This document shows, in pieces, positions 1-64,000 of a stretch of 64,000 nt of DNA. The translations under genes were made by a program, and so were the position numbers. The DNA is from Mesotaenium endlicherianum. Lineage: Eukaryota. Numbering within the stretch: position 1 is the first letter of the stretch; the number at the start of each line of letters is the position of its first letter. The notes below the pieces were generated by a model. That model was not told where the DNA came from. It searched no databases and saw nothing but the letters and a program-made list of their open reading frames with translations. The stretch lies in the NCBI GenBank assembly GCA_009602735.1, contig WELA01002777.1:89680-153679 (forward strand). Reading direction: 5' to 3'.

Positions 1-634
1 CGGGGGGGGGAGGGGGGGAGGGGGGGAAGGGTATGTTTGTCTGTGTTGAGCACGCAAAGAGCATGCGTCTGCTTGTTCCTGTATCTAGATGTATATACTC
101 AAAATATATATGTGCATTTAAATATGCATACATGTGTGCATATATATGTATGTTTGTATGAAGTATGTAGAGTGTTTGATGAGTATGGGTGATATTTGAT
201 ACATGCATGCATATGCTGTACATGTTGCAAGTCAATATGCACCGCACTTGTGTGTCACCCCTGAGCTGCTGACTCCGCACGTGTCCCTTTGCACGTGTGT
301 GTGTGTAAATGTGCTTACTCAAACTTATGTGAACATATATAACAGTGATGACAATGCGTTAATTACACATTACGTGCTCATACTCAAAAATGTGTGAAAC
401 CTATACAACAGAAGATGCAATATGTTAAGACGTACTTCCTATTATGTGTCACGTAGTACGTATGACATATGTGCTTTGTATCATATTGAAACAATTAATC
501 TGGTAACAAAGTATGTGCCACTGCCGAGCCGGAGGAGGTGCAATGCGTTCACACGTCTTACAGGTGCTTCATATGTTGATTCTTCAATTAGTAAAAGTAA
601 ATATAAGAAAGCGTGTGTCACTGCCGAGCCGCAG

Positions 635-712
635 GAGGTGCACGTGGACGCCATGTCGGGCGCGCCCACCACTCACTCCATCGCTCACCTCCACCGCGGC
701 CTCAGCTGGGAG
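635..712 (+). CDS. FGT1: Strawberry notch / FORGETTER1 homologue, internal exon (EVHVDAMSGAPTTHSIAHLHRGLSWE); gene begins upstream of the window
   Basis: Flanked by cag acceptor and GTAAAA donor. The peptide resembles the plant FGT1 segment TVHVD.MSGA.T......DRG.TWE (from recall). Confidence 0.85.
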
Positions 713-1879
713 GTAAAACCCTAAATCACCTGCACCCTGCAGCCAAGACCCCAAATCCCTGCATTTGAAACCCTAGGCCCCTGCATCCAACCCTCTGTAT
801 CTGAAACCCTAAACGCTTGTACTTAAAACTCTAAGCTTCCTGCGAGTAACCTTGACCCTTGGATTGGACTCCTTGAAGCACACCCTCTGCCGTGTCTCAC
901 TCTCGCCCTCAGCCCGAGTCCTACTTAGGGTCCTCACCCCGGCCCAAAGGCCAGCTGGCAGACTTGATCGCTCCTCCCTTGAATTAAAATGTACCCTTGA
1001 AGCGAAATGCATGGCCTACATCAAAAAGCTCTCTCCGCCACAGACGCTAACCCCAATTCTGAATTAGAAACAAAGCCCAGCAGACTGCGAGTCCTCAATT
1101 TTTTACTTTCCCTCTGTGCCCTTCTCTTCTAGTCAGAGACGGCGGGCCTCCGTCCGAAAACCCAGCCCCAAAAAGCGTTTGCCGGTTTGGTTGCAATATT
1201 CTCCTCCGCTTTTAAGCCTCCCTCCTCCAAAAAGAGGGGAGGGACAAGTAGATTAAGATAATTCTGGGGAAAATTTCTCGTAAAGATTGCCGAGCTTGGA
1301 CGTCGGTATAAGATGGCATCTTCGTCTTTCTTCTTGTTGAGTTTTCGATGGTTGGATGGTAGATGCGCCTGTCTCAGAGCAAACCCTAATTTCCAAACCT
1401 AGACATTTGAAGTCCGGGAATTGCCCCTTGCATCAGTGCTCTAGGCCTCGCGATTGACGCCGTCCAGGTGTCGTCTCACAAGCTCGCCAACTGTCACTTC
1501 TTGAGGGTTGTCAGAGGGACCGGGTCCTGGGTTTGTGCTTTTAGGTTGTTATTTAGGTTGTTATTCTTATATTTCTGTGTATTCTTCCGACTTTTCTAAT
1601 CTCATTTGTGGTGGTGGTGTCTCTCCCGCACATTCTAATCTTTCCTCTGCAGCATCTGTGTCCCGTCGCTAGTCCATTATTCTTTCCCTTTCTTTTCTTT
1701 CCCTTTCTTTTTCTTTCTCTTCTCTTCTTTTCTCTTCCTTTCTTCTTCGGCGATCTCTTCCTAGTCTTCCCGCGTTGCTCTTGTCTTCTCTTCGTTCTGA
1801 TTTTTTATTATCACCATTTCTTGCAATTGCTTTGTTTCGCTGCGCTCTCCCCCGGGGCTAAACACGCGCTGGCATGCAG

Positions 1880-2037
1880 ACTGCTTTGGCCTTACGCAAC
1901 GGCGAGAGGAGCAGCAGCAATGGCACAGCTGGCGCTTCAGGAGAAACTGAGGCTGCACCCGAGGGGAGCGTGGGGGCCTTCCACATGTCGAGACGCGAGT
2001 GGCTCGGCCGCCGGCACTACATCCTGGCCGTACCCAA
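1880..2037 (+). CDS. FGT1: FGT1 homologue exon (TALALRNGE...GAFHMSRREWLGRRHYILAVP)
   Basis: tgcag acceptor and GTAAGT donor; phase 0 joins the previous exon. SRREWLGRRHYILA matches the FGT1 motif SKREWLGRRHFILA. This frame is absent from the ORF track. Confidence 0.85.
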
Positions 2038-2159
2038 GTAAGTAGTCTGAACAGGACCCTGCTATTCGCAGGACCATGTTGTATGTGCCTAACTGGGGGT
2101 TTATTGCATGCATGTGTAGGAGCGTGCGCTTGTGTGTCAGTGCATGCGTGCATACGTGC

Positions 2160-2202
2160 ATGTCTGCGTGCGTGCGTGTGTGTACGTGCGTGCGTGCGTG
2201 CG

Positions 2203-2252
<50 letters not shown>

Positions 2253-2290
2253 TGTGTGGGTGGGTGTGTGAGTGTGCGTGTGCGCGAGGG
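2160..2290. repeat. (GTGC)n/(GT)n microsatellite next to an assembly gap
   Basis: Directly visible. Confidence 0.9.
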
Positions 2291-3911
2291 GNNNNNNNNN
2301 NNNNNNNNNNNNNNNNNNNNNNNNNNNNNNNNNNNNNNNNNNNNNNNNNNNNNNNNNNNNNNNNNNNNNNNNNNNNNNNNNNNNNNNNNNNNNNNNNNNN
2401 NNNNNNNNNNNNNNNNNNNNNNNNNNNNNNNNNNNNNNNNNNNNNNNNNNNNNNNNNNNNNNNNNNNNNNNNNNNNNNNNNNNNNNNNNNNNNNNNNNNN
2501 NNNNNNNNNNNNNNNNNNNNNNNNNNNNNNNNNNNNNNNNNNNNNNNNNNNNNNNNNNNNNNNNNNNNNNNNNNNNNNNNNNNNNNNNNNNNNNNNNNNN
2601 NNNNNNNNNNNNNNNNNNNNNNNNNNNNNNNNNNNNNNNNNNNNNNNNNNNNNNNNNNNNNNNNNNNNNNNNNNNNNNNNNNNNNNNNNNNNNNNNNNNN
2701 NNNNNNNNNNNNNNNNNNNNNNNNNNNNNNNNNNNNNNNNNNNNNNNNNNNNNNNNNNNNNNNNNNNNNNNNNNNNNNNNNNNNNNNNNNNNNNNNNNNN
2801 NNNNNNNNNNNNNNNNNNNNNNNNNNNNNNNNNNNNNNNNNNNNNNNNNNNNNNNNNNNNNNNNNNNNNNNNNNNNNNNNNNNNNNNNNNNNNNNNNNNN
2901 NNNNNNNNNNNNNNNNNNNNNNNNNNNNNNNNNNNNNNNNNNNNNNNNNNNNNNNNNNNNNNNNNNNNNNNNNNNNNNNNNNNNNNNNNNNNNNNNNNNN
3001 NNNNNNNNNNNNNNNCCCCCCTTGCCCCCGCCCCTGCCACTGCCCCCGCCTTTGCCTCTCATCGCTGCCACCCTCCCTCTCCGAAGAAAACCTGGTGGCG
3101 ACACAGGGGCGTCAGTCATTGCGGCCCACTCTCCTCTGCGACATTCTTCTCCGCTTTTGTGACATTCGGTGGTACTCAGCACTGAGCTTGCGCGACAGCG
3201 CTGTCGACTTCGGGCTTGATTGAAGCGCGGTGAAGGCGTACCACTCGCTACTCTGTTCCGAGCAATGGCGGCTTATGTAGTCTCAATTGCCGCCCCATGC
3301 ACCGGGGGGTGCCACTGGATGAGTTGGATGCGACTTTCTCCATACAGATTTGAATATATGCCTCATGTATGTTCAGAACATATACATATATTTATATAAA
3401 TGTATATCCACATGGGTGTGACATATACATGTATACGTACATATATGTACACATACACATGTATACAAATATATATACATCTATATATACATCTCTATAA
3501 ATATGTATATTTACATGTATATCATGTATATATCATTTCTGTACATGCAAGCGCTAGCCTCTTGCATTAAACATAACCCACAGGCGGTGCGCAGGGAGAT
3601 GTTGCAAAATAAGCTGGACGCAAAATACACACATCTGTGAAATTATATGTATGTGTGTATGTGTAATTTAAAATTTATTTATGTATTTATGTATGTGTAT
3701 ATATGTTCATGTATAAGCTCTGACCTCCCATATGATGTTTTCTCCTTGGAAGTGAGCAGGGAGATGCCGCATATTGAGCTGGCCGCCATAGTAAAAATAT
3801 GTGCACATATATTATACAAGAGAAATATATATACATATACATATACATACATATACATACATATGTATCTTACCTCTCGTAGAATGTTCTGGATGGACGA
3901 GCGGAGCGCAG

Positions 3912-4014
3912 GGAGATGCCGCAGGACGAGCTGGCGGCGAAATACGAGGAGTGCAAATCGGACGAAATCGCGCGCAAGGGGTGGTGCGCCGAATTCGACG
4001 ACTCGGCCGACCAG
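3912..4014 (+). CDS. FGT1: FGT1 homologue exon (REMPQDELAAKYEECKSDEIARKGWCAEFDDSADQ)
   Basis: gcag acceptor (an in-frame alternative AG lies at 3882) and GTGTGC donor. Matches FGT1 REM.L.EL..KY......AR.GW..E...S..Q. One short expected exon before it is not visible and probably lies in the N-gap. Confidence 0.8.
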
Positions 4015-4638
4015 GTGTGCATGCATGCCCGCGCCTGGAGGAGCCATGTCGCAATTGGAGCTGTCATGTGGAATCAAGAGGCACCACATGTGGCGTCAGG
4101 CCGTGCCACGTGGCATCGCCAGATTTGGCGTGTCGGCTTGCTGGCTTCACTCTCACACTGTCTGATTTTTTTTATCGTTTTCACCTTTTTTTATTGTGAT
4201 TCTTTTCCTCGTCTGCCTCAATCCTGTCTGCTCAACTGGTGGGCCACTATTTTTAGTGTAAATTGCGCACAAATGCTCGCTGGTCGATGAAACTTGCCAT
4301 TTCTCCGCTCTTGGAGTTACGGGTCAAAGGATGACACGTCTGAACGATGCAAAGAGTGTATATCTCTCTACAGGTGCGCGTATTGTGTAGACTGCGTGCC
4401 ACACAAGAACATATATGCATGCACGGGATACTTTGGGGATAAACTATAGAAAGTGTACCTACACATATATACACACATGCACACATGCAGACACATGTAT
4501 GGACATAGGTATGACTAGAAAGGATCTATATTTTTATATTGCCCCTTGTATTTCAGTGCTCTCAATATATTCAGAGCCCTATTTACGCTCTCGACGGTGG
4601 GGCTGAACGTCCATGTGTCATCTTCTGGTGGCGTGCAG

Positions 4639-4767
4639 TGCATGCACGGCGCCAAGTGTAAGGTGGGGCCCGCATGTACAGTTGGCAAGCGCGTGCTGAC
4701 TGTGCACATCATCGGCGGGCTCGTGTTTCCCATCTGGCCCACACTCGAGCAAGCACTCGCAAAGCAG
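4639..4767 (+). CDS. FGT1: FGT1 homologue exon (CMHGAKCKVGPACTVGKRVLTVHIIGGLVFPIWPTLEQALAKQ)
   Basis: tgcag acceptor, GTGCCC donor, 43 codons. Strong match to FGT1 CMHGPKCK.G..CTVGRR..EV.V.GGLI.PIW.TIEKAL.KQ. Confidence 0.9.
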
Positions 4768-5529
4768 GTGCCCGCGATTCTTTTGTCCATTCCCTCAATT
4801 TCCTGCTGCCCTCTTGGGACGGGTGTCTTCATCATTTCTTTTCTCTCTTTTTTTGAAAAACAAAAATCTTTTTTAGCATACAGCTTGAGCTGAACGTCTT
4901 TTTATGTGCGACCAGCTAAGCAGTCCGGTGCATATGAGGAAAAGACTGTAGTCTTTTTTTCCGGGTTTGTTTGTTTGTCGCTGAAGGAAGGTCCCAGCCA
5001 CAAGGAAGAGAGGGGCGAGAGCGTGAGCATGCCTGAGCATGAAAGCCTCTGAATCTGATCTTCTCTTCCGCTGCACCTGTCTTTGTGTTCTGCTCTGTAA
5101 GAGATGCCGATGTCTCAAACCTTAAACTTTAAACTTTAGGCAACCTTTAATAGCCGGCGCGAGAAAAGGGGAATGCATGATCTTGCCGCACGGAGAGGGC
5201 ATTGTCTCTTCCTTGGAGAGTACACCAGACGAGGAAGGCGCAACGAGGTAAAAAAGAAAAGACGTGAGTGTATGAGAGACGTCGAAGCCATGCACACGCG
5301 CCATGCCAATATCGGAGGAAAGTTAACATAATGAGATGTTTCAGCTACATGTATTCCTCACTAGACAGCTTAAGAGGCGAATGAAATAGAGAGGCGAATG
5401 AAACACAGTCGGTCTCTTTTCGTATGCATACGAGCGAGACAAAAGACAGCGGAAAAGACACAATTGCTCCCGAGTGCTCACATTTCATCGGGACACCTGG
5501 CGGCGGCGGCGTGGCACGCGCTCGTGCAG

Positions 5530-5638
5530 GAGAGGCTGGCACACCGCAAGCTGAGGGTCGTGCGCTTGGAGGCGTCAGACGGGCGGCGCATCGTGGGCGT
5601 CCACGTGCCCAATCCCGCCATCGCCGCCGTCCTCGCCG
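5530..5638 (+). CDS. FGT1: FGT1 homologue penultimate exon (ERLAHRKLRVVRLEASDGRRIVGVHVPNPAIAAVLA); if unspliced it reads to TGA at 5679
   Basis: tgcag acceptor. Matches FGT1 R..H.R.RV.R.ET..D..RIVG...PN.A...VL. Candidate GTGGGC donor at 5639. Confidence 0.85.
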
Positions 5639-6832
5639 GTGGGCTAGCTGACGGGCCCCACCGTCAGATCGTTGGATGAAAACTCTTGCATGCATGTCCC
5701 CCGGGCCTGAGGCGGGATGCGAGAGGCCGGGGGCTTCAGTACTCATGCACGTGTATTATCCATGTGATCATTGGTGCACACGTACTTGCACTTGCTCACG
5801 GGCTCCTGTGCGTGCATAGATTGTGTGCACGTGTGCATACTCGTGGGTACGCTCTTCATGTATGTGTGCGTGTCTGTGTCTGTACGCGCGCAAGTACGCG
5901 TGGGTCGGGCGTGAGAGCGTGAGCGTGAGGAGGGACACTCACGAAGTCCGCACACAGGGCACACACATTGCATATATGCGCCTGCGTGGGAGGGTGCATG
6001 CATGTCTGCAAGAAAGGGCGAGCGTGATCCACACCGTCTTCGTCCTCGCTCTCAGTAGATGACAGGTGTCACACATGTGCGCGCCCTGATGTGCTATGAC
6101 AAGCATACAAGCAGCAGCCAGGACCCCAATGCACCGTTGATCTCTGGGGTTCAGCTCAAGGGTTGATGGGGATTGACTGAGGCATTCGCTTGCTTGCCTC
6201 ATGGGAAGGATAAAATTCAAATATAGTGTCCGCCAGTGTCAGCCCATCACTCGTCAGTGCTGGCTCCTTGCACCTCAAACCTCACACCCGAAACCCGTGA
6301 CCCTTGATTCTGAACCCTAATTCCGACGTCATTTCCGCCTCTCCTGGGCCACTACCGAGGAGTCCCTACGCCCCTTGAATGCTTGATTGTGTCCTAAATC
6401 TTTCACATTGATCATAAAGTTGTGCATTAGCATTAGCATGTGTGTGCGCGTGTGTGTATGTGGGGGGGGTGTGTGGGGGTGTGTGTGTGTGTGTTTTGGG
6501 GTGGGGGGGGGGGCATGTGTGTGTGTGTGTGTGTGCGCGCGCGCGCGCGCGTGTGGGTGCAGGTATGTCTGGTTAGAAAAGGCAAGGCCCTCCATCAAAT
6601 GGCAAATCTGTGGCAATCTGTCGTGCATCTAGGCGATGGGCATGAAAGACGGGTCTTCGATGTCGACTGCATATAAGTGTGATTGTTTACGCCTCCTTGA
6701 GTATGTGTGGGCTTTGGCGAGTGTGAATCCCGTGAGTTTACTCCTAATTACATCACGTGGCAGCGGACTAGATACGCATCACATGACGTCCGTGGACGCA
6801 AGCACATGAGCGGACCAGATTCATTCTCAAGC

Positions 6833-6900
6833 ATTGTACCTTTGTACCTGTGTACTTTTGTACCTTCGTACCTTTGTACCTCTGTACCTTTGTACTTTTT
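6833..6900 (+). repeat. Degenerate 8-bp tandem repeat (TTTGTACC), about 8 units
   Basis: attgtacc tttgtacc tgtgtact tttgtacc ttcgtacc tttgtacc tctgtacc tttgtact. Confidence 0.85.
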
Positions 6901-6916
6901 GCCGTGAACGTGGCAG

Positions 6917-6981
6917 GTCTGGAGAAGCTGAGGCAAGAGGACGAGGCGAACACGAGCCAGGCAGCACTCGCTCCGCCCTAG
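6917..6981 (+). CDS. FGT1: Probable last exon of the FGT1 homologue ((G)LEKLRQEDEANTSQAALAPP*)
   Basis: ggcag acceptor after a pyrimidine-rich repeat. The phase-1 join to the 5639 donor is in frame and gives an acidic tail like the FGT1 C-terminus. Confidence 0.55.
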
Positions 6982-8199
6982 CTCTTGCACACGAGCACAC
7001 CTGAGTGACACCTGTCCCCATACTTTTCAAATTTGTGTTCCCTGCTATCCGACACGTGGCTCCTCCAGGGGGCGTTCCTGACGATCTCGCCCCCCATACC
7101 AACGTGCTAATTTTTTTTCATCATCGCGCATGCGTAGGCTCTTTAGGTAGTCATGGTTGAGTCCAAGAATCGGAGGTTGGGGTCTGGCTCTAGACTTTGG
7201 GGCCATGTGGACAAGTAGAAGCTTGCCAGCTACGCAAGTGTTGGGAGTCTGGTGATGTCAGGACTCAGCAGCATGAACGTTGTCATCCAATGATGTCCGT
7301 TGTCGGAGGACACCGCACCCCCTGGATGGCAAGGGAAGAGCCTGGGGAAGAGCAAGCGGGCAAGCTGCGAGAGTTTGTCGTGGGACGCTTGTGAGGAGCC
7401 AGTGCAGGAGGGGGGGACATAGCTGAATCTTGATTGTATGCATTGGTCCATATGATCATAGTGAGCACATGGCGCACTCGACAAGTTTGATCAATCTGCT
7501 GCATCGATTGTAAGACGCTTGCTTTCGTCGATGCAGTTTGACGATGGCGACGAATAGTTTGTTGTCATTGATTTGGATTGGTGTATTGCAAAGGGACGAT
7601 GATGTTCAAGAGCAATCACATTTTGGTTGAGCTTGTGACAAACATGAACATGGGAGGCAATCGTAAATCAAGACTCCAATGGAAAGATTCATGTGAATGA
7701 TTCAACAGTACATAACAACGGAGTTGGGATGGTTCACCATAAAAAAGTCCACAGATAATTGGAATGATTGGCATGTCTTCGAGTAAGTGCAATTGAGTCA
7801 CAAATAGAAGTAAGGTGCCTTTGTACTATATCATTGTGTTTGCAGCAAGGACATTAATATTGACGATGACGATGCTCTCAACAGGTGCCCTCCTATACCT
7901 GAGACTAGTCCACTAGCGCGGCCTAATCGCAAAAAGCATATCTAGGCCATCAATCTTGTTCCTTGTCGAGGAAATTAACATCTTATTCTGCTCGTTCTGA
8001 ACGTGTAGTCACTCAAAGGGTGCCTTGTTGCCCATATGTTGTTCTCCAAGAAGAATCGTGAGGGGGAGGTTTAATGGTACGCGTAAGAGTTGGTGAAACC
8101 GCATCTTTAGGTTTTGCTCGCTTGAAGGCGACAAGCCAACGCTTGTGTTCACGTTTGTGTTCCGTGTCCACATCCATGTTCGACAGGATCCCGGCTCAA

Positions 8200-9280
8200 A
8201 CTTTCAACGCCGACGTGAGTGTTAACCTCGCTGATGCTCCCTGGCTCATGGCTCTTGAGGCTCTGTTGACGACGTTCAATCTTACAAGTGCGTACAAGTG
8301 TCCGACTGTGAAGAAGCATGGCATGCAGGAAGCTGGAAGAGTCATGGTTATGAGAGACACAATTGTCACAAGTGTCAGATGTAGCACACCTCAGGAGAGA
8401 CAAGCGTTCACAGTGAGTAATCGTCGACAAGCATCAGCCATGGTGCGCAACGTTGCGTCCGGAGATGCATCTTGCAAATGCCGTCATGCAAGTGCACTAA
8501 AAGTGCCTCCTGGAAGGCGCTTTGGAGACACTTCTATGTCGAACAGGAGCGAAGAGAAACGTAATCCAGGGCGAATAATCGTACGAGAAGTCCATTTGAG
8601 CACCAAGGCGTGCGCTTGAAGGGCAAAAGTATAAGCCGCTTGACATATTAAACGTTGCCAGCATTGGGCACTGCTCAAGACTGCCAGCAGTTAATATCAG
8701 TTTCTTTGATTTCCGGGGACTGGTGTTCGATATCTTTTCAAGGTATCAGCGCCATTCCTTCTGGTCGTTGGCCTCTGCTTCTTGACTGTTTCTGCTCCTC
8801 GACTGTTTCTCAACTTTCACTTCACGTCGATTCTTGTGTCTAAAGGTTGCTGCTGTGAGGAGAGAGCGTCAAGAGCTCAAGGGCATCCTTAAGCGGGAGT
8901 TATCACAACCTCTTATTATACAAGTGCCAAGTGAAGACTTAGATTGTGTGGTGGTTTTGAGCTGATTTCAGTTGTTCATATTACTCCTGGGCCTGTTTGA
9001 GAGATAGGGCATGGGGTTCCCCAAGAAGTCCGTATTTGTAGATCGTATGGTCTTCTAAAATGACAGTACTAGCACACAATACGCGCATTTGAGACGCCAT
9101 ACTCGACAAGTGCAACATTTTTGTATTTTTCAGCCTGCGTGTTAATGGGGCTTGCTCTGACCAGGGGAGAGTATTCAGATCTTTACGATTCACAATTATG
9201 TCCACAAAGATCCCGTCAGCTAGCGTTGACAGCTCATGTGCAGCTTTTTCTTTTGTTCTTGAGCCTTCGTAACAATGCCG
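8200..9280 (+). pseudogene. Heavily decayed KDZ (Kyakuja-Dileera-Zisupton)-like transposase relic
   Basis: Motif fragments occur in the expected order across frameshifts: AYKCPT, DFSCSYYSWACLRD (8964), FVDR (9035), VNGACSDQG (9141), HVQLFLLFLSLRN. These recall KDZ F.CP.C, YDFAC...YC..RE, VDRFH and NS..EQ.N. Recognition from memory only. Confidence 0.35.
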
Positions 9281-10540
9281 CCCTGTGCATGTTTGTATGG
9301 AGGAAAATGTGTCTCACGGTACATGCATTCTGACACTTCAGTTTTCCTTCTATCACTATGCGCACTCATTGAGTGCATCTCATTCCTTTCTTTTGAAATG
9401 AACTCAAATTGTCGTGCGGGCATTACACTATACTTGGCCCGATGCACAATATCCCGTCTCACTCAGGCACTCTTACATGTACACTGCTGCTTTAGGGTTA
9501 TGCAGTGCATGCACCTCTGAGCACCTCTGTGCCTGCGGCTGGCTGCATGCGCCTCCACCCTGGGACTTCAACAAGCAGGCTGCCTCCAGGGTTGGACTAT
9601 ATCATGTCCACATCAGTCGCCCATCAGTCGCACAATCTCCCTCTCGTATAAATCATGCACTCCTGGCGTATGCAGCAGCTGCTCCGACAGCTGCCATGCC
9701 TTTAAAACTCTGGGCATCTGCTCTGTGCATGCATGTGATAGGAGCAAGCACGAGCTGTCCAGCTGTGCATGCACATGTGGCACACTTGGTGACTCATCTG
9801 GCATGCATGCACTCCAGAGGTGTGCGGGGATGCAAAACTTTGTATCGTCTCTGCACTCACTGGCTGGCCGGTCAGCGGCTTCCAGCACTCGATGAGTCAC
9901 CCCTGGCTCCCCCACTTTTACGTCTAGTTGTCCCCTTAATGACTGCTCTCATCACGTTTCTCATTTTCGAGATGCTCTTCATGTGTCTGCATGTGTGCGC
10001 GTGTGCCTGTGTCTCTGTGTGCCTGCGTGTGTGTGTGTGTGCCTGCGTGTGTGTGCTTGCCTGCGTGTGTGCGCCTGCATGTGTGCGTGTGTTTCCGGTC
10101 ACAGGTAGCTCCCAGAGCAGACAGGTGCTCAAAGTTGTGTGAATCAGAGGATCTTGAAGAGATCATAGAGGATCTACAAGGGACACATGGCAAGCAGGGA
10201 TGAGTCGGGGAGGCTGAAGGCAGCCAGGTCGGCCAATGGTGGCGCCCTGCGAGGCCGCCACGTGGGAGCTGCCCTCGCGATTGGTGCAGGTTGGCTGCGC
10301 GCTGAACTGCCCTCATCTGTGCCAGTGTGCCAAGTGTGCCCTCATGCTCTCTACGCATGCCCAGCTCAGATAGATACGCCGGCTTGCCTAATCTTCACGT
10401 AATCCATTTGGCCAGATTCTTTTTGCCGAGTGCAGTAACCAGTGACTGTCTAACGCTTGCGGGAAAATGGTGGGGACAAATTGGTTATTGCACGTATGTG
10501 CAATGAGGCACAGGCTCAATACATATCGAACGTGCGCGAG

Positions 10541-10542
<2 letters not shown>

Positions 10543-10626
<84 letters not shown>

Positions 10627-10628
10627 TC
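10543..10628. repeat. (GT)n microsatellite
   Basis: Directly visible. Confidence 0.95.
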
Positions 10629-12739
10629 TGTGCGTGGGTGGGTGGGTGGTGCCTGTAGTGTACCTTGCCACGTACATACTTACATTGCATGTGAACAAAC
10701 ATGCACGCACGTATCTAGGATACACATGTACGGTTCTTCTCGTATACATGTAAAGTACTTGTCATGTAAGGTAACATATATACATACACACATCACTACA
10801 TACATTGTGCGATGTCAGATGTTCTCAATGAATGACTTGGTATGACAAGCATCGGGTTCGCATCCCGTGCCTCAGGAGCAAGGTACGCGAAGACCATCGC
10901 ACGCTTCCCCATCGGTCTTTACCCTCCGTCTCTACCTTTGGAAACTTACACGACTGTGTTCCGTTTGACGGCCTGCAGTTTCACATTTGGCCTCTTGCCA
11001 CCTGGCTGCTGCTGCTCCTCTCTCAAGGAGCAAGAGCAAGCAGATTCTGCTATTCAAGTTCAAGATCCTTCTATCTGGACCAGGGAAACGCACGCGTGTA
11101 CAGGGGCAGCAGGCACAGGCTAGCGGGACAAGGCACTTATATGCAGCCTGTATGTTATGTGGAGGAGGTACATGAGGCGAGAAGAGGGAGCTGTGGGACA
11201 GGAGGGCAGGGGAAGGGGGGNNNNNNNNNNNNNNNNNNNNNNNNNNNNNNNNNNNNNNNNNNNNNNNNNNNNNNNNNNNNNNNNNNNNNNNNNNNNNNNN
11301 NNNNNNNNNNNNNNNNNNNNNNNNNNNNNNNNNNNNNNNNNNNNNNNNNNNNNNNNNNNNNNNNNNNNNNNNNNNNNNNNNNNNNNNNNNNNNNNNNNNN
11401 NNNNNNNNNNNNNNNNNNNNNNNNNNNNNNNNNNNNNNNNNNNNNNNNNNGGGGGGGGGGGTTGTCTCTGTGCAAAGTGCAGAAATCGAGCGCTGGTCTT
11501 TCTCCAGAGGATTGTTCTTGTTTGGGAAGGGAGGCGTGGTGTGCGCTGGTTGTCTTGTGCATGTGTCTTGAGTTCCGGGGCGATCGCAGCGCGACACCTG
11601 CCATACTAGCATTGGTCGTGGCAAGAGATGCCTTCCTCTGGCCGGCACGCTTGCTGCTGTCGGGTCCGCCACCTTTGTCCGTCCTGGCATGGCTTTCTCG
11701 TCGCGGCCGATAAGGTTGTTGTTCTTAGACTCTGCTTCGATTGCCACGCAAACCTCCGTTTGCAGGTCTTTGATTTTTCAGCACTCTTGTCCTTTCACCG
11801 TAAGTTTCAATGTCTGCTCCCCACCGGTTCCGATACACCCCTCCCCTCCCCTTCTCCTCCCCNNNNNNNNNNNNNNNNNNNNNNNNNNNNNNNNNNNNNN
11901 NNNNNNNNNNNNNNNNNNNNNNNNNNNNNNNNNNNNNNNNNNNNNNNNNNNNNNNNNNNNNNNNNNNNNNNNNNNNNNNNNNNNNNNNNNNNNNNNNNNN
12001 NNNNNNNNNNNNNNNNNNNNNNNNNNNNNNNNNNNNNNNNNNNNNNNNNNNNNNNNNNNNNNNNNNNNNNNNNNNNNNNNNNNNNNNNNNNNNNNNNNNN
12101 NNNNNNNNNNNNNNNNNNNNNNNNNNNNNNNNNNNNNNNNNNNNNNNNNNNNNNNNNNNNNNNNNNNNNNNNNNNNNNNNNNNNNNNNNNNNNNNNNNNN
12201 NNNNNNNNNNNNNNNNNNNNNNNNNNNNNNNNNNNNNNNNNNNNNNNNNNNNNNNNNNNNNNNNNNNNNNNNNNNNNNNNNNNNNNNNNNNNNNNNNNNN
12301 NNNNNNNNNNNNNNNNNNNNNNNNNNNNNNNNNNNNNNNNNNNNNNNNNNNNNNNNNNNNNNNNNNNNNNNNNNNNNNNNNNNNNNNNNNNNNNNNNNNN
12401 NNNNNNNNNNNNNNNNNNNNNNNNNNNNNNNNNNNNNNNNNNNNNNNNNNNNNNNNNNNNNNNNNNNNNNNNNNNNNNNNNNNNNNNNNNNNNNNNNNNN
12501 NNNNNNNNNNNNNNNNNNNNNNNNNNNNNNNNNNNNNNNNNNNNNNNNNNNNNNNNNNNNNNNNNNNNNNNNNNNNNNNNNNNNNNNNNNCCCGCGGCCA
12601 CCCCCGGCCCCCCTTGCGGGCCTGTCTTTGCCTCCCCCCCTTTCTCAAATTCTTAAGACTTCTAACTCTCCCCTCGCCCAAAGCTGTATGCCCTCACCTT
12701 TTTTCACACACTAGCGGAGCCCCTGATGCGTCACTTTTC

Positions 12740-12780
<41 letters not shown>

Positions 12781-12804
12781 TGTGACATATGTCGCAACTC
12801 GCAG

Positions 12805-13040
12805 GCCTCGGCCTCGTCGTGTACACCATGCGCAACTTTGACTCAAACTACCAGGGGAAGGGGGGGCTGCCCATGGTGCCCGAGAAAGGCGACGGGAGCA
12901 TTCAGCCCCACCCGCCGGGCGACACGGATAGCGTCAAACCAGCCCCTAGCAAGAAGTCGGACACTGTGCAGAAGCTGAACGACGCGACGCAGCCGATGAC
13001 AGGTGGCAGCGGAGGGGGGGCACCCTCCCGCTCAAGTTAG
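12805..13040 (+). CDS. Probable terminal exon of an unidentified gene (LGLVVYTMRNFDSNYQGKGGLPMVPEK...GGGAPSRSS*)
   Basis: cgcag acceptor after a (GT)n tract, GC3-rich codons like the FGT1 exons, TAG followed by T-rich sequence. Upstream exons may lie in the N-gaps. Confidence 0.55.
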
Positions 13041-14604
13041 TTAGATATTTTTATTTTTTTGGTCCTCCTCCACCCTGACATTTTGTAGGGGGCGAACCCT
13101 AAACGGGCATGGAAAGGTCCGTGATTATTCTGTCTAAGTTTTTCTGCTTAGGACATGTTCAAGGTTATGCCAAGTGTCCATCCCCAGGCTCGTGCAAATG
13201 GTGGGAAGGGAGTTGCGCGGAGGTTTACAGAGGGTTCCGATCTCTTATGACGAGTCTTTTTTCAATGGTCGGTTGTGACTTAGATACAATTTGTGATGAA
13301 TTCCATATCTTTAATTTGGCGTCGTGCGGTGGGAGATGGAAAGAAACTCTTCAAGTTTATTGTCGGGTGTACATGTAGGGCTAAGGATCTCATTTGGGCT
13401 GGAGTGTAAGCTCCATTGTATAGTAAAGTGTTCATTTGTCCATGTGGAAACCTCCACCCAATTGGGTACACGATGAAGTCTTCCCTGTCCATGTTGCGTG
13501 GATGCATAATAGAAGGAGCCTGGTTTCATCTACTCGTTTGCGCTTGCAACTTCACCATTTTTGCATGTTTGTTTATGTCGTCCATTGTCGCCGATTGCGT
13601 GATTTTTACTTTCTAAGTGTTGCTGTATTTTATCCCTTGCTTTCTTGTGTCAGTGAGTTTGGATAGTGATTGTACGAAAGGATGATGTTGTGCTGCTGGC
13701 ATGCATAGACATATGGCATTATTGGCTTTAAACGTGGACAAAGTATGAAGGATGCATATTGTTTTGTCATAGTAGTAACACCATAGTGTCAACGTGTATA
13801 GAAGCCTCGGTACTTTTTTCTTTCACAAGTACGATCTTCAATGAGCAGATATTGAGAGGGGTAAATAAATGGATTCGGCCATGTCTCCATGTACTAGAAG
13901 ATCATACAATAGGGCAAATAATCCTCTAGCCGGGTGAACTTATAAGCCGTCACTCAAATTGTGAACAATTTGTTCGATAGAAGCTTTCATGCATGAGTGA
14001 AGCATATGAATGGCAGGTAAATTAGTAACTAAAACATATCAACAAAGGACGACAATCTACAATTCAATATGCAATTGCATACATTAAATATTTAGTAAGA
14101 CTTGGTCAAACTTAGCTATACTCAACGTAGGCACCATTCGGAAGCTTTACATTCCATTCACTTGATGTGCTTCTAATATTGCTGGGCAACCCACCAGAGG
14201 AGGAAGACGAGAGTAAGATAGACGTAGGGCGCCTTTTGTATACAAGATATATGAGAATTAGTGAACATGTGGAATGTTAAGTAAAACAGGAGAAGTTGAT
14301 CATCATTTTTATTAATACCACTCTATACCCCCAACCTCAAGTATCACCTCTACTATCCTGTGGAATATTCTCTCAACTGAATGCATCTTTTTAACCTTAT
14401 GCTGGCAATTGTTGAAAACAGGAAACATCATTCAAGAAGCGATTTGAGTCAACGAGTCCGGAAATCAGCTGTAGTTAACCATATGACCACAAAACTCCTA
14501 CTTATTTTGACCTGATCTGGCCAGATTTGGCTATATAGCAGTTGATTTGTGGGTGCCTGAGGTTTTCAAATCGATTGAATCGGTCCAATGGGTCCAGTTT
14601 TATA

Positions 14605-15363
14605 GGGAAAATTACATTTCTACCATCAATTTGTGCCGTTACTCCAACTTTACCATCGATTTGTGCAAACTGGACATAAATATACAGATTCTGCCAATTT
14701 GGACAGATATACCACTTTTTCGTTTCGAACCTGTTTTTCTTTCTGCTTTCTCACCGTAAATACTTTGTAGTTCGAGTGTCGTCGAGCACTTCAAGTTATC
14801 TACTGTATAAGTCGTGCGAACTATCTCCACACGAAAGTATACTGACATTATTTTTTAAGCGAAAAAGTGGAATGAACATGTGCCCAATTTCAGTAAAATA
14901 TTTAAGCAGCTATGTTTATTTCTTTCGAATCTCTAAAATGTCTGAAAGCATAAACCTTCACAACTCGTCACCCTAAACCCTACTCCCGTTAGCGTGACCT
15001 TCACAGGTCCAAAGGTTTTCGGCGCTCCCCTCCTGTCCTTTAAGCCTTCGGGTTCAATTTCAGATTTGTATCCCTTCAAAAATTTCGTCTAAAAAGCAAC
15101 ATTTTCTCCTCGGAAATAAGTATATCCTACCCTGAAAAGAAAGAAACAACTGTCACGCCCTCGTACATTCGTGTGAAGTCTTCCTTACACGAGTTTACCG
15201 ACGGACCTAGCTTTCGTTCGCATTATTACATATACTGATCGGGACGAAAAAGTGGTATATTTTGTCCAAATTGGCAGAATGTGTGTATTTCTGTCCAGTT
15301 TGCACAAACCGATGGTAAAGTTGGAGTAACGGCACAAATCGATGGTAGAAACGTGTTTATCCC
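14605..15363. mobile_element. Non-autonomous Mutator-like element (MULE/MITE)
   Basis: About 120-bp imperfect terminal inverted repeats (14605-~14725 vs ~15243-15363) starting GGGA. Flanks AGTTTTATA and ACTTTTAAA form a degenerate 9-bp target-site duplication (7/9). Confidence 0.85.
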
Positions 15364-16171
15364 ACTTTTAAATTGTCACGCACCATCATGCACGTTAACA
15401 TATCTTCACTTTGCTCGGACGAGGTTACGACTGACAACACGACACGTCTCTCACGTCTGCAACGTGCAAGTTGGCGCCGACATGTCTTCCAAGAGAAGCT
15501 TCTCGTCTCCCTGGTGCTTCGACCTGCTTCGACCTGCTTCGCCCCCTTCAGATTCCCACCACCGCTGTTGAGCAGCTGTTGAGTGCTGAAGAAAAGAATC
15601 TCAGGTGGAACATTCGCCTCCTGTAGTTCCTGCATTCTAGTAAATATACGTCTTTGTTCAAGCATATTAATAGTATAACTATGGCTATGTACATGCGAGC
15701 TACTTATAATTTACTTCTCTTTCCTTCGCCTGGTAATAAGAAGGATTTGTATATATTTGGATGTATATGGTAGGGAGCATTGGGGAGCACCCAGGCTACC
15801 GGCTGTCGAGAAAACAATTTTTATATACGTGGTAATGTCGGGATTGTCAGTTTGTCAGCTAGCTGTTCCTGGGAGGATGTACTTGGGCCTGTACCTACTC
15901 GTACATCTGGTGAAGCTAATTTTCCTTTTTCGTGTCCTATTTCTGACGAGTCTGGCACGCTAGAGCGATTATGCCCGGCGACGCTCTTTATCGCATGATG
16001 ACCCTAACCGTGTCGCATTATCACATTCGCCATCGCTGTACGTGGCTATATCTATACTCACCGCAGGTCGTTTTGCCAAGGTTGGTGAATTAGGTGGCAA
16101 CCTGTTACCGCGATTTTGAGTACTTTTCTGGATATATTGAACTCTAAAAGCTTAATTCGGATACTGTCAAC

Positions 16172-16404
16172 CAGGCCCCTGGATTCGAGATAATTTTTTA
16201 CGTTTTTTTTCCTATCTAGAATATTTCAAAATTGCTCAAAAACGGGAATTACCTAAACCAGTTTCCTAGTTCACTAAAGGATATTTTGTTCGAAATTTGT
16301 CTCAAAATCAAAAAAGTTTGATGAAATGTTTTTAATTGTGTTGGATTTTCTCACAAAATCATGGGCGTCAGAAATAACAGGTCTCGGTTGAATCCTGGGG
16401 CCTG
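16172..16404. mobile_element. hAT-like MITE, 233 bp
   Basis: 15-bp TIRs CAGGCCCCTGGATTC / GAATCCTGGGGCCTG with one mismatch. 8-bp flanks CTGTCAAC and CTGTCGAC. Confidence 0.8.
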
Positions 16405-16543
16405 CTGTCGACTCTCGAGCCTGATCGAGCCTTCACGATCACAAGAAGCTGGCTGGCTGGGGCTGCGTGGGTGCGTGGCTGGGGACAGCTAGGGGCATGT
16501 GTTGTCCCTGCTAGTCGCTACATTCGAATAATATGGGCGCTGG

Positions 16544-16873
16544 CATGGGGTGCTGACTGTCGCAAAGATTCCTGAATTATTGAAAAAAATCGCAAAGTCT
16601 GCAAATGAAGCCGCCGCTTTCTTCGTCTCATTTATCATTTTCGCAAGGTTAAAAAGCGCCGCAGGCGACTCCGGACGGTTGATTTCGCAAGAATTTTAAA
16701 AAAAGGCTTGATATTTGCCGCAGGAAAGACGACAATTTGAAAAGATGCCGCAAAAACATGTGAATTCTGATTAAGTTCACCAAGATGCACAACATACTGA
16801 TTTTTATCGCCAATTACAAATTCTTGGTTTTATTCGCAAAGAATGCCCTCCTGGACAAAAGAGTTACCCCATG
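16544..16873. mobile_element. hAT-like MITE, 330 bp
   Basis: Ends CATGGGGT...ACCCCATG. Perfect 8-bp TSD GGCGCTGG at 16536-16543 and 16874-16881. Internal repeated CGCAA motifs. Confidence 0.85.
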
Positions 16874-17830
16874 GGCGCTGGTATCCTCGGGAAACCACGA
16901 CGAGGGAGCAGCAACGACTGGCAACAATTATTTTCTCGCTACCTTACTATTTGTCTTATATCGTACGACTAGATTTAAGGTGTGTAACTACAACAATTAG
17001 GACTCACTAAAGAGTGAATCCAGGATCAAATTTTGAAATTGGTTTCGAATGGTTTTGACTGTAGAAACAGCAACGGAATGGCGGGAATATACGCTAAAAT
17101 ATGGTGCAGATTGGGTTTTGAAATGAGAACTTTTAACATTCAAACCTGTTAAATTCAAACGCTTACCTCAGCTGAATCTTATCTGTTTCGCATCGACATC
17201 GCCGCCGACCTCTTGGCATTCCAGGCAGTCGATGGCGCTCCTCCCTGGCTCCTCCTGCTCCTTTAATCACCCTAAATTGCCCTTGCGCTATCGTGCCATG
17301 CTGGAATGGACAGCTGTGGCGGGTGGCTCGTGTCTCGTGCTTAGATGTGCGAAAGAAGTGTAACAGCCTCCTTGCACTGGCTAGGCCCCCACACAGCAGA
17401 GACGTCGAGAGGTAACCAGGAAAAGGTTCGCCGCCGTCCCGTGTGCATGTCCCACTCACTTGTTCGACTTTGTAAGAAGCTCGTGTAAGCTTTTTAGCTC
17501 ACTTGTCGGGTGCAATCGTTCTCAATTAACACTCTCTTCGTTATAAGATGATTACATTGGGCCCGATGGCGTCTTGTCAGGGGTAGCCTGTTACTTTCTT
17601 TCGGCAATTGATTTGTTGGCTGTGAAGCACTCCCTCGTCAGGTTTGACGTGGTCTGAAGCTTGTTCGGCCGCTTGGTTGTCACTTACCTGATTCATTAAA
17701 AGTGACTTCATAGTGAAATCGCTGATGGACGTCGTTGAATAACCCGTTGGAGTTGTAATAATTTTATGGTCGAAGTTAGACTGTATTTCTGGCAGAATAT
17801 AGCGAGGTAGGACTTTGTGAGGAGGCCCTG

Positions 17831-18052
17831 ATGACGAAAGAGGATGTGAGCAAGCTGAGTGCTAGCGAGAAGGAGAAGACTAAGTTGAGGGAGAGGCAGA
17901 GGCGAGCCATTACCACTAAAATTTTTGCTGGCCTGAGGAAATACGGTGGATATAACTTGCCTCCTAGAGCAGACATAAATGACGTGCTGAGGGCATTGGC
18001 TGCTGAAGCTGGTTGGGTGGTGGAAAACGATGGAACGACCTATCGCATGCCT
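17831..18052 (+). CDS. BES1/BZR1: BES1/BZR1-family transcription factor, exon 1 (DNA-binding domain)
   Basis: [60 protein letters not shown] is a textbook BES1_N domain. GTACGC donor follows TTYRMP, near the usual intron position. Confidence 0.95.
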
Positions 18053-19109
18053 GTACGCTTTTCCTTCCTTATTCTTGATCACCTTATCCTGCGTTCCTGG
18101 AGTGCGAAGCTCCTGCAATACTCTCCTGTCACCGAGAAGGGTTGGGTTTTACTTGGTCTTACAAGCTGGAGGAAGTGCAGCTCAAGCTTACATTAATGTG
18201 TATCTGCATTGTACTACTTGGAGAAGTTTACCGGAATTGTAAACCTAATGGTATAGGGACAGTCAGTTAGCTTGGGGTTAAAAGAGGCTGGCTCACGTGA
18301 ACAGGGATGCTTGCTGTGCTGGTGCATTTCCATAATAAGGAGAAACTTTAATTCACTAACGCAAACTCAGTGGCAAAGATTATGCTACATGTGAGGAATG
18401 TTGTAATGAGTGGCCTTGTTAGGCTTGTCAGAACTCCAAAGCGCCGTATATGTTCAGGTCAACCTCTTTGAGCTGTCACTTCAGTTCTTATTGATGGTAT
18501 CTGTAGGAGTGCAGTTTGGAGTTGCATCTAACTCAGTCTTCAGCCTCTCTTGAAGCCTCCAGCTAGCTCATGGCTGCTTCGCAACTTAAGTTGTCTACTG
18601 CCACTTTCTTAATCACAACATATCACCAGAATCTTTTCTTGCATCTATGTAACTGCATCTGGTTGTCAATGGGACAGAGGTGAGCGTATCTTTTCATTGA
18701 GAGAAAAAAAGGAGCTGATTCAGTTTGAACTCTTCAGTTTTAGGGTTGGCCTAGAGTGGGCTAGTCTCAGGGACGTGCTTCCGGACAATCAGTTCGTTAG
18801 GTTTGTCACAAGGTCCTTATTATTAATAGAGTATCTGTTACAAGTGCATTCGTCCTTGCAACTTTCAAATCCGCCTGATTTCATTCGGTCGGGAATATTA
18901 GGCTCTGGAATTGCTGCTCACGTGCAGTGATGTGGTGTGCTTTTACCCAGTACCCTCTATTTTCCATAGGGTCCCAGCTCATAGTGGATGAATCAGGCAA
19001 AGTTGAAATAATGGTAGCCGAACCCATAGGTTTGAGTCCGTCAACTCGCGGGCGGTTCCTCTTCTTTAAAGGCAACATTGCATCCCTTCCCCTTGTTTTT
19101 GCCCTGCAG

Positions 19110-20321
19110 AATTTTCAGCCTGGGCAGCGACACCCTGCCACTCACAACAGGGGGGGGGCGGGGCCGGCCTCCAATGTCAGCTCGCAGCTGGCGAGCTCTC
19201 TGCAGTCCATGCAGGCCAACTTCCAGTCTGCTGCTGGGATGATGCACAATCAGCAGCAAGGGGGGCAGCTACAGAGTGGGTCCATGAGCAATGCAAGAGA
19301 TAATGTAGCTGCAGGCAGCGGGGGGGTCATCTTCAACCCTGCAACGGCTGGCAACTATAGCACAGGTGCCGGGGGGGGGTTCAACGCGGTAGCCCCAGCC
19401 GGCGCGGGTACGACCTTTACATCGAGTGCAGCAGGATATAGTCCGGCGCCGGGAGTGTTCCAGGGGCAGGGGCCGCCAAACGGGTCGGGGGGATTTAACG
19501 CCTCCTCAGCACCTCTCGGAGGCAGCCACCTGGAAGCCTCCATGGCAATGCTGCAGGCCAGTCAGGGGGGGCCACTTGGCGCCCAGTTTGTGGCTCAGCT
19601 GGCGCAGGGTGGTCCGCAGGGGCTGATCAACATGCAGATGCCGGGCGGCCTCCTGGGGGGCCCAGGCCTGACGATGCCACACGGCATGGTGGGAACACAG
19701 CACATGCAGGGCGGCGTGCCGAATTCGACCGTTCTCGACATTGGCCGAAACTCGTCGTCCATGCTGATGCCGCCAGGTGCCATGGACCCGAGCAGCGGGC
19801 TCTTCCTGGGGAATGGGCACCCGGGCAGCAGCGGGCCAGTTGGCGTCGAGTACAAGCCCGACATGCACAACCAGGGACTGCTGCTTCAGATGCAGCAGCC
19901 CAACATGGCCAACTTCCAGCAGCAGATGCAGCAGCAGCAACAGGCCGTGCAACAAGCGCAGGCGCAGCAAGCGCAGGCCCAGCAGCAGCAGCAGCAGCAG
20001 CAGCAGGCGCAGCAGGCGCAGCAGGCGCAGCAGGCGCAGCAGGCGCAGCAGCAGGTGCAGCAAGCACAGCAGCAGCAGCAGGCAGCCCAACAGCAGCAGG
20101 TGGCCCAGCAGCAGGCAGCCCAGCAGCAGGCCCAACAGCAGGCACAGCAGCAGCAGGTGCAGCAGCAGGTGCAGCAGGTGCAGCAGCAGCAGGAGCAGCA
20201 AGCCCAGCAGCTGCAAAGCGTCTCCCCTGTGGACAGAGGCAGCGGGTCCCCCCCCCCCAGCAAGAAGACGCGGGTGAAGAGCCCCATGAGCTCAGCTGCC
20301 GGGGAGCCCACTGCTGCATGA
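19110..20321 (+). CDS. BES1/BZR1: BES1/BZR1-family transcription factor, exon 2 (G/M/Q-rich region, poly-Q/QA tract, C-terminal PSKKTRV NLS-like motif)
   Basis: Polypyrimidine tract plus ctgcag acceptor, phase 0 compatible with exon 1, 403 open codons with GC3-rich usage. Confidence 0.8.
   Translation, partial: NFQPGQRHPATHNRGGAGPASNVSSQLASSLQSMQANFQSAAGMMHNQQQGGQLQSGSMSNARDNVAAGSGGVIFNPATAGNYSTGAGGGFNAVAPAGAGTTFTSSAAGYSPAPGVFQGQGPPNGSGGFNASSAPLGGSHLEASMAMLQASQGGPLGAQFVAQLAQGGPQGLINMQMPGGLLGGPGLTMPHGMVGTQHMQGGVPNSTVLDIGRNSSSMLMPPGAMDPSSGLFLGNGHPGSSGPVGVEYKPDMHNQGLLLQMQQPNMANFQQQMQQQQQAVQQAQAQQAQAQQQQQQQQQAQQAQQAQQAQQAQQQVQQAQQQQQAAQQQQVAQQQAAQQQAQQQAQQQQVQQQVQQVQQQQEQQAQQLQSVSPVDRGSGSPPPSKKTRVKSPMSSAAGEPTAA
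19910..20215 (+). repeat. Coding CAG/CAGGCG repeat (poly-Q, QQAQ)
   Basis: Directly visible within the BZR exon 2. Confidence 0.9.
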
Positions 20322-20779
20322 CCCCGCCCTCTTGTGGAGGCCGCGCCGGGACAGGTGGCAGGTAGCATGCCCCCGGCGCAGTCGGTGGTTTCCCTGGCGA
20401 GTGTTGCTTGGGGATTCGGGGCCCGGAGGTGGGGAGGAGTGTGCTGATGATAAACGCATTGCTGCGTGGTAGTTTTCCCAAGGGAGCTGTGTGGCAAAGA
20501 ATGGAAAGCAGGGAATTTGAACGGGAAATGAGGGAATCGAAAATGGACACTTGAAATTGGGCGTTGCTGGCAGCTCCTCGGGGTGTCGCGTTTGAGCGGC
20601 AAACGTCCTGCCTGGGCTTCCGCATATTAGAGTATGTAGTGCACAGAGCTCTTAGAGGAGGTGCGCGTTGGCAAGCCATACAGGTGTCGACACGGTAGGG
20701 AGCCAGAGAGAGAGAGAGAGCGGAGGGGAGTCGGAGAGAGCGTGCGGGAGAGCCATAGCCAAGATAGGGACCCTGGGCC

Positions 20780-20807
20780 AGGGTTAGGGTTAGGGTTAGG
20801 ATTAGGG
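20780..20807 (+). repeat. Short interstitial (TTAGGG)n telomere-like tract
   Basis: agggttagggttagggttaggattaggg. Confidence 0.7.
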
Positions 20808-22202
20808 CTCGAGGTGTGAGGTTTTTCGTGCCTCTAGTTTGTTAGTGACGACTGTTTTAGCTTGCAGTTGTAGCCGGGCAGACAGACTCTGGGTGCGCGC
20901 TTTGTCGTCTGCTCACGTTGCATCTCCCCTTGCCAGGAGGGCTGAGGGTGTGATGGGCCAGCTGCTATGGTCTCAAAGGATGCCAGTTTCCACACCAATC
21001 TCTTAGCAGGGTTGCTTGTGAGCCTGGATGATGCAGTCAGTGCGTTCTGACAAGGAGCGGGCGAGCGTAGAATACGCAAGATGGAGCAAAGTGGAGGTGC
21101 GGACGAGTCTTAGTTGCTTTGGCAGGGCTACAGAAAGTTTAAGTTAGCAGTGGAAGGTGCAGGCTTCAAAAAGGTGCAGGCAACAAGTACAGTACATATA
21201 TTTTTTCAGGCCCACCATCCTTGGTGTGATGGTTCCAGCGTTGAAAAAGGGTGAAATTGGACATGTTCAGTTGGGCAGATTAGGGCTGGCCGATCGCGCG
21301 CTTCTGTTGAGAATTTGACTTGCTTCCTCTGTAGCCTTAGGTCGGCTCAGTTTTCTGCAAACATCTTCCCGTTTTTTAGCATACACAATTTTCCGAGGCA
21401 TTCCCCACGCATGCATGTGGAGAAGAGGGGAACATCTATCTTGACATTACTCTTTTGTTGTGAAAGATTGTTTTTTGTGCTACCTTCTCTAACGAGTAGG
21501 TGTTTTCAAATCTGGTAGAGGGTGCATGGACGTCCATGACGAAGTGCCCATCAGTTGGTGCCTTTAGGTAGGTATTCACGATGGCTCAGGTCATGATGCT
21601 AACCGTATCTTACTTCTAAGTCCATGATTTATGTTGTAAATCGAAAATCTAGTTGCATGTACCATACCAAAGTCCTTATTGAATGGCCAAACCTGTTAAT
21701 ATTCGTATCTCACATGAAGTTGGTGATTGTCGATGTATCTGCTCCACCTTGATCCCCTTCAGCTCCCTCGTCAAGGTTGCAAGACGGTGCACATGCGAGT
21801 GCATGAGGGCAGGTTCCCCACAACCAACTAGCCGGTAAATGAATAACAATGTGGCACATTTTGCCTACTTTTTGCCTCTTTGTATTTATATTCATGACAC
21901 TCTTATTTGTCACTGTGTTACTACCAATCACCATCAAGTAGCATGATGCTCTTGCAAAAACAACTACTAAGACACTCAATAGTTGAAGTATTTGTGACTT
22001 AGGCGTTCCGACCTTATTTAGCATGATATCCCTTTCATCGGATAGCGATGTCATTTCGCTTGTTGCTTTTACTAGCCACTCAACTTGTCACATGTTTTAC
22101 TTGGATAACCAATGTGCAGGACTACACCCGCTTAGACAACTTGGCCAATTGTGTCCCATCAAATTACACTCGGACCATCAACGAGGAGGTGCGTGTTAGT
22201 AA

Positions 22203-22370
22203 TGTAATGAATCAGTATATTATTTAGTTTTAGTAATCCAATTGAATGAAGAGTAAATTAAGTTCAGTCTGTTGAACTATAGTTGATTTTACGTTAAAAG
22301 ACTCAGCCGAGAGTAGCAGACTATAGTCTTCTTAGGTCAGCTTGCTGACACATTCTTTGACATCCAGCTG
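22203..22370 (+). mobile_element. Old truncated family-A LTR fragment
   Basis: Starts TGTAATGAATCAGTATATT and contains TTAGGTCAGCTTGCTGACACATTCTTTGACA, as in the LTR at 25280. Confidence 0.75.
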
Positions 22371-22860
22371 TCTATGTAGTGAAACAGATAGTTGAAGTAC
22401 TTAGTAAGATAAAATACTTTTTCTTATTCAAGACAAGGATATTTGAACACAAGCAGTAGCTTCTTGAGAGAGAGAGAGAGAGGTTTCTTGAAACTTAATA
22501 TATTTCTACTATTTGGCAAGTACAAGAGTGATTCTAGAATGCCTCTCTATGGTCTAGCTCTTGGTCATATATTTGCTACACAAAGGTGCATGTTGATGTG
22601 TTGGCACCCAACACATTTCAAAACTTGTCAACTCTTTCTATAATAATATACACATGGATCTTTTTGACCCAAAAATGGCATATTTGATTGTTGCCACATG
22701 GAGTTCTTGTAAGTCATTCTTCTAACTTTTGAAAATAACCTAGGACGGACATGAACCAAGTCACTAGAGAACCTATTTACACTTGAATCCACACAAAATT
22801 ACCCTTCAAATATTCAAAAACATTAAATTATGAAAAAGAACTAATCTAGTTGAACTTTTA

Positions 22861-25279
22861 TCGCTACATCACTCCCCGTCTCGACGCTTCAAGTTAGGTA
22901 TTCCTGACCCACTTGGCCAGCCTTATCCTTAATGATACGGGGAAATGTGTGCAATTAGGCTTAAATATTGCCACGCATTCAAAATTCATAGAGTCCACAA
23001 AACTGCTCCAAATCTTAGAAGTTGAGTGCCAGACGGAGCACATCAGAGACGCCTATAGGGCCACCAAATTTGAGAGCAAGCCAAAGTTAGAAGTGCTATC
23101 AAGAGCGCTCCTCTTACTTTGTGCAAAAGCTTCTGAAAGTCACAATTCATTCTATGCTTCCTCAAATGCTACAACACTATTCTCTAAATCAGCGCGTTGA
23201 CGTCCTCTACAACAGTCATGAGCTTCAGAGAATTCCAAGTTCAAGGGAGGTCACAATATCATGAAATACATTGTGCTCCAATAATGCCAGCAGCGTAACC
23301 TCCTTGTGCTCAGAGATTTTTATCTTCCTACCAGAGTTGTAAATTAAGCAAACTTAGTCTTTGAAGAAGTGTCTGATGAAGAACTATGGCTTGGTAAATT
23401 TTCAAGATATAACATTAAGACAGTGAATTGCAGTGGGAAACTGAAGGTTGCAATTCAGAAGTGTCAATGGAGAGATAAGTGGTTGATGTTACTTCTTGTG
23501 GGTCTTGGTTCTTGCAGGCTTCTTCCCAAAAGTATTGGAGGTCTTAAAGAAGAGTCTTGGGATAAGTCCAAGGTGCAGGTTGGCGGCGTGGAAACGCCTT
23601 AGCTTTCATTCAACTTTGTTAAGGTAGTGTGCCGCAACCCAGCTATTCTCTAACTCTAGATTTCCTTCCCCCTTGATCAAATATTGTTGTTGCCTAATGA
23701 AATTTCTCACATCCAATATGTTCTCAACTTCATACTCCAAACGATCATCCGCACTTGTTGGGGCCGGTGCGATTGTCACTCATCTTGGAAACGCGTTGTA
23801 CGGTTGTACATACGGCTTGCAGGAGGAAGCATGGAATAAAGGGTCAATGTGGGAGCTCTAGCTTGAAAGCAACAAGGTTGACTTGTGGAAAATCTTGAAT
23901 GGTCCCAAATACTTAGGAGAGAACTTGCTTTTGGCAAGCCTGTTGTTGAAGAAAATCTTATTGGATAATAGTATCATCTTGTCACCCACTTTGTATGAAA
24001 TTTTTTTTCTAGACCCATTTGCCATTCGTGCTTGAGCATCTTGCGCGTGATCTAGAGCTTTCTTGGCCGTTGCAAGGGCTTCATCCAATGTCTCCAAAAT
24101 ATTTGATGCGGCATGGGTGAAGGTGAATGGCGTCATGATTCCAGGTCATAGTTGGTTGAAATATTCAATGTTGTGCCCATTAAAAATGACTTGTGAATCT
24201 TGGATCTTTATTGGCGTCCAGGGAGTTGGAAGGTGTTGTCAAAAATGAGTCTTGCGAGTTGTGGTGCCGTAGCCTTAGTCTGAAGGGGATTACTAATTAA
24301 TCTTTGTGTAAGTCTTTCCACCACTGTCAAACTTGCATTATGGTTTTGAGGTGACACAGGGAGATCCACAATAAGGTCCAAAAAGATGTCCGTCCATTGC
24401 CTCTCTGGGATTGGTAGTGGTTAGAGGACTCCTCCCGCCTTTTGTAGTGATGGCTTGATTCTTTGGCATGTGTGACAACTCTTGCAATACTCCTTGAATT
24501 GCTTAGATATGTCTGGCCAGGAATGAATTCTTGCTAGCACGCAGGTGGTCTTTGACATTCCAAAGTATCTTTCAAGAGGGTTGTCATGTGCTTCATTTAG
24601 AAGTAAAAGCCGGAGGTTCAAGTCATTGGGAACAAATCTGTGGCCCATGTCTTGCCTCACCCAATAATCGTCTCCTTGCTTCGTGTATGGGTCTAAGGCG
24701 GCGTCTCTGTTCTTGTAATAAGGGTCTTCTTCATAGGCAGCTAAGAATTGTACCTCCAAATCCGTGTGCAAGGTTATTAGACCGAGTTTACTTGTAGTCT
24801 TGAAAGGGGCCCGGCTGAATTTGTCTTGCCAGGTTAGTACTGAATCTTGATGTTACATTTTTGCAGGTTTCTACTCCATCTTGCTTGTCTCCTTGAGAGA
24901 TACGGCTGCATCTGAAGGTGCTCCAATGCCTTGTGGTTTGTAATGACCAGCACCTTGCGTCCTTCAACGTAGCAAGGCCAAATCTTCAAGGCATGTATAA
25001 TTGCCAACGTTTCTCTTCCCGTGGTAATTTTGCTCGGTTGAATTCAACTTTGTTGACTCGTAGGCAATGGGTTGCAGTCCCTTGCCTTTGTCTTGGAGCA
25101 GGATTGCTTTATTGCGTAGGAAGATGCATTGATGATGTCGTGGAAGGGCCAATCTGGATTTGGAATCGAGAGTATGAGCACCAGGAATGTTGTTAATTTT
25201 TGCTTCAATGGTTGGAATGCTGCCTCCTCTTTCTTAGTCCAAACATATGGCTTGTCCTTCTTGAGCAAGTCAACGAGGG
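22861..25279 (-). pseudogene. Decayed chromoviral Ty3/gypsy pol 3' half (family C): RNase H, integrase zinc finger, chromodomain, PPT and LTR start
   Basis: Minus-strand fragments LLKKDKPYVW..EEAAF.LK, PIAYES.KLN..EQNY, EAHDNP...CKSCHTCQR, KFSPKYLGPF and EYEVENILDVRN...QYLIK. GAGACGGGGAGTGA is followed by TGTAGCG at 22868. Confidence 0.8.
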
Positions 25280-25998
25280 TGTAATGAATCAGTATATTGG
25301 TAGATATAAAATTCATTTAAACACAATAATTAAATAAGTTCGGCCTGCTGAACTTAAGTAAATATTGAGTCTGCTGGACTTTATTAAATATTCAATTTAA
25401 TGACTCAGCTGGGAGCAGCAGGCTGAAGTCAACTTAGGTCAGCTTGCTGACACATTCTTTGACAGCCAGCTGACTTCCGTACTCGGTAGCAGCGAACTGC
25501 CTCGATATGCATCTAAGTGTGGTATGCTAGATGAATGGCCAGATGACATCCTTAGGATGGATGGCGATTCGGGATGATGGGAGATGGCGGTGGATTTGGT
25601 TAACCGAGGTCCTACCAACGTAGTCAACTCCCGGGTAGGAGGTGCCATCGCACTGGCCGTAAAACAGTAAACTCATTCCATGTACATATGCTAGACATTG
25701 CTCTCGAGTTCAGCATTTGGAAACGAGGCCAAGTCTCTTGTATTGCTTACTGAGAGATATCTGAATCCAAGGCGAGAAGCCATTGGTATGCACTGTCTCC
25801 TAGCCTTGCTTATCTATGAGTTTACCGATTGCATTTTTTATGCTAGTTTACTTGCATTTGACTCGCGAGTATTGTTCACAGCTAGTGTGTTGTCCTTTGC
25901 TGTTTAATTAATTAACAGAAAGTACCATAAAGACTACTTGCTGATACAAAGATCTTCATTAATCGTTAATCGCCTATTTGATAAGTCGATTCATTTCA
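25280..25998 (+). mobile_element. Family-A copy A1, 5' LTR
   Basis: TG...CA ends, followed by a mutated PBS TGGAATCGGAGC at 26000-26011. Confidence 0.9.
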
Positions 25999-26032
25999 GT
26001 GGAATCGGAGCGGTTATCACAATCTTCTTTGT

Positions 26033-27511
26033 ATGGTAAGGACAAGGTCTCAAACTAGCAACTCCCGAGACATGGAGAACCAGGATAACGAGAATGTCAA
26101 AAACCAGGCGGAAAGCCATGTAGCGGGAACCCGTACCTATTCTGAAGCAATGGCAGATACTGCAGCTAGAGAGGCTGCAGATGAGGCAGCTGCTATTGTC
26201 GCAGTCGCAGCACAGCAGGCTGAGGAGGAGAGAGCCAGATTAGAAGTTGAACAATTAGCAAAGGCTGCCGAAGAGACAGAAAGGAGGGAAGGACAGCCAG
26301 CGGACGAGCGCACTGTCGAAGAACTTATGGCATCAAGGGCCAATGTTCTGAACCCACCTCCTGCTGTACAACTCAATGTGCCCCTAGGTCAAATTTGTGA
26401 CCGGCTGAATGCAGCAGGAATTGCTGCTGCAGGAGCAAGAGGGACTGTTGAGGACACTACTCAACGAGTGGATGCTACTGCTACTGCTGCATTTGCTAGA
26501 CTCCCACCTCAGAGTGTGGATTTGGAAGCATTGTTCGTGCAAATGCAATCGCAAATGGCGAGCATGTATCAATCCCAACAGGAGGACAAAAGAATCATAA
26601 TGTCTCTGCTGCGGGACAGACTCCAACTGGGTTCTCAAACCACTGGTGGTGGTGGCAGAGGGCCTAGTAAGTCCCAGCCGAAACCTCCCCAAGATTATGA
26701 TCCTGAGGGGAACAAAAAGTATTATCTGATCAAGTTTCTCGCTGATGTTGAGCAGTGGCTGGCGAACTACCCAAAACTGCAGGATTACGAGAAGGTCAGG
26801 CACACTTGTGCTCTACTGAAAGGCAGTGCAGCAGACTGGTGGCTGTATTGGAAAGGAGAGCGTAAGGCTCAACAACTCGGTGACCCTACTTGGGTAGAGT
26901 TTGTCGAGAAACTGCATGAGAAGTTTGATGTGATCAATCAGCAGGAGAAAGCTATCTATGCGATGATCTCCTTGACACTGAAGCAGACCACTTCAGTTGC
27001 TGAGTTTGCTCAAAAGTTTCAGGAGAAAATGATAAAGCAGCCAGACTTGCCAGAGCAGTATAGGATAGCATACTTCAGGCATGGCATAAAATCCGAAGTC
27101 TCTGTCCATTTTGCTGAAAAGAAGTATGAGAAACCGGCTGACTTGATCCAGGATGCTGTTGCCTGGGATCAGCAGCAGTTCAGTCACAAGCGCCAGAGTA
27201 ATGCTTTGGTATGTAAGGTTGTCAAAAAGCCCCACGGTTCCTACAATGCAATTGAAGGAGACCAAGCTGAGGACGATCAGGGTGATGAATATGAGTATGA
27301 GTATAATGCTATGCAGTCTAGAGGGAGAGATGGTTTCCCTCGAGGCGGTTATGGAAGAGGTGGTGGTAGGACTAAGCCGAGACCAGCCTCAGCAAAATCT
27401 ATCTGCTTCCATTGCCAGCAGACGGGTCACTTCAGAGAGCAGTGTCCAGTCCAGCACCTCCCAAAGGTCGAGAGAAAAGACCAGCCTTTAAAAGACAGCA
27501 ACAGTCAGTAA
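26033..27511 (+). CDS. gag: Family-A Gag (492 aa), copy A1
   Basis: Retrotrans_gag-like LKGSAADWW...W.EF...L..KF...L.Q..SV.EF and zinc knuckle CFHCQQTGHFREQC. Confidence 0.9.
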   Translation: MVRTRSQTSNSRDMENQDNENVKNQAESHVAGTRTYSEAMADTAAREAADEAAAIVAVAAQQAEEERARLEVEQLAKAAEETERREGQPADERTVEELMASRANVLNPPPAVQLNVPLGQICDRLNAAGIAAAGARGTVEDTTQRVDATATAAFARLPPQSVDLEALFVQMQSQMASMYQSQQEDKRIIMSLLRDRLQLGSQTTGGGGRGPSKSQPKPPQDYDPEGNKKYYLIKFLADVEQWLANYPKLQDYEKVRHTCALLKGSAADWWLYWKGERKAQQLGDPTWVEFVEKLHEKFDVINQQEKAIYAMISLTLKQTTSVAEFAQKFQEKMIKQPDLPEQYRIAYFRHGIKSEVSVHFAEKKYEKPADLIQDAVAWDQQQFSHKRQSNALVCKVVKKPHGSYNAIEGDQAEDDQGDEYEYEYNAMQSRGRDGFPRGGYGRGGGRTKPRPASAKSICFHCQQTGHFREQCPVQHLPKVERKDQPLKDSNSQ

Positions 27512-28316
27512 TTCAGTCTACTGACTGTGAGGATGCTGGAGATAGTGAGTCGTCACTAGCTGCCCTCGTAGCAGGTATAATGGGTCGTGTTGAACTGGAT
27601 TCACTATGCATGCCTGATTACCAAATAAAGCAGACCATCAGCAATATAAATCTCCAGCAAGTGCACACTCTCGATGATCGTGTTCCACCTGATGTCCAAC
27701 ATTTCTTTGCTAAGTCAGGAGAACAATGCGAAAGTCAGGAAAAGACAGTCCCCCCTATCCTACTGCATTGCATGATTGTAGGTAGGAAGGTGAGGGCATT
27801 TGTTGACGGAGGGGCGTCACATACTTTCATCCATAAGAACTTAGTTAAGCGGCTAAGACTGCCGATTGTCACCCAAGGGAATAGAAAGATAGTGCTTGGA
27901 GATGCCTCAAGTATCCCGGGAGGAATTATAACCAAGCTTATTGAGGTCCATTTACGTTCTGGCATTGCAATTCTAACTGAAACGCTTGCATTTGAGGTAC
28001 TCAACACTAGCTTTTATGATCTCGTGCTAGGAAGGTCCTGGCTTAACAGACATCAAGCTAAAGTGTGTTGGAGCAGAGGTACAGTTAAAGTGAGAGGAGC
28101 CAATGATGGGCAGACTAACTTGGCACCCACCAGTGCTCTTCCTCTTGTCCTGTATGGATGGCAAATGAAGGAAAAGAAGAAGCTTCCAGGAGGATGCAAA
28201 TTGCTGAATGCAATGGAGTTCATCGAAAGCTGGACCAGAAGGAAGACAGAATGTTCTGTCTGGTGCTAAAAGAGGTACCTCCTCAACCCAAAGAAGTGGT
28301 TGAGAAAAAGGTGAGC
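27487..28316 (+). pseudogene. pol: Family-A pol 5' fragment (aspartic protease), truncated by an inverted family-A insertion
   Basis: [12 protein letters not shown] and DLVLGRSWL. Similarity to the full-length copy stops abruptly at 28316. Confidence 0.85.
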
Positions 28317-29036
28317 TGAAATGAATCGACTTACCAAATAGGCGATTAACAATTAATGAAGATCTTTATATCAACAAGTAATCTTTATAGTAATTTCTGT
28401 TAACTGGTTAAACGGCAAAGGACAACACACTAGCAGTGAATAATACTCGTAAGTCAAATGCGAGTAAACTAGCATCAATAATGCAAATCAGTAAACTCAT
28501 ACATAAGCAAGGTTAGAAGACAGTGCATATCAATGGCTTCTCGCCTTGGATTCAGATCGCTCTCAGTAAGCTGTACAAGAGAGTTGGCCTCGTTTCTGAA
28601 TGTTGAACTCGAGAGCAATGCCTAGCATATGTACATGGAATGAGTTTACTGTTCAACGGTCAGTGCGATGGCACCTCCTACCCGGGAGTTAACCACGTTG
28701 GTAGGACCTCGGTTAACCAAATCCACCGCCATCTCCCATCATCCCGAATAGCCATCCATCATAGGGATGTCATCTGGCCATTCATCTAGCATATCGCACT
28801 TAGATGCATATCAAGGCAGTTCGCTGTTACCGAGTACGGAAGTCAGCTGGCTGTCAAAGAATGTGTCAGCAAACTGACTTATATGGACTTCAGCCTGCTG
28901 CTTCCGGCTGAGTCATTAAAAAGATAATTATGTAAAGTCCAGCAGACTAACTATAAACTAAAGTTCAGCAGGCTGAACTAAATTAACTATTATATTTAAA
29001 TGAATATTATATCTACTAATATATTGATTCATTACA
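28317..29036 (-). mobile_element. Family-A copy A2, 3' LTR (inverted)
   Basis: Reverse complement of the A LTR, with the PPT AAGTTGGAGGGAT adjacent at 29037-29049. Confidence 0.9.
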
Positions 29037-29149
29037 ATCCCTCCAACTTAACTTGTTGTCGCCTCGACAACATTAAACTGCAAAAGCCTTAAATAAAGGA
29101 ACTGACCCTGACCAGCCTCCCCTACTGACTGCCTTTTCAGCCTGTCACC

Positions 29150-29955
29150 TTAAGGGGTTGTTCCTGGGGCTTCAGGATCAGGAGACGGAGATCTGGACCT
29201 AGATCTGGACAGCCCTCTAGGTCTGTCAGCTGGCCTTCTAAAGAACCCTGTTTGCTCTAAAGTTGGACCTCGAGGAGAACAAAGGATGGTAGCCTGCTCT
29301 TCACCCACTTGGGTGTTGATCCCCACATAGACAGGCATTCCAGTAGGATGCTGAAATACATTGGCTAGAGGTACATGCCTCTGAGCGGAGGGGGGGGCCG
29401 GCATACCTCTGGCCCACCCGCGTGTCCCTCTTTTAGCACCCCTGTCCTCTGGGGATTTCTGCCTGTGTCTGCTGCCCAGTACAGTCAGATCAGCTTCTTC
29501 CCCTGCTTGGGCAGGTGGGCTGGGGGAGCGAGCGCGGGGTCCAGTTGTCGCCATAACGGGGATCACATTCCACACACCTGATCGTGGTTCTTTAGGAAGT
29601 GCCACTGCCTGTCCCTGGGTATCCTGAGTACCTGCTGCTGATGCTTCTCCTCTGCCTTGTTCTTCTTCCTCATCCTCCTCATCCTCCTCCTCGGAGAGAG
29701 TAGGGGTCTCGTCCACTAAGTCGTCCTGCTCCCTAGTAGACATGGAGTAGTCTACCGACCTCCCTTTCTTAGGGCGCGCTAGAGGTTGCTTGGCCTTCAG
29801 CCTGCTGATATCTATCCGGCCTGCATTCTTTGCCCATTTGACAAAGGCATGCTTTCCCTTAGAGAAGTACTCTCTTCCCCTCCTCCTATGTTCCTTGGTC
29901 TCTGCATTCATATTGCTCAGGCATCCATTCAGCCTGGGGTCCCAAGGGGCAATGT
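29150..29955 (-). pseudogene. C-terminal half of the family-A extra ORF (variant 1), copy A2
   Basis: IAPWDPRLNG...PEAPGTTP is nearly identical to 59608-60410. The 5' part is replaced by family-B LTR sequence. Confidence 0.9.
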
Positions 29956-31535
29956 TCATGACGAAAGCATCTGTACGCAACTCCGCGATCAATCGCGACT
30001 TTTTCGGAAATTCGCGAGAACGCGAAAACGCCCGTTTGGCGCGAAACGGGTTTTTGGAAACCGTCGAAAAGTCTCCAAACGGCCAACTGCGCGTTTCGAG
30101 CATTCGGCCGAATGGGACACGTCCCTTCGACCGTTTTCGTTGAACATGAACCAATGCCCTAGGTGGTGACTCGAAGCACTCCAGTGCCTCATGTTGTGCA
30201 GGTATAAATACCTGCAGAGTCATTGTGTGTGGAACTCTCACAAGCACACATTCTACGTTAGTTTTCACTTTTGCTCTTTCGAGTATTCGTCAATTTCCAC
30301 AAGTATACAGATTTTCCTTCCACTTGAATTAAATATTCCTTGAATACCGAGGAAAGATCCTCTCAAAAAGCAGAAACGTCACATTGGTATCGGAGCCGAT
30401 CTCGGTTTCTCTAAGGAATTTTATTTTTTTTAGTGAGTGGAATATATTTTGGGGCAATTTTTCGTATTGGGAAGGTCACCCATCCCAGTACTGCCCTGAC
30501 CCCCCGGCCGCTTATCGTGTTTCGACGGGAAAAATTTTTCTCTCTCTTCCGGCGCTATCTCGGCTTCCATGTGGAGGGCGACAATGGTGCCGCTGCGACT
30601 GCTGCCGCTGCTGTCGCCGCCGCTGCAGCTGCTCTTCCCGCTCCTGTCGTCACCAGTAGCGATGCTGGAGGATTGCCCGCCGAGCCAATCTCGCCGCGCA
30701 CTTTCCAGCAAACCATTTTACAACGCTTCACGGCCTTGACGACTGACAGTCAAACCATGACAATGGCACTTAGTACTTTGTCCGACGTCATTGGTCGTTC
30801 AAAAGACCATGTTAACCTTGCTGAAGCCACTCATACTGAGTTGGCCGACCTTGTCACTCGCTTTGTTGCTGCCATGGACACTCACCCTTCGATTGGTCCT
30901 TTTTAACAGGCTGCCCAAGGGATGCCGGGCCCATCAGGGATTGCAGGCGACAACGCCAACACGCCAATCTCGCCCATCATCCTTGGGCACCCGATATAAA
31001 TATACTTCAAAACGCATATATTTGTATGCCAGTGTTGAGCTTTGCTGACTTCTTGGAACTCGCGTGCATCCATGATACCATGTTCTTGCACTTTCAGCCG
31101 CATGATCCTAACCTTGCCAAGTGTTACGAACACTTATCTCGCTTACGGAAAACGCACAAGTGTCTTGCACCAATATATATTGCTGCATTCACACATGTTC
31201 GCGCGTACTTTGACCTGATTACTCGGTTTCGCGCAAGGACAGCAATGCAAAATGAGATTTTGGTATAGGACCTCCATATTTCCCACATTCCTCTCAAGGC
31301 GAGGACGTTGCTGGTGATGCATTATGCTTCTATGGGATTAAGTATGACATTTGAAACGAAAGTTTCAGGTAAATCGTGCTTTACAATCATTGATTCAGGC
31401 GCGTCAGTAAGCTTCATTAGTGCACGTTTTGCACAAGGGATGAAGTTGTTTCCAATACTCAAGGACGAGACTCTTCGCCTTGGCGATGGCTCGTTAACTT
31501 GCATTACTGGAATGCTTAAATTACCGCTCAGCGTG
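29956..31535 (+). mobile_element. Family-B copy B1 fragment: 3' part of the 5' LTR (to 30383), PBS (30385-30397), gag start, internal deletion, protease
   Basis: The LTR part aligns with 45667-46097. PBS TGGTATCGGAGCC. IIDSGASVSFIS protease motif homologous to 41330-41510. Confidence 0.8.
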
Positions 31536-32394
31536 TGAAATGAATCGACTTACCAAATAGGCAATTAACAATTCATAAAGATCTTTATATCAGCAAGTAA
31601 TCTTTATGGTATTTTCCGTTAACTGGTTAAACGGCAAAGGACAACACACTAGCAGGGAATAATACTCGTAAGTCAAATGCGAGTAAACTAGCATCAATAA
31701 TGCAATCAGTAAACTCATACATAAGCAAGGTTAGAAGACAGTGCGTATCAATGGCTTCTCGCCTTGGATTCAGATCTCTCTCAGTAAGCTGTACAAGAGA
31801 GTTGGCCTCGTTTCCGAATGCCGAACTCGAAAGCAATGCCTAGCATATGTACATGGAATGAGTTTACTGTTCAACGGCCAGTGCGATGGCACCGCCTACC
31901 CGGGAGTTAACCACGTTGGTAGGACCTCGGTTAACCAAATCCACCGCCATCTCCCATCATCCCGAATTGCCATCCATCATAGGGATGTCATCTGGCCATC
32001 TATCTAGCATACCACACTTAGATGCATATCGAGGCAATTCGTTGCTACCGAGTACGGAAGTCAGCTGGCTGTCAAAGAATGTGTCAGCAAGCTGACTTAA
32101 GCTGACTTCAGCCTGCTGCTTTCGGCTGAGTCATTAAACTGATATTAAATATAAAGTCCAGCAGACTGATTATTAACTAGAGTTCAGCAGGCTGAACTTA
32201 TTTAACTGTTAATATTATATCAACCAATATACTGATTCATTACAATCGCTCCAACTTAACATGTTGTCGCCTCGACAACACTGACACAGGGTACATAGGT
32301 TTCCCCAACTGAGAATACTGATCCCTCTCCCATCCAGCATGCTGTGCCCTTGGCCTTCCGCCCTTAGGAGGGAGATGCCCTTGGGGCCGTATGG

Positions 32395-34032
32395 TCAGGG
32401 GGAGTCAGTCCTCCTCCTGTCTTGGGGTCTTCTGAAGCCTGTCAGAGAGGGAGGTTCCGTGTAAGGACCCGGCGGAGAACGCAGTAATTGTGCTGTTTCG
32501 TCCTGCACGGTCTGAAACTGAATGGAGGCAGCCTTCTCCTGGGCATCCCTCAAATTGACTGGTACATATACCGGCATCCCAAAAGGATGTTGCATGACAT
32601 GAGCTAAGGGTACATGCCCTCTCTGCAAGGGAGATGCCGGCAGGCCTCTTGCTATTTCTCTAGCAGCCCTCCTGTCTGCCCTGTTTGACTGGGTCTCCGT
32701 GCCTGGAGATGGGCTCTGTCCTTTGGCAGTTCCCAACCAAGTGATATCCTCCTCTTCAGCGAGTTGCTGCAGGGCCAACCCCGTCTTTTCCCTTACAGGG
32801 GATGTGGCAGGTGTCAGGATCACGGCGGGGCTAGTGTCCTCCTCCTCGCCTTCCTCCTCGTCTTCCTCTGACTCCTCCTCCTCTCCGTCCCCGGGTTTCT
32901 CTGAGACTTCTGGGGTCTCCTCTGTCAGCTGCTCCAGCTCTTTCCGAGAAAAAGAATATCCCACTGACCTTCCCCTTTTGGGTGCTGGTGGGGGTTGCTG
33001 AGTCCGGACCGCATACAGGTCCTTTTCCCCCTGCTTGCTTGCCCATTTGGCATAAGCGTGCTTCCCTTTTGAGAATGACTCTCGGGCCCTGCTTCTGTCC
33101 CCCTGCATCTCTTGGCTCATGCAGTCTCTGACTCCATCCAATCTTGGGTCCCAAGCCGCAAAGTGAGGGGGCAATACTATGTTCCCCTTTAGGTCTGTCA
33201 GGAATTCCTCATCCGTCGCCCTGTCATTCTGCTGATCCCTCATGTTGATGGTCATCCACCGCCAATTGGTGGGCTTTTGGAAGAAGGCAGGCTCTGTCGT
33301 TTTAAGAGTACAAGGGTACCAGTGCCCTGCAAAGTCTAGCTGACTGGTTTCCCTGGCCAAGAACTCCCAGCTTCTCCTCTCCACCTCATTATACATGGCC
33401 TTGAACCGGTTATGGGGTGTAGAGTCCTTAAAGCTGTCCGCGTCCATGGGGATCATCCTGATGACCCTATCTTCCCCCCAGATACCAGGAATCGATACAG
33501 TCCGTGCTTCGTTCACCTGGGCCATTGCCTTGGCCTCTCTGACCGTATATCCTACCATCCTGGCGTGATCGTGGTAGAGGAGGAGCCCTGTGCCGACCTC
33601 TATATACTTGTCAAAATTTTCGGATGTCTCCCCTTCCCTCTGAAGGATTTCCTTCTGCGACTCACTGCGACTTCTTTGTGCATACTTGAAGGCCTCCTCC
33701 AGTAGATCAAAGCCCTTGCCCAGCACTGTGTAGCGGTAGCTGCTGATTCTCCTCTGTTCTTCTTCTTCGGCCTGTTGCTTCCGCTTCTCCTCAGCTTGCC
33801 TCTCCTCCTCTGCTTTCTTGGCCTCCTCTGCAGCTTTTCTGTCCATTTCTTCCTGCCTCAGTCTGGCCTGTTCCTCCTCCTCCTTCTTCTTCTGTGCCTC
33901 CCGCTGTTGTTGGAGTCGTTGTGATTCCCGAGCGGAGATGGAGGATGATTCGATGTCTCCACGGAATTGCAAGTATTTTGCAAGTGCCTCTTCCGCCCTT
34001 CTCTTCCTCTTGAGTTCCGACTTTTGAGTCAT
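32395..34032 (-). CDS. Family-A extra 3' ORF, variant 2 (545 aa from MTQKSEL), function unknown
   Basis: Uninterrupted ORF that aligns by eye end to end with 58734-60410 (YRYTV, MVGYT, DSFKD, YNEVERRSWE.LARE, WRWMT, LPPH.A.WDPRL, FSKGKHA, GHVPLA, QHP.GMPVYV). Confidence 0.85.
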   Translation of the reverse strand: MTQKSELKRKRRAEEALAKYLQFRGDIESSSISARESQRLQQQREAQKKKEEEEQARLRQEEMDRKAAEEAKKAEEERQAEEKRKQQAEEEEQRRISSYRYTVLGKGFDLLEEAFKYAQRSRSESQKEILQREGETSENFDKYIEVGTGLLLYHDHARMVGYTVREAKAMAQVNEARTVSIPGIWGEDRVIRMIPMDADSFKDSTPHNRFKAMYNEVERRSWEFLARETSQLDFAGHWYPCTLKTTEPAFFQKPTNWRWMTINMRDQQNDRATDEEFLTDLKGNIVLPPHFAAWDPRLDGVRDCMSQEMQGDRSRARESFSKGKHAYAKWASKQGEKDLYAVRTQQPPPAPKRGRSVGYSFSRKELEQLTEETPEVSEKPGDGEEEESEEDEEEGEEEDTSPAVILTPATSPVREKTGLALQQLAEEEDITWLGTAKGQSPSPGTETQSNRADRRAAREIARGLPASPLQRGHVPLAHVMQHPFGMPVYVPVNLRDAQEKAASIQFQTVQDETAQLLRSPPGPYTEPPSLTGFRRPQDRRRTDSP

Positions 34033-34380
34033 CCTGCTCAATCATAAACACAATGCAGTTAGTGAAGTCATGATATTTTGCCGCTACTGAGTGCCCTTGA
34101 TGAAGAGGAACGCGATCGGGAGAGGTCCTAGTGTGAAATACCTGGTGTGAGTGAATATACGGGAAAATCGAGTTAGAGAGAAAGTGAGTGAGAGCGCAGG
34201 TTGAGTGTGTTATATGGTTATCAGAGATTTTCCGGTTGATCCCAAAACATAATACCACTCCCTCCAACTTAATTTTAAAGGTGGGCTGCCTGTCACAACT
34301 GTCACTATTTGTCACATCCCCCTCCAACTTACATGGAGACAGGACCTCCTGTCACCTTCCCAGGTCTGCTGAAGGGACAG

Positions 34381-37300
34381 TTAGGGCGGTGCCCCAGCCG
34401 CCCGAAGGTGGAACCGTTTCAACGCCCCTTTGGCATTGGTCAGCTGGTCTTTAAACTCCCAAGTGTCCCCAGAGGCATCGTAACCCTTCCATCGGATGAG
34501 GTACTTCATGACATATTTAGACGATCGACGGACCGAGCGAGCGTCTAAAATCTCATCGACCTCATATTCCTCAGGGTCGCCGTCCCGGACAGCGGGGACC
34601 GGTCCCGGTTGGACAGGGAACCGACCTGTGAACAGTGTATCACCTTTGATGTATGGTTCCAGGAAGGAGACATTAAAGACCGGGTGATCCTTGTAGTCCG
34701 CTGACATGTTCAGTTTGTAAGCATTCTGACTGACACGACGCACTACCGAATATGGACCGACCCACACAGGGCCAAGCTTTTTCTTGACCACACCAGGGAG
34801 GTACAGGTGCTGAGAATGCAATTTGACTGAATCGCCCTTAGAAAATGTCAGCTCCCAACGGTGTTGATTAGCGTATTTTTGTTGGTTTTCTTGGGCTTTG
34901 TGCAGGTTTTGTTGGACTTCTGACAGGGTGTCAGCAAACTCCTGAGTTAACTGGAGGGAGACCGGGTTGTCAATCCCTTCAGGGTGAGTTAAAGATTCCC
35001 CTAGCACATCTAGAGGAGACTTAGGGACTCTACCCAGGCTGAGTTCAAAAGGAGTCTTGCCCGTTGACGCGTGCACCGCACTGTTGACCGCAAACTGAAT
35101 TTGAGGCAACAGGTCATCCCAATTATCTTGTTTTTGGTTAATATATGCTCTCAGCACCTCCTGCAGAACTTGGTTAGTTTGTTCAGTCTGCCCATCAGTG
35201 TGAGGGTGGTTTGTTGTGCTGAGCAGCTGTTTGACTCCCATTAACCCCATTAAAGCTCTCCAGAACTTAGCGGTAAATTTTGAGTCTCGGTCTGAGATGA
35301 TATTAGAGGGTAGTCCATGTTGGCATACTACATGGTTGTAGAACTGTCTTGCTGTTTCGAGTGCAATTACTTTGACAGTTGTGGGGATGAAAATGACCAT
35401 TTTTGTCAGTTTATCCACGACTACCAGTATCGAATCATGCCCATTAGCAGTTCGTGGAAGTGTGACCACCCATTAATATAGTTTCCCAGCGTCCCGCTGG
35501 GATGGGCAGCGGTTGCAAGAGACCTCCCGGTGGTGTGTGCCTAGACTTATTTCATTGACACAGATCACAGGACTTCACATATTTCAAGACCTCTCGTGGC
35601 AACCCCTCCCAATGATATTGTCTCGCCAGTTTGCCAACAGTTTTGGCCTGCCCCAAATGCCCACCCAATAAACTGTCATGTGGTTGACTCAATAAAAGGG
35701 ACCTTATTTCCAAGTTATTAGGAATGACCAGCTTCAACCTGCCTGAAGTGGTTTCAGTCACCCAGACCTCTCCCTTAAGTTTATGCCCGAGTGCAGTAGC
35801 ACGACACACACCAGTAGTAGGGCTGGGCTTAAATGTTGGGTCAGAAAGGTAGGCTTTCCTAAGTTGTTCAAGGAAGGACTGTTTCACCTTTAGTGAAGTG
35901 AGTGCACACAGGACTTTATCTACAGCCTGATGACTAAAGTTCCTCTCTTGCAAGTCAGGTCTTCTAGAGAGTGCATCAGCGAGATTCAATCTGGACTTGA
36001 AACTGCTCCAGCATCTGGCTCCAGCGGTTCTCCCTCCTCGACAGCTTGGACTTCTTCTGAAAGTGGGTCAGAGCTAGATGATCTGTAATCACCTTAAAGG
36101 CTTTACCATGTAAGTATGCTCTCCACTGTTTGAGCACATGAATGATAGCTAGCAGCTCTTTATCATGCACTGAGTAATTAATCTCCGCTGGATTAAATTT
36201 CATAGACTCATACAACACAGGATGCCACTCCTGCCGTACCTTACCATCCTTTGTGGTTTTGTCAGCAGGCTGCAACAAAATAGCACCCATGGCAAAATCA
36301 GAGGCATCAGTAACCACCTGCACCGGTTTGCTGGGGTCATACACGGCTAGCACTGGGGCAGAACAAAGGGCATCTTTAAGGGTCTGGAAGGCAGCCTGCT
36401 GCTCCCCCCCCCACATATACCCTATGTCTTTTTTAGTAAAGTCAGTCAGTTTACTGGCCTTCGTGGAATAATTCTCAATAAATCTCCTATAGTAGTTAGC
36501 CAACCCGAGGAAGGATCTAACTTCAGAGACAGACTGTGGTACTGGCCAGTCCCTTACGGTGTGCACTTTCTTAGGGTCCACACTGATGCCCTCTTTGCTG
36601 ACAACGTGGCCTAAGAATTCGATATTTTCCTTAAAGAAATCACACTTGCTCATTTTAGCATATAACTGACTTCTTCGCAGAATGTCCATGACCGTCTTTA
36701 AGTGTTCAGCGTGCTGAGTCTCATCTTTAGAGAAAATTAAAATATCATCCAGGAAAACTTGCACAAATTTATCCAAATAAGGCCTGAAAATGTCATTCAT
36801 AGCACCCATGAAGGTTGCGGGAGCATTAGTCAGTCCGAATGGCATCACGTTGAACTCATAGTGTTCATAACGTGTGCGGAAGGCAGTCTTGTGTTCATCC
36901 CCCTCAGCAATTCTGATTGGTGATAACCACTCTTGAGATCTATCTTACTGAACACCTTAGCACCAGACAGGATATCAAGCAAGTCCTCAATTTTGGGTAA
37001 AGCATACTTGTTCTTTACCGTAATTCTGTTCAGGGCCCTGTAATCCACACACATCCGCATACTGCCATCCTTTTTCTTAACAAATAGGACGGGTGCGCCG
37101 TAAGGTGATTTACTGGGAAAAATATAACCATTTTCCTCAAGCTCGCAATCTGTTTTTTCCACTCCTCGCTCTCCACATAAGACAAGCCATACGTGCGTTG
37201 CCAGGGTGGCTAACTACCAGGTAATAAATCAATCCTATGATCTACTTCTTGTTTAAGGGGTAGTCCTGGAGGCATATTAAATACATCCGTGTACTGAGCA

Positions 37301-38162
37301 TCAATTTTTGCGGCAGTAGGGTGCTCCGGAGGGCTTACCTTTATCTCCACCACTTCTTCAGGTTGAGGAGGTACCTCTCTTAGCAGCAGACAGAATATTC
37401 TGTCTTCATTCTGGTTCCAGCTTTTGACGAACTCCATTGCATTCAGCAACTTGCATCCTTCTGGAAGCCTCTTCTTTTCCTTCATTTGCCATCCAAACAA
37501 GACAAGAGGAAGAGCACTGGTGGGTGCCAAGTCAGTCTGCCCATCACTGGCTCCTCTCACTTTAACTATACCTCTGCTCCATCACACTTCAGCTTGATGT
37601 CTATTAAGCCAGGACCTGCCTAGCACGAGATCATAAAAGCCAGTGTTGAGTTCCTCAAATGTAAGCGTTTCAGTTAGAACTACAATGCCAGAACCTAATT
37701 GGACCTCAATAGGCTTGGTTATAACTCCTCCGGGATACTTGAGGCATCTCCAAGGAATATTTTTCTATTCCTTAGGATGATAGTAGGCAGCCTTAGCCGC
37801 TTAACTAAGTCCTTGTGGATAAAAGTATGTGACGCCCCTCCGTCAACAAATGCCCTCACCTTCCTACCTGCAATCATGCAATGCAATAGGATAGGGGGGA
37901 CTGTCTTTTCCTGACTTTCGCATTGTTCTCCTGACGTAGCAAAGAATTGTTGGACATCAGGTGGAACAAGAGCATCCAGAGTGTGCACTCTCTAGACGTC
38001 TATATTGCTGATGATCTCCTTTATCTGGTTGTCAAGCATGCATAGTGAATCTAGTTCAGCAGGACCCATAATACCTGCTACGAGGGCAGCTAGTGACGAC
38101 TCACTATCTCTAGCATCCTCACGATCAGTAAACTGGATTACTGACTGTTGCTGTCTTTTAAA
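34381..38162 (-). pseudogene. pol: Family-A pol (PR-RT-RH-INT-chromodomain) with multiple stops and frameshifts, copy A3
   Basis: [31 protein letters not shown] and YEVDEILD...YLIRWKGY spread over several broken ORFs. Confidence 0.9.
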
Positions 38163-39629
38163 GGCTGGTCTTTCCTCTCAACTTTTGGGAGGTGCTTGTC
38201 TGGACACTGCTCTCTGAAGTAATCTGGCTGCCGGCAATGAAAGCAAATCGATTTTGCTGAGGCTGGTCTCGGCTTAGTCCTACCACCACCCCTTCCATAG
38301 CCACCTCGAGAGGAACCATCTCTACCTCTAGACTGGATAGCATTGTACTCATACTCATATTCATCGCCCTGATTATCCTCAGCCTGGTCTCCTTCAATTG
38401 CATTGTAGGAACCGTGGGGCTTTTTGACAATCTTAGACACCAAAGCATTATTCTGGCGCTTGTGATTGAACTGCTGCTGATCCCAGGCGTCAGCATCTTG
38501 GATCAAGTCAGCCAGTTTCTCATACTTCTTCTCAGCGAAATGACCAGAGACCTCGGATTTCAAGCCATACCTGAAGTATGCTATCCTATACCGTTCTGGC
38601 AAATCAGGCTGTTTCATCATGTTCTCCTAGAACTTTTGAGCAAACTCAGCAACTGAAGTGGTCTGCTTCAGTGTCAGGGAGATCATCGCATAGATAGCTT
38701 TCTCTTGCTGGTTGATGACATCAAACTTCTCATGCAACTTCTCGACAAACTCTCCCCACGTAGGGTCACCAAGTTGCCGAGCCTTACGCTCTCCTTTTCA
38801 GTAAAGCCACCAGTCTGCGGCACTACCTTTTAGTAGCGCACCGGTGTGCCTGACCTTCTCGTAATCTTGCAGTTCTGGGTAGTTCTCCAGCCACTGCTTA
38901 ACATCCGCGAGAAACTTGATCAGGTAATATTTTCTGTTTCCCTCAAGATCANAGACCATATAGGATCCCGCAGTAGAGACATTATGATTCTTTTGTCCTC
39001 CTGTTTGGACTGATACATGGTCGCCATTTGCGATTGCATTTGAACGAACAATGCTCCCAAGTCTACACTCTGGGGTGGTAGATTAGCAAATGCAGCAGCA
39101 GCATTGGCATCTACTCGTTGAGTAGTGTCCTCAACAATCCCTCTTGCTCCTGCAGCAGCAATTCCTGCCGCATTCAGCCGGTCACGAATTTGACCTAGGG
39201 GCATTTTGAGTTGTACAGCAGGAGGTGGGTTCAGAACATTGGCCCTTGATGCCATAAGTTCTTCAACAGTGCGCTCGTCAGCTGGCTGTCTTTCCCTCCT
39301 TTCTGTATCTTCAGCGGCCTTTGCTATGTGTTCAGCTTCTAATCTGGCTCTCTCCTCCTCAGCTTGCTGTGCTGCGACTGCGGCAATAGCGGCTGCCTCA
39401 TCTGCAGCCTCTTTAGCTGCAGTATCTGCCACTGCTTCAGAATCGGTGTGTCAGTCAGTTGGTCAGTCAGTCGGTCAGGGTTTATAGCTGGCATGCGTGC
39501 GGTCCCCACACTTGCAATTGCACCAGCCGGCAAAAATTCCATCCCGCCCTCTTTCCCCCCCTTCGCCCCTCCTTCTCTCTTCCCTCCCCCCTCTTGCCTG
39601 CTATCCTGGCACAATCACTTAGTGACCAT

Positions 39630-39698
<69 letters not shown>

Positions 39699-39740
39699 NN
39701 NNNNNNNNNNNNNNNNNNNNNNNNNNNNNNNNNNNNNNNN

Positions 39741-39821
<81 letters not shown>

Positions 39822-39979
39822 GTATGCTAGCCTGTGTCTGACTGGCGGAGAGCCTGCCGTTTCCCGCCAACCCCCGAACGCTATCCCGCTACATGGCTTT
39901 CCGCCTGGTTTTCGACACTCTCATTATCCTGGTTCTTCATGTCTTGGGAGTTGCTAGTTTGAGACCTTGTCCTTACCAT
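38138..39979 (-). pseudogene. gag: Family-A gag disrupted by a stop, a deletion and a ~440-bp insertion, copy A3
   Basis: Pieces nearly identical to 53203-54681. Confidence 0.9.
39640..39815. repeat. (CT)n microsatellite spanning a short N-gap, inside the insertion in A3 gag
   Basis: Directly visible. Confidence 0.9.
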
Positions 39980-40837
39980 ACAAAGAAGACTGTGATAAGT
40001 GCTCCGATACCACTGAAATGAATCGACTTACCAAATAGGCGATTAACAATTAATAACGATCTTTATATCAGCAAGTAATCTTTATGGTATTTTTTGTTAA
40101 CTGGTTTAACGGCAAAGGACAACACACTAGCAGTATATAATATTCGTAAGTCAAATGCGAGGAAACTAGCATCAATAATGCAAATCAGTAAACTCATACA
40201 TAAGCAAGGTTAGAAGACAGTGCGCATCAATAGCTTCTCGCCTTGGATTCAGATCTCTCTCAGTATGCTGTACAAGAGAGTTGGCCTCGTTTCCGAATGC
40301 CAAACTCGAGAGCAATGCCTAGCATATGTACATGGAATGAGTTAACTGTTCAACGGCCTGTGCGATGGCACCGCCTACCCGGGAGTTAACCACGTTGGTA
40401 GGACCTCGGTTAACCAAATCCACCGCCATCTCCCATCATCCCGAATCGCCATCCATCATAGGGATGTCATCTGGCCATTCATCTAGCATACCACACTTAG
40501 ATGCATATCGAGGCAGTTCGCTGCTACCGAGTACGGAAGTCAGCTGGCTGTCAAAGAATGTGTCAGCAAGCTGACTTAAGGTGACCTCAGCCTGCTACTT
40601 CCGGCCAAGTCATTAAACTGATATTAAGTATAAAGTCGAGCAGACTGATAGTTAACTAGAGTTCAGCAGGCTAAATTTATTTGACTATATTATTTAAATG
40701 AATATTATATTGACCAGTATACTGATTCATTACACGGAGGGTCTATGTTTTGCATGCGGGAAGTCTGGGCATACATTCTCGACATGCCCTTCTGCAAAGG
40801 GGCCGAGATATGATCCCAAGGGGAAAGGCAAGGGGCC

Positions 40838-43800
40838 TTTAAAAGAGTAGCTCAGGAGCAAGTTGCAAAGCCTCCTTCTGAGCGGGTCACAACACTCCTT
40901 AGTGAGCAGGAAATTCTAGGTGCTTGTGCGCATGCACCCAAGGTTCTTGTTCTCTCAGGCATACCCGATATAAATATATTTCGTTCCAAATATATTGGTA
41001 TGCAAGTGTTGAGCTTTGCCGAGTTCTTGGAGCTCGAGTGCATCCATGCTTGCATTTTCTTGCACTTCCAACCGCATGACCCTAACGTTGAACGGTGTTA
41101 CGCACACTTATCTCGTTTACGGAAGATGCGCAAGTGTTTTGCACCAAATTATATTGCTGCATTTACACACAAACGCGAGAAGTCTGAGCCAATCACTCAG
41201 TTTCCCGCCGGTTTGGCAATGCAAAATGGCATTTTGGTAAAGAAACTCTATATTTCCCATTTTCCTCTCAAGGCGAGGACATTGCTCGTGATGCATAATG
41301 CTTCTTTGGCTTTAAGTATGACGTTTGAGATTCACATCTCGGGCCGGTCATGTCTCACTATCATTGATTCAGGAGCATCAAATAGCTTCATTAGTGCCCG
41401 ATTGGCGCTCGAAATGAAGTTGGTTCCCAGAAAGAAGGTTGAACAACTACGCCTTGGCGATGGTTCTTTAGCCAACATTACAGGAACAATCAAGTTACCG
41501 CTTAAGGTGCAGTCATACCATGGCAACAAAAAGTTCTACGTTACGAACTTGCCCGATGGTGTTGATGCAATTTTGGGTAACACTTCGCTTACGCAAACAA
41601 GGGCATTGTTGGACTACGGTCAACATACATGCATTGTTCGCAAGGGGGGTCACAAGATAACTCTTCGCCCCCTTGAGCCCGACATGGAGTTAGAAAGTCC
41701 TAAGAGGACTCTCCTTTTCTCCGTTAAGCAAGCTCGGCGCTTGGCAAAGCGAGGTCAAAATGTTTTCTACGGATTACTGAGCCAAGCACCCTCAGAGGTT
41801 TCCACTAAGTTCTTTACGGAAGAACCGATGTTAGAAATCCCTGATCATGTGGCGACACTCACAACGGAACTATCTGCTCTTTTGCAGAAGTATAAGTCTG
41901 TGTTCCCACCTGATATACCAGCCGGGTTACCACCTAATCGGGGTATAGGGCATACAATCCCTCTTGTTCCTGATGCTCAACCGACTTGGCGACCGATCTA
42001 TCGTTTAAGCCCGTTGGAGCTCCAGGAAATGAAGGACCAAATAATCGAGTTGCTAGCCAAAGGATGGATTGAGCCGAGCTCGTCTCCATTCGAGGCGCCC
42101 ATACTCTTTGTTCAAAAGAAAGATGGGACCCTACGTATGTGCATTGATTATCGTGCGTTGAACAATATTACGGTCAAGAACCGGTATTCGTACCTCGCAT
42201 TGATGATTTGTTTGATTCGTTGCAAGGAGCATGCGTGTTCTCCTCACTTGATCTAGCCCAAGGCTACCATCAAATTCGAATCACACCAGAGGATGTTCCC
42301 AAAACAGCGTTTCGGACGTTTATTGGTCACTTCCAATACAAAGCCCTTAGTTTTGGACTTACCAATGCACCGGCGACATTCCAAAGCACAATAAATGACG
42401 TGTTTAGACCGTACTTGGGTAAGTTCGTCCAGGTTTACCTCGACGATATCCTTGTCTATTCAAAGTCAGAGGCCGAGCACTACAAGCACCTCGAGTTGGT
42501 GTTGCAAATCCTCCGTGAGCAACAGCTGTACGCTAAGCTCAAAAAGTGTTCCTTTCTAAAGGATGAACTGTTGTACCTCGGACATATAGTGGGTTCGAAA
42601 GGGGTGCGCCCTGACCCAGCCAAGATTGCGTGTGTCGCGGATTGGCCAGTCCCGAAAGATGTACATACCGTCCGTTCATTCCTTGGGTTTGCAAATTACT
42701 TTCGTAAGTTTATGCAAGGCTATTCAGTGATGGCAGCGCCACTCACTGCTCTGACCAGGAAAGATGTGCCGTTCATTTGGAATGAAACCACACAACTTGC
42801 GTTTGAGCGCATTTCGTATGTCCTCACTCATGCGCCAGTTCTCTCATTAGCCAATCCCGACTTGCCTTACGAGGTAGTGGCGGATGCGTCTGGTGTTGGG
42901 ACCGGGGCTATCCTGTTGCAGGCAGGGAAGCCTATCAGTTTCGAGAGTCGAAAGCTGACCCCTGCCGAACAAAATTACTCTACAACAGAGCAGGAGCTCT
43001 GGGCAGTCATACATGCTTTAAAAATTTGGCGATGTTATTTGGAAGGGTGCAAGGGTTTGACAGTGGTTACGGATCACTGCCCAAATACCTTCTTTCAAAT
43101 TCAGCCAACGCTGTCAAGACGACAGACGAGATGGTCTAAGTTCTTACAACGATTCCGCTTTAACTGGGCGTATCGCCCTGGTCGCAACAATGTTGCGGAC
43201 CCTCTAAGTCGAATTCCTCAGCGTTACTTGCTGCTGGGGACCGTTGCGGGCGTTAAAGAACGAAATGGTCAGGTTTCGAGGGCGGCCACCCTTGATTCTG
43301 CTGTACCCCCCCAGACGTCCGACGTACAACCGCCTGGTGACGCGGGCACACCCGATTTGGATAGCGCGCATAACTCGAAATCACTTGACCTGCATCAACT
43401 GTTTCACGAGGGCTATCTCAAAGATCCGTTTTTCCTAGATCTCCAGGGTACTGGCTTGAACGGTGTAGCCGTAACGATGGACAGTATGGACAAAAGGAAT
43501 AACCGCTCAGACTATACATTTGAGCACGGTTTTTGGTGGCACAATGGGCGCATTGTGGTCTTAGAAGGCCGAGTAAGAAATGTGCTACTACGGGAAGCGC
43601 ATGACTCTCCTTACTCGGGCCATTATGGTATTACCAAAACCAGTCAAGCGTTGCACCGAGGGTACACGTGGCCGTCCCTCAAAGTTGATGTTGCTGAGTA
43701 CATCACCAACTGTGCGACTTGTCAGAGGAACAAGCCGAGCAATGCGTTGCCGGGTGGGAAGTTGCATCCCTTAGAACTTGCGGGTGCCCCGTGGGAAAGC

Positions 43801-44960
43801 ATAAGCCTTGACTTTGTCGTTGAATTGCCTACCACCAAAAGGGGACACAATGGGGTGTTAACGATCGTCGATCGTTTCACTAAGATGGTGCACTTTGTGC
43901 CCACTAAACCATCGCTTGATGCCATCGAGACCGCTCGTCTCTTTATGGATCACGTGTTCAAGTTACATGGTATGCCGAAAGAGATCATAAGTGATCGTGA
44001 TAGTAGATTTACGAGTCACTTCTGGCAGGAAGTTTGCTCGCATTTGGCACGAAACTTAAGATGTCGACCAGCTTCCATCCTCAGACCGATAGCCAGACAG
44101 AACAAATGAACCGCGTTCTTCAGCAATTCCTTAGGCATTATGTGAATCCTCGCCATGACAACTGGAATACCCTCCTTTCAGTTGCCGAGTTCGCCGTAAA
44201 TAATGCTTATTAGGAATCTGTTAAGGAAACTCCGTTTTTCCTTAACCATGGGAGACACCCGCACACTCCGCTGACGGTTGTCGTTTCCCGTCAGCTGGGG
44301 GTGCCTAACATGAGAGTACCAAGTGCACGCCAATTTGTCCACTCTCTTCAAGAGGTGCACAAACAAGCAAAGTTGGCTTTAGCAGCCGCCCGGGACCGGC
44401 AGAAAAAGTTTGCTGACACGCACAGGAAAGAGTTGAGTTTTGAGGTCGGCAATAAAGTACTTTTGCAGACTAAAAACTTGAAACTCCAGCACCCAGGAAA
44501 GCGCAAGCTTCTGCCTCGCTGGGTAGGCCCTTTTATCGTTAGCGCAAAGGTTGGACCTCTTGCCTACCGACTGGATTTGCCTAAATCTATGGGGCGGAGG
44601 CATCCTGTGTTCCATGTCAGTTTACTGAAGCTGTTCAGGTCTGATGGCCGCTATCAGCCACAAGCACCGGAATTGGAACTCGAACAAGATGACATAGCCT
44701 GGGATGTAGAGGAGGTCATTGGGCACCGCTACACCCGTCATAAGCCTCCACGCGTGGAACTTTTGATTAAGTGGCTCGACTACGATTCCAGTTGGAATTC
44801 GTATGAACCGCAGGACGAAATCCTACATAATTGTAGCGACCTGGTTCAACAGGATTGGTTACGATGGGTTGACGCTCAAAGGCTCTGCGCTAAGGCAAGT
44901 GTGCTACCAGGCGCTCTTTGTACACCAAAGAACAAACGCAAAAGGGACGCGGCCAAGTAA
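40838..44960 (+). pseudogene. pol: Family-B pol (PR, RT, RNase H, integrase, chromodomain) with frameshifts and a stop
   Basis: IIDSGAS, YLDD, ADAS, HDSPYSGH...C.TCQR, ISDRD, WDVEEVIGHR...LIKWLDY. Broken at about 42190, 44045 and 44210. Confidence 0.9.
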
Positions 44961-45099
44961 TCGCTCTTTTTCGTCACTGTTCGCTGCAATCGCCCTTCGC
45001 TTGGACTGTGTTTCACGCTCGCTACGGGCAAGTATTAACACAGAATACTTAAAAGACAATGCTTAACGCGGACGTTAAGTTCTTTTAAGGGGGGAGGAG

Positions 45100-46097
45100 T
45101 GTAACCATCTGAGCTTTTTAGGCGTATTTAGAACGTTTTTCTAATTACCTAAAAGACGTTATACTTCTATTTTGTATAAGATTGCATGGTTATCGAATTA
45201 TTTCGACACACACGTGTGCCGACTAATTCCCGGTCGATTGGCGAAACGACTCGAATACTATTGCAAAAAGAATCGTAAAGTAATTCGATTACTTCGCAAA
45301 AGTATAACGTAATTAATCACAAAGTAATTCGATTAATTATGGCGGAATAACTTAATCAATTATGGATTGATTAATTTATTCTGACTGTCACTATTTCGGA
45401 TATTAGCAGTCATTGTTTTCGGTTAACGACGCGTCGCTAACCCGAAAGAAAACACCGAGTTGTGGCCCGGTCGGAATCGAACCCGCGACCTCCCGGTTGT
45501 CGCGTCGCGACTCCGAAAATCGTCGTAAAGTTAAACGAAGCGTCGTAAAGTTAAACGAAGCATAATATGCAAAGTTACTTTGCATTTCGGCAGATTCAAA
45601 CCCGCGACCTTTCGTTTAAAACGTTCACACCTAACCGATTGGCCAAAGTAGTTTTTATAACTATTGGTTCATGTCAAATCAATCTGTACGCGACCGCGCG
45701 AGCAGTCGCGACTTTTTCAAAAGTCGCGCGGACGAGAAAACGCCCGTTTGGCGTATAACGGTTTTTCGGAAACCGTCGAAAAGTCTCCTAAAAGCCAAAC
45801 GGCGCGCTAGGAGCATTCGGCCGAATTGGTTGTCTCCAATTCAACCGTTTTTCGTTGAACATGAACCAGTGCCCTAGGTGGTGACTCGAAGCACTCCAGT
45901 GCCTCACGTTGTGCAAGTATATATACTTGCAAGAGTCATTGTGAGTGCAACTCTCACAAGCACAAATTCTATTAGTTTACATTTTCGCTTTCACAAGGAT
46001 TGTGCATTTTCTCAAAGTTAACGTTATTTCTTTCTGCTAATATTAAATTATCCTTGAATACCGAGCAAAGATCCTCGTGGAAAGCAGAAACGTTACA
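45100..46097 (+). repeat. Family-B 3' LTR (998 bp)
   Basis: Follows the PPT, has inverted TGTAAC/GTTACA ends, and its 3' part is homologous to 29956-30383. Confidence 0.9.
45463..45650 (-). other. Two tRNA-derived (Pol III A/B-box) segments inside the family-B LTR
   Basis: Minus strand: TGGCCAATCGGTTAGG...AAGGTCGCGGGTTTGAATC (45646-45590) and GAGGTCGCGGGTTCGATTCCGACCGGGCCA (to 45463), then TTTT. Cloverleafs are incomplete. Confidence 0.6.
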
Positions 46098-47372
46098 CAG
46101 TTGCAAGAACTCCGGACAGCTGCTCTTGTCGCTCATACCAAGCTCCAGCACTCTTCTTCAGCAAAGTAATCACGAAGGCGACTTGGCGTGAGCGTAGAAT
46201 ACTCCATAAACTTCTTCACTCCAAAAATCCATTGATGAACAGGCGGCGATCCACGCTCTCCAGTATAAACTTCAGGCTTAGGCGCACGCACTCCCGATGC
46301 GGGTGGAATAACTGGCTGCACCACTGGGTTAACATGAATTGGTGGTACAACAGGGTCAGGTGCCGAAGTCGTCGAAGCGGCGTTCCCCATAACAACTCGC
46401 ACCATTCTCTCCACCTCCTCGCGCATATTTTGTTGAAACTGTGTATAGACTTCTCCTCCAATTACGTTTGCCATCTGCCTCAACATCGCTTGCATCTCTT
46501 GTTGCTCCCTTGACAAAGGTGGTGCCGTCTGCTCCACGCGCTCAACATGCTCGACATATTCGCCTCCTCCAGTTGCCGACTGCGACTCCATAATAAAATA
46601 TGCAAACTAGCCCAGCTCCGATACCAGATGAAAGGGGCAAAGTGCCCTAGTGGAAGTGTAGTAACTCACGAGGAAAGGAACTAGTTGCAATCATACTAAA
46701 GAGTGCAACGGCATATCACTAACAAAGCTTAGGAAAAATACTCAACATTTTGAGTAGCAAGAAACTGCTCACAAATGATGTAGGATGGAAGGCCTTGTCA
46801 TTACAAACCAGTAGAAATTTACAGAAGTGAAAACTGATGAGAAACAAAGAAGTTATGCCTATTTATAATTTTCTGCCTAAGTGCTCCTCCCTCGCAGGAA
46901 GCTACGGATTTTCGTAAGTGTTCGTCAAATCGTCCCTTCCAGAATATTCGTGAGTAAGCCAGATCAGTCTAATCTGACGTGTTGGGTTGAATTGACGTCC
47001 ACATACATGCATCGACATTACAAGAATATTCTATCTTAGACGCGCTAGGCTAAACCGAAACTTATAGGTAAATCGACCTAGTCGGCACTCCGCGTCAGTC
47101 GAACTTACGTGAAGGTTCAAGTTCACACTAACAGGCCAGATCGCTCGACGCTGTCGGTCAATCCGACAGCCACGCTCACCGCAAATTAAGGACAGTCGTC
47201 AACCGACCACAAAACTTATTAAACTTCGGAAATCCATAACTCTCTCAATACTTGACCAAATTCGATGAACTTTATATCAAAATGACCACAAAAATGCATT
47301 CTACACTATTGTACAATCAAAACATACTTTCATGAAACTCAAAAATGCACTTTATAAACCTATGACCTTACA
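46098..47372 (-). mobile_element. Family-D LTR retrotransposon fragment: 5' LTR 46629-47372, PBS 46615-46626, gag start 46591
   Basis: Minus strand TGTAAGG...CCTTTCA, TGGTATCGGAGC, and Gag-like PKPEVYTGER....VHQW then LLKKSAGAWY after a frameshift. Cut by B2 at 46098. Confidence 0.8.
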
Positions 47373-50300
47373 GTCTGGGTAACTGAAATCACTTCAGGCA
47401 GGCTGAAGTTGGTCATTCCTAATAACTTAGAAATAAGGTCACTCTTACTGAGTCAAGCACAAGACAATGTACTTGGTGGACATTTGGGGCAGGCCAAAAT
47501 TGTTGGCAAATTAGCAAAACATTATCGTTGGGATGGGTTGCCTCCGGAGGTCTTAAAATATGTTAAGTCTTGTGATCATTGTCAAAAAAGTAAGTCTCGA
47601 CACACACCACCCGGGGGGCTAATACAACCACTACCCATCCTAGCTAGACGCTGGGAGACAATATCCATGGACTGGGTGGTAACACTACCAAGAACGGCCA
47701 ATGGGCATGATTCTATACTGGTAGTTGTGGATAAACTGACAAAAATGGTCATTTTCATCCCCATCATTGTCAAAGTAACTGCCCTCACACTGCGAGACAA
47801 TTTTACAACGATGTGGTATGCCATCATGGGCTACCCTCTAATATTATCTCAAACAGAGACTCAAAATTTACCTCTAAGTTCTGGAGAGCTTTAATGGGGT
47901 TAATGGGGTCAAACAGCTGCTCAGCACAGCAAACCACCCTCAGACTGATGGGCGGACTGAAAGAACTAACCAAGTTCCGCAGGAGGTGCTGAGAGCATAT
48001 GGTAACCAAAAACAAGATACTTGGGATGACCTGTTGCCTCAAATTCAGATTGCAGTCAATAATGCGGTGCACGCGTCAACGGGAAAGACCCTTTTTGAAC
48101 TCAATCTAGGTAGGGTCTCTAAGTCTCCACTGGATGTGCTAGGGGAGTCTTTAACTCATCCTGAGGGAATTGACAATCCGGTGTCTCTCCCGTAAACTCA
48201 GGAATTTGATGACACCCTGTCAGAAGTCCAACACAACCTGCACAAAACCCAGGAACATCAACAAAAAAACGCTAATCAACACCGTTGGGAGCTGACATTT
48301 TCAAAGGGCGATTTGGTCAAACTGCATTCTCAACACCTGTACCTGCCTGGTGTGGCCAAGAAAAAGCTTGGTCGTGTCTGGGTCGGTCCATATTCGGTGG
48401 TGCGCCGTGTCGATCAGAATGCTTACAAATTGAACATGTCAGCGGAATACAAGGGTCACCCAGTCTTTATTGTCTCCTTCCTGGAACCATACATCAAGGG
48501 TGACACACTGTTCACTAGTCGGTTACCTGTCCAACCGGGATTGGTTTCCGCTGTCAGGGATGGTGACCCTGAGGAATATAAGGTCGAAGAAATTTTGGAA
48601 GCTCGCTCTGTCCGTCGATCATCTAAATATGTCACGAAATACCTGGTCAAATGGAAGGTTTGCGATGCCTCTGGGGATACTTGGGAATTTAAGGACCATA
48701 TGATCAATGCCAAAGGGGCGTTGAAACAGTTCCACCTTCGGGCGGTCGGGGCACCTCCCTTACTGTCATTTCAGTTGACATGGGAAGGTGACAGGAGGTC
48801 CTATCTCCATTTAAGTTGGAGGGGAAATGTGCCAGTAAATGACAGTTAGTGTGCCAGAAAGGGACAATTATTGACAGTTAAGTGTCAGCGTAGTGACAAT
48901 TGGGACAGCCGGGCCCACATTAAGCAAAGTTGGCGGAATGAAAAAGGGACTCGCACATCAACACATCACTAAACTCACCCTGCACACACATTCATTATTT
49001 TTCATTGCACTACAGCTACGTTAACTCCTAGTAACCACCCCGTAAGGTAAACAGGAAAAAACCTACCATAATAATACAAACTGCTTCTCTTCTTGAAACT
49101 CCTGTGACAAAGAGATCCTACTAACTTGTGCCCTGGTTACATGTGCAGCATGACTCCTACCACACAAAAGGAAGATAGGAAGCTCAAGGCAGAAGAAGCC
49201 AGGAGGACGATGGAGCAATACCAGAAAGAGCTGGCGGCAACGTACCTCACCAGGATAGAACAAGAAAGGGTCCGCAGACAACAAGAGGCAGCAGAGGAAG
49301 CACAGAGGAAGAAGGAGCAGGAGGCGAAAATCTCAGGAAAGCTGAAGAGGAGAGACAGAAGAAATAACAAGAAGCAGCAGCGGCAGCTGAGGAGAAGAGA
49401 AGGAAGAAGGTTGAAGCTGAGAAGCAGAAGAGCCTGGCCACTTACAGATATACTGTGGTGGGTGGCCAAACCTTTGACAACCTGAAAGAGGCATTATTGG
49501 CTTCCCAGGAGATCAACAAGGTGGAACAGAAAACAATGTTACAAAGAGAAGGACCTGAAGCGCTGGATAAGTACATTGAGACACACACTGGTGTGGTCCT
49601 CTACGAAGATTATGCCAAGATGGTGGGCTATACAGCAGGGTAAGCTCGGTATCTTGCAGCTGATTTGGAGAACAAGCCTGTTCTAGTACCTGGAATAGTG
49701 GGAGATCAGAGATTTATCAGGTTGGTGAGCATGCAGCCCGATAGCTTTAAGGATACGGTATTTTATCTGACACTACTGCCAGCTTACAATGAAGTTGAGC
49801 GGAGGAGTTGGGGGTACCTAGCCAGGGAAACAGGGCAGCAGATGTTCTCTCCCCACTGGTTTCCTTGTAAGCTGAAAAAGGCTGAGCATTGGCCACAGTA
49901 CTACTAGCAGCGCACAGACTGGAGGTGGATGACCGTCTCTAACAAAAAGCAGGAGTGTGACCGAGCCCAACCAGATGACTTCCTCTATGGGCTAGACGGC
50001 TACCTCATCCTACCACCTCACATTGCCCCTTGGGACCCTAGGTTGAATGGATGCCTGAGTAATATGAATGCGGAGACCAAAGAGCACAGGAGGAGGGGCA
50101 ACGACTATTTCTCTAAGGGGAAGCATGCCCTTGTCAAATGGGTGAAAAATGCAGGCCGGATAAATATCAGCAGTCTGAAGGCCAAGCAACCTCCAGCTCG
50201 TCCTATGAAAGGGCGGTCAGTAGATTTTTCCATGTCTACCAGGGAGCAGGATGACTTAGTGGACGAGACCCCTACCCTCTCTGAGGAGGAAGATCAGGAG

Positions 50301-51465
50301 GATGAGGAAGAAGAACAAGGCAGAGGAGAAGCATCAGGAGCTGGTACTCAAGAGACCCAGGGGCACGCAGAAGCAGGGACTCCTAGGGCGCCAAGATCAG
50401 GTGTATGGAATGTGATCCCTGTCATGGAGGCAACAGGACCTCGCACTCGTTCCCCCAGCCCACCTGCCCAAGCAGGGAAAGAAGCTGATTTGACTGTTCT
50501 TGGCAGCAGAAAAAGGCAGAAATCCCCAGAGGACAGGGGTACAAGAAGAACAACGCGCGGAGTAGCCAGAGGTATGCTGGCCACCCCCTTCAGTCAAGGA
50601 CATGTGCCTCTTGCCAATGTATTTTAGCATCCTACCGGAATGCCTGTTTATGTGGGTATCAACACCCAGGTGGTTAAAGAGCAGGCTACAATCCTTCGTT
50701 CTCCTTGAGACCCAACTTTAGAGCAAACAGGGTTCTTTAGAAGGCCAGCTGACAGACCTAGAGGGCTGTCCAGGTCTAGGTCCAGATCTCAGTCCCCTGA
50801 TCCTAGAGCTCCAGGAACAACCCCCTAAACATCAAAATCATCCTCCAGTCAAGCCTTGCTGGAGGTCTCTCTGTTTGCCCCCCACAACGGAAGTGGACTG
50901 AGGGTGGAGGTGACAGTTTATTGTCACTAGTGATCCCCACAGCTAGGCAACTGTGTTAAAGCAAGAGGCAGGCGGTGGGGGGTTAGTACTATTAGTTCCC
51001 TGACCAAATAATTTTACAATGTAATGTTGTCAAGGCGACAACAATTTAAGTTGGAGAAATTGTAAAGAATCAATATATTTGTAGATATTATATTCATTTG
51101 TATATAGTGGTTAAATAATTTTAGCTTGCTAAACTTTAGTTAATATTTAGTCTGCTGGACTTTACATAATTACCAGATTAATGACTCAACCGAGAGCAAC
51201 AGGCTGAAGTCAACTTAGGTCAGCTTGCTGACACATTCTTTGACAGCCAGCTGACTTCCGTACTCAGTAGCAGCGAACTGCCTAGATATGCATCTAACTG
51301 TGATATGCTAGATGAATGGCCAGATGACATCCTTGGGATGGATGGCGATTCAAAATGATGGGAGATGGCGGTGGATTTGGTTAACCGAGGTTCTACCAAC
51401 GTGGTTAACTCCCAAGTAGGCGGTGCCATCGCACTTGCCGTTGAACAGTAAACTCATTCCTTGTA
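47373..51465 (+). mobile_element. Older family-A 3' half: integrase-chromodomain relic, extra ORF relic, PPT, truncated 3' LTR (51061-~51465)
   Basis: Colinear with 57075-60960, with many stops and frameshifts. Confidence 0.9.
49150..50828 (+). pseudogene. Family-A extra ORF (variant 1 type), pseudogenised
   Basis: MTPTTQKEDRK... through ...PGTTP with a frameshift and several stops. Confidence 0.9.
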
Positions 51466-52449
51466 CTTTGCAACCAGGGTAGCAGGAGCACAACCTACAT
51501 AAGAAGGCGGATTCACTGGAAGACACTTTCCTACAGAACTTGAGAAGAGGAAGTGTCGTGTGTGTTGCGGGTACGTTTGGGCAACGTGCCAATAGAAAGA
51601 GAGCTAAGTTTTGTGATTACAAATGTACGTCTTGTAATGTGTATCAGGTGCTGCTTCTTGCTTTCAAGTATACCACACAACCAGGATTATTCCCCATCTA
51701 GATGAAGGATCTTTCAGGGAGAAGAGATCTTAGGAGACACAAGTAGGCAAGAATCGACGAAATAGAGATAATCTGGTAGGAAGTGTTATTAATCGTAGTG
51801 ATCCTGTGAGATTTATGAAGATATGACAAGATTGAGTTCGTTAGCTTCTATTTGATTCTATTTTTTTAATTTTTCAAAACAAACAAATTAATTGTTTATT
51901 TTATCACCGAATTGATCCAATTAAATTATTCTCAGAATATTTAAAATTTATTTAAAAAATCCTTACGAAGTCAAGAACACAAAATATGCTATGTTGAGTT
52001 TCAGATTTGTGTGATCTGTGTGCACTTCACAAAGTCAAGCTGTGCGAAGTTGTCCATTGAAATGCTTGTTGCATCATGCTTTTTTTGCGCATCATATTAG
52101 GTGCATATTTGTTAAGAGCACCATATGCCAAAGTACTTCTTCAATAGATCTCAAATGTTGCACATGTAGAGATTACCCATATGCATACTTCCGGCTAAAT
52201 TCCCATGCCCTAGAAATCGAGGTCTCAAGAGTTATGAAGATCCAAATTTTGTTATTTTGGGTGTCGTTATTTTCGATTTCACTCTTTTAAAAAAACATCA
52301 TGAAAACCAAAAAATGTGGTCACCAAGATTGTGATGACAACTGTCCATATCTGTACTTCATTGCATGATAGGACTAATACTATGATCACAAAAAAATCAA
52401 GAGTAATGGTAGTAGATGCATCGAAAAGTGAAGTTGCCGTGGGCTATCT
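51466..52449 (+). mobile_element. piggyBac-like relic 1: C-terminal cysteine-rich domain and 3' end; last bases continue at 61268-61276 followed by TTAA
   Basis: FTGRHFPTELEKRKCRVC...YKCTSCNV...SCFQVYHT from 51512. The reconstructed end reads ...GGGCTATCTAGTG|TTAA. Confidence 0.7.
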
Positions 52450-53168
52450 TGTAATGAATCAGTATATTAAAGGATATAATATTCATTTAAATATAATAGT
52501 TAATTAAGTTCAGCCTGCTGAACTTTAGTTAATAGTCAGTCTGCTGGACTTTACATAATTATCAGTTTAATGACTCAGCCAGAAGCAGCAAGCTGAAGTC
52601 CATATAAGTCAGCTTGCTGACCCATTCTTTGACAGCCAGCTGACTTCCGTACTTGGTAGCAGCGAACTGCCTTGATATGCATCTAAGTGCGATATGCTAG
52701 ATGAATAGCCAGATGACATCCCTATGATGGATGGCTATTCGGGATGATGGGAGATGGCGGTGGATTTGGTTAACCGAGGTCCTACCAACGTGGTTAACTC
52801 CCGGGTAGGCGGTGCCATCGCACTGACCGTTGAACAGTAAACTCATTCCATGTACATATGCTAGGCATTGCTCTCGAGTTCGGCATTCGGAAACGAGGCC
52901 AACTCTCTTGTACAGCTTACTGAGAGAGATCTGAATCCAAGGCGAGAAGCCATTGATACGCACTGTCTTCTAACCTTGCTTATGTATGAGTTTACTGATT
53001 TGCATCATTGATGCTAGTTTACTCGCATTTGACTTACGAGTATTATTCCCTGCTAGTGTATTGTCCTTTGCCGTTTAACTAGTTAACGGAAATACCATAA
53101 AGATTACTTGCTGATATAAAGATCTTTATTAATTGTTAATCGCCTATTTGGTAAGTCGATTCATTTCA
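52450..53168 (+). repeat. A4 5' LTR (719 bp)
   Basis: Direct repeat of 60524-61267, followed by the PBS. Confidence 0.95.
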
Positions 53169-53202
53169 GTGGTATCGGAGCAGTTATCACAGTCTTCTTT
53201 GT

Positions 53203-54681
53203 ATGGTAAGGACAAGGTCTCAAACTAGCAACTCCCGAGACATGGAGAACCAGGATAACGAGAATGTCGAAAACCAGGCGGAAAGCCATGTAGCGGGAAA
53301 CCGTACCTATTCGGAAGCAGTAGCGGATACTGCAGCTAGGGAGGCAGCAGATGAGGCAGCTGCTATTGCCTCAGTCGCAGCTCAGCAAGCTGAGGAGGAG
53401 ATAGCCAGACTAGAAGCTGAACAAGTAGCAAAGGCCGCTGAAGATATACAAAGGAGGGAAGGACAGCCAGCTGACGAGCGCACTGTTGAAGAACTTATGG
53501 CATCAAGGGCCAATGTTCTGAACCCACCTCCTGCCGTACAACTCAATGTACCCCTAGGTCAAATACGTGACCGGCTGAATGCGGCAGGAATTGCTGCTGC
53601 AGGAGCAAGAGGGATTGTTGAGGACACTACTCAGCGAGTAGATGCCAATGCTGCTGCTGCATTTGCTAATCTACCACCCCAAAATGTAGACTTGGGAGCA
53701 TTGTTCGTTCAGATGCAGTCGCAAATGGCGACCATGTATCAGTCCCAGCAGGAGGACAAAAGAATCATAATGTCCCTACTCCGGGACAGAGACCAACTGG
53801 GGTCTCACACCACTAGTGGTGGTGGCCGAGGGCCTAGTAAGCCCAAGCCGAAACCTCCCCAGGACTATGATCCTGAGGGAAACAGAAAATATTACCTGAT
53901 CAAGTTTCTCGCGGATGTTGAGCAGTGGCTGGAGAACTACCCAGAACTGCAAGATTACGAGAAGGTCAGGCACACCGGTGCGCTACTGAAAGGCAGTGCC
54001 GCAGACTGGTGGCTTTACTGGAAGGAAGAGCGTAAGGCTCGGCAACTCGGTGACCCTACGTGGGTAGAGTTTGTCGAGAAGTTGCATGAGAAGTTTGATG
54101 TCATCAACCAGCAAGAGAAAGCTATCTATGCGATGATCTCCCTGACACTGAAGCAGACCACTTCAGTTGCTGAGTTTGCTCAAGAGTTCCAAGAGAACAT
54201 GATGAAGCAGCCTGATTTGCCAGAACGGTATAGGATAGCATACTTCAGGTATGGCTTGAAATTCGAAGTCTCTGGTCATTTCACTGAGAAAAAGTATGAG
54301 AAACTGGCTGACTTGATCCAGGATGCTGACGCCTGGGATCAGCAGCAGTTCAATCACAAGCGCCAGAGTAACGCTTTGGTGTCTAAGATTGTCAAAAAGC
54401 CCCACGGTTCCTACAATGCAGTTGAAGGAGACCAGGCTGAGGATAATCAGGGTGATGAATATGAGTATGAGTACAATGCTATTCAGTCTAGAGGTAGAGG
54501 TGGTCCCTCTCGAGGTGGCTATGGAAGGGGTGGTGGTAGGACTAAGCCGAGACCAGCCTCAGCAAAATCTACTTGCTACCATTGTCAGCAGAAAGGCCAC
54601 TACAGAGAACAGTGTCCGGTCAAGCACCTGCCTAAGGTCGAGAGAAAAGACCAGCCTTTAAAAGACAGCAACAGTCAGTAA
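53203..54681 (+). CDS. gag: Gag (492 aa), copy A4
   Basis: Retrotrans_gag-like core and zinc knuckle [14 protein letters not shown]. Confidence 0.95.
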
Positions 54682-54698
54682 TCCAGTCTACTGACTGT
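54657..54698 (+). promoter_or_regulatory. Predicted -1 ribosomal frameshift signal
   Basis: T_TTA_AAA in the gag frame, 7-nt spacer, perfect 10-bp stem ACAGTCAGTA/TACTGACTGT. pol is open in the -1 frame. Confidence 0.8.
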
Positions 54699-57600
54699 GA
54701 GGATGCTAGAGATAGTGAGTCGTCACTAGCTGCCCTCGTAGCAGGTATTATGGGTCCTGCTGAACTGGATTCACTATGCATGCCTGACAAACAGATAAAG
54801 GAGACCATCAGTAATATAGACGTCCAGAGAGTGCACACTCTGGATGCTCTTGTTCCACCTGATGTCCAACATTTCTTTGCTACGTCAGGAGAACAATGCG
54901 AAAGTCAGGAAAAGACAGTCCCCCCTATCCTACTGCATTGCATGATTGCAGGTAGGAAGGTGAGGGCATTTGTTGACGGAGGGGCGTCACATACTTTTAT
55001 TCACAAGGACTTAGTTAAGCGGCTAAGGCTGCCTACTGTCATCCAAGGGAATAGACAAATATTCCTTGGAGATGCCTCAAGTATCACGGGAGGAGTTATA
55101 ACCAAGCCTATTGAGGTCCAGTTAGGTTCTGGCATTGCAGTTCTAACTGAAACGCTTACATTTGAGGTACTCAACACTGGCTTTTATGATCTCGTGCTAA
55201 GCAGGTCCTGGCTTAATAGACATAAAGCTGAAGTGTGTTGGAGCAGAGGTACAGTTAAAGTGAGAGGAGCCAGTGATGGGCAGACTGACTTGGCACCCAC
55301 CAGTGCTCTTCCTCTTGTCCTGTGTGGATGGCAAATGAAGGAAAAGAAGAGGCTTCCAGAAGGATGCAAGTTGCTGAATGCAATGGAGTTCGTCAAAAGC
55401 TGGAACCAGAAGGAAGACAGAATGTTCTGTCTGCTGCTAAGAGAGGTACCTCCTCAACCTGAAGAAGTGGTTGAGAAAAAGGTAAGCCCTCCGGAGCACC
55501 CTACTGCTGCAAAAATTGTTGCTCAGTACACTGATGTGTTTAACATGCCTCCAGGACTACCCCCTAAAAGGGAAGTAGATCATAGGATTGATCTATTACC
55601 TGGTAGCCAGCCACCCTGGCAACGCACTTATGGCTTGTCTTATTTGGAGAGCGAGGAGTTGAAAACACAGATTGCAGAGCTGGAGGAAAATGGTTACATT
55701 TCTCCCAGTAAATCACCGTACGGCGCACCTATCCTATTTGTTAAGAAAAAGGATGGCAGTATGCGGATGTGTGTGGATTACAGAGCCCTGAACAGAATTA
55801 CAGTAAAGAACAAGTATGCTTTACCCAGAATCGAGGACTTGCTTGATACCCTGTCTGGCGCTAAGGTGTTCAGTAAGATAGATCTCAAGAGTGGTTATCA
55901 TCAAATCAGAATTGCTGAGGGGGATGAACACAAGACTGCTTTCCGCACACGTTATGGACACTATGAGTTCAACGTGATGCCATTTGGACTGACTAATGCT
56001 CCTGCTACCTTTATGGGTGCTATGAATGACATTTTCAGACCTTATTTGGATAAGTTTGTGCAAGTTTTCCTGGATGATATTTTAATTTTCTCTAAAGATG
56101 AAGCTCAGCACACTGAACACTTAAAGGAAGTGCTGGACACTCTGCGGAAAAATCACTTGTATGCTAAAATGAGCGAGTGTGATTTCTTTAAAGAAAGTAT
56201 TGAATTCTTAGGCCACGTTGTCAGTTAAGAGGGCATCAGTGTGGATCCTAAGAAAGTCCAGACCATAAGGGACTGGCCAGTACCACAGTCTGTCTCTGAA
56301 GTTAGATCCTTCCTCGGGTTGGCTAACGACTATAGGAGATTTATTGAGAATTATTCCACAAAGGCCAGTAAACTGACTGACCTTACTAAGAAAGACATCG
56401 GGTATGTGTGGGGGGAAGAGCAGCAGGCTGCCTTCCAGACCCTTAAAGATGCCCTTTGTTCTGCCCCAGTGCTAGCCGTGTATGACCCCAGCAAACCGGT
56501 GCAGGTGGTTACTGATGCCTCTGATTTTGCCATGGGTGCTATTTTGTCGCAGCCTGCTGACAAAACCACAAAGGATGGTAAGGTACGGCAGGAGTGGCAT
56601 CCTGTGTTGTATGAGTCTATGAAATTTAATCCAGCGGAGATTAATTACTCAGTGCATGATAAAGAGCTGCTAGCTATCATTCATGTACTCAAACAGTGGA
56701 GAGCATACTTACATGGTAAAGCTTTTAAGGTGATTACAGATCATCTAGCTCTGACCCACTTTCAGAAGAAGTCCAAGCTGTCGAGGAGGGAGAACCGCTG
56801 GAGCCAGATGCTGGAGCAGTTCCAAGTCCAAATCGACTACAAACCAGGGAAGTTGAATCCTGCTGATGCACTCTCTAGAAGACCTGACTTGCAAGAAAGG
56901 AACTTTAGTCAGCATGCTGTAGATAAAGTCCTGTGTGCACTCACTTCACTAAAGGTGAAAAAGTCCTTCCTTGAACAACTTAGGAAAGCCTACCTTTCTG
57001 ACCCAACATTTGAGCCCAGCCCCACTACTGGTGTGTGTCGTGCTACTGCACTCGGGTATAAGCTTAAGGGAGGGGTCTGGGTGACTGAAACCACTTCAGG
57101 CAGGCTGAAGCTGGTCATTCCTAATAACTTGGAAATAAGGTCTCTCTTACTGAGTCAAGCTCATGACAGTCTCCTGGGTGGACATTTGGGGCAGGCCAAA
57201 ACTGTTGGCAAACTGGCAAAACATTATCATTGGGAGGGGTTACCCCGGGAGGTCTTGAAATATGTCAAGTCCTGTGACCAGTGTCAGAGAAATAAGTCTC
57301 GGCACACACCACCCGGAGGTCTCTTGCAACCGCTACCCATCCCAGCGGGACGCTGGGAAACTATATCCATGGACTGGGTGGTCTCACTACCAAGAACTGC
57401 CAACGGGCATGATTCAATACTGGTAGTCGTGGATAAACTGACAAAAATGGTCATTTTTATCCCCACAACTGTCAAAGTGACTGCACTCGAAACAGCGAGA
57501 CAGTTTTACAACCATGTAGTATGCCAACATGGGCTCCCTTCTAATATCATCTCAGACAGAGACTCAAAATTCACCTCTAAGTTCTGGAGAGCTTTAATGG

Positions 57601-58466
57601 GGTTAATGGGAGTCAAACAGCTGCTCAGCACAGCAAACCACCCTCAGACTGATGGGCAGACTGAAAGAACTAACCGAGTTCTGCAGGAGGTGCTGAGAGC
57701 ATATATTAACCAAAAACAAGATAATAGGGATGACCTGTTGCCTCAAATTCAGTTTGCGGTCAACAGTGAGGTGCACGCGTCAACGGGCAAAACTCCTTTT
57801 GAACTCAGCCTGGGTAGAGTCCCTAAGTCTCCTCTATATGTGCTAGGGGAATCTTCAACTCACCCTGAAGGGATTGACAACCCGGTCTCCCTCCAGTTAA
57901 TTCAGGAGTTTGCTGACACCCTGTCAGAAGTCCAACGAAACTTGCACACGGCCCAAGAAAACCAACAAAAATACGCTAATCAACACCGTCGGGAACTGAC
58001 ATTTTCCAAGGGGGATTTAGTCAAACTGCATTCTCAGCACCTGTACCTCCCTGGTGTGGTCAAGAAAAAGCTTGGCCCTGTCTGGGTCGGTCCATATTCG
58101 GTGGTCCGTCGTGTCGGTCAGAATGCTTACAAACTGAACATGTCAGCTGAATACAAGGGGCACCCGGTCTTTAATGTCTCCTTCCTGGAACCGTACATCA
58201 AAGGTGATACACTGTTCACAGGTCGGTTCCCTGTCCAACCGGGACCGGTCCCCGCTGTCCGGGACGGCGACCCTGAGGAATATGAGGTCGATGAGATTTT
58301 AGACGCTCGCTCGGTCCGTCGATCGTCTAAATATGTCATGAAATACCTCATTCGATGGAAGGGTTACGATGCCTCTGGGGACACTTGGGAGTTTAAGGAC
58401 CACTTGACCAATGCCAAAGGGGCGTTGACACGGTTCCACCTTCGGGCCGCTGGAGTCCCTCCATAA
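54657..58466 (+). pseudogene. pol: Pol (PR-RT-RNase H-INT-chromodomain) with a single premature TAA at 56226-56228, copy A4
   Basis: All domain motifs are present. Copy A3 has AAA (VSKEGIS) at the stop position. Confidence 0.92.
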
Positions 58467-58733
58467 CTGTCATTTCAGTTGACACGGGAAGGTGACAGGC
58501 GGTCCTGTCTCCATTTAAGTTGGAGGGGAAAATATATGACAGTTAGTGAGCGAGAGCGATAAAAACACACTCATACGTTTATGTGTAGCGCATCGCAACT
58601 ACGTCAACTTTTAGCAATCATCCTGTAAGGTAAACAGCAGCGAAGCCACTATACTAAATACTAACATACTTCCTGCAATCCCTATGACAAAGGTCCATAT
58701 CCTACTAACTTGTGCCCTGGTTACATGTGCAGG

Positions 58734-60410
58734 ATGGCGCCCACCACACAAAAGGAGGACAGAAAGCGCAAGGCAGAAGAAGCCAGGAGGACAATGGAGC
58801 AATACCAGAAGGAGCTGGCGGCGACGTCCCTCACCAGGAGAGAACAAGAAAGGGTCCGCAAACAACAAGAGGCGGCAGAAGAGGCACAGAGGAAGAAGGA
58901 TCAGGAAGCGGAAAACCTCAGGAAGGCTGAGGAGGAGAGACAGAAGAAACAGCAAGAAGAAGCGGCAGCGGCAGAAGAGGAGAAAAGAAAAAAGATTGAA
59001 GCGGACAGACAGAAGAGCTTGGCCACTTACAGGTATACTGTGGTGGGTGGCCAAAACTTCGATAACCTGAAGGAAGCATTGCTGGCAGCCCAGGAGATCA
59101 ACAGGCTGGAACAGACAACACTGCTACAGAAGGAAGGAGCTACAGCACTGGACAGGTACATCGAGACACACACCGGCGTGGTCCTTTACGAAGATTATGC
59201 TAAGATGGTGGGCTATACAGCAGAGCAGGCCCGGTATCTCGCAGATGATTCAGAGGACAAGCCGGTCCCCATACCGGGAATAGTGGGAGATCAGAGACTC
59301 ATCCGGATGGTGAGCATGCGGCCCGATAGCTTTAAGGATACGGTATTCTACCTCACACTCCTGCCAGCTTACAATGAAGTTGAGAGAAGGAGCTGGGAGT
59401 ACTTGGCCAGGGAAGCAGGACAGCAGATGTTCTCTCCCCACTGGTTCCCGTGTAAACTGAGGAAGGCTGAGCACGGACCCCAGTACTACCAGCAGCCAAC
59501 AGACTGGAGGTGGATGACCGTCACAAATAAGAAGCAGGAGTGTGACCGAGCCCAACCGGATGACTTCCACTATGGCCTAGACGGCTATCTCATCCTACCA
59601 CCTCACATTGCCCCTTGGGACCCCAGGCTGAATGGATGCCTGAGCAATATGAATGCAGAGACCAAGGAACATAGGAGGAGGGGAAGAGACTACTTCTCTA
59701 AGGGAAAGCATGCCTTTGTCAAATGGGCAAAGAATGCAGGCCGGATAGATATCAGTAGGCTGAAGGCCAAGCAACCTCCAGCGCGCCCTAAGAAAGGGAG
59801 GTCGGTAGACTACTCCATGTCTACTAGGGAGCAGGACGACTTAGTGGACGAGACCCCTACTCTCTCCGAGGAGGAGGATGAGGAGGATGAGGAAGAAGAA
59901 CAAGGCAGAGGAGAAGCATCAGCAGCAGGTACTCAGGATACCCAGCGACAGGCAGTGGCACTTCCTAAAGAACCACGATCAGGTGTGTGGAATGTGATCC
60001 CCGTTATGGCGACAACTGGACCCCGCGCTCGCTCCCCCAGCCCACCTGCCCAAGCAGGGGAAGAAGCTGATCTGACTGTACTGGGCAGCAGACACAGACA
60101 GAAATCCCCAGAGGACAGGGGTGCCAGAAGAGGGACACGCGGGTGGGCCAGAGGTATGCCAGCCTCCCCCTCCGCTCAGGGGCATGTACCTCTAGCCAAT
60201 GTATTTCAGCATCCTACTGGAATGCCTGTCTATGTGGGCATCAACACCCAAGTGGTTGAAGAGCAGGCTACCATCCTTCGTTCTCCTCGAGGTCCAACTT
60301 TAGAGCAAACCGGGTTCTTTAGAAGGCCAGCTGACAGACCTAGAGGGCTGTCCAGATCTAGGTCCAGATCTCCGTCCCCTGATCCTGAAGCCCCAGGAAC
60401 CACCCCTTAA
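58734..60410 (+). CDS. Family-A extra 3' ORF, variant 1 (558 aa from MAPTTQKED), function unknown
   Basis: Uninterrupted ORF between pol and the PPT. Charged coiled-coil-like N-terminus, aromatic-rich core, acidic tract, RS/SP-rich tail. Homologues in three other copies. Confidence 0.88.
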   Translation: MAPTTQKEDRKRKAEEARRTMEQYQKELAATSLTRREQERVRKQQEAAEEAQRKKDQEAENLRKAEEERQKKQQEEAAAAEEEKRKKIEADRQKSLATYRYTVVGGQNFDNLKEALLAAQEINRLEQTTLLQKEGATALDRYIETHTGVVLYEDYAKMVGYTAEQARYLADDSEDKPVPIPGIVGDQRLIRMVSMRPDSFKDTVFYLTLLPAYNEVERRSWEYLAREAGQQMFSPHWFPCKLRKAEHGPQYYQQPTDWRWMTVTNKKQECDRAQPDDFHYGLDGYLILPPHIAPWDPRLNGCLSNMNAETKEHRRRGRDYFSKGKHAFVKWAKNAGRIDISRLKAKQPPARPKKGRSVDYSMSTREQDDLVDETPTLSEEEDEEDEEEEQGRGEASAAGTQDTQRQAVALPKEPRSGVWNVIPVMATTGPRARSPSPPAQAGEEADLTVLGSRHRQKSPEDRGARRGTRGWARGMPASPSAQGHVPLANVFQHPTGMPVYVGINTQVVEEQATILRSPRGPTLEQTGFFRRPADRPRGLSRSRSRSPSPDPEAPGTTP

Positions 60411-60523
60411 GGTGACAGGCTGAAAAGATAGTCAGTAAGGGAGGCTGGTCAGGGTCAGTTTCTTTATTTAAAGCTTTTGCAGTTTAATGTTGTCGAGGCG
60501 ACAACAAGTTAAGTTGGAGGGAT

Positions 60524-61267
60524 TGTAATGAATCAGTATATTAGTAGATATAATATTCATTTAAATATAATAGTTAATTTAGTTCAGCCTGCTGAACTTT
60601 AGTTAGTAGTCAGTCTGCTGAACTTTAGTTAATAATCAGTCTGCTGGACTTTACATAATTATCAGTTTAATGACTCGGCCAAAAGCAGCAGGCTGAAGTC
60701 AACTTAAGTCAGCTTGCTGACACATTCTTTGACAGCCAGCTGACTTCCGTACTCGGTAGCAGCGAACTGCCTTGATATGCATCTAAGTGCGATATGCTAG
60801 ATGAATGGCCAGATGACATCCCTATGATGGATGGCTATTCGGGATGATGGGAGATGGCGGTGGATTTGGTTAACCGAGGTCCTACCAACGTGGTTAACTC
60901 CCGGGTAGGCGGTGCCATCGCACTGACCGTTGAACAGTAAACTCATTCCATGTACATATGCTAGGCATTGCTCTCGAGTTCGGCATTCGGAAACGAGGCC
61001 AACTCTCTTGTACAGCTTACTGAGAGAACTCTGAATCCAAGGCGAGAAGCCATTGATACGCACTGTCTTCTAACCTTGCTTATGTATGAGTTTACTGATT
61101 TGCATCATTGATGCTAGTTTACTCGCATTTGACTTACGAGTATTATTCCCTGCTAGTGTATTGTCCTTTGCCGTTTAACTAGTTAACGGAAATACCATAA
61201 GATTACTTGCTGATATAAAGATCTTTATTAATTGTTAATCGCCTATTTGGTAAGTCGATTCATTTCA
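60524..61267 (+). repeat. A4 3' LTR (744 bp, includes a 26-bp tandem duplication)
   Basis: Follows the PPT and ends in CA plus the TSD. Confidence 0.95.
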
Positions 61268-61280
61268 TATCTAGTGTTAA

Positions 61281-61890
61281 AGTCCTTCGGCGTGATTAAG
61301 GTCAAAAGAACCTCGTGTCCCTTCCTCACAAGTCCCTTGAGTTGGAGGGTGGACAATAGTATCTCGTGTTTCGGCTCCTTAATGCCTTGGGTTTGGGTAT
61401 TATGGATTGCGCGCAAGATCTAGATTCTTGAAGTAATATTTCTTTTGATTTTGATGTTATCCTCCCTTCAATCAACTGGGAATTGTGCTTGATCAACCAA
61501 GGCATCCCTAGGATGACCTCATACTTGCCCACTTGCTTGGGGGAGAACACTACTCTATCCATGAAGAACTTGATAGAGAGTGCCAAGGGGTATGTCTTTT
61601 TGGACGGGGTAGTATAGGAGAATTTGTTGGTCATCATTATCTCCTCGTTGTGGTCAAGAGTGCGCTTTGTATTACAATACTTGGTGACAAAATCTGCAAT
61701 GATGAAGTTACCTTGAGCTATGCTATCCATCAAGATGTGGACCTTCTCTCCTCCAAGGTAACCTGTCAACTTCTTGGGGTTGGAACGTCGTCTTCAATGG
61801 GGATTTCCACCTCACTTGACGTGTTGTCTTCTCGTGAAGTAGGTCAAGAGGTGCTGGCCTACCGGCGCTCTCTGGTTTTTGACAATTAAA
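61281..61890 (-). pseudogene. Decayed Ty3/gypsy protease region
   Basis: HILMDS.AQGNFI and YEVILGMPWLIKHN. Confidence 0.7.
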
Positions 61891-62295
61891 GTACTGTATA
61901 TGAATAAATTACTTAAATTAATATTTAAATACTGTATCTGTCGATAGTGAATATTTCTGCTACTACTATGGGTCCAATAGAATGTGTATAACATGCAAGT
62001 AATTCATTCACAGTCTGTGCATAACTAACATAAACACTCTAAATCAAGAATGAAGCCCATTGAAGATTTAGGCAAGAAGTTATGCAGGTTGAAGTGAGAG
62101 AGTGCACCCATAGCAAAATTTTGTAAGAAAGCAGTTTCTCGCCTAAAATTAAATTCACAACAAAGTATCATATCCCACTGCTTACTCATGCAAATACTAT
62201 AAAACAAGATGCATATGACTCACAAAATGCTACAAAAATATAAAAGTCAACAGTTTTATTTTAATATACACACACAATTATGAAGAATTATTTAA

Positions 62296-63390
62296 CACTA
62301 GCTTTACTGCCTATAAGACCAAAACGGACACCACAACAGCCTATTTTTGAATGCTCATACTAAAATCAAAGCTTATGTGGCACATAAGAGCCATATATAT
62401 ACTTAATCTACTTTGAGTAAGCAATCTGGCAATGTACTTCTTCCGATTTTTCTGCGATTTTTTAGTGTACTTTTTTGTACTACAAGGGAAGCACACGCGT
62501 GAGGTCCGACAATTACATTTCTTCTCAGCACAATATCCGAAAAAGTACAACTTATCTTTAGGTCTTGATTTTTTCCAGCATACATCCTGATGTAAGGAAG
62601 ACACCGCACTTCACAGATATGTAATTCATTTAGTATCTTGGCTGCTACACCAGCCCAAAGTTTGGAACCCAATTGACACCAAGTTTTTTGGTCATTGGTT
62701 TCATAAGGAAACTAAGAAGTGCATCATGCACATTCATGGTTTGGTGCATAACTTTTGCAATTCTTGATGAAAATCATTGAAATAAGTTCAAGCATACTTA
62801 AAATACCCTACACAAGCATTCTAAACATAAAGCACCAAAAAGACGTAAAGCAGAAATTATGAGTCTTGTCATATATGGCTTCATGGTCGAAGCGTCGAAA
62901 AGTCCGGTCTATGGCAGATGGTGTGAGCAAAAAAAACATTAGTCATAGAGTTATGCACCTATCATCCATGCTACTGCTTAGGGGCACCAGTGGGCAACCT
63001 CTTCCTACCACAATCTAGATGCTCTATATTTCTGGTAGTGTGAAAAATCTCAAAGCAGGAAGTGGGATGTAAGGCAACGTTACAAGGTATACACATGAAT
63101 TGGCACCTCTTCTTCCTTACTGCAGCTCCTAAGTCAAAGTACTTTAGCACTACACACCACACAGCTTGCCCTTTCTCCTTTCTTCACCTTGCTAGGAAAG
63201 TGCCTCCCAGTCCATCTCTGCTCTCCAGCAGCTCCTGCTGCACTTGACCTGGTCTGCCTGTTGCAAGGATGTTAATTTCGACATCTGCCTCACTAGCTGC
63301 ATCATGAACAAGTATCTGTCAACACCAGGGTGGGCCAGCTCATACAATATGTATGGGTTAGCAATGGCACCATCAAACAAGTACTCCTCT
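62296..63390 (-). mobile_element. piggyBac-like relic 2: end of the DDD domain, cysteine-rich domain and candidate terminus
   Basis: YLFDGAIANPYILY...F...LV, WTGRHFP...CVVC, FMCIPCNVALH..SCFEIFHT. TTAA|CACTAG at 62292-62301. Confidence 0.7.
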
Positions 63391-64000
63391 CTGTTGTTGG
63401 CAGGCTCCTCAGCTTCTTCTTCCTCAGCAACAGCAGGCACCATTGGCACTCCTTCAGACTCCAGCTCTGTGTCTGAGCTATACTCCTCTTCATCTGACTC
63501 CCTATATTTCTTCTTGCTGTAGCTCCTCTTTGCCTCCTCTTAGCAGTCTCCTATGCCACTACCACCTTGTTCCTTCTCTCTTCCCTGTTAGCAGGCACAG
63601 ACATGTCTGGTCCTATCTGTTTTGATGATCTTTCTCTTTTCCGTGTTGACTCTACTAATTCCAAGCCTGTTTTTTACTCTTCCTCAATGTTTGTTGTGTC
63701 TGCTACTGGTGTGGGAGTGTCTTCTGGTGGTGTGGGAGTATCTTCTGGTTCAGGGGGTGTGTTTACAATGCTAAGAGTGACTTGAATCACATGAGATGCA
63801 GGAAGCTGTGAAAGTGGCTCCGAAGAGGCCTCAACTCTAACAACTCCCTCATATGGGCAAAACCAACGAAGTTTGGGGATTGAAGGCATGTATTGTAGTA
63901 TCTGCTTGCGTCCCCATGTTTTGTACTCTCCATCATAGCCAAAATAGATCTTAAACTTAATTTCTTTGGTCTTATGCACCTCTTTCTCTAAGATTCCGAC

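Follow-up and report, generated by a model that had tools for sequence, protein, structure and literature searches.

An extra open reading frame (ORF) that one member of a retrotransposon family carries between pol and its 3′ LTR was probably put onto the family backbone a single time, through recombination with a distant relative; both this form of the ORF (alpha) and the form found on its relatives (beta) would then have multiplied. We find the two forms on one backbone, joined to it in the case of alpha by a real junction, and several copies of each form. Coordinates refer to the window, the whole stretch of 64,000 nt that was analysed.

Family A and its setting

The second half of the window is a nest of LTR retrotransposons, to which family A contributes five pieces. 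These, with some of their parts, are:

A1, 25280-28316: 5′ part of a family-A element
A2, 28316-29955, minus strand: 3′ part of a family-A element, a truncated copy
A3, 31536-40734, minus strand: Ty3/gypsy chromovirus with decayed gag-pol
A3 3′ LTR, 31536-32244, minus strand: 5.8% different from the A3 5′ LTR (40014-40734)
A3 integrase C-terminal half, SH3-like domain and chromodomain, 34381-35472, minus strand: domains scored on A4
A5, 47373-51466: 3′ part of a family-A element, a diverged copy
A5 pol tail, 47373-48770, plus strand: upstream of the internal tract at 48812 and of the beta ORF
A4, 52450-61267, plus strand: LTRs differing by 2.2%, flanked by the target-site duplication TATCT, with a single stop in RT

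In the frames of A4, Pfam recognizes gag, protease, RT, RNase H, integrase, an SH3-like domain and a chromodomain, in gypsy order, with the chromodomain at the integrase C-terminus scoring above the cut-off (PF00385, E = 1e-8). The A3 domains match those of A4 at 81-96%, and A3 and A4 belong to one Ty3/gypsy chromovirus family. TG...CA LTRs, a primer site, which we take to fit tRNA-Met, a polypurine tract and the 5-base target duplication are all present in A4. A3 is in poorer condition: over 1650 codons its gag-pol is broken by 7 stops and 6 frameshifting indels, its gag holds a 430-base insertion (39448-39877) in which (CT)n flanks an N gap on either side, and a matching target-site duplication was looked for and is absent. 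The insertion could conceal a scaffold join, which would account for the absent duplication, and because of that absence and the N gap A3 may itself be a chimera upstream.

Over the full RH-IN query, no listed pol relative exceeds 43% identity, and partial matches reach 49%. Green-algal elements come first among the named matches listed, which also include plant, fungal and other elements. In an integrase tree of A4 with 39 of the 120 matches listed (40 were chosen and 1 dropped for length), for which Chlamyvir was a candidate clade, A4 falls outside the seed-plant group; its neighbours are unsupported (0.48-0.76), and the tree, which contained no labelled references, does not fix the clade. 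The window also holds a second chromovirus, family B (40814-46097 and 29954-31535), in two subfamilies ~77-80% alike; it has a tract ~125 bases after pol and an LTR at 45101-46097, and the extra ORF is absent from it.

A divergent interval separating pol from the 3′ LTR

In 200-column windows along gag-pol and the LTR bodies, the likeness of A3 to A4 is 89-99%, and synonymous divergence (dS) between the two is 0.155 in gag, 0.132 in PR-RT and 0.147 in RH-IN, in keeping with the first-pass annotation, which had called their pol proteins almost identical and their LTRs one family. The likeness drops to 42-62% at 34234-32286 (A3 coordinates) and recovers at the 3′ LTR. We looked in A3 for a donor-like pol tail and found none, A3 and A4 being alike right up to the tract. 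The parts of this interval, with their counterparts in the other copies, are:

First internal polypurine tract, 34319-34331, minus strand: 50 bases past the pol stop; the alpha and beta (A4) UTRs part here
TGACA-repeat block, 34272-34318, minus strand: common to A3 and A5, mostly missing in A4
Second internal polypurine tract copy, 34262-34271, minus strand: a weaker copy in A5 at the matching place, none in A4
Predicted intron in the alpha 5′ UTR, 34034-34141, minus strand: 108 bases; with a donor, a branch-like CTAAC motif and a CAG that ends one base ahead of the ATG
Alpha extra ORF, 32395-34032, minus strand: 545 aa, open, sense to A3
Alpha 3′ UTR, 32281-32394, minus strand: unalignable to the beta 3′ UTRs
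Hairpin, 32262-32280, minus strand: kept in A2, A3, A4 and A5; 3′ edge of the divergent interval
Terminal polypurine tract of A3, 32245-32258, minus strand
Predicted intron in the beta 5′ UTR of A4, 58630-58732, plus strand: 103 bases
Beta extra ORF in A4, 58734-60410, plus strand: open, 558 aa when read from the ATG that follows the predicted acceptor
Beta ORF in A5, 49150-50828, plus strand: 5 stops and 1 frameshift; downstream of the A5 internal tract
Beta 3′ part in A2, 29150-29955, minus strand: pS 0.04 to A4

Both ORFs are in sense, have at least 250 codons and lie after pol and before the 3′ LTR, the features by which aORF-3S or eORF-3′F genes are recognized, and an extra ORF is found in all four family-A copies of the window that keep their 3′ part. 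Alpha and beta are plainly homologous by BLASTP (230 of 569 residues identical, E = 9e-130) and 48% identical in a global alignment of 509 codons; over 273 core codons the identity is 49%, close to the half of core residues that had been judged by eye. Their silent sites are saturated, with pS of 0.79 and an identity of 0.31 at fourfold sites (n = 95), and dN is 0.41-0.46.

That the ORF has a real coding function, as had been argued from residue conservation, is supported both by the alpha/beta identities at the three codon positions (0.61, 0.68 and 0.39) and by selection within beta. Between A4 and A5, beta has a dN/dS of 0.12 overall and of 0.07-0.21 in each of five regions, as low as or lower than that of the integrase (0.17); beta is under purifying selection. 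The diversifying pressure that had also been suggested finds no support, since no beta region exceeds 0.21 and the ORF and integrase dN are equal in this pair (0.064 and 0.067), while with two sequences compared a few positively selected beta sites may exist. Alpha is open across its 545 codons, over which about 4 stops or frameshifts are expected at the A3 gag-pol decay rate; other copies have a one-base indel near the alpha stop, and the C-terminal length of alpha may therefore vary.

The edges of the interval are marked by polypurine tracts. The window has 8 occurrences of the core TAAGTTGGAG, where 0.14 would be expected, each of them at a family-A internal or terminal tract. Further tract-core matches at 14650 and 15318 were rejected as unrelated inverted repeats; the pair concerned (14605-14723 and 15244-15363) comprises 120 bases at 91% identity and is unrelated to family A. 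A search of metagenomes for the hairpin pattern returned 4 loci, none related. The family-A internal tract sits where family B has its only tract, a position that might mark the first tract as the former 3′ tract of an ancestor, behind which the start of an LTR has eroded.

The flanking UTRs were said not to align, and this holds for alpha against beta of A4, where the alignment scores were reached by 48 of 500 shuffles (5′) and 121 of 500 (3′). It fails for the 5′ UTRs of A3 and A5, in which ~60 more bases can be aligned beyond 34319, through the TGACA block to 34262-34271, with a score that none of 1000 shuffles reached. A4 and A5 are both of the beta type, and their 3′ UTRs are likewise unalignable (128 of 500 shuffles); unalignable UTRs are therefore by themselves no evidence of a swap, and UTRs turn over on their own, even among beta copies. 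The proposed break at the internal tract and resumption at the hairpin thus hold at the hairpin edge and, against A4, at 34319, but not against A5: the 5′ boundary of the divergent interval depends on the comparator.

To examine the junction between alpha and pol, we compared 33950-34550 at 82% likeness with contigs of sequencing runs; part of the window stretch was found in 20 of the 24 listed runs, from 8 studies. Two contigs, X6 record 18 (542 nt, 33970-34482) and X7 record 24 (401 nt, 33950-34361), each span the ORF start, UTR, tract and pol side. They come from two studies, neither of them that of the best-matching run, and show 35 and 14 letter differences, respectively, from A3, with a 24-base gap in both; because of these differences and the common gap, the contigs must stem from other alpha copies. 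A misassembled pol-ORF junction in A3, which the first-pass annotation had named as one outcome that would undo its reading, is therefore refuted for the 5′ junction. For the 3′ junction (32245-32290), a bridging piece is absent among the pieces listed. Loose ends at 34319 (25 pieces in X1 and one in X6) read as beta UTR. A low UTR depth at 90% likeness had suggested that the alpha junction is rare, a possibility we discarded when the 5′ UTR filled in at 82%, where it is covered except for a 24-base stretch absent from other copies.

The alpha bins are all covered in X1, by many variant contigs, with summed contig depths (in millions, and not a measure of copy number) of 0.10-0.26 for alpha, 0.36-0.80 for pol and 1.2-1.6 for the LTR. 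At 34332 in X7, alpha accounts for 25 of a summed contig depth of 129.5, again not copy number. Alpha looks like a sizeable minority among copies, and both types are multi-copy. Other X6 contigs, with a summed depth of ~140, match only 33984-34081 (the predicted acceptor and ORF start) and diverge on both sides; their loose ORF-side letters are alpha-like in frame, and they possibly represent a third ORF form.

Conflicting histories and their explanations

The history of the ORF conflicts with that of pol. Across 34319-35767, 126 sites differ in A5 alone, 46 in A3 alone and 39 in A4 alone, and integrase dS is 0.155 for A3/A4, 0.33 for A3/A5 and 0.37 for A4/A5; A5 is thus the integrase outlier, yet it carries beta, as does A2. 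Between A4 and A5 the two parts of the element give distances that agree, with pS of 0.31 (0.25-0.36) in IN and 0.37 (0.32-0.43) in the ORF, intervals that overlap, and pN of 0.065 and 0.061, respectively, from which it follows that beta, unlike alpha, moved together with the backbone. Given the equal A4/A5 dN of ORF and integrase, the alpha/beta split would lie ~6-7 times deeper than that of A4 and A5. Rate variation is unable to span the gap from a dS of 0.15 to saturation, in a comparison of three copies only that takes its root from the clock. Similar synonymous divergence in pol and ORF, the other result expected to tell against an exchange, is absent (0.13-0.16 against saturation). The recombinational origin proposed at first for the ORF difference is hence sustained by the contrast between a pol dS of ~0.15 and a saturated ORF, by the conflict posed by A5 and by the bridged junction.

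The order of events can be reconstructed in part. Beta, which A4 and A5 share, is quite probably the older resident, with alpha entering after these two had split, and we hold with good confidence that the donor of alpha was some 6-7 times more distant than A5, as the alpha/beta dN of 0.41-0.46 suggests. The window contains no donor family: the remaining chromoviruses there have 25-45% identity in RH-IN, and family B leaves no space for an extra ORF. For want of a donor there, the direction and route of transfer are judged from three copies and a rough clock. We see about an even chance that the crossovers took place in, or were later trimmed to, the sole shared stretches, namely the tract and TGACA block on one side and the hairpin and tract on the other, during reverse transcription of co-packaged RNAs. 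One exchange suffices for the data. It is improbable that the duplicated tract works as an exchange module, through plus-strand priming at the internal tract, by which at least three diverged specificity alleles (for example, anti-silencing ones) move repeatedly.

A small chance attaches to the view that no outside donor was involved and that alpha, beta and perhaps a third form are ancient balanced alleles in long coexistence, with frequent template switching homogenising gag-pol-LTR and the ORF interval too diverged for recombination inside it. Both types are common in several samples, as this view would have it (alpha making up the 25 of 129.5 at 34332 in X7), and the pol tail next to alpha comes in two haplotypes: at 34367, 34374, 34375 and 34387, X6 record 18 shares the letters of A4/A5, whereas A3 and X6 record 22 do not. 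The further X6 contigs that match only 33984-34081, at a depth of ~140, point the same way. However, contig depth is not copy number, the A4/A5 letters are perhaps ancestral, so that two haplotypes fail to prove repeated exchange, and backbones at a dS of 0.33-0.37, as A5 shows, have not been homogenised.

Loss of a paralog is still less likely. The ancestor would then have had alpha and beta as a tandem pair, both with tract copies on either side, and a deletion from repeat to repeat would have left one of them. The tract does form a direct repeat around the ORF, and A3 and A5 have one more internal copy of it; but alpha would have had to be lost independently in A4 and A5, and none of the four ORF-bearing copies of the window holds both ORFs together. 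We regard an assembly artefact, or a one-off dead chimera within the nested repeat cluster, as very unlikely. Such an origin would fit the missing target duplication, the N gap in gag and the 7 stops and 6 frameshifting indels of A3, as well as the fact that none of the 8 X1 pieces listed of 2300 bridges the junction (nor does any of the 8 X5 pieces listed of 34); against it, the X6 and X7 contigs bridge the 5′ junction from other copies, and the N gap lies more than 5 kb from it. Fast in-place divergence under host conflict, without recombination, is scarcely credible: PMC6317226 describes the extra ORFs of plant LTR elements as highly heterogeneous and possibly fast-evolving, and the first 370 codons of beta have an A4/A5 pS of 0.42 against 0.31 in IN, with overlapping intervals, but synonymous saturation beside a pol dS of 0.15 is beyond what protein selection can cause, and beta dN/dS stays at 0.07-0.21 in all five regions. 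The pS of those first 370 codons (A5 49150-50260) also exceeds the 0.29 of the rest of beta, again with overlapping intervals, and may reflect a second, smaller exchange.

The extra-ORF protein and related systems

The alpha protein has a basic N-terminus, a charged helical stretch, a core at about residues 98-372 and an acidic low-complexity tail with conserved motifs; KRKR-like basic N-termini are found in both alpha and beta, and the conserved core comprises ~270 residues. Neither ORF has a transmembrane segment, the top 19-residue hydropathy values being 0.80 and 0.73. Homology searches with the alpha core gave 0 matches at 299-954 aa and, by core alignment, 0 matches among longer proteins. 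Two matches among 1.84 billion representatives were rejected because each sums over the repeat units of an unrelated repeat protein, with probabilities of 4% and 9%. The Atlas returned nothing for the alpha core and a best value of 0.77 for beta, which is chance level; Pfam had nothing near the cut-off for the extra ORF, NCBIfam, PHROGs and PDB were blank, and a single Rfam match is due to chance. Scans for related loci confirmed none of 102 metagenome and none of 89 viral stretches. The AlphaFold model of the core has a mean pLDDT of 36 and an unusable fold.

A tentative reading of this layout is that the extra ORF encodes a nuclear helper protein rather than an envelope; neither homologs nor a fold lend support to a nuclear role. 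At a guess, the protein might act in the nucleus to aid production or export of the element RNA, or to counter silencing. Nuclear accessory proteins of LTR elements include CERV of Cer1 (PMC10309623) and the antisense-encoded gene23 of Grande (described in PMC7264820). Both are orphan proteins like that of the extra ORF, and theirs come from a separate or spliced message; we found no sequence or fold link to either, and the extra ORF is in sense, unlike gene23.

Sense extra ORFs located behind pol occur commonly, and their role is unexplained (PMC7264820); the Retand survey (PMC11963269) also covers them, and PMC6317226 reads their heterogeneity as fast evolution or separate capture. As far as the available descriptions go, known extra ORFs (aORF-3S or eORF-3′F) resemble those of family A in position, orientation, occurrence in most copies, heterogeneity and lack of outside matches, and splicing is reported for Bagy2. 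The same descriptions tie them to the OTA and SIRE lineages, whereas ours sit in a chromodomain-bearing element, have no transmembrane stretch, have a predicted short 5′-UTR intron, are bracketed by tracts and come in two distant forms on one backbone.

Recombination among co-packaged LTR-element RNAs is described as well (PMC12992720, PMC4079200). The grass centromeric CR elements (PMC4079200), Drosophila rover (PMC12992720) and sugar-beet non-autonomous elements (PMC13570524) are mosaics that amplified after recombination, as family A appears to be, and template switching between co-packaged RNAs is the route proposed for such recombinant subfamilies. In those accounts, the exchanges concern blocks of LTR, gag or pol, or else mutations in env among close variants, and the env tree of the rover set mirrored those of pol and gag (PMC12992720); in family A the accessory gene has a different history, and it alone would have been exchanged, between partners with saturated silent sites. 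We did not find a published case in which a distant accessory ORF lying between tract copies was exchanged in a chromovirus, in a search whose coverage is thin for subscription papers. Extra ORFs and recombinant LTR elements are both known, while the exchange of distant orphan alleles in a chromovirus appears, on that search, to be new. It would add a third route to extra-ORF heterogeneity, in which a slowly evolving gene under purifying selection looks hypervariable through exchange of distant alleles. A near-identical backbone with two natural, amplified alleles also offers a ready comparison for the function of the ORF and its independence of gag-pol.

We lean towards a separate message for the ORF, for which we predict an internal promoter that follows the first tract as well as a 5′-UTR intron. 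All three 5′ UTRs, including that of A5 beta with a predicted intron of 102 bases, have the donor, CTAAC and CAG pattern, which arose in 5, 2 and 11 of 20000 shuffles and was defined after inspection; from the predicted acceptor, the likely start of beta is 58734. No spliced joint was listed in two polyA runs, sampled at 6% and 12% of each run's reads, of which 180 and 241 aligned, at 0-7x over alpha, and there are no RNA runs among the matches listed for the window stretch. Over the pol tail (34358-35021), polyA first mates in X23 and X24 lie mostly on the minus strand, at up to 10x in X23; if the library is of a common stranded type, this suggests antisense transcripts from some copy of the family.

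A family-A-like LTR fragment at 22203-22373 (~78% identity) could derive from a distant family-A relative, 23588-25277 is a decayed third chromovirus pol, 25-37% identical to A4, and a 463-codon Gln-rich ORF at 18930-20321 is likely an exon of a host gene.

What the first reader, a model, noticed from the sequence alone, without database searches (positions are those of the whole stretch)
58467..60523. Chromovirus with an unassigned ~550-aa extra ORF between pol and the 3' LTR
Seen: after the pol stop, family A carries a long sense ORF, present in four copies (58734-60410, 32395-34032, 49150-50828, 29150-29955). It has a K/E/Q/R coiled-coil-like N-terminus, a ~250-aa conserved core (YNEVERRSWE.LARE, HW.PC, WRWMT, LPPH.A.WDPRL, FSKGKHA..KW), an acidic tract, a second conserved block (GHVPLA.V.QHP.GMPVYV) and an RS/SP tail. 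No signal peptide or transmembrane stretch is visible. Known: extra 3' ORFs are typical of Athila, Tat/Retand, SIRE and errantiviruses, not of chromodomain-bearing lineages. Inference: a soluble, probably nuclear accessory protein (anti-silencing, RNA handling or targeting) defining an undescribed element type.
Basis: partly seen in the sequence, partly recalled or inferred. Interest (0 to 1): 0.9.

Follow-up and report, generated by a model that had tools for sequence, protein, structure and literature searches.

The report
Swappable orphan third gene in chromovirus
A plant-lineage jumping gene carries a real, conserved third gene with no known relatives, present in two very different versions on nearly identical backbones, and likely read from its own spliced message to make a nuclear helper protein; extra genes in such elements are known, this one is not.

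Summary
The ORF is real. A complete Ty3/gypsy chromovirus (52450-61267, 5-bp target duplication) carries a 558-codon sense ORF between pol and the 3' LTR. It is under purifying selection (dN/dS 0.13, integrase control 0.18) and has no significant match in any library searched. Of four copies only two are intact.

New here: (1) two ORF versions, 48% identical and saturated at silent sites, sit on pol/LTR backbones that are about 94% identical, so the module has been exchanged by recombination; (2) the module lies between two copies of the polypurine-tract motif; (3) all three copies with a 5' end have a 102-108-nt GT-AG intron-like unit ending one base before the ATG, behind a TGACA(G) cluster.

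Three polyA RNA runs show no reads on the focal ORF and no splice joint. The structure models were unusable, so function is inferred: a soluble nuclear accessory protein, most likely a trans-acting regulator that helps the element's expression.

REXdb lists 3' sense extra ORFs in 18% of Tekay chromoviruses, and fungal gypsy elements with extra ORFs are described. Verdict: new variant of a known kind.

The parts
52450..53168 (+). 5' LTR of focal element A1 (TG...CA, 719 nt); target-site duplication TATCT at 52445-52449 and 61268-61272
   Evidence: the two LTRs differ at 16 of 718 aligned sites, K2P 0.023
53170..53181 (+). Primer-binding site, tRNA-Met-like (label from recalled consensus)
   Evidence: sequence
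53203..54681 (+). gag (Ty3 capsid, CCHC knuckle)
   Evidence: Pfam PF19259, PF03732; PF00098 just under its cut-off
54636..58466 (+). pol (PR-RT-RH-IN-SH3-chromodomain), overlapping gag in the -1 frame; one premature stop at 56226-56228; chromodomain about 58281-58439 with the three aromatic cage positions occupied
58494..58531 (+). Internal polypurine-tract motif right after pol, sharing 11 nt exactly with the terminal one and preceded by a short inverted repeat; left border of the exchanged module
   Evidence: the minimum-energy fold here pairs the tract itself rather than the short inverted repeat
58467..58629 (+). TGACA(G) motif cluster, candidate internal promoter/enhancer of the third ORF (inferred)
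   Evidence: 4 TGACA against 0.54 expected; post hoc
58630..58732 (+). Predicted 103-nt leader intron (AAG|GTAAAC donor, CTAAC branch, GCAG acceptor one base before the ATG); splicing not observed
58734..60410 (+). Third ORF, version 1 (558 aa): basic NLS-like start, charged helix about 9-93, conserved core about 95-350, acidic tract, second conserved block, SP-rich tail
60488..60523 (+). Hairpin plus terminal polypurine tract; right border of the exchanged module
60524..61267 (+). 3' LTR of A1 (744 nt)
32395..34032 (-). Third ORF, version 2 (545 aa, intact) in copy A2; predicted 108-nt leader intron at 34034-34141; 3' LTR at 31536-32244; pol from about 34384 upward, about 94% identical to A1
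49150..50828 (+). Third ORF, version 1, broken copy A3 (1 frameshift, 5 stops); predicted 102-nt leader intron at 49047-49148
29150..29955 (-). 3' half of the third ORF, version 1, truncated copy A4 (LTR 28317-29036)
40735..46098 (+). Comparison: a second chromovirus family (B) whose hairpin, polypurine tract and 3' LTR follow pol directly, with no third ORF

Best explanation
A chromovirus retrotransposon carries a selected third gene in two exchanged versions between two polypurine-tract motifs; the gene is likely read from its own spliced message and likely makes a nuclear protein that helps the element to be expressed. Shown: the element's anatomy; purifying selection on the ORF; two versions with a genealogy discordant from pol and LTR; no membrane segment; no homologue in the collections searched. 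Inferred step 1: a promoter in the spacer after pol (or the 5' LTR) gives a subgenomic RNA, and removal of a roughly 105-nt leader intron takes out the nearest upstream ATGs, while the full-length genomic RNA keeps the intron. Inferred step 2: the protein (basic NLS-like runs, a charged helix as spacer, a 250-aa conserved core, a basic P-K-x-G-R motif, an acidic tract, an SP-rich tail) acts in trans in the nucleus, most likely as a transactivator or anti-silencing factor for its own family. Inferred step 3: template switching during reverse transcription at the two conserved tract blocks swaps the module between co-packaged relatives.
For: dN/dS 0.13 over the ORF, 0.075-0.22 in each of four segments, against 0.18 for integrase. 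A2's ORF is open for 545 codons although the A1/A2 pol comparison has 7 codons with a stop and 12 with gaps. Three-way sites: integrase 126 A1=A2 vs 47 A1=A3; ORF 78 vs 571; 3' LTR 29 vs 11; Fisher p 3e-54 and 6e-17. Identity to A2 drops from 0.83-0.99 to 0.36-0.70 just after the first tract and recovers at the second tract and LTR. Contigs of run X6 join an A1-like pol end to the A2-type spacer (loose end at 58528), and X6 and X14 hold several diverged version-2 contigs, so A2 is unlikely to be an assembly chimera. The donor-branch-acceptor-ATG pattern occurs 3 times in 64 kb on both strands, all three at these ORF starts; shuffle mean 0.08; per-spacer chance 6-8e-5. Splicing of sense extra ORFs is described for Bagy2 (review text). 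Nuclear localisation is reported for Grande GENE23 and predicted for Tekay 5' aORFs.
Against: No expression seen: depth 0 in all five bins 58684-60203 in 3 of 3 polyA runs (6-12% of each run read), and no GT-AG joint listed. Version 2 has at most trace depth in 2 of 2 runs, while the neighbouring host gene's 3' end is covered at depth 8-41. The whole family looks nearly silent in those samples, so this neither shows nor excludes the intron. The splice pattern was defined after seeing the sequences, and A1 and A3 are not independent. A well-formed sense intron should be lost in retrotransposition unless retention is regulated, which is unexplained. The function has no direct support: both AlphaFold models had pLDDT 34-37. 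Only one window and no genome were available.
Confidence: 0.5

Rival explanations
1. The gene is real, but its product handles RNA or particles: it would keep the intron-containing genomic RNA unspliced, export it, or chaperone its packaging, like retroviral Rev/Rex.
For: The predicted sense intron is kept in 3 of 3 copies that retain the 5' end, which needs a retention mechanism. The protein has basic runs, and version 1 has an RS-rich tail.
Against: The RS run is absent in version 2. No RNA-binding domain in Pfam. Family B, in the same window, has no such gene.
Confidence: 0.22
2. The module is a selfish passenger (a captured host gene or the remnant of a non-autonomous element) that is selected for its own spread or for competition among copies, for example exclusion or toxin/antidote-like effects between the two versions, rather than for helping gag-pol.
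For: The module starts right after the ancestral tract position (family B has its tract there) with a TG dinucleotide in A2 and A3, as an old LTR would, and ends with its own tract. The two versions recombine independently of pol.
Against: The spacers match no LTR in the window. No cellular homologue among 1.84 billion representatives. No copy of the module without family-A context was seen in the window, though A4 is truncated.
Confidence: 0.15
3. It is a highly diverged env-like or movement protein for cell-to-cell spread, expressed from an LTR-spliced RNA.
For: Env-like position and orientation, a splice acceptor before the ATG, and a perfect donor-like G|GTAAGT near the end of the LTR at 53148.
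Against: No transmembrane or signal segment (maximum hydropathy 0.73-0.80), only 2-3 cysteines, and no Pfam env or movement family.
Confidence: 0.06
4. It is an integration-targeting cofactor that works with the chromo-integrase, the two versions steering insertion to different chromatin.
For: NLS-like and basic DNA-binding-like motifs. Sunflower Tekay group 2, which has a 5' aORF, inserts differently from the groups without one (passages).
Against: No test here. Family-A copies of both versions lie nested among other elements in the same cluster.
Confidence: 0.07

Closest known systems
Tekay chromoviruses with extra ORFs (REXdb, PMC6317226 Additional file 5; sunflower Tekay 5' aORF, PMC11728184)
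   Same: Chromodomain-bearing Ty3/gypsy with a tRNA-Met PBS, 5-bp TSD and an extra ORF; 18% of Tekay elements have a 3' sense eORF. The Tekay 5' aORF protein is predicted nuclear, helical and partly disordered. Sugar-beet Bongo3 (Tekay) has an additional PPT right after the chromodomain (PMC3605345).
   Different: This element falls outside the fully supported angiosperm clade in RT and integrase trees, keeps the aromatic-cage chromodomain, and has overlapping gag/pol. REXdb lists no eORFs for Chlamyvir, Tcn1, Galadriel, Reina, CRM or unclassified chromoviruses. Tekay eORF sequences could not be compared directly (REXdb files 1 and 3 too large to read).
Sense additional ORFs between pol and 3' LTR (aORF-3S/env-like of Athila, Bagy2, SIRE; review PMC7264820)
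   Same: Same position and orientation; splicing is reported for Bagy2; highly heterogeneous orphan proteins.
   Different: Those hosts are non-chromoviruses or copia elements, and some of their proteins have transmembrane segments. This protein has none and matches neither PF03078, PF04195 nor PF10536.
Fungal gypsy elements with 'add. ORF' of unknown function (PMC2864245)
   Same: Gypsy elements from a chromovirus survey drawn with an additional ORF (figure legend only). Locus L044 is a further chromodomain element with a 648-aa sense ORF after pol.
   Different: Different host kingdom; no similarity between L044's ORF and this one (hhalign probability 0.07).
Bdelloid LTR retrotransposons with modular ORF3s (PMC5408684)
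   Same: Family-specific ORF3s gained and lost as modules, stated to be expressed from spliced messages (passages).
   Different: No chromodomain in those lineages, and many of those ORF3s have recognisable enzyme or fusion folds.
Foamy-virus internal promoter and accessory genes; VANDAL VANC anti-silencing proteins (both recalled, not from a call)
   Same: Works-like analogies: a second purine tract and an internal spliced unit for a trans-acting regulator; an element-encoded factor that counters silencing of its own family.
   Different: No sequence relation shown; analogy only.

Membership tests
Ty3/gypsy chromovirus | TG...CA LTRs, 5-bp TSD, PBS, PPT | tested here: met
Ty3/gypsy chromovirus | gag-PR-RT-RH-IN order with a C-terminal chromodomain | tested here: met
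   Pfam, (Chromo E 1e-8)
Ty3/gypsy chromovirus | RT groups with reference chromovirus clades | tested here: inconclusive
   No REXdb references were available. The closest RTs (68-71%) are unnamed proteins, several with a chromodomain; grouping support only 84/71
Tekay | RT/IN within the seed-plant clade | tested here: not met
   Outside the 100/100 angiosperm clade in the RT tree and the 100 clade in the integrase tree; that these rows are Tekay is inferred, not labelled
Tekay | Chromodomain without the aromatic cage (cage limited to non-seed plants per PMC6317226) | tested here: not met
   Tyr, Trp and Tyr are present at the three positions (criteria)
Tcn1 | Mostly self-priming, no tRNA PBS (83%) | tested here: not met
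   tRNA-Met-like PBS at 53170; 5% of Tcn1 have one
Tcn1 | Overlapping gag/pol frames and aromatic cage | tested here: met
Tcn1 / Chlamyvir | Phylogenetic membership | not testable with these tools
   reference sequences not readable
Chlamyvir | gag and pol separated by a single stop (80%) | tested here: not met
   -1 overlap at 54636-54681
env-like aORF-3S | Sense ORF between pol and 3' LTR | tested here: met
env-like aORF-3S | Transmembrane or signal segment | tested here: not met
   maximum 19-residue hydropathy 0.73 and 0.80
env-like aORF-3S | Spliced subgenomic mRNA | tested here: inconclusive
   Signals conserved; no reads and no joint in 3 polyA runs
Known plant eORF families (Athila ORF1 PF03078, Transposase_28 PF04195, plant mobile domain PF10536) | Profile match | tested here: not met
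   No such hit at E up to 0.1 or up to 10

The most novel reading that the evidence does not exclude
An early-branching plant chromovirus has evolved a complex-retrovirus-like, exchangeable accessory cassette. It has its own promoter with clustered TGACA(G) sites, the KNOX-type motif, which would switch it on in the zygote, a retained leader intron, and a protein of a new fold that counters host silencing. Two ancient alleles are kept and shuffled onto the same gag-pol backbone by plus-strand recombination at duplicated polypurine tracts, in an arms race with the host.
Probability: 0.12. Interest if true: 0.85.

Novelty: new variant of a known kind. Interest (0 to 1): 0.52.

Why it matters
What the thousands of extra ORFs in plant LTR retrotransposons do is an open question, and REXdb asks whether they have any function at all. 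This case gives clear selection evidence, a predicted expression route, and a natural experiment: two alleles 48% identical on backbones about 94% identical, so insertion sites, methylation and copy success can be compared within one genome. It extends 3' sense accessory genes to a non-Tekay, aromatic-cage chromovirus of a streptophyte, and suggests duplicated polypurine tracts as borders of an exchangeable module. The 250-aa core is an orphan domain worth a structure.

Tried and rejected
No whole genome is held, so genome-wide copy counts and a host-paralogue search were not possible.

Homology searches with no significant hit:
- 5.8-billion collection with the full protein: 0 of 7992 candidates; with the two-sequence core alignment: 0 of 4875 at E up to 0.1. 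Only 'near' lengths were searched.
- 1.84 billion representatives: 0.
- Pfam: sub-threshold hits only (Borrelia_P83 on the charged helix, Obc1_C E 0.008).
- PHROGs best E 0.25; PDB sequences best E 0.12.
- Core alignment against metagenome contigs: 0 of 142 stretches; against viral contigs: 0 of 69.
- 92 loci with related integrases: none matches the ORF. 37 of the 92 had at least 1.5 kb downstream, and one of those (L044) has an unrelated large sense ORF that is not a recognisable gag, pol or other retroelement/host gene.

ESM Atlas gave no answer. AlphaFold models had pLDDT 34.5 and 36.5; the Foldseek run on the first gave nothing below E 0.2 and is uninformative. No RNA holder was listed in the run index; this is not used as evidence.

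Rejected: chance ORF (dN/dS); env (no TM); assembly chimera as the cause of version 2 (31536-38951 is gap-free and independent contigs show the junction); spacer derived from an LTR of the window. Splicing from the U5 donor stays possible but has no support. In the tree two rows (P0123, P0125) were mislabelled Tanacetum by my default label; they are unnamed records.

Paper searches for a prior description of this element found none: and with 0 papers. The library lacks most subscription journals, including Steinbauerova 2011, which I did not see. REXdb Additional files 1 and 3 could not be read and may hold related eORFs.

Full report
Setting. The window is eukaryotic. A BES1/BZR1 N-terminal domain at 17831-18049 (Pfam E 1e-34) makes the host a streptophyte. 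The aromatic-cage chromodomain and the trees below point to a non-seed lineage (inference; PMC6317226 section 9 limits the cage to non-seed plants). No whole genome is held. From about 22 kb onward the window is a nest of LTR retrotransposons.

The element. A1 spans 52450-61267, with TG...CA LTRs of 719 and 744 nt (K2P 0.023), a TATCT target duplication and a tRNA-Met-like PBS. Gag is followed by pol in the -1 frame, with PR, RT, RH, IN, SH3 and a chromodomain; pol has one premature stop. After pol comes a 558-codon sense ORF (58734-60410). tblastn finds four copies in the window: A1 and A2 (545 aa, minus strand) are intact, A3 has one frameshift and five stops, and A4 is a 3' half. A second chromovirus family B (40735-46098) goes straight from pol to hairpin, polypurine tract and LTR, with no extra ORF.

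It is a gene. Nei-Gojobori counts on copies as they stand, skipping codons with stops or gaps: A1 vs A3 dS 0.48, dN 0.064, ratio 0.133 (0.10-0.18). The ratio is 0.075, 0.12, 0.17 and 0.22 in four successive segments. The integrase control from the same pair gives 0.182. A1 vs A4 gives 0.32 (0.11-0.88, 16 changes). A1 vs A2 is saturated at silent sites, with 48% amino-acid identity over 508 aligned codons.

It is an orphan. No significant match was found in Pfam, PHROGs, PDB sequences, the 5.8-billion collection (0 of 7992 and 0 of 4875 candidates), 1.84 billion representatives, or metagenome and viral contigs (0 of 142 and 0 of 69). None of 92 loci with related integrases encodes it; 37 of them had at least 1.5 kb downstream. 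Two AlphaFold jobs gave pLDDT 34.5 and 36.5, so the fold is unknown. The protein has no hydrophobic segment. Both versions share a basic run at residues 8-13, a P-K-x-G-R motif before an acidic tract, ten SP/TP sites, and an E/K/R/Q/A-rich N-terminus like a charged single helix. The RS run is in version 1 only.

Two versions, one backbone. A2's pol is about 94% identical to A1's (dS 0.13) and its 3' LTR is at K2P 0.04-0.05, yet its ORF is saturated. A3 is more distant in integrase (dS 0.38) but carries the A1-type ORF (dS 0.48). Three-way informative sites flip from A1=A2 in integrase (126 vs 47) to A1=A3 in the ORF (571 vs 78) and back in the LTR (29 vs 11); p 3e-54 and 6e-17. The switch points lie just after an internal polypurine-tract motif behind pol and just before the hairpin and terminal tract. 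The 11-mer core of the tract occurs 7 times in the window, all at these borders or in A2's spacer. An assembly artefact is unlikely. The stretch holding A2's LTR, ORF and most of pol has no gap. A contig of run X6 continues from the pol end into the A2-type spacer, and runs X6 and X14 hold further version-2 contigs with 10-50 differences. In X6, contig depth was mostly 32-49 on pol (up to 77 in some bins), 29 on version 1 and 9-20 on version 2. That fits two versions sharing one family, but the tool warns that depth is not copy number. A2's far LTR lies beyond an assembly gap and no TSD is seen, so A2 may not be one insertion.

Expression route. The spacers of versions 1 and 2 do not align, yet all three copies with a 5' end carry AG|GTA, then a CTAAC branch-like site, then a GCAG acceptor exactly one base before the ATG, giving units of 103, 108 and 102 nt. 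The full pattern occurs only at these three places in the window (shuffle mean 0.08; per-spacer chance 6-8e-5). It was defined after inspection, and A1 and A3 are related, so A2 is the only semi-independent test. The nearest upstream ATGs lie inside the unit. Upstream of it, TGACA is clustered (4, 4 and 7 against 0.5-1.0 expected), and the A3 and A1 clusters are the two densest in the window; this too is post hoc. TGACAGC is cited as the KNOX binding motif (one passage of PMC6624237), and KNOX/BELL activate the zygote programme in green plants (abstract in search listing, PMC8478417). A zygote-specific promoter is speculation.

RNA. In three polyA runs of the same species label, 223, 339 and 212 reads lay on the element, sparse and largely from diverged copies. 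Depth on 58684-60203 was zero in all three and no GT-AG joint was listed. Version 2 had trace depth at most in 2 of 2 runs, while the host gene's 3' end had depth 8-41 on the expected strand. The ORF is therefore not detectably expressed in those samples, and the intron is untested.

Placement. In an RT tree of 43 rows (all labelled hits with a near-complete RT plus 14 others, out of 112) and an integrase tree of 36 rows, A1 lies outside the fully supported angiosperm clade, unresolved among algal and unnamed sequences. It mixes Tcn1-like traits (overlap, cage) with a tRNA-Met PBS, so I do not assign it to a named clade.

Known context. REXdb Additional file 5 (read whole) lists eORF-3'F in 18% of Tekay and none in the other chromovirus clades; Additional file 4 (read whole) lists the eORF domains, none of which matches. 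Beet Bongo3 has an additional PPT after the chromodomain (passages, PMC3605345). Fungal elements with an 'add. ORF' appear in a figure legend of PMC2864245. The review PMC7264820 was read in parts 1-2 of 3. PMC11728184, PMC5408684, PMC3350952, PMC2533021 and PMC9289625 were seen as passages only. Earlier scan notes report similar third ORFs in chromoviruses of other genomes, several fungal, while none resembles this sequence.

Verdict. A real, selected orphan accessory gene; the architecture has precedent, but the protein family, the lineage and the two-allele exchange between duplicated tracts were not found in print by my searches. Most likely it is a separately expressed nuclear trans-regulator (0.5), with RNA handling (0.22) and selfish passenger (0.15) as the main rivals. 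Interest 0.52.

Noticed in passing
window 17831-18049 and about 19110-20321 (+): Host gene with a BES1/BZR1 N-terminal domain and a long poly-Q C-terminal exon; its 3' end is expressed in both RNA runs laid.
   Followed up: partly
window about 600-6980 (+): Short exons of a host gene that look like the C-terminal part of a strawberry-notch-like protein (recalled resemblance, not tested).
   Followed up: no
run X6 on window 20230-34400: Contig run X6 holds family A at high depth, with near-identical version-1 contigs (2 differences in 1475 nt), but nothing on the unique host DNA 20230-23540 or the repeat at 22122-23067, and carries a different organism code. Unexplained: enrichment, filtering or a shared element in another organism.
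   Followed up: no
L044:3906-5852 (+): Metagenome contig with a chromodomain gypsy pol followed about 165 nt later by a 648-aa sense ORF with no Pfam hit, unrelated to this ORF.
   Followed up: partly
window 63192-64000 (-): Broken orphan reading frames with acidic and proline-rich repeats running off the window end; no Pfam hit for the 108-aa piece tested. Could be an extra ORF of another element.
   Followed up: no
window 39448-39877: About 430-nt insert with CT repeats and an assembly gap inside A2's gag; A2's two ends have no matching TSD.
   Followed up: partly
window 54650-54681 (+): gag/pol overlap with a T-TTA-AAA heptamer, a candidate -1 frameshift site (sequence; motif type recalled).
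   Followed up: no
window 25280-31535 and 40735-46098: Family-A copies are nested in other family-A and family-B copies (A4 inside A5's pol; A2 between family-B pieces), as expected of heterochromatin-targeting chromoviruses.
   Followed up: partly
P0122: An unnamed related pol has about 130 extra residues fused after the chromodomain.
   Followed up: no

What the first reader, a model, noticed from the sequence alone, without database searches (positions are those of the whole stretch)
58557..58736. Conserved intron and splice acceptor directly before the extra-ORF start codon
Seen, variant 1: AAG|GTAAAC (58630), TACTAAC (58703-58709), TGCAG|GATG (58732), a 103-nt candidate intron. Seen, variant 2 (minus strand): CAG|GTATTT (34141), CACTAAC (34064-34058), GCAG|GATG (34034), 108 nt. 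The intervening sequences are otherwise unalignable. The older copy (about 49040-49152) keeps the same donor, branch point and CAG. Both variants also have an AT-rich box followed by AACACACTCA upstream. Inference: the ORF is expressed from its own internal promoter with a 5'-UTR intron, or from an env-style spliced subgenomic RNA.
Basis: partly seen in the sequence, partly recalled or inferred. Interest (0 to 1): 0.8.

Follow-up and report, generated by a model that had tools for sequence, protein, structure and literature searches.

The report
Intron-bearing extra gene inside a retrotransposon
A plant-lineage jumping gene carries a conserved extra gene of unknown kind, with a short intron just before its start codon that is seen removed in one public assembly, which suggests the gene is likely read from its own small message while the full-length element keeps the intron.

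Summary
Three copies of one chromovirus (Ty3/gypsy) carry a donor, a YACTAAC branch point and a CAG one base before the ATG of a sense extra ORF after pol. The ORF is under purifying selection (dN/dS 0.125). It has no credible relative in the searches run and no membrane helix, so it is not env-like.

One contig of run X5 skips exactly 58630-58732, which supports the local donor. No LTR-to-acceptor joint was listed.

Limits: one contig; X5 is not on record as RNA; the variant-2 intron was not seen spliced in 0 of 4 runs laid; and GT..AG joints also occur on the antisense strand, one far deeper, so a joint alone does not prove function. Conservation is the stronger evidence: the last 34 intron bases are identical between copies 35% diverged at silent sites.

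Best reading (0.55): a 5'-leader intron of a short transcript from an internal promoter. It would survive reverse transcription because the packaged RNA stays unspliced. No transcription start is shown. Spliced or self-promoted accessory ORFs are known; I did not find this combination in print.

The parts
52450..61267 (+). Full-length chromovirus copy A (LTR, PBS-like site, gag, pol with chromodomain, spacer, extra ORF, PPT, LTR); target-site duplication TATCT
   Evidence: LTRs 645 of 658 identical
52450..53168 (+). 5' LTR; TATAAA at 53115 and a strong unused-looking donor at 53151 (candidate for the env-style rival)
   Evidence: donor intact in 5 of 6 LTR copies shown
58494..58528 (+). Hairpin plus PPT-like AAGTTGGAGGG, a duplicate of the hairpin plus PPT layout before the 3' LTR
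58467..58563 (+). Spacer with clustered TGACAG (58472 minus, 58493, 58537); candidate internal promoter or enhancer (inferred)
58564..58629 (+). Candidate non-coding first exon, from AACACACTCA to the donor; true 5' end not known
   Evidence: 30 letters upstream of the joint in the X5 contig
58630..58732 (+). 103-nt intron: AAG|GTAAAC, branch TACTAAC 58703-58709, TGCAG|
   Evidence: exact skip in 1 contig of X5
58734..60410 (+). Extra ORF variant 1, 558 aa: charged N-terminal helix, conserved core about aa 95-375, acidic tract, basic/RS-rich tail
58505..58805 (-). 301-nt antisense GT..AG intron over the same spacer, branch CACTAAC 58548-58542; likely cryptic
60511..60521 (+). Polypurine tract before the 3' LTR (60524-61267)
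34034..34141 (-). 108-nt predicted intron of variant 2 (copy B); not seen spliced
   Evidence: no joint in 4 runs
32395..34032 (-). Extra ORF variant 2, 545 aa, 47% identical to variant 1, silent sites saturated
49047..49148 (+). 102-nt intron of old copy O; 13 nt around the donor and last 34 nt identical to A
49150..50828 (+). Broken variant-1 ORF of copy O (frameshifts and stops)
29150..29955 (-). 3' part of a variant-1 ORF in truncated copy D; intron region absent

Best explanation
The 103-nt stretch is a conserved spliceosomal-type intron one base before the start codon of a selected extra gene in a chromovirus, and it likely belongs to the 5' leader of a short message predicted to start at an internal promoter in the spacer after pol. 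Shown: the motifs, their conservation, selection on the ORF, and one exact local junction. Inferred: (1) transcription starts in the spacer, near AACACACTCA, about 65-70 nt before the donor; (2) this cap-proximal intron is spliced, which removes upstream ATGs (an out-of-frame one in both A and B) and leaves the ORF start first or nearly first; (3) the full-length LTR-driven RNA mostly stays unspliced here, which is why every copy that spans the site still has the intron after reverse transcription; (4) the product is likely a soluble nuclear accessory factor acting on the element's own chromatin or RNA, not an envelope protein.
For: The exact skip 58630-58732 (GT..AG) is in one X5 contig, depth 9.34 against 26.2 unspliced depth at 58656. 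The site was predicted without tools, and about 37,000 GT..AG pairs of 60-600 nt are possible in the stretch. The last 34 intron nt are identical between A and O, while the intron middle is 39 of 50 identical and silent sites differ at 35%. Motif order and spacing are kept between A and B although their intron middles are unalignable. ORF dN/dS is 0.125 (A vs O) against 0.172 for integrase. The intron is present in 3 of 3 window copies that span the site, and X1 and X4 contigs cross it unspliced with no joints. Sense introns are lost in retrotransposition (PMC12786077, passages). The donor lies 164-285 nt after the pol stop; splicing there in the full-length RNA would be expected to invite nonsense-mediated decay (recalled rule). 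The gag ATG|GT donor at 53206 would put an out-of-frame ATG 4 nt before the ORF start. TGACAG clusters in all three spacers (3-4 seen, 0.08-0.19 expected, motif chosen after looking). Maximum 19-residue hydropathy is 0.73-0.80, and basic clusters are conserved.
Against: There is one contig, from a run whose kind is not on record. Raw RNA run X9 (6% read) has zero depth in 6 bins over the variant-1 ORF. The variant-2 intron shows no joint in X5, X6, X12 or X15, although raw reads cover it. Antisense GT..AG-type joints occur in the same element, one at depth about 609 in X6, so the host splices sites that are probably accidental. No transcription start, and no coverage step at the spacer, was seen. 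The deep X6 signal on the ORF's 3' half is better explained by a foreign LTR inserted in one copy. No TATA box sits at the usual distance before AACACACTCA. The protein's function has no homology or structure support (pLDDT 40 and 37).
Confidence: 0.55

Rival explanations
1. The intron is real but is removed from LTR-initiated RNA: either an env-style, doubly spliced message (LTR donor at 53151 to an acceptor just after the pol stop, then the local intron), or occasional splicing of the full-length RNA.
For: A strong donor sits at 53151, intact in 5 of 6 LTR copies shown. A pyrimidine-rich CAG lies 12 nt after the pol stop in A, O and B. The junction contig shows only 30 letters upstream. Precedent: ATHILA and Bagy2 spliced subgenomic RNAs (PMC7197481 passages; PMC7264820).
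Against: None of the 13 joints links the LTR or leader to the spacer. There is no good branch point before the extra CAG. Routine splicing of the full-length RNA should yield intron-less copies, and none is seen in the window, X1 or X4.
Confidence: 0.25
2. The motifs are conserved for another reason (promoter, translation or replication signals) and the one junction is cryptic splicing, like the antisense joints.
For: Three antisense joints with intron-like ends (301, 289, 243 nt). Variant 2 was never seen spliced. In A and O an in-frame ATG 9 nt upstream allows translation without splicing.
Against: A perfect branch point 30-31 nt from the end, a donor, a 102-108 nt length and a position one base before the ATG are all kept across unalignable introns. 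Two of the three antisense introns lack a branch motif, and one antisense donor is GT only in O.
Confidence: 0.12
3. The spacer, intron and ORF are a captured host gene cassette (promoter, 5'-UTR intron, coding exon) that entered behind an older polypurine tract. The intron is inherited host architecture. This is an origin story and is compatible with the best explanation; as a rival it says the intron is a passenger. The contig could also be an intron-less DNA copy if X5 is DNA.
For: The hairpin plus PPT-like motif is duplicated at the cassette's 5' edge in A, O and B. The ORF has no coding intron.
Against: No host-like relative was found. A passenger intron should be lost or decay, yet its ends are more conserved than silent sites.
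Confidence: 0.08

Closest known systems
ATHILA ORF2 and barley Bagy2 env-like genes (sense ORF after pol, spliced subgenomic RNA; PMC7197481 passages, PMC7264820 parts 1-2 of 3)
   Same: Sense ORF between pol and the 3' LTR with a splice acceptor before it
   Different: Those are non-chromoviruses, described as spliced from the full-length, LTR-driven RNA, some with membrane helices. Here the donor is local (103 nt) and the protein has no hydrophobic helix.
Maize Grande gene23 and Retand antisense ORFs (PMC7264820; PMC11963269 passages)
   Same: Accessory gene after pol with its own promoter and a nuclear product (shown for Grande)
   Different: Those are antisense and in the Tat lineage, often with TRP28. 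Here the gene is sense, so its intron is exposed to loss in reverse transcription; Pfam finds no TRP28.
Foamy virus internal promoter for tas/bet (PMC13220597 passages)
   Same: Works-like analogue: internal promoter driving spliced accessory messages at the 3' end of a retroelement
   Different: An animal retrovirus; no sequence relation found; the promoter is only inferred here.
Ogre, EVADE and BARE1 introns
   Same: A sense intron kept in a plant LTR element because only part of the transcripts are spliced
   Different: Those introns lie within gag-pol and set protein ratios; this one is in the leader of a third gene.
Tekay extra ORFs (PMC6317226 Additional file 5; PMC11728184 passages)
   Same: Chromovirus with a conserved extra ORF, partly disordered, with predicted nuclear signals; 18% of Tekay have a 3' forward ORF
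   Different: Tekay is seed-plant and mostly lacks the aromatic cage. The table lists no extra ORF for Chlamyvir, Tcn1, Galadriel, Reina or CRM. This chromodomain appears to keep the cage.

Membership tests
Chromovirus (Ty3/gypsy) | gag, protease, RT, RNase H, integrase order between LTRs with a target-site duplication | tested here: met
Chromovirus (Ty3/gypsy) | Chromodomain at the integrase C-terminus | tested here: met
   PF00385, E 8e-9; Y, W, Y at cage-like places read by eye
Named chromovirus clade (Chlamyvir, Tcn1, Galadriel, Tekay, Reina, CRM) | RT/RH/INT phylogeny against reference elements | not tested
   No reference set was on hand; the tRNA-Met-like primer site is a recalled match
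U2-type spliceosomal intron | GT donor, branch point 18-40 nt before a YAG acceptor | tested here: met
   the polypyrimidine tract is weak
U2-type spliceosomal intron | Exact removal in RNA | tested here: inconclusive
   1 contig in X5, kind not on record; 0 of 4 runs for variant 2
env-like aORF (ATHILA, Bagy2, errantivirus env) | Sense ORF between pol and the 3' LTR | tested here: met
env-like aORF (ATHILA, Bagy2, errantivirus env) | Membrane helix or signal peptide | tested here: not met
   Maximum 19-residue Kyte-Doolittle mean 0.73 and 0.80; hydrophilic N-terminus
env-like aORF (ATHILA, Bagy2, errantivirus env) | Splice from an LTR-proximal donor | tested here: inconclusive
   0 of 13 joints; contigs cannot show absence
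Self-promoted accessory gene (Grande gene23, foamy virus internal promoter) | Transcription start inside the element, upstream of the ORF | not testable with these tools
   No raw sense reads over the region in X9; contigs show no 5' ends
Retand/Grande antisense aORF | Antisense orientation, TRP28 domain | tested here: not met
   Sense ORF, no such Pfam hit; no long antisense frame (longest stop-free run 170 codons)

The most novel reading that the evidence does not exclude
A chromovirus of a non-seed plant lineage carries a complete gene within the element: its own promoter, switched by TALE homeodomain (KNOX/BELL-type) factors through the TGACAG cluster and so possibly in the zygote, a 5'-leader intron, and an orphan nuclear protein that keeps the genomic RNA unspliced or unsilenced, much as retroviral accessory proteins do.
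Probability: 0.12. Interest if true: 0.82.

Novelty: new variant of a known kind. Interest (0 to 1): 0.55.

Why it matters
Plant LTR elements are said to lack introns, with few exceptions, and sense introns are lost on retrotransposition (PMC12786077). A sense intron kept across variants whose silent sites are saturated implies that packaged and translated RNAs are spliced differently. It also gives an exact junction assay for how 3' extra ORFs are expressed, which a review calls unresolved (PMC7264820). The ORF is a long-lived, selected protein with no credible relative in the searches run, in a chromovirus type for which the main survey lists no extra ORFs.

Tried and rejected
No whole genome is held, so copy statistics rest on the window.

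Protein relatives: no Pfam hit above its cut-off. None in three word-index searches, which covered 306-977 aa and 152-492 aa only. One hit among 1.84 billion representatives, rejected as a summed score over six repeats of an unrelated repeat protein. PDB best E 0.11. Atlas best 0.85, and no usable hit for variant 2. No loci in metagenome (2 scans) or viral contigs.

AlphaFold models were too poor for a fold search (pLDDT 40.1 and 37.3), so none was run.

The run search listed no holder on record as RNA; this is no evidence on expression.

Rejected: the deep X6 signal on the variant-2-like ORF as support for an internal promoter (a foreign LTR end abuts it); an antisense protein gene (stops in every frame of the 274-nt exon); a gag-ATG fusion splice (out of frame); an env identity.

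Novelty searches listed no paper on this element or this arrangement. The library lacks most subscription papers. The Bagy2 paper was not held, Steinbauerova 2011 was not read, and Neumann's per-element table (Additional file 1) was too large to read; all could bear on novelty.

Full report
CONTEXT. The window is from a streptophyte (a BES1_N gene at 17831) and holds several copies of one Ty3/gypsy family. Copy A (52450-61267, plus) is full length, with LTRs 645 of 658 identical and a TATCT duplication. Copy B (40735-31536, minus), old copy O (47373-51466) and partial copies C and D complete the set. Pfam gives capsid, zinc knuckle, protease, RT, RNase H, integrase and chromodomain: a chromovirus. 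The chromodomain appears to keep its aromatic cage (by eye), which Neumann et al. report for non-seed plants (PMC6317226, sections 9 and 13). After pol comes a sense ORF of 558 aa (A) or 545 aa (B), 47% identical.

OBSERVATION. All coordinates check: introns of 103 (A), 108 (B) and 102 nt (O), with the branch motif 30-31 nt from the end and CAG one base before the ATG. A strict scan finds 5 such triples in the window; the 3 followed by one base and ATG are these. The null is 1.07 and 0.03 per window, and it is optimistic because the pattern was written after seeing the sites. Between A and O the last 34 intron bases and 13 bases around the donor are identical, the middle is 39 of 50 identical, and silent sites of the ORF differ at 35%. 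Between A and B the middles align no better than shuffles. The ORF's dN/dS is 0.125 against O (integrase 0.172) and 0.353 on few changes against D; A against B is saturated.

READS, FOR. Of 18 runs listed I laid 7 in two calls. On A (X1, X4, X5, X9) 13 joints are listed, all in X5. One skips 103 nt with GT..AG ends and equals 58630-58732 exactly: one contig, depth 9.34, 30 letters on the short side. X1 and X4 cross the site unspliced, have fairly even depth and show no joints. That study P3 (X5, X6) is RNA is my inference. The grounds are several intron-like joints, one of them shared with raw RNA run X12, and 75- to 110-fold depth differences for the same variants between X5 and X6 (31 vs 2385; 5.6 vs 609). 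If X5 is DNA, the contig would be an intron-less copy, which still implies splicing.

READS, AGAINST. X9 (raw polyA RNA, 6% read) has zero depth over most of A's ORF. On B (X5, X6, X12, X15) none of 6 listed joints is the variant-2 intron, although about 16 reads in X12 and 9-11 in X15 lie on intron positions. These reads share differences with an X5 contig that ends at 33970, so they likely come from a truncated copy. In X15 their direction suggests antisense RNA, if the library is the usual stranded kind. The element is also spliced on the antisense strand. A 301-nt GT..AG intron (58805-58505, CACTAAC at -44) spans the same spacer, at depth 5.6 in X5 and about 609 in X6 (loose letters matched by eye to 58807-58834). 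A 289-nt joint has 8 raw reads in X12; its donor is GT in O and GG in A and B. A 243-nt GT..AG joint is in X5 and X6. The antisense exons carry no open gene, and the complement of the PPT-like motif can supply the pyrimidine tract, so I read these as cryptic. They show that a junction alone does not prove function. The deep X6 signal on a variant-2-like ORF begins at the end of another family's LTR and is not evidence for an internal promoter.

MECHANISM. Shown: motifs, selection, one local junction. Inferred: a sense intron should vanish once spliced RNA is reverse-transcribed (PMC12786077, passages), yet 3 of 3 copies spanning the site keep it, so the packaged RNA must usually stay unspliced here. 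The donor lies 164-285 nt after the pol stop, where splicing of the long RNA would be expected to invite decay (recalled). The simplest reading is a separate short transcript whose first intron this is. Splicing removes an out-of-frame ATG in A and in B. In A a short upstream ORF in the first exon ends at the donor and is not conserved. Promoter clues are circumstantial: AACACACTCA 66-70 nt before the donor; a pyrimidine-leaning first exon (55-69%); and TGACAG clusters, with TGACAGTT the only 8-mer common to all three spacers after the PPT-like motif. A rice BELL protein binds TGACAG probes (PMC8348756, passages), and KNOX/BELL activate zygotes in green plants (PMC8478417, abstract); this is a lead only. 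The env-style route stays open through the LTR donor at 53151 and a CAG just after the pol stop, but no such joint was listed and the gag-ATG donor is out of frame.

PROTEIN. It has no membrane helix, conserved basic clusters, an acidic tract and, in A, an RS-rich tail. The only confidently modelled part is a long N-terminal helix. No credible relative was found. A nuclear accessory role is the likeliest guess, by analogy with Grande gene23; it is untested.

COMPARISON. It is placed like ATHILA and Bagy2 env-like ORFs but fails the membrane feature. It would work like Grande gene23 or the foamy-virus internal promoter, but is sense and in a chromovirus. It keeps its intron as Ogre and EVADE do, but outside gag-pol. 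Neumann's Additional file 5 lists 3' forward extra ORFs among chromoviruses only for Tekay (18%). Papers seen: PMC7264820 (parts 1-2 of 3); PMC6317226 (passages, sections 9 and 13, one supplement); passages of PMC7197481, PMC13220597, PMC11963269, PMC11728184, PMC9289625, PMC5408684, PMC12786077, PMC8365987, PMC8348756 and PMC11952523; abstract of PMC8478417.

VERDICT. A real, selected intron before an orphan accessory ORF (about 0.85). Internal-promoter model 0.55. New variant of a known kind; interest 0.55.

Noticed in passing
window 58505-58805 (minus); 57942-58230; 34984-35226 (plus): Three antisense intron-like joints across the spacer and the integrase end. The 301-nt one is about 100-fold deeper in X6 than in X5, and its branch CACTAAC is kept in A, O and variant-2-type spacers seen in X1 and X4.
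   Followed up: partly
window 58494-58528, 48790-48825, 34353-34319, 34270: A hairpin plus PPT-like motif is duplicated just after pol in all copies (B has a second PPT-like motif, O a decayed one). It may be an ancestral or second plus-strand priming site marking where the ORF cassette was gained.
   Followed up: partly
window 46629-47371 (minus) and about 33489: Another LTR family interrupts copy O. Its LTR end abuts a variant-2-like ORF in an X6 contig of depth 852, which suggests strong read-through from a nested LTR.
   Followed up: partly
window 53115-53168: TATAAA followed 36 nt later by a perfect donor TG|GTAAGT near the LTR 3' end, intact in 5 of 6 LTRs shown; might act as a U1 site rather than a splice donor.
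   Followed up: no
window 17831-20321: Host BES1/BZR1-family gene with a predicted intron of about 1 kb (about 18054-19109) and a long Q-rich C-terminus; a short TTAGGG run lies near 20780.
   Followed up: no
window 40963-45700 and 29954-31528: A second chromodomain-bearing gypsy family with no long ORF after pol; a natural comparison element.
   Followed up: no
window 60411-60524, 50829-51060, 32245-32394: The 3' UTRs after the extra ORF differ between variants but end in the same TGTTGTCG hairpin before the PPT; loose ends in X1 and X6 point to a further variant.
   Followed up: no
window 58469-58478 and 53160-53169: TCATTTCAGT occurs both just after the pol stop (A, O) and at the LTR end/primer-site junction; not kept in B.
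   Followed up: no
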